DNA of 32,000 nucleotides. Source: Candidatus Saccharimonadota bacterium (GTDB lineage Bacteria; Patescibacteriota; Saccharimonadia; Saccharimonadales; UBA4665). The position numbers and the translations under genes are program-made. The stretch spans positions 1,320,001-1,352,000 of the forward strand of contig CP025011.1 in NCBI GenBank assembly GCA_002952755.1, read 5' to 3'. The notes beneath the pieces were generated by a model, which ran no database searches, was not told the DNA's origin, and saw only the letters and a list, made by a program, of their open reading frames with translations. Within the stretch, counting starts at the first letter, position 1, and the number at the start of each line of letters is the position of its first letter. Shown piece by piece: positions 1-32,000 of this stretch.

Positions 1-279
1 CTCTCCAACTCCCAGCGAGAGTAGTCTCGGTATTTACCGTACGCTTAAACATGGTCTCGTCTAAGTCGAAGTAGATAGTCGTTATAGGGGGTTAGCGGCT
101 CGAATTTCGGGCCTAGCTAATAAGAAACCGAGAGATAAAGGGGTAGTGCCTAGTTCATGGCGACATCTCCGGAGAATCGTAGAAGTTCAGACATAAAATA
201 GTAATACCACAAAGGTATACTGCTTCAAATATCGGGGCGTTGCTTTGGAGGTTTGGAACTATTTTGTGAATGCGTAAAA

Positions 280-288
280 TGTTAGCAT
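280..288 (+). promoter_or_regulatory. Extended -10 element TGTTAGCAT, 6 nt upstream of the ATG at 295
   Basis: TGn+TAGCAT read directly at 280-288. There is no Shine-Dalgarno between it and the ATG. An alternative TTGGAA(253-258)-N16-TAAAAT(275-280) also gives a very short leader. Confidence 0.4.
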
Positions 289-294
289 AGCCGT

Positions 295-969
295 ATGACA
301 GAAGACGAGCAGGAAGCAAAGACGATTGCCACCTATGACAGAACAGCAATTCATTGGGCTGCCGAACACATGGTGGTCAATGATTGGGAAAAAGACGCGG
401 CAAAGTTTAAGCAACTACTGCCAGAGGGTTATATCTTGGAAGTTGGTTGTGGGGGCGGCCGAGATGCTGCCGAGTTAATCAGATTGGGCTATGACTATTA
501 TGGAACCGATGCCTCACGGGGTATGGTTGAGGCTGCTCGACAATCAGTAAAGAATGCTAAATTCGAAGTCCGTAATGTATACGACTTGGCTGAATTGGGC
601 CAACATTTCGATGGTTTCTGGGCTTGTGCCGTATTGCTCCACATCCCCAGAGAGAGCATAGATAGGGCTATCCAGGCCATATTAGTGACACAACGTACTG
701 GGGCTGTTGGCATGATATCTATAAAGGCCGGTAACAAAAGTGACTTTGAGGTTCGTGATAAAGACGGTATGCATGAAGAGCGACTGTTTGTTTACTGGGA
801 TAAAGATATGTTTGACGAAGTATTAAAGCGCAATGGTTTGGTGGTACTCTATTACGAACATAGACCAGTGAGTACTCGCACTAACTGGCACGTTTACTTT
901 GTGCGCAAAAATGACGCCGGAAGGTCTTTAAGGGTACAAGCAAAAAACCTCTCGTATAGAGAGGTTTAA
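295..969 (+). CDS. Class I SAM-dependent methyltransferase
   Basis: 224-aa ORF. It has the SAM-binding motif I LEVGCGGGRDA, a downstream acidic residue (YYGTDAS) and a hydrophobic ACAVLLHIP strand, as is typical of the Methyltransf_11/25-like fold. Confidence 0.8.
   Translation: MTEDEQEAKTIATYDRTAIHWAAEHMVVNDWEKDAAKFKQLLPEGYILEVGCGGGRDAAELIRLGYDYYGTDASRGMVEAARQSVKNAKFEVRNVYDLAELGQHFDGFWACAVLLHIPRESIDRAIQAILVTQRTGAVGMISIKAGNKSDFEVRDKDGMHEERLFVYWDKDMFDEVLKRNGLVVLYYEHRPVSTRTNWHVYFVRKNDAGRSLRVQAKNLSYREV
941..967 (-). terminator. Rho-independent terminator candidate for the 1010-1741 gene; it overlaps the last codons of the convergent methyltransferase
   Basis: Perfect 9-bp stem AAACCTCTC / GAGAGGTTT (945-953 / 959-967) with a 5-nt loop. 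Read on the minus strand, the stem runs into a T tract (GAGAGGTTTTTTG). Confidence 0.5.
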
Positions 970-1009
970 CATAAGCATCTTGGCGGGTCGTTACTTTAAA
1001 GGTTTGGAA

Positions 1010-1741
1010 TCATTTCGCATTCATGGAAGCCATAACCGCTACTGCAAATTGGTCCGGCATGTCCTCAGAGGGGATTGACCGATAGGCAAGGTCTTGAGCG
1101 GCAACAAGCTCACTCACGGTAGTTATACCTAACTCGGCTAGATGATCTTTATGAGTCATCACATATTGCTCAGCCCTTTCTGGGTCTCTTGCCACCCAGG
1201 CCACGATCGTTGCCGCCGCCACACCGGGGATGGGCAGCGTATCGAGTTCCTCATCATAAACAGCCTCTATACCTGTCCGGTTAAAGCCCTTCGCTCTCCA
1301 GTCCTCGACATGACCCAGTTCGTGGCCTAGCGTAAAGGCTGAGAAAAGTTCTGGACTAACCTGCTCTGGTCCTATGCCGAGCTTTCGCGCTATCTCGGCA
1401 ACTGTTGTGGGGCGGCTTCGCATCAGGTCAGCATACTCGTCCCAGCTTGTAGCATTGAACGACACTTCTGGGTGGCCACTATCTGAGTAGTAGGGAGGAG
1501 TTGCACGGCCAGCAGTGCCTGGAATTCTCATATTGGCAGAATCATAGGGGTTTAAGACTACGTCGCTTAAATCAGGGCTAATGTCTAGTGCCGCAAGATA
1601 CACTGAGGCAAGATATGCACCAACCTCTCCAAACTCATGAAGTTTTAACAGATTCTCGTGAACAGTTGCGGGTAGTTGATGCGTGTTCTCCGCGCCTGCA
1701 GCAACTGAAAGATTATCGACTGGTGCGAGGTTTTCGCTCAT
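1010..1741 (-). CDS. ImmA/IrrE-like (DUF955-type) HExxH zinc metallopeptidase-like protein
   Basis: 243-aa ORF with no signal peptide or TM segment. The motif FTLGHELGHVEDW matches the F-T-L-x-H-E-L-G-H signature of ImmA/IrrE-family peptidases. Confidence 0.55.
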   Translation of the reverse strand: MSENLAPVDNLSVAAGAENTHQLPATVHENLLKLHEFGEVGAYLASVYLAALDISPDLSDVVLNPYDSANMRIPGTAGRATPPYYSDSGHPEVSFNATSWDEYADLMRSRPTTVAEIARKLGIGPEQVSPELFSAFTLGHELGHVEDWRAKGFNRTGIEAVYDEELDTLPIPGVAAATIVAWVARDPERAEQYVMTHKDHLAELGITTVSELVAAQDLAYRSIPSEDMPDQFAVAVMASMNAK

Positions 1742-1763
1742 GTTTCTGTTTTTATATTTAGCT

Positions 1764-1792
1764 ATAAAAATAGTAGCATATAATTGCTACTA
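1764..1792 (-). terminator. Rho-independent terminator candidate just downstream of tRNA-Asp
   Basis: Perfect 8-bp stem TAGTAGCA / TGCTACTA (1771-1778 / 1785-1792) with a 6-nt loop, followed on the minus strand by TTTTTAT. Confidence 0.5.
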
Positions 1793-1809
1793 TTTCAATC
1801 AAATGATAC

Positions 1810-1886
1810 TGGCGGGCTCGACCGGATTCGAACCGGCGATCTCCTCCGTGACAGGGAGGCGTGGTAGGCCACTACACTACGAGCCC
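1810..1886 (-). tRNA. tRNA-Asp (anticodon GTC), CCA encoded
   Basis: The reverse complement folds as a cloverleaf. The acceptor is GGGCTCG/CGAGCCC. The anticodon stem is CCTCC/GGAGG with loop CTGTCAC. The T arm is GCCGG-TTCGAAT-CCGGT, with discriminator G plus CCA. Confidence 0.92.
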
Positions 1887-2000
1887 AGACTGCTAATATG
1901 TTATTTGAAGATATGTACGAAGGGCGCACCTCTCCAATAACACAAAGTAACAGGGGTAATGATACCAAGAAGCCGCAAGAAAAGCAACTACGTCCCCATC

Positions 2001-3065
2001 CTACTTAATAAAATAGTGCGGTTTGTGCTGAACCTTAAGAGGATCTATATAGGTACTAATAGGCTTAAAGGCAAAATAGATGTGCGATGCACGAACAGTG
2101 TCGCCATTATGTTCGTTGACCTTTAAGATCTCTAGGCCAAGCGGAGTTTCAACCACATCTGATGCCTGCCCTATCTGTAGCTTAAACAGTACATCAACTA
2201 CCTGTGGCGAAAGGTCTCGATTGGTCCTGTCGATAACCATTCCGTAGTCGCCACCACTGGCCTTGGTTGCAGGGTCTTCGGAATATTGTTTGGCGATGGT
2301 TGCGAAGTCGCTGCCACTCCGCAATCGCCCCAGCACCGCTTGGGCGCGCTGGTGCGTGCCGGTATCAAGGCCGGAGACCGCCTTTTGCGCCAGAAGCTGG
2401 TTCCGTAGTTCGTGCTTAAAGTCATCGATCGACCAGCCCCAGAATTCTTTGAGTACATCCTCAAATACTGCGTTACTACTCCCTAAACGATTCTGGTTGC
2501 GTAGGAGGGCGATTTCATTATTTATTTCGGCATTGCCGACGCTAACATGTTGCCTTGCGGCTAACTGCTTTGTATATGCATTATTGATAACTGTTTGGAG
2601 AGCGGTTTTGCGAAACGCAGCCAATTGTTTTCTGCCGGAATCACTGTTAAAGTCAACCTTCTGTTGTGTTTGGTAATAATGCATATAGTGCCGAAGCTCG
2701 AACAAATAATCCTCATACGAGACATACAGCGAGCCAGCTTTTGCAACCGGAAATGGAATAACCTGCGTTACGCGGTAAATAAAGGTCGAAGTGGCATTAA
2801 AACGATAGAGTGCAAGTGTGCAATACACGAAAAAAGTCAAAGCAAGAATAATAAAAATCCCGGTTGAAATAAGCACGATGCGGCGTAACGAATGCTGCAG
2901 TGGATAAATGTACTTCCGTGCGCTGCTGAGCACCTCTTCCCTATGCTCGGCGACAGTCTCGTTGGTAATACGCGGAATATTGTGAATCGCTTCTTCAAGT
3001 GATTGCTCGGGTTTTTTGCGGCGGGTAGACCGCTTGGAAAGTAATTTTTTAACTTTATACTTCAT
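2001..3065 (-). CDS. Membrane-anchored parvulin-type peptidyl-prolyl isomerase (PpiC/PrsA/SurA-like)
   Basis: 354 aa. There is a basic N-terminus and one TM segment (IVLISTGIFIILALTFFVYCTLAL). The C-terminal rotamase signature is FATIAKQYSEDPATKASGGDYGMV...PLGLEILKV. Confidence 0.8.
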   Translation of the reverse strand: MKYKVKKLLSKRSTRRKKPEQSLEEAIHNIPRITNETVAEHREEVLSSARKYIYPLQHSLRRIVLISTGIFIILALTFFVYCTLALYRFNATSTFIYRVTQVIPFPVAKAGSLYVSYEDYLFELRHYMHYYQTQQKVDFNSDSGRKQLAAFRKTALQTVINNAYTKQLAARQHVSVGNAEINNEIALLRNQNRLGSSNAVFEDVLKEFWGWSIDDFKHELRNQLLAQKAVSGLDTGTHQRAQAVLGRLRSGSDFATIAKQYSEDPATKASGGDYGMVIDRTNRDLSPQVVDVLFKLQIGQASDVVETPLGLEILKVNEHNGDTVRASHIYFAFKPISTYIDPLKVQHKPHYFIK

Positions 3066-3603
3066 CTTCGAGTGCTTCTTCTCCCTGCGACGACTGTACT
3101 GCAGGGCTGGTAACCGCGGAGACTCCTTGTTCGCGTAAAATCTCCAGTATTCTTTTCTGGATCTTGGCAGGATGATGAATCTCGTGAATCACCAAATCTC
3201 CTACATATGTTTGCATCATAATTGTACCAAACCCTAGTAGCGTTTCCTGTAAGCCAGAAGTTTGATAATTAACCATTTGGATTTGGTTCAGGCGCATATC
3301 GACGACACTGCGATGAAAAAAACCTTTTTGCGTAATCTGGATAAGCCGCTGGTTGGTTATGATAAATACGCTAAAAAACCATGTTATCCACGACGGCAAC
3401 ATCAGGATAGCTCCAAGGGCCAGTCCGCATAAAAGGCCTATAAAATATACTGAATATTCTGGCTTAAACAGCGATGGTACCGTTCCAAGCAGTAGTGCAA
3501 GCATAGCTACAATGAGGCCGCGCCGCATAACTATAGGATGTTTGCGAAAAACGAATAATACCTCTTCGTCGTCAAACTGATCCTCAAAATACTTCTCGGC
3601 CAT
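3055..3603 (-). CDS. Bacterial PH-domain (YdbS/YdbT-like) membrane protein
   Basis: 182 aa. An N-terminal FRKHPIVM motif is followed by two TM helices, then ITNQRLIQITQKGFFHRSVVDMRLNQIQ, which is typical of bPH_2. It overlaps the downstream PPIase gene by 11 nt. Confidence 0.65.
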   Translation of the reverse strand: MAEKYFEDQFDDEEVLFVFRKHPIVMRRGLIVAMLALLLGTVPSLFKPEYSVYFIGLLCGLALGAILMLPSWITWFFSVFIITNQRLIQITQKGFFHRSVVDMRLNQIQMVNYQTSGLQETLLGFGTIMMQTYVGDLVIHEIHHPAKIQKRILEILREQGVSAVTSPAVQSSQGEEALEDEV

Positions 3604-3613
3604 TCTTATATGT

Positions 3614-3622
3614 ATTGTACCA
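3614..3622 (-). promoter_or_regulatory. Extended -10 element TGGTACAAT, 10 nt upstream of the ATG at 3603
   Basis: Read on the minus strand directly. No Shine-Dalgarno lies between the element and the start. Confidence 0.35.
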
Positions 3623-3651
3623 GCGCCGATCTAAAATGCCATGTTTACGAA

Positions 3652-3726
3652 TGGTGCCCCCACCACGACTCGAACGTGGAGCTCCTCCTTAGGACGGAGT
3701 TATTTTATCCATTGAACTATGGGGGC
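3652..3726 (-). tRNA. tRNA-Arg (anticodon CCT), CCA encoded
   Basis: The reverse complement has acceptor GCCCCCA/TGGGGGC and T arm CCACG-TTCGAGT-CGTGG. The anticodon loop is GTCCTAA (CCT), with discriminator A plus CCA. Position 32 is G and the D stem is weak, which lowers confidence slightly. Confidence 0.82.
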
Positions 3727-3768
3727 GCGTCTGGGAAAAGGTTGCTTCCCCATCAGCATTGTAAAGAG

Positions 3769-4278
3769 CTACTTGTTGCGCTGGGCCTGGGTGTACTTTT
3801 CGTGAAGTACCTCGTAGCTAAAAAGCTCGTCATCACTAAACCAATGTGCAATTTCCTTAGCCGCTTCATCCGCATCTGCTGATGCATGTATAAGGTTAGG
3901 CATGCCCACTCCTTCGGTGTTGGCACGATTGAAACTAATATGTGCATAGTCGCCTCTAATCGTGCCAGGAGCGGCGCTCTTTGGTTCGGTGGTGCCAACC
4001 ATTTTGCGTACTTGTTCGGGAGCATCTACGCCTTCGAGCACCATGGCAATAACTGGCCCCTCTTGCATCATTTGCAATGTGACATTAAAAGCATCATCGC
4101 CACGACGCGTTTTGAGTGTGCCGATAGTTTCATAATGGGCATAGTAATGCTCGTAATCTGGACGCAGCATTTTAGTGGCGACTATCTTAAGACCAACACG
4201 CTCAAAACGCGTAATAATTTCGCCCACAATGCCGCGCTGCAGAGCATCCGGTTTCAGAATAACTAATGTTTGTTGCAT
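3769..4278 (-). CDS. ndk: Nucleoside diphosphate kinase (long form)
   Basis: 169 aa. The N-terminus TLVILKPDALQRGIVGEIITRFERVGLKIVATKM, the TIRGDYA motif and the active-site NLIHAS(A)D are all recognisable. The protein carries insertions relative to the canonical form of about 140-150 aa. Confidence 0.93.
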   Translation of the reverse strand: MQQTLVILKPDALQRGIVGEIITRFERVGLKIVATKMLRPDYEHYYAHYETIGTLKTRRGDDAFNVTLQMMQEGPVIAMVLEGVDAPEQVRKMVGTTEPKSAAPGTIRGDYAHISFNRANTEGVGMPNLIHASADADEAAKEIAHWFSDDELFSYEVLHEKYTQAQRNK

Positions 4279-4312
4279 AATTGTGAGGTCTTCCTTTGCT
4301 TACTTTAGGCGT

Positions 4313-4321
4313 ATTGTAACA
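4313..4321 (-). promoter_or_regulatory. Extended -10 element TGTTACAAT for ndk, with a leader of about 30 nt that contains AAAGGAAG
   Basis: Read on the minus strand in the 88-nt divergent ndk/xer intergenic region. Confidence 0.4.
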
Positions 4322-4351
4322 GATGCGACTCACCTTCACCATACAAGGGAG

Positions 4352-4360
4352 TGTTAGAAT
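4352..4360 (+). promoter_or_regulatory. Extended -10 element TGTTAGAAT, 6 nt upstream of the ATG at 4367
   Basis: Read directly. Only AAAGAT separates the element from the ATG. Confidence 0.4.
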
Positions 4361-4366
4361 AAAGAT

Positions 4367-5284
4367 ATGCTATTCACGCGAGCCAAGACTGATTTCTTGG
4401 AATATTTAGAAATTGAGCAAAATCGATCGCAGAAGACGATTACCAACTACGATCACTACTTGACCCGTCTTGTCGATTTTGCTGGTGACGACTTAGGAGT
4501 ACGTGATATCGATGCTGAGCTGGTTCGAAAATGGCGTCTGTGGCTGAATCGACTTGGCACAAATGTATCGGATGAGCTACAAAAAACTACACAAAACTAT
4601 CACCTGATTGCGCTGCGCAGCTTTTTGAAGTACTGTGCCAAACGCGATATCGAAACACTGAGCGCCGACAAAGTGGAACTTGCCCGTACCGCCCGCAAGC
4701 AAGTCACTTTTTTAAATGAAGATGAGTTGTCGCGCCTGTTCGATCAGGCCGATCTGAGCAAACTGTCTGGATTACGCGACCGGGCGATATTGGAGCTGCT
4801 TTTTAGCAGTGGGCTGCGTGTGTCCGAGCTCGTCGGCTTGGACCGTGACCACATAAACTTAAAGCGGCGCGAGTTTATGGTACGCGGCAAAGGACAAAAA
4901 GACCGGCCCATCTTTATAAGCGCTGAGGCAGCCGCCTGGCTCCAGCGTTATCTGGATGAGCGTGACGACACCACGAAACCCTTATTTGTTCGCTATAGTG
5001 GACGCAAAACGGTCGATCTTTCGGGTAATTTTCACCGACTTACAGCTCGCAGCGTGCAACGAATGGTAAGCCGCTATGCGCTCCTGGCCGGTATTACCAA
5101 GCACGTAAGCCCTCATACGCTACGGCATTCCTTTGCAACCGACTTGCTCATGAACGGTGCCGATTTAAGGAGTGTGCAAGCGATGCTCGGACACAGCAAT
5201 ATCGCTACAACTCAGATATATACTCACGTTACCGACCCGCACCTAAAAAGCGTACATGAACGCTTCCATAGACCTAAGGGCTAG
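4367..5284 (+). CDS. xerC: Tyrosine site-specific recombinase, XerC/XerD family
   Basis: 305 aa. There is an N-terminal SAM-like core-binding domain. The catalytic region includes GLRVSEL, HTLRHSFATDLL and LGHSNIATTQIYTHV (R..HxxR..H..Y). C versus D assignment is not possible from sequence alone. Confidence 0.88.
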   Translation: MLFTRAKTDFLEYLEIEQNRSQKTITNYDHYLTRLVDFAGDDLGVRDIDAELVRKWRLWLNRLGTNVSDELQKTTQNYHLIALRSFLKYCAKRDIETLSADKVELARTARKQVTFLNEDELSRLFDQADLSKLSGLRDRAILELLFSSGLRVSELVGLDRDHINLKRREFMVRGKGQKDRPIFISAEAAAWLQRYLDERDDTTKPLFVRYSGRKTVDLSGNFHRLTARSVQRMVSRYALLAGITKHVSPHTLRHSFATDLLMNGADLRSVQAMLGHSNIATTQIYTHVTDPHLKSVHERFHRPKG

Positions 5285-6357
5285 TTACAAAGTGGATTGC
5301 CGCTGCCAGTCATGGTCGGAACTGCCGCGGCAGCTGTAGAAGCAAAGTAGTTGCTCATTACCGCAAAACGTTTACATACCGAATCCGTACTCTCAAGTGC
5401 ATAATCGCTGAGTTGATTGGTCGTAGGAGTAATGGGCACGTGTACTTGAATACGGCGAAGCACATCAGAGGCCTTGCCCGTGGAGTCGATAACCACCTGT
5501 CCGCCCAGGAATTTTACTGGGTTGCCGGCAGCGTCAGTGCCAGTAATTTGCAAGGACACGTCCTTATATAGTGAAGTAAATCGTGCATAATATTGACCGC
5601 CGCCAAGTCCGGCGTTGATCGTAAGACTGCATTTTGTGTCATTACAGTTTGCAGGTAATCCACTATTGGTACCCGAGGTACTGAAACCTGTTGTCGCCCG
5701 GCCGGAATTTGCTGGCGCTACCGGCACCATAAATGACGTCATCGTTCCACTCTGCAAGCTAGCGGAAGTAACACTTCCGCTCGTAGGAACCAAATCAAAG
5801 CGGAAGACGCCGTATCCACAGGCCCAGCTGGCAGCTGGCGAAAGTGTGCCATTTGCGCCTGTCGGACAACCTGTCAGTGGAGTCTGGCTCCCCGTTTTGG
5901 TGTACCAGGTGAAGGTTAGCGTCTTGATAGTACCCGAAACGCTAGCCAGCGGCATAATGGTGCCGGTGGTATTAACATCGTTTACCGTCAGTGCCGTAGG
6001 ATTAGGGTCGACCATGACGCAGGTATACATCACATCATGAGCGGCATCAATCGTAGAGTTCAGGGCAAACGGTCCTCCGCCGTAATAGGCCGCAGTGGCG
6101 CCGCTCCCATTGGTGCAGTCTGGCTTCGCAGGCGGGAGGCCTTTGTTCTTAATGAGGTTGCGAACATCATTAACGCCTGTTTCGGCAGCATAAAACGCCT
6201 GGCTACTTAACTGGCGATCTAAGGACTGGCGCGAATTCCGCCGGGAAATCTGGGCAAACCCCAAAACAACTAAGCTTAAGATGATCATAAGAATCATCGT
6301 GACCATTATCGACACCATGCCAGCTTCTTTATTCCTGTGTACCATATTGCCACTCAT
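5281..6357 (-). CDS. PilX/GspK-like minor pilin (large, lacks Glu5)
   Basis: 358 aa. The leader MSGNMVHRNKEAG is followed by a hydrophobic helix MVSIMVTMILMIILSLVVLGFAQ with no Glu at +5. This is followed by AFYAAETGVND, typical of the PilX N-terminal domain. It is the last gene of the pilin set. Confidence 0.7.
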   Translation of the reverse strand: MSGNMVHRNKEAGMVSIMVTMILMIILSLVVLGFAQISRRNSRQSLDRQLSSQAFYAAETGVNDVRNLIKNKGLPPAKPDCTNGSGATAAYYGGGPFALNSTIDAAHDVMYTCVMVDPNPTALTVNDVNTTGTIMPLASVSGTIKTLTFTWYTKTGSQTPLTGCPTGANGTLSPAASWACGYGVFRFDLVPTSGSVTSASLQSGTMTSFMVPVAPANSGRATTGFSTSGTNSGLPANCNDTKCSLTINAGLGGGQYYARFTSLYKDVSLQITGTDAAGNPVKFLGGQVVIDSTGKASDVLRRIQVHVPITPTTNQLSDYALESTDSVCKRFAVMSNYFASTAAAAVPTMTGSGNPLCN

Positions 6358-6362
6358 TCTCT

Positions 6363-6977
6363 CTATTTTACTCGCTTTTGTACGACAGCAGTTAGATCGG
6401 ACACTGCACAGAACTGAGTGCCTGCGCGAATATTTTTACAAGCGGCTGTTGTGGCCGTGGGGTTATTCAAAAGGTCATCATCACCATACACAACTCGGAC
6501 ATGTACCTGATAGAGATTAGATGCACCCGCCACTTGGATGATAGTAAAGTTGGATAAACGCATATGGGGACTCAACAACTCACGCCCGGTGACGCCCGGC
6601 CCAGGTGCTGCACAACCTGCCACCGTGTGCTGCAATAAAGCTTTATTGGTTTGGTTGCCCGTCGGGGCAGTATCGACCAATTGCTTGCCAAGCCAGAAAG
6701 CAAATTGTTGATCGTTGATACATAGGTAGGTCGGGGACGAGCCTGTAGCGGCGGTGATAATACCTCCATCGAACTGTATGGCCTGTGAAACAGTATCTAC
6801 TAGCGAACGAGCTACGTTCTGCGTATTAGATTCGGTGACTCCTTTATAGTAGACGCGCGTGACCTGCATTATCCCCATGGTCACCAGCATCAATACCGTC
6901 GAAAAAATAAGCGTAGCCAGTAGTAGCTCGACAATCGTAAAGCCATGATCTTTATCGGTTGGTGTTAGCTTACGCAT
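6363..6977 (-). CDS. Minor pilin (PilW/GspJ-like) with prepilin cleavage/methylation motif
   Basis: 204 aa. The leader MRKLTPTDKDHG is followed by FTIVELLLATLIFS (F+1, E+5). Confidence 0.8.
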   Translation of the reverse strand: MRKLTPTDKDHGFTIVELLLATLIFSTVLMLVTMGIMQVTRVYYKGVTESNTQNVARSLVDTVSQAIQFDGGIITAATGSSPTYLCINDQQFAFWLGKQLVDTAPTGNQTNKALLQHTVAGCAAPGPGVTGRELLSPHMRLSNFTIIQVAGASNLYQVHVRVVYGDDDLLNNPTATTAACKNIRAGTQFCAVSDLTAVVQKRVK

Positions 6978-7466
6978 CTATTGATATATCCTGTAGCTTA
7001 ACTGCAAGCGATCTGTTGTTTTTCCACTGATGTCGATCCACGTCTCTGCAATCGTAAAAGTATTGCCGCTTCGGGTTGTCTTTAGCATAAAAAGTGGTTG
7101 GGGCGAGCTGGAAGTGGCGACTGCGCCATTTACGTCCAGGGTGCAATTCTGGTTTTGTGGCGCAACTGTAGCATCGTACACGTTAACGCCACCGGTTATA
7201 CAAAAGGTTGTGGGCGGTACTGGGCCGCCTGAAGGAAATACCTTGGATGGGTTGGTTGCAATCACATTTTTGAGTTGCTCGAATTGCGACTCGGCAAACT
7301 TGAGCGCAGTTGCCCGCTCTTGCGCGCCGCGCGTGTTCTGCAAGCTTTTGTTTGTGGTCACATATGCGCCGCCAAGGACGAGGGTAATGACTGCAATTGC
7401 AATCAGCACTTCGACAATCGTATCACCGCGTTCGGAGCTGTGTTGACGGAAGAAAATCATGTGCAC
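6978..7466 (-). CDS. Minor pilin (PilV/GspI-like) with prepilin-type N-terminus
   Basis: 162 aa. The sequence ...SERG / DTIVEVLIAIAVITLVLGG has E at +5 and an unusual D at +1. It abuts the next pilin gene with no gap. Confidence 0.75.
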   Translation of the reverse strand: MHMIFFRQHSSERGDTIVEVLIAIAVITLVLGGAYVTTNKSLQNTRGAQERATALKFAESQFEQLKNVIATNPSKVFPSGGPVPPTTFCITGGVNVYDATVAPQNQNCTLDVNGAVATSSSPQPLFMLKTTRSGNTFTIAETWIDISGKTTDRLQLSYRIYQ

Positions 7467-8383
7467 GTCCTATCCCCATTAAAAACGGTAAGAGTCACCG
7501 AAAGTGGATGGCCATGACCGCCAATGACAACTAGGCCAGATTGATTGGTACCGCCGCTCGCGAAACAAATAGAAACGCCATTCACGGGATTGACCGGGCT
7601 GGTCTTTAGCGTCGCATTTATAGCATCAACTGCCGCCACCTGCGAGGTGTCGGTATTGCTCGTGTTTATTGGAACGACATTCATTTGCTGCGAGCCTGAA
7701 GTAAGCAAGTCGCCCGTTTGCACCCCCGGGAAGCTGGTGGTAAAAGCTACCGCACCGACATGCACACGGCCAGCGCCGTTGTCGTACCACATGCCGTCTA
7801 CCGAAGCAGCGTTACCGACAGTGCTTAAGCCATCTTGGACCGTAATATTTGTACTAGCGCTGGGGAGAGAAGGCTGCAAGGTTGAAGGAGCAACCACTAA
7901 CGGGAGGGCATCGCTCAGGCTTTGAGATTCCTGCCCGTCAGATAAACGCTTCTGTAGCCCAGTGATGGTATAAATCTGATCCTGTTCTGGATCGGTGCCG
8001 TGCACCTTAAATTGCATCGCCTTGCCCACAAAAATACAACCAGCATTTTCCCCTTGCTTGTTGGGCGCAGCATTGCTAATGACCGGACCGCTCAAACCTG
8101 CTGTACACGAAAAATTTTTAATATTTGGATAATACCCGATGGCAACCTCATTCATGATTTGCTGAATCTGTGACTTAATTTGCTGAATACCCTGATCAAA
8201 GGCTGTTTGATTCTGTTTGCCGGCGATAAGCAGGGCTGCCGATGTAAACAGCGCCCCGGTAATGATAAGTACAACCAACACTTCTATGACGGTAAACCCC
8301 TGATCATTGCCCGCTGCAAAGAGACGGCGCCATGCGTGCCGAAAAAAATGCAGTGATTGGCCAGTAGGTTGTAGGCCCCCCAT
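7457..8383 (-). CDS. Minor pilin (GspH/FimT-like) with prepilin-type N-terminus
   Basis: 308 aa. A 29-aa leader ends ...GNDQG and is followed by FTVIEVLVVLIITGALF (F+1, E+5). Confidence 0.75.
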   Translation of the reverse strand: MGGLQPTGQSLHFFRHAWRRLFAAGNDQGFTVIEVLVVLIITGALFTSAALLIAGKQNQTAFDQGIQQIKSQIQQIMNEVAIGYYPNIKNFSCTAGLSGPVISNAAPNKQGENAGCIFVGKAMQFKVHGTDPEQDQIYTITGLQKRLSDGQESQSLSDALPLVVAPSTLQPSLPSASTNITVQDGLSTVGNAASVDGMWYDNGAGRVHVGAVAFTTSFPGVQTGDLLTSGSQQMNVVPINTSNTDTSQVAAVDAINATLKTSPVNPVNGVSICFASGGTNQSGLVVIGGHGHPLSVTLTVFNGDRTCT

Positions 8384-8392
8384 ATGTCTTAA

Positions 8393-8401
8393 AGTATACC
8401 A
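8393..8401 (-). promoter_or_regulatory. Extended -10 element TGGTATACT, 9 nt upstream of the ATG at 8383 (internal promoter for the minor-pilin genes)
   Basis: Read on the minus strand in the 45-nt pilD/minor-pilin gap. No Shine-Dalgarno is present. Confidence 0.35.
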
Positions 8402-8428
8402 TAAGCAGCTTCCAGGTAACGTACGTAT

Positions 8429-9217
8429 TTAAGGCGATAGCAACCCTATATAGCTGTTCGCTAGTGACGATCCGAAGAGCTGAACGCAGACCATACCGGC
8501 CAGAAGTAGTGGCCCGAATGGCAGATGGCTTTTACGATTTGCCCTGCCCATCACCACAAGCGGAAGAGCGGCGAGCAAGCCTATAAACGAGGCTAAAAAG
8601 AGTACCAGGAAGGCCTTTACGGGCCCACCAGCGAGCAAGCCTAGGACGATACCGAGCTTCACATCGCCGAAACCAATCCACGCGCCCGCGGATATTTCAT
8701 ACAGTATCCAAAATACGCCACTCAAGACAAGCACCCCAAGCAGACTCCCAACAGCGCCTCTCCAGGATTCATGAAAAAACAACCAACTAACCAGCACTTG
8801 GATAATCGCCAGTGCAACGAGCGGGAATACGATCTTATCAGGTAGTAAAAACCAGCGTATATCGTACAATGCGAGCGCAACAAAGCCAACGATAAAAACC
8901 AGCCACATACTAAAAATGAAAATCCCCTTCCCACTCAGAACATACGGCCAAAAAGAGTAGGACACTACAAATAAAACGGGCACTGCCAGTTCAGTAAGCG
9001 GCGTGTCTGGTATGGATTTATGACAATAGCGGCACTTGCCGCGTAAAAATACCCAGCTTATAACCGGTATAAGATCTAAAGCTGCCAGTTGGTGGTGGCA
9101 GTGCGGACACTCCGACCGTTCGCTCACCCAGTCCCTATGCTCATGCAACCGCCATACTAGCGCGTTCACAAAGCTGCCAAAGCATAGACCCAAGACGATA
9201 AGCACGACCACAATCAT
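8429..9217 (-). CDS. pilD: Prepilin peptidase / N-methyltransferase (A24 family)
   Basis: 262 aa and polytopic. There are N-terminal Cys pairs CPHCHHQL...CRYCHKSI. The two catalytic Asp motifs are LALYDIRWFLLPD and GFGDVKLG. Confidence 0.92.
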   Translation of the reverse strand: MIVVVLIVLGLCFGSFVNALVWRLHEHRDWVSERSECPHCHHQLAALDLIPVISWVFLRGKCRYCHKSIPDTPLTELAVPVLFVVSYSFWPYVLSGKGIFIFSMWLVFIVGFVALALYDIRWFLLPDKIVFPLVALAIIQVLVSWLFFHESWRGAVGSLLGVLVLSGVFWILYEISAGAWIGFGDVKLGIVLGLLAGGPVKAFLVLFLASFIGLLAALPLVVMGRANRKSHLPFGPLLLAGMVCVQLFGSSLANSYIGLLSP

Positions 9218-9246
9218 GGAGTCATCGTATCATAATCACTACATAA

Positions 9247-9274
9247 CAGACGAACCCCTTTCGGAGTTCGTCTG
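9247..9274 (-). terminator. Stem-loop (attenuator/terminator candidate) between pilA and pilD
   Basis: The minus strand reads CAGACGAAC-t-CC-GAAA-GG-g-GTTCGTCTG, a 9-bp plus 2-bp stem with a GAAA tetraloop. It is followed by TTATGTAGTG, a weak T tract. Confidence 0.5.
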
Positions 9275-9302
9275 CATTTGTGCCGTATCTAGAGGACCTA
9301 GA

Positions 9303-9803
9303 CTATGAGCCGGATTCCTGACACTGTACCTGCGTACCACCGCCAGTCTCTACCGAATAGAGGGCTACAACACTGCGTGAGCTAGCACTTGCTGTCGTTG
9401 CAGTCGTACCATTACACTTCAGATAATTTGCGATGAGGGCAGCATCCACCGAAGCAGGCGCGCTTGGCGCACTACCAGGAGCGGTAGCATTGTACGTATA
9501 GCTAATATTACCAGTGGTGTAGAGGCCAAGCTTTACATTGGCGATGAACGGACAGTTAGCGGCTGTCGAACATGCGCCGCTGGCTGTTGGCAGTGCACCA
9601 GCGTTGTTGTTCGTGTACTCACCAAAAGCGCTGAGCGTGTTGCCGATATCGTTTTTGCGCTGCGTGTTGCGCGAGTTACGTTGCAGAGCCGGTACGGCCA
9701 GGAACACAACGAGCAGGATCAAACCGGCAATTGCCAGCACGATCAAGACTTCGATAATCGTGAACCCCTCATCTGCTTTATGTTTTCTTAGATGTGACAG
9801 CAT
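9303..9803 (-). CDS. pilA: Major type IV pilin
   Basis: 166 aa. The leader MLSHLRKHKADEG is followed by FTIIEVLIVLAIAGLILLVVFLAVPALQRN (F+1, E+5). There are two Cys pairs, including a C-terminal disulfide loop (C...C near the end). It has its own promoter, a Shine-Dalgarno and a downstream hairpin. Confidence 0.88.
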   Translation of the reverse strand: MLSHLRKHKADEGFTIIEVLIVLAIAGLILLVVFLAVPALQRNSRNTQRKNDIGNTLSAFGEYTNNNAGALPTASGACSTAANCPFIANVKLGLYTTGNISYTYNATAPGSAPSAPASVDAALIANYLKCNGTTATTASASSRSVVALYSVETGGGTQVQCQESGS

Positions 9804-9845
9804 GTAACATGCCCCCTTTGCTGTTGTTAAACTTCTTATGTTTGA

Positions 9846-9874
9846 ATGATACGAAAGCTATGCATAAAATGCAA
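9846..9874 (-). promoter_or_regulatory. Sigma70-type promoter candidate for pilA: TTGCAT-N17-TATCAT
   Basis: On the minus strand the -35 is at 9874-9869 and the -10 at 9851-9846. A leader of about 40 nt ends in AAAGGGGG, 8 nt before the ATG. A small hairpin TGAGC-AAAA-GCTCA (9895-9908) follows the pilC stop. Confidence 0.45.
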
Positions 9875-9942
9875 TAGATTTGCGCTGCGGAAAGTGAGCA
9901 AAAGCTCATCATTAACAAAGAACGCTTGTTGCACTGCTGAAA

Positions 9943-11160
9943 TTATTGGACGAAGGACTTGCCTGCTAAACCGTAAATAGGCAATAGCACTGCGGCGACA
10001 ATAATAAAGGCGACCACACCGAGGATAACCATGAGGACTGGCTCGATGATGGTAGAGATAGATTTTACTTGGTCATCGACTTCTTTTTCGTAGTATTCGG
10101 CGGTTTTCCCGAGCATCTGCTCGAGCGAGCCCGATTGCTCACCAATGCGTATCATATTGGGCACCAGTTGCAAAAAAGTAGCATCGTTTTGAATTGAGTC
10201 CGATAGCGCTTTGCCGCCTTTTACTTTGTCTGCGGCTCTGTCCAGGGATTCTTTGACGTGGATGTTGTCAACTGCTTCGCCGGTTATTTCGAGCATTTGA
10301 ATAAGTGGCACACCACTTGCGACTAATGTCGTGCCAGTACGGGCAAAGCGTGCCATATACATCTTCATAAAGAGTGGCCCGACTGGCCACGCCTTCATCT
10401 TGAGTCGGTCAATCACCCGCCGGCCGCCAAATGTGCGAGCCCAGCGAGTAGTAAAGAAGATTAAAATACCCAAAACGATGAGTACAATCCACCAGTCATG
10501 AATAATGAAATCCGAGATACCGAGCAGGATCCGGGTAATGAGCGGCAGGGTCGCACCTGGCAAGCCATCATATAGTATTTTTACCTGGGGCAGCACTTTG
10601 ACGATCATGAAGCCAACGACACCGAACATTACTATCAGCACAATGATGGGGTACACCATGGCGCCGCGAACTTTGCTGATAAGGTCAGCATCTTTTTCCT
10701 GTTGAATCGCCAGGCGCTCCAGTGCTTTATCGAGCGTACCAGAAGCTTCGCCAGCCGCGACCAGGCTGATATATACGCGGTTGAATGCCTGTGGATGCTT
10801 GGCAAAGGCGGCTGAGAGTGTAGAGCCGGCCTCAACGTCAGCAATTACTTTACTAATAATGATCTTAAGGGGTTTGCTCTGCGTTTGCTCGTTTACTGTA
10901 CGTAACGACTGCACGAGCGGCAAGCCAGCGTTTATCAGCGTGCTCAGTTGGCGCGAAAAAAGCACTTTGTCTTTAATTTTGACGCGATTAAGCCGGCTGC
11001 TTAGGCCGGTAGCGGCTTTCTCGGCCAGTTTGATATCGATAGGCACGAAGCCTTCTTGGCGAATGAGACGGCTAGCAGATTGTTCGTCGGCAGCTTGCAC
11101 CTCAGCCTTTACGTATTGGCCGGTACCTGGGTCGCGGGCAGTGTAACGAAACGAAAGCAT
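9943..11160 (-). CDS. pilC: Type IV pilus platform protein (T2SS-F/GspF family)
   Basis: 405 aa. It has two T2SSF-type repeats and three hydrophobic segments (for example MVYPIIVLIVMFGVVGFMIV and IIEPVLMVILGVVAFIIVAAVLLPIY). Confidence 0.92.
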   Translation of the reverse strand: MLSFRYTARDPGTGQYVKAEVQAADEQSASRLIRQEGFVPIDIKLAEKAATGLSSRLNRVKIKDKVLFSRQLSTLINAGLPLVQSLRTVNEQTQSKPLKIIISKVIADVEAGSTLSAAFAKHPQAFNRVYISLVAAGEASGTLDKALERLAIQQEKDADLISKVRGAMVYPIIVLIVMFGVVGFMIVKVLPQVKILYDGLPGATLPLITRILLGISDFIIHDWWIVLIVLGILIFFTTRWARTFGGRRVIDRLKMKAWPVGPLFMKMYMARFARTGTTLVASGVPLIQMLEITGEAVDNIHVKESLDRAADKVKGGKALSDSIQNDATFLQLVPNMIRIGEQSGSLEQMLGKTAEYYEKEVDDQVKSISTIIEPVLMVILGVVAFIIVAAVLLPIYGLAGKSFVQ

Positions 11161-11172
11161 TGGTCTTCTTGC

Positions 11173-12240
11173 CTACCCTCTCATCAATCGATCAAGTTCA
11201 TCTGAATCTACTGCCACCATCTTGGCGTCGTCATAGCTAATGGTGCCGTTGTGGATAAGGTTTACCAAAGTCTTATCCATTGACTGCATGCCAAATTCGG
11301 CGCCAGTTTGGATAACCGCTTCTAGCTGGTGGGTTTTACCCTCTCGGATAATGTTGCGGACGGCCGGTGTAGCAATGAGGATTTCTGCTGAAGCAATGCG
11401 GCCGCCACCGATCTGCGGGATAAGGCGCTGAGACACGATTGACATTAAGATATTGCTGAGCTGGGAACGAATCTGAGGTTGTTGGTGTGGTGGGAAGACG
11501 TCAATCATACGGTCGATACTTTGAGCAGCGCTGTTGGTGTGCAGAGTAGCAAACACTAAGTGGCCTGTCTCGGCAATGGTGATGGCTGAAGCAATAGTTT
11601 CAAGATCGCGCATTTCTCCGATAAGTACCACGTCTGGGTCTTCGCGCAGAGCGCTCCGTAAGGCTGCGGAAAATGAATAGGTATCGTAGTGTACTTCACG
11701 CTGCACAATCACCGATTTCTTAGAGCGATGGGTGTATTCGATAGGGTCTTCAATGGTGATGATGTGTTCGGCGCGCTCCATGTTGATCTTATGGATCATA
11801 GCGGCAAGGGTTGTGGACTTACCGGAGCCCGTGGGGCCAGTTACCAGCACAAGTCCCCGGGGGTAGTCAGCGAACTTACTGACAATTGGCGGCAATCCAA
11901 GTTGCTCGATGGTTAAAATCTCGTTGGTTATCAAACGTAGCGCAGCGGCCAGATTACCGCGCTCGTGGAAGGCATTGACACGGAAGCGACCAAGCTCGCC
12001 GAATGCAAAGCTGAAGTCAAACTCTTTGTCCTTTAGGAGAATCTGCTTTTGATCTTCGTCGAGTATGGCAAAAATCAATGTTTCAACAGCTTCGTCGCTC
12101 AATACATCGGCACCAGCGACCGGCATCAACTTGCCATCTACTCGAATCATGGGCGGCAGGCCGACTTGCAGGTGCAGGTCGGAAGCTTTCTTTTTTACTA
12201 CTTCTTCGAGGAGTACTTCGATTCGGGGTGTGTTTTGCAT
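11173..12240 (-). CDS. pilT: Type IV pilus retraction ATPase
   Basis: 355 aa. The motifs present are Walker A GPTGSGKSTT, EDPIEY, Walker B DPDVVLIGEMRD, His box TGHLVFATLHTN and the PilT-type AVRNIIREGK motif. Confidence 0.92.
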   Translation of the reverse strand: MQNTPRIEVLLEEVVKKKASDLHLQVGLPPMIRVDGKLMPVAGADVLSDEAVETLIFAILDEDQKQILLKDKEFDFSFAFGELGRFRVNAFHERGNLAAALRLITNEILTIEQLGLPPIVSKFADYPRGLVLVTGPTGSGKSTTLAAMIHKINMERAEHIITIEDPIEYTHRSKKSVIVQREVHYDTYSFSAALRSALREDPDVVLIGEMRDLETIASAITIAETGHLVFATLHTNSAAQSIDRMIDVFPPHQQPQIRSQLSNILMSIVSQRLIPQIGGGRIASAEILIATPAVRNIIREGKTHQLEAVIQTGAEFGMQSMDKTLVNLIHNGTISYDDAKMVAVDSDELDRLMRG

Positions 12241-12264
12241 ATGTCTTTGTCCGCCTTCTCGTTT

Positions 12265-14079
12265 TTAAGCGCTATCGGCGCTTGCTACGCGGTTAATTTC
12301 GGTAAGGGTTGTACGCCCTGCCAGCGCTTTAAAGTAGCCATCCTGGCGCATGCTGACCATTCCTTGGGCCTGGGCAGCTTTTTCGATTTCGGCGCTCGTC
12401 GCATGCTTTAGGATAAGCTCCTGGATCGGCTCGGTGACGTTAAACACCTCGTAGATACCCATGCGGCCCTTATATCCATTGGGCGCCTCGGGGCTATCTT
12501 TGCCCTTGGTTAAAGTATAAGCGTTTTGATTGCTGAGTGGCAAGGTCTCGTAGCCTAAATCGGTGGCAAATTTAGGCATATCCTCGGCGTTTTTAGGCAG
12601 TAAGTGACCGATTGTCTTTTTGATGGCTTCAGTTTCGACTTTGTCGGACTCATACGTTTCATTGGTGGTGCTGACGCGCCGTACCAGGCGCTGCCCAATA
12701 ACGGTGCGTACGGTACTGGCAATAAGAAACGGCTCGATGCCCATGTCAAGCAAACGCGGCAAAATACCGGCAGCAGAGTTGGTGTGCAGCGTGCTAAATA
12801 CGAGGTGGCCGGTAAGGGCGGCCTGAACGGCCAGCTCGGCCGTTTCTTTGTCGCGGATCTCCCCCACCATGACGACATCGGGGTCCTGACGCAGGATAGA
12901 GCGCAAGCCGTTTGCAAACGTTAACCCAACATCAGCATTCACCTGGATCTGGTTAATACCGGGCATCTTATACTCGACCGGATCCTCCAGCGTGACAATG
13001 TTAATAGCATCGCTCTTTACTTCCTGCAAGAGCGCATACAGCGAAGTAGACTTACCCGAACCAGTTGGTCCGGAGGTAAGGATCATACCGTTGCTGCCCT
13101 TGAGCCCTTCACGAATAGTGCGTAGCGCTCGGCCGGTGTAGCCCATATCTTCCAGCTTGAGGCTCGTGCCGCTCTTATCGAGCAACCGGATAACAACTTG
13201 TTCTCCCCAAACTGTGGGGCTGATAGCAATACGTAGGTCGATATCGCGTCCTGAGACACTCACGGTGAATTCACCGTCCTGAGGAATGCGGTGTTCGTCG
13301 ATCTTCAGATTAGCCAGAATCTTGATGCGGGATACGAGGGGTGGCTCGGTGCTTTTAGGTAGTCTCAGTACCTCGCGGAGAATACCGTCAATCCGGCAAC
13401 GGATTTTTAATGAGTCTTGCAGGGGTTCGATGTGTACGTCGCTTGCGCCATTTTTTGCGGCATATTCCAAAATTGTGGACAATGCCTTGCTGATTGGCGA
13501 ATCCTGCACGATGGTTTTTATATTAGCCGCTTTGCCGCCTTCTTTCGGTGCAGGCGCTGCCTCTTCAGCTTGATCTGCAGTCGCGGAAGAACTAGAGCTG
13601 AGCCCGCTGATTTCACCAACCACTTGCTTGGAAATGTTCGCCTGGTATTGCTTGAGCACCTGGCGAATACCCGCCTCGGATGCGGCATACACCTTCAGTG
13701 GACGACCAATCTTGTTGCTTAAGAAGTCGACCGCTTGCACGTTATCGGCGTCAAGCATCGCTACCACGAGACGGTTCTGCATCTCCCCCAAGGGCACGGC
13801 CATATACCGTTCAGCAACATCCTCTGGAAGCAATTCTAGGATTTCTGGTTCAATCTTTGCCGAACTCAAGTTGACATAGGGTACTTTCGCAACTTGTGCT
13901 ATGGTCTTCGTTAATGTTTCTTCGCTAACTTTGCCGTCGCTTACCAGCAGACTTAATAGCGGAATACTCTGCTTAGCAGCCTTGTCTTTCACTTCGGCAA
14001 GCTGTTCTGCAGATAGAGCGCCACTTGCGACTAATGTTTCCTCAACCTGCTTTTGGGCGGCAGTGGATAAAACGCTCAT
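12265..14079 (-). CDS. pilB: Type IV pilus assembly (extension) ATPase, GspE/PilB family
   Basis: 604 aa. There is an N-terminal T2SSE_N-like domain. The motifs present are Walker A GPTGSGKSTS, EDPVEY, DPDVVMVGEIRD and TGHLVFSTLHTN. Confidence 0.92.
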   Translation of the reverse strand: MSVLSTAAQKQVEETLVASGALSAEQLAEVKDKAAKQSIPLLSLLVSDGKVSEETLTKTIAQVAKVPYVNLSSAKIEPEILELLPEDVAERYMAVPLGEMQNRLVVAMLDADNVQAVDFLSNKIGRPLKVYAASEAGIRQVLKQYQANISKQVVGEISGLSSSSSATADQAEEAAPAPKEGGKAANIKTIVQDSPISKALSTILEYAAKNGASDVHIEPLQDSLKIRCRIDGILREVLRLPKSTEPPLVSRIKILANLKIDEHRIPQDGEFTVSVSGRDIDLRIAISPTVWGEQVVIRLLDKSGTSLKLEDMGYTGRALRTIREGLKGSNGMILTSGPTGSGKSTSLYALLQEVKSDAINIVTLEDPVEYKMPGINQIQVNADVGLTFANGLRSILRQDPDVVMVGEIRDKETAELAVQAALTGHLVFSTLHTNSAAGILPRLLDMGIEPFLIASTVRTVIGQRLVRRVSTTNETYESDKVETEAIKKTIGHLLPKNAEDMPKFATDLGYETLPLSNQNAYTLTKGKDSPEAPNGYKGRMGIYEVFNVTEPIQELILKHATSAEIEKAAQAQGMVSMRQDGYFKALAGRTTLTEINRVASADSA

Positions 14080-14095
14080 GTACTGCCTCTATACC

Positions 14096-14347
14096 TTATT
14101 GTGGTTTGCTGTTGAATGGGTTGGGGTTATTATTATTACCGACTTGTACGGGAAGCGTGGGATTTATTGCATTAGAATTGAAATAACGCGACGGTGGACT
14201 GGGGAAATTAGCCGTAATAGGATCCACAACTTCGGCAGTTTGTTGTCTATTCTTGGGCGATGAGAAAAACAGGTTCGACACAAAAAGCGATACGATGGCA
14301 CCAATAAAAACCATTACGAGGACAAGGGCGATATCCTTTTGTTTCAT
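14096..14347 (-). CDS. Small single-pass membrane protein in the PilP position (function unknown)
   Basis: 83 aa. One TM segment (IALVLVMVFIGAIVSLFVSNLFF) is followed by an N/P-rich tail. It has an ATGA overlap with pilO and GAGG 7 nt upstream of the downstream pilB start. Confidence 0.55.
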   Translation of the reverse strand: MKQKDIALVLVMVFIGAIVSLFVSNLFFSSPKNRQQTAEVVDPITANFPSPPSRYFNSNAINPTLPVQVGNNNNPNPFNSKPQ

Positions 14348-15018
14348 TTCACTACCTCGTTCGTAATGTTAAGCGTTTTACCAGGCTGATAATAGGTCTG
14401 GGCGGTAAACGTGGCGTTCATACTGCTCTCGTCGCCGGATAATTCGATCGTTTGGACCTGAAACGGACGAATGGAATGCAGGAGAACGTCGTTGAGATTT
14501 TGGATTAATTGGTACGGCCCATTGACATTAACCTGGAAAGGCATGGCAACGGCGGTCGGTGTAGGACTCGTTTGTTTATTACCTTCTGTAGCTTGTAAGT
14601 CGGTGCCCGTGATGGACAAAATCTTTAACTGTTGGTTGTTGATTATCTTCTCTAGGCTCGTAGTAAGTGCTGGAAAATCATAGCTGCTCGGCAACGAGTC
14701 AAGGATCAAGGTCGCGTTATCACCGTCTTGCGCGTCAGTCCCGCCCGCATTGCCACCCAGAACATTAGGATTCTGCGCAACAAAAGAATTGTATGACGCC
14801 TGGAGGTTGTCGCGGGCATTCAGATCGGTTTTTAGCTGAGCGAGCGCTGTCTTTTTGGTAGAAATCACTCTGTTTTGGTATGCCATTTGGCTGAGTAGTG
14901 ATTTACCTGCTACCAAGGTAAATACAAAAATAAATGCTGCAATAGTTGTCGCGGCAACCATGTTGCTATTTGCTTTCCCGATCAACGCTCGCTTGGTAAA
15001 TGCCGTCGTGCGCGCCAT
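14344..15018 (-). CDS. pilO: PilO-like pilus alignment protein (start trimmed from the ORF-track 15273)
   Basis: The sequence MARTTAFTKR... is followed by a TM segment (MVAATTIAAFIFVFTLVAG), a coiled-coil and an alpha/beta C-terminal domain. The ATG at 15018 lies 1 nt after the pilN TGA. An ATG at 15030 is an alternative start. The 5' part of the 309-aa ORF overlaps pilN out of frame. Confidence 0.7.
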   Translation of the reverse strand: MARTTAFTKRALIGKANSNMVAATTIAAFIFVFTLVAGKSLLSQMAYQNRVISTKKTALAQLKTDLNARDNLQASYNSFVAQNPNVLGGNAGGTDAQDGDNATLILDSLPSSYDFPALTTSLEKIINNQQLKILSITGTDLQATEGNKQTSPTPTAVAMPFQVNVNGPYQLIQNLNDVLLHSIRPFQVQTIELSGDESSMNATFTAQTYYQPGKTLNITNEVVK

Positions 15019-15019
15019 A

Positions 15020-15694
15020 TCACTGTCCATCCGTCTTCTTAAAAAGTGCTGGACTTGCCGCGCCGCCGCTATCACGAGTGGTGACATTTGGCACGGTGAG
15101 CGTGACGTCGGAAGCTTCACTGAACAAAGCCGGGTCGAAAGCAAGTGAAATGGTGTATGTGGCGCTCTTGCTATCACGGCCGAAATTACTGAGAACAACA
15201 CTAGAGAATGCCGGACGTTCGGCCGCGGGCGCAACCGTTGTGTGATATGTGGCAAATTTAAGTGCATCGGCAAAACCGTTAACAGTGCTCAGTGAATCAG
15301 CAACTCCGGAAATTTGGATGGTATGCAGGCCGAAGTCAGCATTCAGGCGGGTAATGCTGGCTGCCGATGGAGTTACTTGAGTCATAAAACCATACAAACG
15401 ACTAGTGACGGGCTTGGCGTTATGCAGCGAAGACAATGAGGCGAGCTGGTTTTGCACAGTTAACATCCGATTTAAATTCGGGGTACTTTTGAGCTGAGAA
15501 CTATCCTTTGTTATATCACGGCTTAGGTCACTAATGTTTTTCTTTTGCAGTCCAAATACAATCATCATAAGGATAGTAAGCGTCGCCACCGATGCCAATG
15601 TGACGACTGTTGAACCCAGCATAACCAGGTGTTTTTGCCGCCTAGCTTTTAGATATTGTATCTTGATGTCGGGGAGTAAATTAAACTGAATCAT
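15020..15694 (-). CDS. pilN: PilN-like pilus alignment protein
   Basis: 224 aa. It has the N-terminal IQFNLLPD motif (the PilM-binding INLLP type) followed by a single TM segment. It overlaps pilM by 4 nt. Confidence 0.82.
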   Translation of the reverse strand: MIQFNLLPDIKIQYLKARRQKHLVMLGSTVVTLASVATLTILMMIVFGLQKKNISDLSRDITKDSSQLKSTPNLNRMLTVQNQLASLSSLHNAKPVTSRLYGFMTQVTPSAASITRLNADFGLHTIQISGVADSLSTVNGFADALKFATYHTTVAPAAERPAFSSVVLSNFGRDSKSATYTISLAFDPALFSEASDVTLTVPNVTTRDSGGAASPALFKKTDGQ

Positions 15695-16731
15695 TCGTTT
15701 CGCTCCGCAAGTCCGGCAGCAACACCGAAATGGTTAGAAACTGCCAGCAGTTCGTTCTGACGCTCCGGGGCGAATGACACATTACGCCAAGCGTTACCAA
15801 TCTCTACCTCTATGCCAAATTTATTGGCAAGATACAGGGGGAACTCTGGCAAAGCCGATGCCCCGCCGGTTACGATAATACGACTCACTGGAGCGTTCAC
15901 GTAACGGCTCTGGAAAAATTTGATCGACTTGTCTATTTCACTGGTAAGCATATCGACGGTGCTGATAATCGCTTCGTAGATTCTACCTTCCAGTTTGTCT
16001 TTCGCCATACCGAACTTGAACACAAATTGCCTGGCTTGTCTGTCGTCGATGTTCAGGTTCTGGGCGGCGGAGCGAACAATTGCTTCGGCTCCGGTCGGAA
16101 TGGAACGCGTCAACCGGGGTGCGCCGTTCATGGTTACGACAAGATCAGTACTCTTGCTGCCGATATCCAGAACCATTTGTGGTTGAAAATTATCGCCAGG
16201 GATTAAAGCTCGGGTGAGTGCTAAATTATCGGGTTCGAAAGCAACGACATCCAAACCGATCGACTCGAGCAGGTCAAGACGCTGCTCGACAAAATCATTC
16301 TCGACACTACTAAGTAGTACTTCAACTTTCGTTTTATCTTTGGGGGAATCGCCAATCACGGCATAGTCAATCTTGGACTTGTCCAGAGGTGTAGGAATCA
16401 GCGAATCAGCCTGATAACGGATGGCTTTGTTCAATTCATTGGCAGGCAGGCGCTCGAAGTCAACCACTGCAGTAAACACACGTTGGGACGGCACGCCAAC
16501 GGCAACATTTTTAGTATTTAGGTGCGCTTGGTCGATGAGCTCCTTAATGACTTGGGCCAGGCGCTGTTGGTCAGTCTTGGAATCGCTCAGAACAATTTTG
16601 CTGTCTACAGGGACATACGCGTAGCGGACCAGACTCTTAACCTGTCCACTGCCATGCAGCTGAACGGCTCGGATCGCGGTCGTGCCAATGTCCAGGCCGA
16701 AGAATGACGATACGCCAGATAATAGACTCAT
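15691..16731 (-). CDS. pilM: PilM, actin-like ATPase-fold pilus assembly protein
   Basis: 346 aa. It has the N-terminal FGLDIGTTAIRAVQL phosphate-1-type motif and a later VLDIGSKSTD motif. It occupies the first position of pilMNO. Confidence 0.88.
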   Translation of the reverse strand: MSLLSGVSSFFGLDIGTTAIRAVQLHGSGQVKSLVRYAYVPVDSKIVLSDSKTDQQRLAQVIKELIDQAHLNTKNVAVGVPSQRVFTAVVDFERLPANELNKAIRYQADSLIPTPLDKSKIDYAVIGDSPKDKTKVEVLLSSVENDFVEQRLDLLESIGLDVVAFEPDNLALTRALIPGDNFQPQMVLDIGSKSTDLVVTMNGAPRLTRSIPTGAEAIVRSAAQNLNIDDRQARQFVFKFGMAKDKLEGRIYEAIISTVDMLTSEIDKSIKFFQSRYVNAPVSRIIVTGGASALPEFPLYLANKFGIEVEIGNAWRNVSFAPERQNELLAVSNHFGVAAGLAERNE

Positions 16732-16739
16732 TTGATCTG

Positions 16740-16769
16740 ATTATACATAAGCACTACGCCTGTACGCAA
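16740..16769 (-). promoter_or_regulatory. Promoter candidate for pilM: TTGCGT-N18-TATAAT, with the -10 only 8 nt from the ATG
   Basis: Read on the minus strand in the 47-nt gap. The -35 is at 16769-16764 and the -10 at 16745-16740. TG lies immediately 5' of the -10. Confidence 0.35.
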
Positions 16770-16778
16770 GGCCTCTAT

Positions 16779-17732
16779 TTAGAGAATAGGGGGCAGACTG
16801 GTAATTGCATCGTAGTCCACGCTTGTTGGACCAGATGTTGGCTGGGGAATCCAGAATGCTGGACCGTAGTTGAAGACTTCGCCAATATTAGGGCTCCCGC
16901 TCGACTCACCAGTGCTGCTGGTGCCAACCGTGCCGTTCGTACGTAAAAGCTGCACCTGTTGAGCAACGAAGGCGCCGTTCACTGTTAGCTTATTATTACA
17001 ACTGGTAAAGAAATTGGGACTGGTGGGTGCTACGGGCGTCTGGCCTGCTGCACAGGTGTAGATAGTACCTCCTTGAGCAATATATGTGCCGTCGAGCTGT
17101 GTCACACCGCCATCAATATAGATATTGCCTTTAGCAACAATCTCAAGCAAAGGTATCTTATCTACGGTCCAACTGCCTAAGTAGGTTATTTTACCGTTGA
17201 TAATGACATCGCCATTTACATAGATGATTACTTTTTGACCAGCTGCTAACGTGTCGTTGCCAAATGTTACTGGACCAGATGCTGTATATGGACCATTTAA
17301 GGAAGCGAGCGGATGAGAGGCCGGCAAAACCGCACCGCTTGGCGTGCCGTAATAGTTGGCCATACATGGCAGGGTACCAAGGTTGCCGCCGAAGCTGCTT
17401 GGTAGTGCAGTAGATGTGTTAGCAAATGCTAGTCCACTCGGGGTAGACACAGCGCTAGCCGCGTTGCCCAGGTTGGTAGCAACATCGTAGATTTTATCGA
17501 GTGCCAGGGCAGCATATTGCACACCTGCTCCGCCGTAGCCGCCACCCGCTTCTCTGTTCCAGCCCACAATACCAGCCTTTACCACTGTGCTACAGCTGGT
17601 GGGCTGGGGGTTACCGGCGGAAATATCCCCTCCGTAAGTACGGAAGTAAGGTTTAGCTGCAACAAATACGCAGTCCTCCGCACCGGCCGTACCACCCCCG
17701 AGCGATATTGGATTAATGTACAATGACCGGCA
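16779..17732. repeat. Copy A of a duplicated segment of about 0.95 kb (the C-terminal module of the large secreted proteins)
   Basis: It aligns with 19525-20487. There is a 50-nt perfect identity run at 17494-17543 = 20249-20298, plus further long identical runs such as TTGACCAGCTGCTAACGTGTCGTT. Confidence 0.9.
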
Positions 17733-19007
17733 AATAGTGGTATTTGCGGTTGTTGCCGTGACTGTTTCGGTCGCAATAGTTGGGTTGCTAAAGGGGCCGA
17801 CCACGATAGGACACGATGTTCCAGGCCCCGGTCCAGCAAGCACCTCCCCGCCACCAACTGGCGGATGGCGGCCGCCAAACGTCTGTGCGTAGGTCGTGCA
17901 GTTTGTCGGATCACTTGCGCCGCTTGTTGGATTGCTAATGATGTAATTAAAGGTAATCGAATCGCCTGGCTCTACGACGTTACCAGGTGGCGAATGGCTG
18001 ACAATGGGCTGCAGGTTGAATGCCGCCCGCGGTATATATTGATACTGTAAGTTGTAGCATACGCCGGCGGCGCGTCCGCCCGGATCTACGGTGTCGAAGA
18101 TCCCTTTGTCGGCCACCATTACACCCAGCCAGTTCGTTCCTGCGTTGAGGAAGCTCTTCACCGCTGTCAGGTCCAACGACACTTCGCCAACTGTAGATGT
18201 CGAATATGCCCCTACTGCTCTGCCGTTCACATAGACTTGCAGCCAGTCGTCGGCATATGCCTGGAAATACAAATGAGTCGTGCCCTGCCCTAGCCGGGTT
18301 ATATCCGTAGCGCTCAAATTGAAACTATCCCGCATGAGCGTTACCCCATTCGAGTAAAGCTTGGTTGACTGCGCAGTGCCGCCCGGATATTGATCAAAGT
18401 ACAACCCTTTCACCCATGCACCGCCTATATCGCCGGCAGTTTGCGTTAGATAAAACTGATCACTGTTATCCGGACCTGGCGCGCCCCAAACAGCCCGAGC
18501 ATTGCCGCCTATAAGCGACCCGTTTGAGCATCCGGCCATTACATTAGACCACGACCCGTAAGCCCCATGCCAGGCCGGGGCTGGGAGGCCTGTCGCCCAA
18601 AGGCCTTGCGCATCCGGATGAATCCACGCGCCGCCGCTCACGACTCCATCGCTGGCATTGGTACCAGCATCCACATAGCGATCGAAGCAGTTTGAGCTGA
18701 GATTCATTACGTCACCGCTGTAAGGGCCATACTGCGGTTGCCAAGGCAGAGCCTTATAGCCAGTAGCATTTGGTGGACAACCATCACTGCGTTTTGGCCA
18801 GTTGAGTTGATTTTTGGGGATATTTCCATAGCCACGCAAGCTATACCAGCGCGTTTGGAGTGAACCCGACGAGCTAGTAACCATATTCTGAATGACGGTT
18901 GCCGCTGACGCCGATCGCGCGGGCAACATAACCGATAAAGCCGACAGCAGCCCTATTATTGATACGAAGGCTACCATCGACCGCGTTGTTCTACATTTAA
19001 AGATCAT
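16779..19007 (-). CDS. Large secreted protein, paralog A: signal peptide, lectin-like jelly-roll head, Ig-like domain and conserved C-terminal module (putative adhesin)
   Basis: 742 aa. The signal peptide is MIFKCRTTRSMVAFVSIIGLLSALSVMLPARSASA/AT. The head contains LYFQAYADDWLQVYVNGRAVG...LNAGTNWLGVMVAD. Residues 426-742 are highly similar to residues 343-662 of the 19525-21513 product. The protein ends ITSLPPIL. Confidence 0.85.
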   Translation of the reverse strand: MIFKCRTTRSMVAFVSIIGLLSALSVMLPARSASAATVIQNMVTSSSGSLQTRWYSLRGYGNIPKNQLNWPKRSDGCPPNATGYKALPWQPQYGPYSGDVMNLSSNCFDRYVDAGTNASDGVVSGGAWIHPDAQGLWATGLPAPAWHGAYGSWSNVMAGCSNGSLIGGNARAVWGAPGPDNSDQFYLTQTAGDIGGAWVKGLYFDQYPGGTAQSTKLYSNGVTLMRDSFNLSATDITRLGQGTTHLYFQAYADDWLQVYVNGRAVGAYSTSTVGEVSLDLTAVKSFLNAGTNWLGVMVADKGIFDTVDPGGRAAGVCYNLQYQYIPRAAFNLQPIVSHSPPGNVVEPGDSITFNYIISNPTSGASDPTNCTTYAQTFGGRHPPVGGGEVLAGPGPGTSCPIVVGPFSNPTIATETVTATTANTTICRSLYINPISLGGGTAGAEDCVFVAAKPYFRTYGGDISAGNPQPTSCSTVVKAGIVGWNREAGGGYGGAGVQYAALALDKIYDVATNLGNAASAVSTPSGLAFANTSTALPSSFGGNLGTLPCMANYYGTPSGAVLPASHPLASLNGPYTASGPVTFGNDTLAAGQKVIIYVNGDVIINGKITYLGSWTVDKIPLLEIVAKGNIYIDGGVTQLDGTYIAQGGTIYTCAAGQTPVAPTSPNFFTSCNNKLTVNGAFVAQQVQLLRTNGTVGTSSTGESSGSPNIGEVFNYGPAFWIPQPTSGPTSVDYDAITSLPPIL

Positions 19008-19467
19008 AAGCTACCGTTAGTACATGGTTCGTTTTCGAATTATAAGACAGATTGGCGTGCGTCCCTGCCTTTAAACCGCTGGCGGTGGCTGTTGCATAGG
19101 TAGCTCCCTTGGTATATGTAGTTGCGGACGTAACAGTCAAAGTAACGGGTTGGTCCAAGCCATTTGCTAGAAATTTCATGGTTGTACCATCGAACGATTG
19201 TACTAGTCCTCCTAATGCCACGGTTTCGTGTGCTTCGTCTATCTGTTGCTGTGTTATAGCCGGATACACGGGGTGATCAAGCGATTTTTCGATCTTAGCG
19301 ATTTTAGCAGCAAGCTCTTTGGATTGCTGATGCCTATGCCACTGCCATCCCCCGAGGCCGCCGGCTATTCCGAGTACGATTACCACGCCAGCCGCAATTC
19401 GAAACTGCTTGGTCCTCCACCAATTATGACGCGGCTTAAAGCTACCTTGGATTATTGTTTCTGTCAT
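18997..19467 (-). CDS. Small single-pass anchor protein, partner of paralog A
   Basis: 156 aa. The N-terminus ...NWWRTKQFRIAAGVVIVLGIAGGLGGWQWHRH contains one TM segment. The ectodomain is T/A-rich and beta-like. It overlaps the 742-aa gene by 11 nt. Its N-terminal 45 aa or so are paralogous to the 21510-22049 product. Confidence 0.7.
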   Translation of the reverse strand: MTETIIQGSFKPRHNWWRTKQFRIAAGVVIVLGIAGGLGGWQWHRHQQSKELAAKIAKIEKSLDHPVYPAITQQQIDEAHETVALGGLVQSFDGTTMKFLANGLDQPVTLTVTSATTYTKGATYATATASGLKAGTHANLSYNSKTNHVLTVAYDL

Positions 19468-19524
19468 ACCTGTCTACACCAATAATAAAACAAAAGCGGC
19501 TTGATTTGAACTCTTCGTGTGACT

Positions 19525-20487
19525 TTATAGAATGGGCGGCAAACTTGTGATCGAGTCGTAATCTGTACTTGTGGGCCCCAAAGTAGGCTGTGGAATCCAA
19601 AAAGCCGGACCATAATTGAATGTTTCGCTGATATTTGTACTTGTATTGGGTTCTGTGGCGCTACTTCCCCCAAGGCTGCCGTTGGTACGCAACAGCTGCA
19701 CTTGCTGAGCAATAAACGCGCCATTTACGACTAGCCTGTTGTTGCAGCTCGAAAAGAAACTGGAACTACTAGGCGCAACCGGCGTTGTTCCTGCTGCACA
19801 GGTATAAATGGTGCCCCCCTGTGCAATATACGTGCCATCGAGCTGCTTTACTCCACCATCAATATAGATGTTACCTTTGGCTATAACCTCCAGCAGGGGT
19901 ATCTTATTCACCGTCCAGTTACTCAAGTACGTAATATTGCCATTGATAACTACGTCTCCATTCACATATATGATCGTCTTTTGACCAGCTGCTAACGTGT
20001 CGTTACCAAATGTTACGGGGCCAGTAGCGACGTATGGACCGTTTAAGGATGCGAGCGGATGAGAGGCCGGCAAACCAGTGCCGCTTGGCGTCCCGTAGTA
20101 GTCTGGCATGCATGGCAGCACCGGGCTGGCGCCGAAGTTGCCGCCAAAACTGCCCGGGGCAGATGTTGCAGTATTGGCGAAGGCCAGGCCGCTCGGTGCA
20201 CTTACAGCGCTTGACGCATTCCCTAAGTTGGTGGCCACATCGTAAATCTTATCGAGTGCCAGGGCAGCATATTGCACACCTGCTCCGCCGTAGCCGCCTG
20301 CGGCCTCGGTGTTCCACCCCACAATGCCCGCTTTTATGGCTGAGCCACAACTCCCAGGTTGCGGGTTGCCTGCTGAAAGATCGCCACCATACACGCGGAA
20401 ATAGGGCCTGGCAGTGACATACACGCACGCCTCGTACCCCAGCGGACCGCCCGATGGCTTGCTGGGATTAACGTACAATGATCTACA
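19525..20487. repeat. Copy B of the duplicated segment of about 0.95 kb
   Basis: See copy A. The offset between the copies changes by 9 nt along the alignment, which corresponds to three codon indels. Confidence 0.9.
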
Positions 20488-21513
20488 AACCGAGCTGTTA
20501 GCCGGCACGTTATTTACTGTTTCGTTTCCTAGATTTGTTGTGCCAGGACTAAAAGTACCAGTGCAGGCAGGCCCAACGGGCGTCCCCCCGCTGCTGTCGG
20601 CTGGGCTCGGGATAGTGTGAAAACCAGGAAATATATTGGCGTACATGTTGCAGGCGATGCCTGTTGCTGTACTCGGCGTACTATTAGAAACGCTGTAGCC
20701 AAAAGTAATAGAGCTACCGGCATCAACGTAGCTGCTATTTGGAAGAGGGCCGCCATTCTGAGAAATAGTTATGCTGGGCGTTACATTATAGCTCGGCACG
20801 GCGGCAGGCTTGCTGAGCGGCTTTATGGTACCCATGGGATTTAAGCAAAGGCGCCGGGCCTTCCACAAAAGATTCCCGCTTTTATCAAAAAACTCGATGT
20901 GGTCGTACCGTGCTGTAGCGCTGCCACATCCTCCGGTGGTATTGCCAGGGCTAATAATAAAAGGGGCAATATCGTTACGATTTACCTGGTAAATTGAGTT
21001 GTAGTCGCCGCAGTGCATATAGTCGCTATGGAACCAGTCGATGTGACCGTTCTGACCGAACGATTGGCTGCCGTTTTCGCTGGCATTAGCATAGCTCTTT
21101 ACACGACCTTCAAAGTCGAGGATCTGTGCGGCAGTGACTGTCCTCGCAGCTCCCGTGCTAAGTGGCGGTGCGGGGAGCGGCGCGCCTATTACGATACGAA
21201 TGACAAACGCACCTTCAGTGATGCGCTGTCTGTTGCCCGACTTGTAATCGCCCTCAATCATAGTAATAAAAGCTTGCGCCGTATTGACGCTGGCGGGCAC
21301 GCCGGCGGCGCGGACATTGGGACCGAAGTCTTCGTAGGTGTTCGAAAAATAACCGCACCACTCATTGCGGCCAAACATAATGGGCGGCGGTTTACACGTC
21401 CCTACCGTTCCGGCCGCGGCGTTCTGCGCAAGCGATGGCAGCGCGACTCCTAAGGCCGAGACGGCAACAAGGGCAGCCACCAAAAAAACAAGTAGACGGC
21501 GCACGTATTTCAT
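19525..21513 (-). CDS. Large secreted protein, paralog B: signal peptide, unrelated Cys-containing head, Ig-like domain and conserved C-terminal module (putative adhesin)
   Basis: 662 aa. The signal peptide is MKYVRRLLVFLVAALVAVSALGVALPSLA/QN. The head (about aa 31-240) has no similarity to paralog A. From CRSLYVNP onward it is near-identical to paralog A. It ends ITSLPPIL. Confidence 0.85.
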   Translation of the reverse strand: MKYVRRLLVFLVAALVAVSALGVALPSLAQNAAAGTVGTCKPPPIMFGRNEWCGYFSNTYEDFGPNVRAAGVPASVNTAQAFITMIEGDYKSGNRQRITEGAFVIRIVIGAPLPAPPLSTGAARTVTAAQILDFEGRVKSYANASENGSQSFGQNGHIDWFHSDYMHCGDYNSIYQVNRNDIAPFIISPGNTTGGCGSATARYDHIEFFDKSGNLLWKARRLCLNPMGTIKPLSKPAAVPSYNVTPSITISQNGGPLPNSSYVDAGSSITFGYSVSNSTPSTATGIACNMYANIFPGFHTIPSPADSSGGTPVGPACTGTFSPGTTNLGNETVNNVPANSSVCRSLYVNPSKPSGGPLGYEACVYVTARPYFRVYGGDLSAGNPQPGSCGSAIKAGIVGWNTEAAGGYGGAGVQYAALALDKIYDVATNLGNASSAVSAPSGLAFANTATSAPGSFGGNFGASPVLPCMPDYYGTPSGTGLPASHPLASLNGPYVATGPVTFGNDTLAAGQKTIIYVNGDVVINGNITYLSNWTVNKIPLLEVIAKGNIYIDGGVKQLDGTYIAQGGTIYTCAAGTTPVAPSSSSFFSSCNNRLVVNGAFIAQQVQLLRTNGSLGGSSATEPNTSTNISETFNYGPAFWIPQPTLGPTSTDYDSITSLPPIL

Positions 21514-22049
21514 TGCTGCTCCAGTTCATCGATGCTCGCTTGAATGGCAGCGGCGTCATTTCCCGTTTGGCCATGCTGGATTTTAGCGTAAGCTAGCGCA
21601 ATCTTATACTCGGCGAGCGCCTGGTCTTTCTTGCCTAGTCGCTCGTAAATTGTGCCTATAGCGTATGCATCCGGTTTGGCAGTGGAGGGATCCGCCTGAT
21701 GTTTCAAATCATAATAATGAAGTGCGTCGGCTAGCTTATTCGCGCCAAGCGCGGCTTGCGCCTGTCCTTGATATACTTGGGCCTTTTGCTTGCCACTGGT
21801 AGCTAGTGCGGCCATCCCGCCAAGCAAGTTGATAGCATTCACGTCATCACCTCTGTTGTAGGCATCTGTTGACTGGGCGATCGCGGCATTTACTTGCTTG
21901 GTGTGCTGGGTAGTAACCGCGTGATTATGCCAATGCACCCCACCCCCTACTAATGCAACTACAAAAACCGCGGCGATACCAAGATTGCGCGTCGTAAACC
22001 ACCCCTTATATTGGACGGGATTCAGTTGTCCTACTACTGGTTTATCCAT
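21510..22049 (-). CDS. Small single-pass anchor protein with TPR-like ectodomain, partner of paralog B
   Basis: 179 aa. The N-terminus ...GWFTTRNLGIAAVFVVALVGGGVHWHNH contains one TM segment. The helical repeats ALHYYDLKHQADPS...AIGTIYERLGKKDQALAEYKIALAYA are TPR-like. It has an ATGA overlap with the 662-aa gene. Confidence 0.7.
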   Translation of the reverse strand: MDKPVVGQLNPVQYKGWFTTRNLGIAAVFVVALVGGGVHWHNHAVTTQHTKQVNAAIAQSTDAYNRGDDVNAINLLGGMAALATSGKQKAQVYQGQAQAALGANKLADALHYYDLKHQADPSTAKPDAYAIGTIYERLGKKDQALAEYKIALAYAKIQHGQTGNDAAAIQASIDELEQQ

Positions 22050-22062
22050 AAACCTTATGGTT

Positions 22063-22091
22063 ATAATACTCTCCCTCTGCCTCTGTGTTAA
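22063..22091 (-). promoter_or_regulatory. Promoter candidate for the anchor/adhesin genes: TTAACA-N17-TATTAT, with the -10 13 nt from the ATG at 22049
   Basis: Read on the minus strand in the AT-rich 148-nt divergent intergenic region. Confidence 0.3.
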
Positions 22092-22131
22092 GACTACATA
22101 AGATCAATTCTATATGCATCTGGATATGGAA

Positions 22132-22160
22132 TTGACTGTCCAGCAATAAAGTGCTAATGT
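22132..22160 (+). promoter_or_regulatory. Promoter candidate for the 22198-24988 gene pair: TTGACT-N17-TAATGT
   Basis: Read directly. A leader of about 30 nt contains AAAGG about 11 nt upstream of the ATG at 22198. Confidence 0.4.
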
Positions 22161-22197
22161 AATTAGTAGCACTACAAAAATAAAGGTAGCAATAAAG

Positions 22198-23289
22198 ATG
22201 GCAGTTACGTACGCCGAAGCCCCAACGCAATCACCAGCAAATCCCGTTGATGCACTGCTCGCGGCAGAGTTCAGTGAAACAGCGTTATGGCGCGAGAATC
22301 GCGACGTGCCCGAGACAATACGTCGTATAGACCAGAGGGGTTATGAGCAGGCCATGCCAGCGATCGCTGCAGTATACGGAGCACGCGTCGTAAACTCTCA
22401 GGAGCGCACTTTTGGCCAACGTGTGCAAGTAGAGATGGCGAGCCTGGGAACTATGATAAAAATCCAGAAACGTCTCAGTGAAACCGTTTTGGCGGGTGAG
22501 CATATCCACACCTCCGTGCTGGTAGACCCACCAGAGCCCGCTTTAGCTGAAAAATCCGTTGCGAATAATACAGTCTGGCTAGAAACAATCGACGACGAAC
22601 ATTGGGGGGTGATGTATAGCGGAGAGGTAGGTTTGGGTGATCACAAAATATACATTAAACACGACTATGCCGACGACCATACTGTTAATATGTCGCTAAT
22701 GCCCGGTGAGCTACAGGGTTTAATGTCGACTGCCGCCAAGTATGAGCTAGCCTGGCGTAAAGGATATTTACAAGGCAAGCATGGACAAATATATCATGGC
22801 AACGATAGCAACTCCCCCGCAGTCAATAGCTATCATGGCCTTACTGAGACTAGCGGTACCGCCAAACTCGACACTCTGAGTAATACGCCCGCATATGTAG
22901 AACTTCTGGGTTATATGATGGAGGGCGAGTCTGGCGAGTCGCAATTAGCAAAACTCACCACTATAATGGAGTCGGGTGTAATAAATGACTTAACCAATAG
23001 TGTAAGAATCCTACAGTCGCAGACGGCTGACCTGCTTAACTTTACCACCCTCCACGCTACTGGCCGCAGCACCACACCAGAGGCTATACAAAGTGCTGTG
23101 CAAGCCGTGTTAAAAGGCACAGCTCGCGTAGCTAATAAGCTCAATGGACGGCCTATTGAAGGTACCGGAGCTATTGAAGTCCTTACTCCTCCCCCCACTG
23201 AAGAGGGTGCCTACCAGGCAGTTACTCCCAAATCGTCGAGAAGGATACGCTTTCTAGGCGCCCTGGCAACATGGTTAAACCGACACTAG
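22198..23289 (+). CDS. Hypothetical cytoplasmic protein (no recognisable domain)
   Basis: The 363-aa ORF is long and uninterrupted, with no signal peptide or TM segment. It is followed 10 nt later by the next gene, which has a GGGAGA Shine-Dalgarno. Confidence 0.65.
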   Translation: MAVTYAEAPTQSPANPVDALLAAEFSETALWRENRDVPETIRRIDQRGYEQAMPAIAAVYGARVVNSQERTFGQRVQVEMASLGTMIKIQKRLSETVLAGEHIHTSVLVDPPEPALAEKSVANNTVWLETIDDEHWGVMYSGEVGLGDHKIYIKHDYADDHTVNMSLMPGELQGLMSTAAKYELAWRKGYLQGKHGQIYHGNDSNSPAVNSYHGLTETSGTAKLDTLSNTPAYVELLGYMMEGESGESQLAKLTTIMESGVINDLTNSVRILQSQTADLLNFTTLHATGRSTTPEAIQSAVQAVLKGTARVANKLNGRPIEGTGAIEVLTPPPTEEGAYQAVTPKSSRRIRFLGALATWLNRH

Positions 23290-23299
23290 GGAGAACACT

Positions 23300-24988
23300 A
23301 TGTCAGTACCTCTCAACGAAACACTAGCGCCAAAAGACATACCAAGAAATATTCAGTTGCCGGTAGCAGCGCTTATTGGGAGCGGAGCGGAGACAATGCA
23401 ACTTCCTGAGCGTCTATACGGTGAGGTACGCCAATATAGATCACAGGTTACTTATGAAGGCGCGGTACGTGGCGCACAGGACGTAATTGGCGACGAAAGC
23501 CATACCATGAGAATTATGAAAAATGCCGTTTCTCCCCATGGGGAACGAGGTCTTATCACAGGGGACGGAGTCCTAATTGGCGACCTTGTCACCCGGATAG
23601 CTTCCGACCGTGTGGATATTGCCATGCTTGGCAGAATGATTGGCGTTGGTGACCTGCTACAAAAAACTCGCACACTAAAGCGCGGAGAAGCATTACATCT
23701 TGAATCCGGCAAAGGCTACACTTTAACAGCCGATGCCTACCAAGATGGACGCTCTAGCTGGCGACTCCAATTGGCGGAAGGACTTGATCAAGCCGGCCGC
23801 GAATCAGCAGTGGATGCACTTTCAGATACAATGAAAACTCTTGCCGATCCCATGGCTACTACTCGTGCAGAGTTAAGCGCAGGACTCAGCACTGACCGTC
23901 CAATCGTATATAGCTCAGAATCCTTTCATTGGGCCCAAGATGCAGATACAATCATGAACTTCCTAGATCGAGCTGCCATCCCTGTAAACTGGGATGATAG
24001 TCCTGCAATGCAGCGAGCCAAGTTTATAGAATATCTATACAGTCTACCGGCGCACTATCCAGGAGACGAAGTGACAATCGGAAAGCTTCAACGTACAGGT
24101 ATATATTTCGACGAGCGTGGCAAAATTCAGAAGGTACTCATTCCCGTAGCTAATGCTGGTGTCTATTTCGGATTGCAATCTGCTGATACTACGCTTGCAG
24201 GAGACCTAACAGATATACCCTTAAAGATCGGCATGGAGGTATATGCCGATGAAGCATATGCTGGACGGAACTTCATTGACAGACACTATGAGGTCAGTAA
24301 CCCCTTTGTAGAGACGGAAACCGCAAGCCAATTGCTTGGATCTTTTGAAGCCGCAGGCTTAGAGATAAGCGCACAACTTATGGGAATAATAAGCGAGACT
24401 GATATAGATAAACTCTTCGGCCATGGATATGCTGCGCTGACGCGCGAGATCGCCAAAATCGTGAACGACCCTGAACGAGGGCTAGATCATCTTTTTGATA
24501 CTACAGACGGCGCGATTAGCGAAAAAATACGATCACTTGTAGACGTTCAAGATCCTGCAGCTCAAGTGGTTATTGAGCTGCTTAAAGGCGTCGTGGACCG
24601 CGCAATCGATCCCAAAGGTTTGCCCGTGTTAAAACCTTCGCAGCGACGGGTAAAGATACGCGATGGCTCGTGCAAAGATATAGAAATATATCTTGCAGAC
24701 GGTAAAATGGTCGAAAGCGTACCGCGATTACTACACTCAAGCTATGAACGCCCTACCACTATGACGTTAGAGCCTAGTTATCTCAATGGGGTCCGGCTTC
24801 CGGCCGGAACCCTCCTTGCAAAGGAAGAAGACGGGTATCTCATGATGCGTGTTACCTCTTATGCTTTTAAAGAAGAGGTTGCGACCCAGACCTTCGGCAT
24901 ACAAGAGGCAAAAAACAAGAAACATGCGGTGTATGCAAAACGTCAGGTGATACGCTCGCTTATGAACCTGGATCACGTTAGCAACTAA
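23300..24988 (+). CDS. Hypothetical cytoplasmic protein (no recognisable domain)
   Basis: 562-aa ORF with the Shine-Dalgarno GGGAGA 6 nt upstream. It has no signal peptide, TM segment, Walker motif or other catalytic signature that I can recognise. Confidence 0.65.
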   Translation: MSVPLNETLAPKDIPRNIQLPVAALIGSGAETMQLPERLYGEVRQYRSQVTYEGAVRGAQDVIGDESHTMRIMKNAVSPHGERGLITGDGVLIGDLVTRIASDRVDIAMLGRMIGVGDLLQKTRTLKRGEALHLESGKGYTLTADAYQDGRSSWRLQLAEGLDQAGRESAVDALSDTMKTLADPMATTRAELSAGLSTDRPIVYSSESFHWAQDADTIMNFLDRAAIPVNWDDSPAMQRAKFIEYLYSLPAHYPGDEVTIGKLQRTGIYFDERGKIQKVLIPVANAGVYFGLQSADTTLAGDLTDIPLKIGMEVYADEAYAGRNFIDRHYEVSNPFVETETASQLLGSFEAAGLEISAQLMGIISETDIDKLFGHGYAALTREIAKIVNDPERGLDHLFDTTDGAISEKIRSLVDVQDPAAQVVIELLKGVVDRAIDPKGLPVLKPSQRRVKIRDGSCKDIEIYLADGKMVESVPRLLHSSYERPTTMTLEPSYLNGVRLPAGTLLAKEEDGYLMMRVTSYAFKEEVATQTFGIQEAKNKKHAVYAKRQVIRSLMNLDHVSN

Positions 24989-25011
24989 GTGTAATCAGCG
25001 AAGGCTGTCTC

Positions 25012-25020
25012 TGTTATAAT
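25012..25020 (+). promoter_or_regulatory. Extended -10 element TGTTATAAT, 8 nt upstream of the ychF ATG
   Basis: Read directly in the 40-nt gap. No Shine-Dalgarno is present. Confidence 0.45.
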
Positions 25021-25028
25021 TACTGTCT

Positions 25029-26114
25029 ATGAGTTCAGTTCAAATTGGCATTGTTGGGTTACCCAACGTTGGGAAATCGACGTTGTTTAATGCCTTGACT
25101 AATAACAATATTTTGGCGGCGAATTATCCGTTTGCGACGATTGAGCCGAATACGGGGATTGTGCCGGTGCCGGATGAGCGGCTGCACAAATTGGGCGAGC
25201 TGTACAAAACAAAGAAGATTGTTCCTGCTACGGTAACATTCGTCGATATTGCCGGCCTGGTGGCTGGCGCAAGCCAGGGCGAAGGCCTGGGGAATCAATT
25301 CTTAAGCCATATTCGGAGCACCAATGCGATTGTGCAGGTGGTGCGGGCTTTTCAGGACCCGAATGTGGTGCATGTGGACGATCATCTTGACCCTAAAAAA
25401 GATATTGCCGTCATTAATACCGAGCTGATTTTGGCCGATCTGCAAACGGTTGATAAGCGGCTGCCAAAGCTTGAAAAAGAAGCCAAAGCCAACCCTAAAC
25501 TCAAGCCCGAACTCGACACGCTCGTCAGGGCACGGGCTATGCTTAACGACGACCAACCACTATCGAGTGTCAATGACCTGGACCTAGGACATCTGGCAGA
25601 TTTGCATCTACTAACCGCAAAACCGGTTATCTATCTGTTTAATATGGACGAAGCGGGTGTAAACGATGAGGCGCGTAAACAAGAATTGGCAACACTTATC
25701 GCCCCCGCCAAAGCGCTCTTTGTTTGTGCCCAGTTAGAAAGTGAGTTGCGCGGACTGGATGAGAGCGATGCCGCCGAATTGCTGGAAAGCTACGGACAAA
25801 AAGAATCGGGATTAGTACAACTCATCCATGCCGCTTACGATGTACTCGGCCTGCAGAGCTACCTGACTGCTGGTGAGCAGGAAGTGCGGGCCTGGACTAT
25901 CAAAAAAGGTGCGACCGCACCGCAGGCTGCAGGTGTTATTCATGGCGATTTTGAGCGCGGCTTTATTGCCGCCGAGATTGTTACCTATGATGATTTGATC
26001 GCGGCTGGAAGCGAGCAAGCCGCCAAAGCCGCTGGCAAATTGCGAACCGAGGGCAAAACCTACGTGATGCAGCCCGATGACATCGTCGAATTCCGTTTTA
26101 ACGTTTCTAAATAA
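25029..26114 (+). CDS. ychF: Redox-regulated ATPase YchF (Obg-family P-loop NTPase)
   Basis: 361 aa. It has the G1 motif GIVGLPNVGKSTLFNALT, then DIAGLV, and a C-terminal TGS-type domain ...RTEGKTYVMQPDDIVEFRFNV. Confidence 0.93.
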   Translation: MSSVQIGIVGLPNVGKSTLFNALTNNNILAANYPFATIEPNTGIVPVPDERLHKLGELYKTKKIVPATVTFVDIAGLVAGASQGEGLGNQFLSHIRSTNAIVQVVRAFQDPNVVHVDDHLDPKKDIAVINTELILADLQTVDKRLPKLEKEAKANPKLKPELDTLVRARAMLNDDQPLSSVNDLDLGHLADLHLLTAKPVIYLFNMDEAGVNDEARKQELATLIAPAKALFVCAQLESELRGLDESDAAELLESYGQKESGLVQLIHAAYDVLGLQSYLTAGEQEVRAWTIKKGATAPQAAGVIHGDFERGFIAAEIVTYDDLIAAGSEQAAKAAGKLRTEGKTYVMQPDDIVEFRFNVSK

Positions 26115-26115
26115 C

Positions 26116-26688
26116 TTAGTAAAACTTCGGGTAGCGCCGGCGCCGCATCAATATCGGCACCCGGTTATATGGATTCAGCGGAAGCGACTGCATTAACTGA
26201 TTGCCCTCCCCCTGCATAGCTAAACCGCCCACGAGCGGGGCGGTTTGTTGCTGGCTGGCGAGCGGAGCGGGTTGGAACTGCTGCACCATGTACTGCTGGC
26301 GCACCTCCATGACACGCCGCTGGGTGTAATCGAGCATTTTTCGCATTCTATGCTGACTCCAGCTGCTGAATACCAGCTTACGATTTGGCGTCATAACGTT
26401 CACAGTGCTCTCCAGCAAGCGAGCGCTGAAATCGATCTCGCTGATCATGTCAAACCGAATGTCCTCTAATGACAAGAACATCGGTTTGCGGTCCACCAGT
26501 AATAATCGATGATTGGTGACGCATAGCAAGGCAAAGCCGCCTTCATAGCGGCCGTTGGTACAGCCGTAAATAATTTCATCGGGCATGAGAACGTTAGCGA
26601 GCTCACGTATTTCGGGGCGCCCCCACCACCGAAAGTTGCAACCGGCCCGCTTTAGCTGTTCTTCTACAGAGCTAAATGTAACCATCAC
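26116..26688 (-). CDS. Bacterial PH-domain (YokE-like) protein
   Basis: 190 aa. The sequence GCTNGRYEGGFALLCVTNHRLLLVDRKPMFLSLEDIRFDMISEIDF is typical of bPH_3. A strong Shine-Dalgarno (AAGGAGGGG) precedes the ATG. Confidence 0.6.
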   Translation of the reverse strand: MMVTFSSVEEQLKRAGCNFRWWGRPEIRELANVLMPDEIIYGCTNGRYEGGFALLCVTNHRLLLVDRKPMFLSLEDIRFDMISEIDFSARLLESTVNVMTPNRKLVFSSWSQHRMRKMLDYTQRRVMEVRQQYMVQQFQPAPLASQQQTAPLVGGLAMQGEGNQLMQSLPLNPYNRVPILMRRRRYPKFY

Positions 26689-26752
26689 CCCTCCTTTTCA
26701 ACTGTCCTCAGTTGTACTCTCAGTATGACTCGGGCCCTCATAAGTGTCGGCA

Positions 26753-26786
26753 ATGTTCGTCACCTTGTTTGTGCGATGTTCGTCAC
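26753..26786. repeat. Two direct copies of ATGTTCGTCAC (26753-26763 and 26776-26786), 23 bp apart
   Basis: Read directly in the 137-nt divergent intergenic region upstream of the Crp/Fnr-family gene. Confidence 0.8.
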
Positions 26787-26788
26787 AA
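26769..26788. promoter_or_regulatory. Candidate Crp/Fnr-type operator: TTGTG-N10-CACAA, or in another register TGCGA-N6-TCACA
   Basis: Perfect 5-bp inverted arms at 26769-26773 and 26784-26788. The inner register, TGCGATGTTCGTCACA (26772-26787), is one mismatch from the classical CRP consensus TGTGA-N6-TCACA. The element is centred about 47 nt upstream of the crp-family ATG. Confidence 0.4.
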
Positions 26789-26809
26789 GTTGCCTGGGGG
26801 CAACACCTA

Positions 26810-26818
26810 TGAGACAAT
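26810..26818 (+). promoter_or_regulatory. Weaker extended -10-like element TGAGACAAT, 7 nt upstream of the ATG at 26826
   Basis: Read directly. The -10 hexamer matches the consensus at 4 of 6 positions. Confidence 0.25.
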
Positions 26819-26825
26819 GTAAGGT

Positions 26826-27476
26826 ATGCTGACGGATGAAAGCCAGGTTGCAGCACTTATCAACCTCTTCCATCAGGGAACGAGGCAGTTATATGGCAAA
26901 GGCGAATACATTATTCGCCCGGGCAGTCCTCCCGGCGGCGTCTTCTACATCTTAAGTGGCTTGGTAAAAGCTTACGATATTACCAAATACGGCGAAGAAA
27001 ACCTGCTGATCATCCGTAAACCCGGTGAAATACTGGGTCTTACCTGGGCACTTACTGGTCAGGATAGACATATTATTTACTCAACTCTCGCGCCAACCAC
27101 GCTCTTGCAGATTAGCCGTGAGCAATTTACCGATTTTCTGCACACCAATCCTAAAGCTGCACTGCCGCTTCTAGATATGCTCGTCGATATGTATCGCCTG
27201 CATTCCGAGCGTATCCTCAATCTGGAATATCGCACGGTGCGCGAGCGCCTGGTTTCGTTCTTACTTACCACTTCACGCCGTTTTGGGAAAGAAACCGAGG
27301 AGGGTTTGGTGCTGGAAGTGCCTCTAAGGCACCAGGACATAGCCAGTTCAATTAGCGCCACGCGTGAGACAGCCGGGCGAGAGTTATCGGCCATGGAACG
27401 CCAGGGCCTCTTAACCAGCGCGCAGTCACGTATCGTGCTCAAAGATATTCCCCGCTTGCGTAAATATCTGGAATAA
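26826..27476 (+). CDS. Crp/Fnr-family transcriptional regulator
   Basis: 216 aa. The N-terminal cNMP-binding beta-roll contains GEYIIRPGSPPGGVFYILSGLVK. The C-terminal HTH is HQDIASSISATRETAGRELSAMERQGLL. Confidence 0.85.
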   Translation: MLTDESQVAALINLFHQGTRQLYGKGEYIIRPGSPPGGVFYILSGLVKAYDITKYGEENLLIIRKPGEILGLTWALTGQDRHIIYSTLAPTTLLQISREQFTDFLHTNPKAALPLLDMLVDMYRLHSERILNLEYRTVRERLVSFLLTTSRRFGKETEEGLVLEVPLRHQDIASSISATRETAGRELSAMERQGLLTSAQSRIVLKDIPRLRKYLE

Positions 27477-28148
27477 CTAACTTGTCGTTTGCCAGTGGCC
27501 GACAATCTGGTTAATAGTTTTGACAACCATCTCGTGTTTAGGAACGTCCTGAGTGTCATAGTAATGGTCGGTGGTTATATAGTCCTCAATGACACTTAAA
27601 CAAAAGATTTCATCGGCAATAATGTGCATACGATCTACAGCTTGCACACTGGCCAGAGGGGTGGCCACAATCAGACGCTTAATCTTCAGGGGCTTAAAGA
27701 ACTCCGTGGCGATATCAAGAGAAAACCCATTACTTAAGCCATCAGAGACCAAAATAATAATATGATCTCTAAGCAAATCTTTGCGAATCAGGCCACCTCT
27801 ACCCAGTAAACGATGCATATCCTGCAGTTTATTCATCTTTTCCTGCTCAATCAGGCTGTGGTACTCAGTAACAAGGTCTTCGATTTCACCCGGCGAATAG
27901 GTCTGATTGTAGCTGAATGAGCCGTCTTGTGTAATGCCAGCTATGGCGTCGGGTTCACGAGGTAGTTCAATTGCCTCGCTCATGAGCATTGTCAGTACGC
28001 AGCCAAGGCGGAGGGCAATCTGCGCCCCCACCATCACGCCGCCATCACTCAGCGCAACCACGGCACATTGTTCGCTCCTGGCCTGATATTTTTTGGCGAC
28101 AGCTTCGGCTAATTTTTGGCCGGCTGCAACACGACTGGCAAAATACAT
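27477..28148 (-). CDS. Phosphoribosyltransferase-family protein (degenerate PRPP loop)
   Basis: 223 aa. It has the N-terminal F-x-x-R-x-x-AG-x-x-LA pattern (YFASRVAAGQKLAEAV). The PRT-type strand-loop is IIILVSDGLSNGFS, where the canonical acidic pair DD is replaced by SD. Confidence 0.6.
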   Translation of the reverse strand: MYFASRVAAGQKLAEAVAKKYQARSEQCAVVALSDGGVMVGAQIALRLGCVLTMLMSEAIELPREPDAIAGITQDGSFSYNQTYSPGEIEDLVTEYHSLIEQEKMNKLQDMHRLLGRGGLIRKDLLRDHIIILVSDGLSNGFSLDIATEFFKPLKIKRLIVATPLASVQAVDRMHIIADEIFCLSVIEDYITTDHYYDTQDVPKHEMVVKTINQIVGHWQTTS

Positions 28149-28158
28149 ACGTGTTTGC

Positions 28159-28167
28159 AGTGTAGCA
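28159..28167 (-). promoter_or_regulatory. Extended -10 element TGCTACACT, 10 nt upstream of the ATG at 28148
   Basis: Read on the minus strand in the 58-nt gap. No Shine-Dalgarno is present. Confidence 0.3.
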
Positions 28168-28206
28168 CGCAGGCATAAGTGTTATCTACAGTCGGTATCT
28201 GCTTTC

Positions 28207-28932
28207 TTAGGTGATCTTGGCTAAAAGATAAAAGCGTTCCAGGTTGCCCTTCGCGCCAGCGACTTCGGAATCAGCTTTATTGATAATCCGGAAGTGCGAT
28301 TTGGCCCATTCCTCGAAATCTTTTAGGATGTCGCGGCGTATGTGGGCGTTTTTGATGACGCCCTTGTGCTTGAGCCTACTGACTGCTGCCTCAAATTGGG
28401 GTTTTACCATAGCGACGATGCGTGTTTGTTTCCCAGACAATATACCAACATACGGCAAGATATCCCGAAGCGATACAAATGAGACATCAATGACAACAAT
28501 GTCTGGCGTTTCTGAAAGCTCGTGTATATCGCGGATATCTGTTTGCTCGTGGAGCTCGATGCGTGGATTGCCGTGGAGCGAAGGATGGAGCTGATCTTTC
28601 CCAAGCTCAACAGCAATGACTTTTTTCGCACCATGCTGCAGCGCATAGTCAGTGAAGCCACCCGTAGAACTGCCCACATCTAACATAACCTTTTCGTTAA
28701 AATCGAGATAAAGCGCCTTGGCAACTGAGGCCAATTTCAGGCCAGCGCGGCTCACATACCGCTCTGTAGCCGTCAATACAATGGCGGCATCTTCGGCTAC
28801 TAAAAAGCCTGGCTTAGTAACTACCAATCCATTCACCTCTACCTTGCCCAGACGGATCCAGTTCTCGGCTTGCGACCGTGTCTCGGTAAGGCCCCGTAAC
28901 AAAACAGTTTGATCTAGACGCTGTTTAGCCAT
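28207..28932 (-). CDS. tlyA: TlyA-family rRNA 2'-O-methyltransferase (S4 plus FtsJ-like domains)
   Basis: 241 aa. There is an N-terminal S4-like RLDQTVLLRGLTETRSQAENWIRLGKVEVNG. The SAM motif is LDVGSSTGGFTDYALQHGAKKVIAVE. Confidence 0.88.
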   Translation of the reverse strand: MAKQRLDQTVLLRGLTETRSQAENWIRLGKVEVNGLVVTKPGFLVAEDAAIVLTATERYVSRAGLKLASVAKALYLDFNEKVMLDVGSSTGGFTDYALQHGAKKVIAVELGKDQLHPSLHGNPRIELHEQTDIRDIHELSETPDIVVIDVSFVSLRDILPYVGILSGKQTRIVAMVKPQFEAAVSRLKHKGVIKNAHIRRDILKDFEEWAKSHFRIINKADSEVAGAKGNLERFYLLAKIT

Positions 28933-29419
28933 TTGAGGCTCCTAGCGGAAAAGCTGCAATAATCTCGCAAGTACGCTTATCGGCTAAACGCACCATATGG
29001 AAATTGTCGACTAGAATCTTATCGCCTGGCATTGTTCGTTTATCTTCACTCTGCACTGTAACGTGCGCTTGGTAGCCCTTACCTGTCCATACGGTCGGAT
29101 CGGCCATACTCACACCCAATTGTACTAAAACGGCCAGCAACATCTGGTGTAACTGCGCGACGTGGGCTTGCTCAACAATCAGGTTGACTGGAATAGTATA
29201 TTCCAGGCCGAATAGTACCTCTGGACCTACGGTAATCTCAAGCGGTGCAATACGCCTGCTCGCTTGAAGCAATTCTTGACGCAAAGTCTGTATTGGTACA
29301 TCTGACGTAAACCACCTTGCGAGTGTCATGTGCAGCGGCCAACTTCCCCGGTCGAAATACGAACCAACAGGTTCGGGATGCAGCATATGTACCAGCAGTA
29401 AATCGCCAGGTTTAGGCAT
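28925..29419 (-). CDS. 2H phosphoesterase superfamily protein (2'-5' RNA ligase-like)
   Basis: 164 aa with two H-x-T-x motifs, HMTL (WPLHMTLARWF) and HVTV (YQAHVTVQS), at the expected spacing. Confidence 0.5.
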   Translation of the reverse strand: MPKPGDLLLVHMLHPEPVGSYFDRGSWPLHMTLARWFTSDVPIQTLRQELLQASRRIAPLEITVGPEVLFGLEYTIPVNLIVEQAHVAQLHQMLLAVLVQLGVSMADPTVWTGKGYQAHVTVQSEDKRTMPGDKILVDNFHMVRLADKRTCEIIAAFPLGASNG

Positions 29420-29422
29420 ATG

Positions 29423-29989
29423 TTATACCTTTACGCGTTCGCGGTACGTCCCGCTACTAGTATCTACGGAAATAACATCGCCAGTTTTGACAAAGGCAGG
29501 CACACGTATGGTAATGCCGGTTTCTAGTTGCGCGTCTTTGGTGACCGCATTCGCAGTATCGCCCTTCACTACATCCTCAGCATAGGTTACCTTGAGCGGC
29601 ACATTCTTAGGCAGCTCAATATTAATCGGGCGGTCATTAAAGAATTGGAGCTGCAAGAGATCGCCCTCTTTCATGTAACCGACGCTATCACCTACGAGAT
29701 CGGCAGGCACTTCGAACTGCTCGAAGGTATCGCCATTCATGAAGTAGAATGTCGTGCCATCGTTATAGAGATATTGGACGTTTTGAGTGGTCACATCGGC
29801 CGTATCAAGCTGTTCGTTACCTTTGTAGGTCTTCTCAAGTACCTTACCATCGAGCAGGCTTTTGATACGGACATTAACGATAGAGCCGCCCCGGCCCATA
29901 ACCTTCTGGTTATACTCGACCACACGGTAGGGCACACCTTCTAATTGAAACAGTGTTCCTTTTTTGAGATCGGTGATGCTTAGTGCCAT
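29423..29989 (-). CDS. efp: Translation elongation factor P
   Basis: 188 aa. The N-terminus is LKKGTLFQLEGVPYRVVEYNQKVMGRGGSIVNVRIKSLLDGKV. The Shine-Dalgarno AGGAGG lies 8 nt upstream. Confidence 0.93.
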   Translation of the reverse strand: MALSITDLKKGTLFQLEGVPYRVVEYNQKVMGRGGSIVNVRIKSLLDGKVLEKTYKGNEQLDTADVTTQNVQYLYNDGTTFYFMNGDTFEQFEVPADLVGDSVGYMKEGDLLQLQFFNDRPINIELPKNVPLKVTYAEDVVKGDTANAVTKDAQLETGITIRVPAFVKTGDVISVDTSSGTYRERVKV

Positions 29990-30001
29990 TGAAACGGCCT
30001 C

Positions 30002-30334
30002 CTATTCTAATCCTGCAATTATTTGTTGCACGCTCGCCGAAAGTAACGCAACGTCGATAGCGCTAAACAGACCATGCTTACTTGCTTCGATGATGTCCTG
30101 CTGTAATTGCTCTAACCGTTTGGTGGCTAGGCGGGCGGCCTTTGTTTGCAAGGCTCGGCTTTCAGCATACTCATACTCCTGAGTTTCGAGTCGGGCGTCG
30201 ATAGCCTGCTGCTTGATGCGGCGCATTAATTCTTGCTCAACATGGCCAAGTGTATCAATATCTGCGTTCGACGCGATATATGCCAGTTGTCTTTCCAGCT
30301 CCCTAGTCTGAGTAAGCAGTGATATGTACGCCAC
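30002..30334 (-). CDS. Hypothetical coiled-coil protein (GTG start)
   Basis: 110 aa, Q/E/A/L-rich with a heptad-like pattern. The start is GTG, with GGAGG 5 nt upstream. It lies between rpsR and efp. Confidence 0.55.
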   Translation of the reverse strand: MAYISLLTQTRELERQLAYIASNADIDTLGHVEQELMRRIKQQAIDARLETQEYEYAESRALQTKAARLATKRLEQLQQDIIEASKHGLFSAIDVALLSASVQQIIAGLE

Positions 30335-30347
30335 CTATCCTCCCCTG

Positions 30348-30551
30348 TTAGCTATTTGCAACAAACGGCAGGAGCGCAAGGTGACGGGCGCGCTTGATAG
30401 CAACGCTCAAACGGCGTTGCTGGCTCTCGGTAAGGCCGGTCTTTTTGCGGGTCTCGATCTGCCCGTACATGTTTACGAAACGCTGCAACGTTTTGACATC
30501 CTTATAGTCAAAAAACGGAATGTCTGTTTTGTGCTTAAAAATTTTAGCCAT
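30348..30551 (-). CDS. rpsR: 30S ribosomal protein S18
   Basis: 67 aa: [51 protein letters not shown]. Confidence 0.93.
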
Positions 30552-30582
30552 GCTTATGATCCTTCTATGCTTATTGCTCTGG

Positions 30583-30603
30583 ATTCCGGATCAAGTCCGG
30601 AAT
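30583..30603 (-). other. Perfect 8-bp hairpin ATTCCGGA-N5-TCCGGAAT between ssb and rpsR
   Basis: Read directly. There is no T tract after it on the transcribed strand, so it is not a classical terminator. Confidence 0.6.
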
Positions 30604-30627
30604 GACAATATTTGCTGTTAAACCTTA

Positions 30628-31098
30628 CTAGAATGGGATGTCGTCGAGGTTGATCGGTTCGTCGCCGATGTCGTCTACAACATCATCCTTCTTTTGGGTG
30701 GCTGGCTTGGTCGGAGCAGGTGCGGTGCTGCCCGTGGGGCCGCTATAGCCGCTGCTGGAGCCGCCTGCGCCGCCGCCTACAAAGTTAAAGTCTTCGACAA
30801 TAACTTCGATTTTGCTGTGCTTTTGGCCGTCTTTCTCCCAAGCGCGCTGCTCCAGACGACCGCTCACCAAAATAGGACGGCCTTTTTGGACATATTGGGC
30901 GATAATTTCGCCCGTTTTGCCCCATGCCACACAATCGATGTAGCTGACACTCTCTTGCTGGTTCCCGTCGGCACCCCGCCAAGTACGGTTGACTGCCAAT
31001 CCAAAACTGGCAACCGACTGGCCGCTTGGTGTATTGCGGACCTCTGGGTCGCGCGTCAGATTACCCATCAGGATAACTTTGTTAAACCCCTTCGCCAT
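30628..31098 (-). CDS. ssb: Single-stranded DNA-binding protein
   Basis: 156 aa. It has an OB-fold N-terminus (NKVILMGNLTRDPEVR...), a Gly/Ser/Pro-rich linker and an acidic tail ending DDIPF. Confidence 0.93.
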   Translation of the reverse strand: MAKGFNKVILMGNLTRDPEVRNTPSGQSVASFGLAVNRTWRGADGNQQESVSYIDCVAWGKTGEIIAQYVQKGRPILVSGRLEQRAWEKDGQKHSKIEVIVEDFNFVGGGAGGSSSGYSGPTGSTAPAPTKPATQKKDDVVDDIGDEPINLDDIPF

Positions 31099-31130
31099 TG
31101 TATCCCCCTCGCCTTGTTCTTAAGAAAGGC

Positions 31131-31511
31131 TTATTCTTCGGTTTTTTCTTCTGAGTCGGCTGCTTCGCCGCGTTCGGCTGCCCGCTTGGCTTTTTCGGCT
31201 TTCATAGCTTCGGCCTTGGCGATTGCCTTCAGGTCGGGACGGGTAATCAGGAAACGGATTACTTCATCAGTAATGTTCAAGGTACTTTCTACCTTGCGGA
31301 CTGTTTCTGGTGGGAAGTCGACGCTGTAGATAACATATACTGCAGATTCGTTCTTTTTGATAGGGTACGCTAATTTGCGCTTGCCCCAGTTGTCGACATG
31401 GGTCACTTTGCCCTGGTTGTCGGTAAAAATTTTTTCAACCTTAGTGGTCGCTTTTTCCAGATCGATTTCGAGATCTGGGTGGTACAGAACCGCTATTTCG
31501 TATTGGTTCAT
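31131..31511 (-). CDS. rpsF: 30S ribosomal protein S6
   Basis: 126 aa. The sequence is MNQYEIAVLYHPDLE...GKRKLAYPIKK with an acidic C-terminal tail. AGGAGG lies 5 nt upstream. Confidence 0.93.
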   Translation of the reverse strand: MNQYEIAVLYHPDLEIDLEKATTKVEKIFTDNQGKVTHVDNWGKRKLAYPIKKNESAVYVIYSVDFPPETVRKVESTLNITDEVIRFLITRPDLKAIAKAEAMKAEKAKRAAERGEAADSEEKTEE

Positions 31512-31592
31512 TGTTCCTCCTATGGAATTCGCTTTTATGCGAATGTATGCAAGACAAAATCCTCACACACAGGTTAGTTAATAACAGAGATA

Positions 31593-31622
31593 ATTATACT
31601 ATAAAGAAGTAGTCTTTGGCAA
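31593..31622 (-). promoter_or_regulatory. Sigma70-type promoter candidate for rpsF-ssb-rpsR: TTGCCA-N18-TATAAT
   Basis: On the minus strand the -35 is at 31622-31617 and the -10 at 31598-31593. This predicts a 5' UTR of about 75 nt containing an ATTCGC/GCGAAT hairpin just before the Shine-Dalgarno. Confidence 0.45.
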
Positions 31623-31662
31623 ATATAGGCACGCTGTTGGCTGCATTATACTCCGCTTCAGA

Positions 31663-31995
31663 CTACAGCCGAATGCTGCCATCTTGATTATCCGGAAGAC
31701 CCAACCTCTCCCTTGCCCGCCGGGTCTTACTGTTCTGGGCAAACCCATAAGCCGTGGCAGACAGTAACAGGAAAGAAAGTCCCTCAAGATACGGTAAAGA
31801 CGTACGTGATACTTCATGTATCACTGTAGAAATATGCGTGCCTGGCGACACCAGCTTAGCATGGCTTAAAAAGGATGCTGTAAAGCCAGGGCAGGATTGC
31901 TCCATATAAAATAATATCGCTTCTTGTTTCTCGAATAGGGTCGAATCCTCGGTGCCCAAAGTGGGATTCTCGGTCATAAGGGTCTCATTTGTCAT
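31663..31995 (-). CDS. Hypothetical protein (weak call at the window edge)
   Basis: The 110-aa ORF has no recognisable motif. The start is 5 nt from the window end, so the upstream context is invisible. It is the only sizeable ORF in this stretch that does not overlap the rpsF promoter. Confidence 0.3.
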   Translation of the reverse strand: MTNETLMTENPTLGTEDSTLFEKQEAILFYMEQSCPGFTASFLSHAKLVSPGTHISTVIHEVSRTSLPYLEGLSFLLLSATAYGFAQNSKTRRARERLGLPDNQDGSIRL

Positions 31996-32000
31996 CGCAA

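What the first reader, a model, noticed from the sequence alone, without database searches (positions are those of the whole stretch)
16779..22049. Tandem duplicated 'anchor + giant secreted protein' modules heading the type IV pilus locus: a candidate modular adhesin system
Reading the minus strand from 22049, the order is:
- a 179-aa single-pass protein with a TPR-like ectodomain;
- an ATGA overlap into a 662-aa signal-peptide protein;
- a 57-nt gap;
- a 156-aa single-pass protein with the same N-terminal architecture but an unrelated ectodomain;
- an 11-nt overlap into a 742-aa signal-peptide protein;
- a 47-nt gap, then pilM.

The two large proteins share an Ig-like domain and a C-terminal region of about 320 aa. 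Their N-terminal heads are unrelated. The two small proteins share their membrane anchor, but their ectodomains are unrelated. So the variable parts differ module by module while the constant parts are maintained.

I see no LPXTG motif, no autotransporter barrel, no PilY1-type propeller or Ca-site, and no family I can name for the constant module. It has beta-helix-like repeats such as IIYVNGDVIINGKITY and AKGNIYIDGGVTQLDGTYIAQGGTIY.

The adjacent T4P locus has a minor-pilin quartet but no PilY1-like tip adhesin. My hypothesis is that these are swappable pilus-associated or surface adhesins, each with a dedicated membrane partner. That would be relevant to host-cell recognition if the organism is an episymbiont, since T4P have been experimentally linked to host association in Saccharibacteria.
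Basis: partly seen in the sequence, partly recalled or inferred. Interest (0 to 1): 0.85.

Follow-up and report, generated by a model that had tools for sequence, protein, structure and literature searches.

The report
Pilus-operon secreted protein with membrane partner
Two tandem gene pairs at the head of a type IV pilus operon in a soil Saccharibacteria-type genome each encode a small membrane-anchored protein and a large secreted protein from a big, unnamed family that almost always sits next to pilus genes, so it is probably an accessory pilus-linked surface or adhesion factor that published studies of these bacteria have not described.

Summary
Four minus-strand ORFs of 179, 662, 156 and 742 aa lie at the stated coordinates with the stated overlaps and gaps, directly upstream of pilM. 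The two large proteins share an Ig-like domain and a ~300-aa C-terminal module (80-81% identical); their heads are unrelated.

The large proteins belong to a large unannotated family, seen mostly in Saccharimonadales MAGs (about 5,400 clusters at 50% identity), with no Pfam, NCBIfam or PDB sequence match. Layout: Sec signal peptide, head, Ig-like stalk, beta-solenoid, flexible linker, near-invariant C-terminus YD[AS]ITSLPP[VI]L. The gene lies directly upstream of a T4P gene in 68 of 72 species-representative genomes and upstream of pilM in 55 of 58 loci fetched through PilM. It is usually translationally coupled to a single-pass TPR protein.

The pair is absent from both T4P loci of Southlakia epibionticum, so it is an accessory, not core machinery. 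'Swappable heads' is only partly right: 90% of members share one head type, and a genome-specific constant module recurs in only one other locus.

Best reading (about 0.4): a pilus-linked adhesin working like PilY1 or ComZ but not homologous to either. ComZ is the closest fold, weakly. Function is untested.

The parts
22063..22091 (-). Promoter-like site upstream of the first small gene; candidate operon promoter
   Evidence: Sigma-70-type consensus match, 10 of 12. It is a consensus match only. No convincing terminator lies between the 742-aa gene and pilM.
21510..22049 (-). Small partner 1 (179 aa): short basic N-terminus, one TM helix (about residues 22-40), exported TPR-like ectodomain
   Evidence: ORF. 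Weak TPR hits. Homologous partners hit TPR models in 44 of 57 cases. 4-nt ATGA overlap with the next gene.
19525..21513 (-). Large secreted protein 1 (662 aa): the common family architecture
   Evidence: ORF. Identical to P0005. Sec-type N-terminus, no LPXTG. Member of the 290-strong GYF-head cluster.
20800..21408 (-). GYF-type head of the 662-aa protein (about residues 36-238); fold and function unknown
   Evidence: Alignment A6, with invariant G19 Y20 G121 D146 G178 C188 N190 G193. No Pfam or PDB match.
19528..20418 (-). Constant module of the 662-aa protein: beta-solenoid plus linker plus tail (about residues 366-662)
   Evidence: 80-81% identical to the 742-aa protein's module. DNA repeats at 73-74% identity.
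18997..19467 (-). Small partner 2 (156 aa): same N-terminal anchor, beta-rich ectodomain that is not TPR
   Evidence: ORF. N-terminal region hits TPR_21 (YfgM-type, E 1e-5, 25.8 bits against a cutoff of 25.5). This ectodomain type is found only with 742-type heads, 3 of 3.
16779..19007 (-). Large secreted protein 2 (742 aa): rare head variant fused to the resident type of constant module (mosaic)
   Evidence: ORF. Head is 58-71% identical to P0001-P0009, while the last 300 aa are 81% identical to the in-genome paralog and only 37-53% to those head-orthologs.
18105..18356 (-). Jelly-roll (galactose-binding-like) domain in the 742-aa head (about residues 218-301)
   Evidence: BetaGal_ABD2, E 0.011. 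With the Ig domain it matches the N-terminal domains of GH2 beta-galactosidases in Foldseek (E 9e-7). Local pLDDT is only 58-78.
17673..18023 (-). Ig-like (CARDB/DUF11-like) domain of the 742-aa protein (about residues 329-445)
   Evidence: Local pLDDT mostly 76-93. Foldseek matches CARDB 3idu and 2kl6 with prob 0.99-1.0. Family members hit CARDB, DUF11 and SdrD_B.
16782..17672 (-). Constant module of the 742-aa protein: beta-solenoid (about residues 446-715), low-complexity linker and conserved tail
   Evidence: AlphaFold2 model with 72-sequence alignment: pLDDT 84.8, pTM 0.85, strand-rich. Best PDB match is ComZ 6qvi (E 0.06, prob 0.99, TM 0.28), followed by ice-binding proteins, HpmA and Ag43.
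16782..16814 (-). C-terminal tail YDAITSLPPIL-COOH; the paralog's tail YDSITSLPPIL is at 19528-19560
   Evidence: Near-invariant across the family. Disordered in the model (residues 294-303, pLDDT below 50). Found only on family members among the 3,940 ORFs scanned.
5281..16731 (-). Downstream T4P operon: pilM, pilN, pilO, 83-aa ORF, pilB, pilT, pilC, pilin, pilD, three N_methyl minor pilins, PilX_N protein
   Evidence: Pfam hits. The same gene order occurs in L001-L005.

Best explanation
Each module encodes a two-protein exported unit that belongs to the type IV pilus system as a lineage-specific accessory. Shown: the large protein has a Sec-type signal peptide. It then has a head, one or more Ig-like domains, a conserved beta-solenoid, a flexible linker and a near-invariant C-terminal undecapeptide. 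Its gene is translationally coupled to a single-pass membrane protein whose exported domain is usually TPR, an architecture like YfgM. The pair sits at the head of the pilus operon in most relatives. Inferred: the conserved beta-solenoid plus tail is the docking end, and it attaches the protein to a conserved component of the pilus system. The most likely target is the minor-pilin priming or tip complex. The head and stalk project outward and bind a target; the 742-aa head, with its sugar-binding-type jelly-roll, would bind glycans. If, as I assume from background knowledge and did not test, these bacteria lack an outer membrane, nothing would confine a Sec-secreted protein. On that assumption the membrane-anchored partner holds or chaperones the large protein at the membrane next to PilMNO until it is loaded. 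In function this resembles PilY1 (Sec-secreted, conserved C-terminal pilus-binding domain, variable N-terminal adhesive domain) and the beta-solenoid tip pilin ComZ, but the family is homologous to neither. Two tandem modules would give one pilus machine two alternative heads.
For: Synteny: a T4P gene lies immediately downstream in 68 of 72 species-representative loci, and the family lies upstream of pilM in 55 of 58 PilM-selected loci. The adjacency persists in a different operon order in L079 and L083 and in L001-L005. Coupling: the small gene precedes the large gene with a 4-nt overlap in 30 of 66 pairs, and nearly all others fall within -35 to +5 nt. Exported: Sec-type signals in 240 of 249 members, none prepilin-like, and GAST 40% against 27-31% for PilB, PilM and PilT. 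Polarity: head, then stalk, then conserved C-terminal end; protein length ranges from 620 to 1,240 aa; Ig, CARDB, SdrD_B and DUF11 hits; no catalytic domain found in 72 members. The 742-aa head resembles the GH2 sugar-binding jelly-roll plus Ig pair. The constant module's best PDB neighbour is the tip-associated beta-solenoid pilin ComZ (PMC6561018). The tail is near-invariant, disordered in the monomer model and specific to the family, as expected for a docking peptide. In the window, and in L027, the constant modules of the two paralogs are closer to each other (80-81% and 91%) than to those of head-orthologs. That fits a docking module matched to one resident machine. The pair is accessory: absent at both T4P loci of S. 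epibionticum and in L107. Literature: T4P mediate host binding in Saccharibacteria, and lectin-like pilus proteins and host glycans are implicated (PMC11623550).
Against: There is no direct evidence of pilus association. No multimer prediction, localisation or expression data could be obtained. The gene is not next to the minor pilins, as pilY1 usually is, but at the opposite end of the locus. The locus already encodes a PilX_N minor pilin whose positional counterpart in S. epibionticum carries a galactose-binding-like domain, which is a competing tip-adhesin candidate. The ComZ match is weak (E 0.06, TM 0.28) and beta-solenoids match one another generically; no sequence-level link exists. 90% of members share one head superfamily. 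In the one ortholog pair compared, the head is conserved almost as well as the constant module (55% against 67%), which is not what a rapidly diversifying receptor-binding domain would show. A dedicated membrane partner fits a cell-anchored protein equally well.
Confidence: 0.4

Rival explanations
1. Cell-surface adhesin or fibril that is not part of the pilus. The large protein stays on the cell body, tethered non-covalently through its partner and/or its C-terminal tail. It is co-transcribed with the pilus genes so that close-range adhesins are available once pilus retraction brings the cells together.
For: A dedicated single-pass membrane partner is translationally coupled to the large gene. 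The head, Ig stalk and C-terminal end have the same polarity as Gram-positive wall-anchored adhesins, and members hit SdrD_B, CARDB and DUF11. Stalk length varies widely. Two copies lie away from T4P genes, L015 and L045. A multistep binding model with additional close-range adhesins has been proposed for Saccharibacteria (PMC11623550; PMC10633639).
Against: Tight adjacency to T4P genes in about 95% of loci, preserved across operon rearrangement, is stronger than co-regulation alone would require. There is no LPXTG or other known wall-anchoring signal. The partner's ectodomain type tracks the head type rather than the constant end, which is awkward for a generic anchor.
Confidence: 0.25
2. Accessory structural or assembly factor of the pilus machine. 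The secreted beta-rich protein forms a wall-spanning or surface-layer collar or guide for the fibre, and the TPR protein acts like a pilotin or assembly chaperone, by analogy with the TPR lipoproteins PilF, PilW, Tgl and TadD that assist secretins.
For: The pair heads the pilMNO operon. One head superfamily is conserved in 90% of members. In the ortholog pair compared, head, Ig and constant parts are all conserved (55%, 65% and 67%). The partner is a TPR protein.
Against: The pair is absent from both T4P loci of S. epibionticum although its T4P genes are essential, and absent from L107, whose PilM is 77% identical to the window's. Two-fold length variation, tandem paralogs with unrelated heads and lectin-like or Ig-like inserts are unusual for a fixed machine part. 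The small proteins have no lipobox; neither has a cysteine (sequences). No similarity to secretins was found.
Confidence: 0.2
3. Secreted beta-helix enzyme, such as a polysaccharide lyase or hydrolase, acting on the host's or the cell's own envelope, with the head as a targeting module.
For: The constant module has a beta-solenoid fold, a fold common in polysaccharide-active enzymes (background knowledge). Invariant polar residues D461, R689 and E710, with nearly invariant N484, N530, D551 and Q645. The 742-aa head resembles carbohydrate-binding domains of GH2 enzymes.
Against: No match to any enzyme family by sequence. The structural neighbours are non-catalytic solenoids: ComZ, ice-binding proteins, HpmA and Ag43. 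The GH2-like part corresponds only to the non-catalytic N-terminal domains.
Confidence: 0.1
4. Polymorphic toxin and immunity pair: the variable head is a toxin or effector, and the small membrane protein protects the producer.
For: Head type and small-gene type co-vary and are physically contiguous. Saccharibacteria can harm their hosts (PMC11623550).
Against: The polarity is opposite to known polymorphic toxins, which have the variable domain at the C-terminus and the immunity gene downstream (background knowledge). No toxin or defence family was hit. 90% of members share one head. The identifiable head and stalk domains are binding-type beta-sandwiches.
Confidence: 0.03

Closest known systems
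PilY1 / PilC family of T4P-associated adhesins (Pseudomonas, Neisseria, Myxococcus)
   Same: A non-pilin, Sec-secreted large protein encoded with T4P genes. It has a conserved C-terminal part and a more variable N-terminal part. Paralogs with different N-termini can occur in one genome; this last point and the general PilY1 description come from background knowledge plus PMC11623550.
   Different: No beta-propeller and no PilY1/PilC Pfam hit. The C-terminal fold is a beta-solenoid. The gene sits upstream of pilM rather than inside the minor-pilin cluster. It has a dedicated TM partner and a conserved C-terminal peptide.
ComZ of Thermus thermophilus (PDB 6qvi), beta-solenoid tip-associated competence pilin
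   Same: A beta-solenoid domain in a T4P-locus protein. It is the best PDB structural neighbour of the constant module. ComZ is argued to sit at the pilus tip (PMC6561018).
   Different: ComZ is a pilin with the solenoid inserted into the pilin fold. This family has a Sec signal, no prepilin motif (0 of 249) and no pilin domain. The match is weak (E 0.06, TM 0.28) and has no sequence support.
Wall-anchored Gram-positive adhesins (MSCRAMM type, for example SdrD)
   Same: N-terminal head, Ig-like stalk of variable length and a C-terminal attachment end. Members hit SdrD_B, CARDB and DUF11.
   Different: No LPXTG and no C-terminal TM helix with a charged tail. The protein ends in ...SLPP[VI]L-COOH.
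YfgM (Pfam TPR_21), membrane-anchored TPR protein
   Same: The small partners have the same layout: a short cytoplasmic N-terminus, one TM helix and an exported TPR domain. TPR_21 is hit by 10 of 57 partners and by the 156-aa protein just above its cutoff. YfgM's role as a translocon-associated chaperone is background knowledge.
   Different: The similarity is limited to the anchor region and generic TPR repeats. The 156-aa protein's ectodomain is beta-rich. No functional link was tested.
TM7x PilX1/PilX2 and Streptococcus sanguinis modular pilins
   Same: Pilus proteins of these bacteria that carry binding-type domains: lectin-like in TM7x PilX1/PilX2 (PMC11623550) and vWA-like in S. sanguinis PilB (abstract).
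   Different: In those proteins the adhesive module is grafted onto a pilin. Here it is on a separate Sec-secreted protein with its own membrane partner. The published TM7x locus one starts at pilM and does not include such genes.

Membership tests
PilY1 / PilC | C-terminal beta-propeller domain (Pfam Neisseria_PilC / PilY1 C-terminal domain) | tested here: not met
   No such Pfam or NCBIfam hit at E up to 1. The C-terminal module is modelled as a beta-solenoid, and no PilY1 structure appears among the listed PDB matches.
PilY1 / PilC | Sec-type (non-prepilin) signal peptide | tested here: met
   An h-region plus AXA-like site in 240 of 249 family members; none has a prepilin motif.
PilY1 / PilC | Encoded within the minor-pilin gene cluster | tested here: not met
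   The gene lies upstream of pilM, at the opposite end of the locus from the minor pilins. In L139 a minor-pilin block does lie next to it.
PilY1 / PilC | Physical association with minor pilins at the pilus tip | not testable with these tools
   No multimer prediction and no experiment was available.
ComZ-type beta-solenoid pilin | Class III (prepilin) signal and N-terminal pilin helix | tested here: not met
   No G-[FM]-[TS]-L-x-E-type motif in 249 members; the N-termini are Sec-type.
ComZ-type beta-solenoid pilin | Beta-solenoid domain homologous to that of ComZ | tested here: inconclusive
   Foldseek top hit 6qvi: prob 0.99 but E 0.06, TM 0.28, 163 columns. No profile-to-sequence match to any PDB chain at E up to 10.
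Sortase-anchored (LPXTG) surface proteins | LPXTG-like motif followed by a hydrophobic segment and a charged tail | tested here: not met
   No LP.[TSA]G in either protein. The proteins end at ...SLPPIL with nothing after it.
Autotransporter / two-partner-secretion beta-helix adhesins | C-terminal beta-barrel translocator or N-terminal TPS domain | tested here: not met
   No Pfam or NCBIfam hits. Ag43 and HpmA appear only as weak generic solenoid matches with E above 2.
YfgM / TPR_21 (small partner) | N-terminal TM anchor followed by an exported TPR domain, scoring above the Pfam gathering cutoff | tested here: inconclusive
   The 156-aa protein scores 25.8 bits against a cutoff of 25.5, over the anchor region only. 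10 of 57 partners hit TPR_21 and 44 of 57 hit generic TPR models. The 179-aa protein shows only weak TPR hits.
TPR pilotin lipoproteins (PilF / PilW / Tgl / TadD) | Lipoprotein signal (lipobox cysteine) and a cognate secretin | tested here: not met
   Neither small protein contains a cysteine (sequences). No secretin domain was found in the ORFs scanned against Pfam across the window.
Polymorphic toxin / immunity | Recognisable toxin domain with an adjacent cognate immunity gene | tested here: not met
   No toxin or defence family hits. The variable part is N-terminal and the small gene lies upstream.

The most novel reading that the evidence does not exclude
The near-invariant C-terminal peptide YD[AS]ITSLPP[VI]L-COOH, held on a flexible linker behind a beta-solenoid, is a new kind of docking tag. 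Through it, a Sec-secreted, non-pilin protein is captured at the membrane and loaded onto a type IV pilus. The capturing component would be a minor pilin, the PilN/PilO ectodomains or the TPR partner. That would be a Saccharimonadia-specific alternative to PilY1, in which different heads can be mounted on one pilus machine.
Probability: 0.15. Interest if true: 0.8.

Novelty: new variant of a known kind. Interest (0 to 1): 0.6.

Why it matters
Type IV pili are the best-supported host-attachment device of Saccharibacteria and are essential in the genetically tractable strain. Published locus definitions start at pilM and do not include these genes. A family with thousands of sequence clusters, no annotation and about 95% adjacency to pilus genes is a concrete candidate for how environmental Saccharimonadales recognise hosts or surfaces. 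Its absence from the reduced, human-associated model strain makes it a candidate marker of lifestyle differences. The conserved C-terminal peptide and the coupled membrane TPR protein give directly testable hypotheses about how a bacterium that probably lacks an outer membrane keeps a secreted pilus accessory from diffusing away.

Tried and rejected
1. Sequence searches of the large proteins and of family profiles against Pfam, NCBIfam, PHROGs, PADLOC and PDB sequences found nothing meaningful.
2. The fold search of the full 742-aa model was dominated by the jelly-roll plus Ig pair and said nothing about the constant module. The viral structure library gave no hit.
3. Head-only profile searches against the indexed protein database and PDB returned only two short fragments and a spurious haemagglutinin match.
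A short C-terminal alignment worked, but it biases that sample towards members with the canonical tail.
5. The idea that the TPR partner binds the conserved tail is weakened. The 742-type proteins keep the tail but pair with a non-TPR partner, and L001/L002 have only that pair. It is not excluded.
6. The idea that constant modules are generally kept closest within a genome is rejected as a general rule. It holds only for the window and L027. In L010, L013, L020 and L031 the paralogs are 45-58% identical in the constant module, against 70-85% to their closest relatives in other genomes. In the window the event is old: third-codon-position identity is 0.3-0.7 and the longest identical run is 50 nt.
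7. The toxin-immunity reading is rejected on polarity and on the lack of any toxin domain.
8. Exact-sequence contig look-ups for the window's own proteins failed, so the source record could not be named. The protein P0005 comes from an NCBI assembly with a 1.45-Mb contig.

Full report
OBSERVATION. pilM follows at 15691-16731. I read the junctions directly. CAATGAAATAC gives the 4-nt ATGA overlap and ATGATCTTTAA gives the 11-nt overlap. The gaps are 57 nt and 47 nt. The start of the 742-aa ORF is not certain. An ATG at codon 11 would turn the overlap into a 19-nt gap, and this exact product is absent from the public protein collection while the other three are present.

The two large proteins align over 425 residues at 67% identity (E 4e-175). 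By region, the last 300 aa are 80-81% identical, the Ig-like domain is 39% identical, and the heads give no alignment. At the DNA level there are two 300-nt direct repeats at 73-74% identity about 2.75 kb apart. The small proteins resemble each other only around the membrane anchor (E 3e-5). Downstream is a complete pilus locus: pilM, pilN, pilO, an 83-aa ORF, pilB, pilT, pilC, a pilin, pilD, three N_methyl minor pilins and a PilX_N protein.

WHAT THE LARGE PROTEINS ARE. Neither large protein matches any Pfam or NCBIfam family, apart from a sub-threshold BetaGal_ABD2 jelly-roll hit in the 742-aa head. Neither matches any PDB sequence. The word-indexed search found only 23 relatives. The exhaustive profile search found 5,400 cluster representatives at E up to 1e-3 and 3,094 at E up to 1e-30. 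Every member that carries a name is a 'hypothetical protein', mostly from Saccharimonadales, Saccharibacteria or Patescibacteria MAGs. A few records carry other phylum labels, which may be binning or labelling errors.

Family members have Sec-type signal peptides: 240 of 249 have an h-region and an AXA-like site, and none has a prepilin motif. There is no LPXTG. GAST content is about 40%, against 27-31% for cytoplasmic PilB, PilM and PilT.

The full-length 742-aa model was mediocre (pLDDT 60.7) but confident for an Ig-like domain. Together with the head jelly-roll, that domain matched the N-terminal sugar-binding and Ig domains of GH2 beta-galactosidases (E 9e-7), and it matched CARDB domains.

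A dedicated model of the last 303 residues, built with 72 aligned sequences, was good (pLDDT 84.8, pTM 0.85). It is strand-rich and solenoid-like, and only the last ten residues are disordered. Its best PDB neighbour is ComZ of Thermus thermophilus (6qvi; prob 0.99, E 0.06, TM 0.28). Ice-binding proteins, HpmA and Ag43 follow, so the fold is a generic beta-solenoid. ComZ is a pilin carrying a beta-solenoid and is argued to sit at the pilus tip (PMC6561018). There is no sequence-level support for homology and nothing in the viral structure library.

The most conserved feature of the family is its extreme C-terminus, YD[AS]ITSLPP[VI]L-COOH, preceded by a low-complexity linker. Among the 3,940 ORFs I held at that point, the tail occurs only on family members. 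It is kept in loci with a rearranged operon and in copies away from pilus genes.

WHAT THE SMALL PROTEINS ARE. The upstream partner is normally 170-205 aa. It has a short basic N-terminus, one TM helix and an exported helical domain. 44 of 57 partners hit TPR models and 10 hit TPR_21, the YfgM-type architecture. The family is very diverged (mean column identity 19%) but keeps this layout. The window's 179-aa protein is of this kind. The 156-aa protein has the same anchor (TPR_21 just above its cutoff) but a beta-rich ectodomain, and that type is found only with 742-type heads (3 of 3). Neither small protein has a cysteine, so they are not lipoproteins. Small and large genes are almost always translationally coupled: a 4-nt overlap in 30 of 66 pairs, and nearly all others within -35 to +5 nt.

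GENOMIC CONTEXT. In five loci fetched through individual homologs, the pair sits directly upstream of pilM. In 78 species-representative loci fetched through the C-terminal motif, 68 of the 72 with enough downstream sequence have a pilus gene next, pilM in 66 and pilB in 2. The two pilB cases, L079 and L083, have a different operon order (large gene, pilB, pilC, pilM, pilN). So the association is not only inherited gene order.

That sample was selected through the family itself, so I also fetched 80 loci through PilM. Of the 58 with at least 1 kb upstream, 55 carry a family member upstream, and in 52 it lies within about 750 nt. The true absences are L107, where ychF abuts pilM, then L128, and L145, where an inverted minor-pilin block intervenes and the contig may end too early.

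Tandem multi-module loci recur: two modules in L004, L013, L020, L027, L031 and L120, and three in L010. In the window, a promoter-like site precedes the first small gene and no convincing terminator precedes pilM. Co-transcription with pilMNO is therefore plausible but not shown.

ACCESSORY, NOT CORE. The window's flanks are syntenic with Southlakia epibionticum: S6, SSB, EF-P, FtsJ/TlyA and YchF on one side, and XerC, NDK and a PH-domain protein on the other. In that organism's gene table ychF ends 12 bp before pilM, and at the second pilus locus AspRS is followed directly by pilB2. So the pair is absent from both loci, although most T4P genes there are class I essential. I cannot exclude a copy elsewhere in that genome. 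The TM7x study defines locus one as 13 genes, listing machinery and pilin genes only. It names a pilin-fold protein with a jelly-roll (PilX1) as the likely tip protein. By architecture that matches the window's PilX_N gene and SEML1_0116, not this family. No paper I could search mentions the pair.

HOW MODULAR IS IT? The window's 742-aa protein is a mosaic. Its head is 58-71% identical to the heads of P0001-P0009, while its last 300 aa are 81% identical to the in-genome 662-aa paralog and only 37-53% identical to those head-orthologs. The breakpoint is near residues 445-465. The event is old or patchy: third-codon-position identity is 0.3-0.7 and the longest identical run is 50 nt. The small partner and the head-coding 5' part of the large gene are contiguous, so a single exchange could have brought in both.

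This is not the general rule. Of seven multi-module loci, only the window and L027 (91% constant, 33% head) show it. In L010, L013, L020 and L031 the paralogs have diverged along their whole length. Head diversity is also limited: 290 of 321 members fall into one head superfamily (the 662-type, with GYF and GAAFIIxTMxG motifs), and the 742-type has 11 members. Variation comes more from stalk length and inserted beta-sandwich domains, with proteins ranging from 620 to 1,240 aa.

INTERPRETATION. Shown: this is an exported two-protein unit, tightly and repeatedly linked to type IV pilus genes, accessory in distribution, and organised as head, stalk, conserved solenoid and conserved tail.

Inferred: the conserved C-terminal end docks to a conserved part of the pilus system and the N-terminal end binds a target. 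The membrane TPR partner would hold or chaperone the protein at the membrane, which would matter if, as I assume from background knowledge, these bacteria lack an outer membrane. This works like PilY1 or ComZ without being a member of either family (see the membership table). I give it about 0.4.

The main rivals are a cell-anchored adhesin co-expressed with pili (0.25), an accessory machine or assembly factor with a pilotin-like TPR protein (0.2), and a beta-helix enzyme (0.1). The machine-part reading is weakened by the absence of the pair from S. epibionticum and L107, and by the length and head variation. A toxin-immunity reading is unlikely (0.03).

VERDICT. The 'swappable adhesin' interpretation is plausible but only partly supported, and the 'no tip adhesin' premise is doubtful. 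The family is uncharacterised, large and unannotated. I rate it a new variant of a known kind (non-pilin pilus-associated accessory proteins), with interest 0.6.

Noticed in passing
window 22198-23289 and 23300-24988 (+): Two ORFs (363 and 562 aa) with no Pfam, PHROG or PADLOC hit lie between ychF (25029-26114) and the modules. AT skew is raised there (0.125-0.138). With the modules they fill about 8.3 kb where S. epibionticum has 12 bp between ychF and pilM.
   Followed up: partly
window 14096-14347 (-): An 83-aa ORF with a hydrophobic N-terminal segment sits between pilO and pilB. It is exactly 83 aa in L001-L005 and corresponds by position to SEML1_0107 (228 bp, essential) in S. epibionticum. 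It looks like an unnamed conserved T4P component.
   Followed up: partly
window 14344-15273 (-): The mechanical ORF for the pilO-like gene (TTG start, 309 aa, overlapping pilN) is over-extended. Homologs are 224-227 aa and start at MARTTAF..., which puts the real gene at about 14344-15018.
   Followed up: partly
window 2001-3065 (-): A PpiD/PrsA-like protein (SurA_N plus PPIC rotamase) lies just beyond the pilus locus. From background knowledge, PpiD is the known partner of YfgM, whose architecture the small TPR proteins share. This may be coincidence.
   Followed up: no
window 4367-5284 (+): An XerC-type tyrosine recombinase directly flanks the last minor-pilin gene. The same arrangement occurs in S. 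epibionticum (SEML1_0117).
   Followed up: no
L139 1711-4936 and L145 416-1866: In these loci a block of pilin-like genes on the opposite strand lies between the family gene and pilM. I judged them pilin-like from their N-terminal sequences only. The minor-pilin cluster therefore seems to have moved next to the family gene.
   Followed up: no
L010 2671-10525; L120 7-4856: L010 has three tandem small-plus-large modules, the third running off the locus end. L120 has two large family genes in tandem with a variant tail ...YKNQPPVL.
   Followed up: partly
P0020 / L004 8001-10823: This 940-aa member carries an insertion of about 170 aa between the Ig domain and the solenoid. By eye it resembles a LamG/DUF1349-type jelly-roll. 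I did not test it against any library on its own.
   Followed up: no
window 16779-19007 (-): The exact 742-aa product is not in the public protein collection, although the 662-, 179- and 156-aa products are. The public annotation probably uses a different start codon, or the gene may not have been called.
   Followed up: partly
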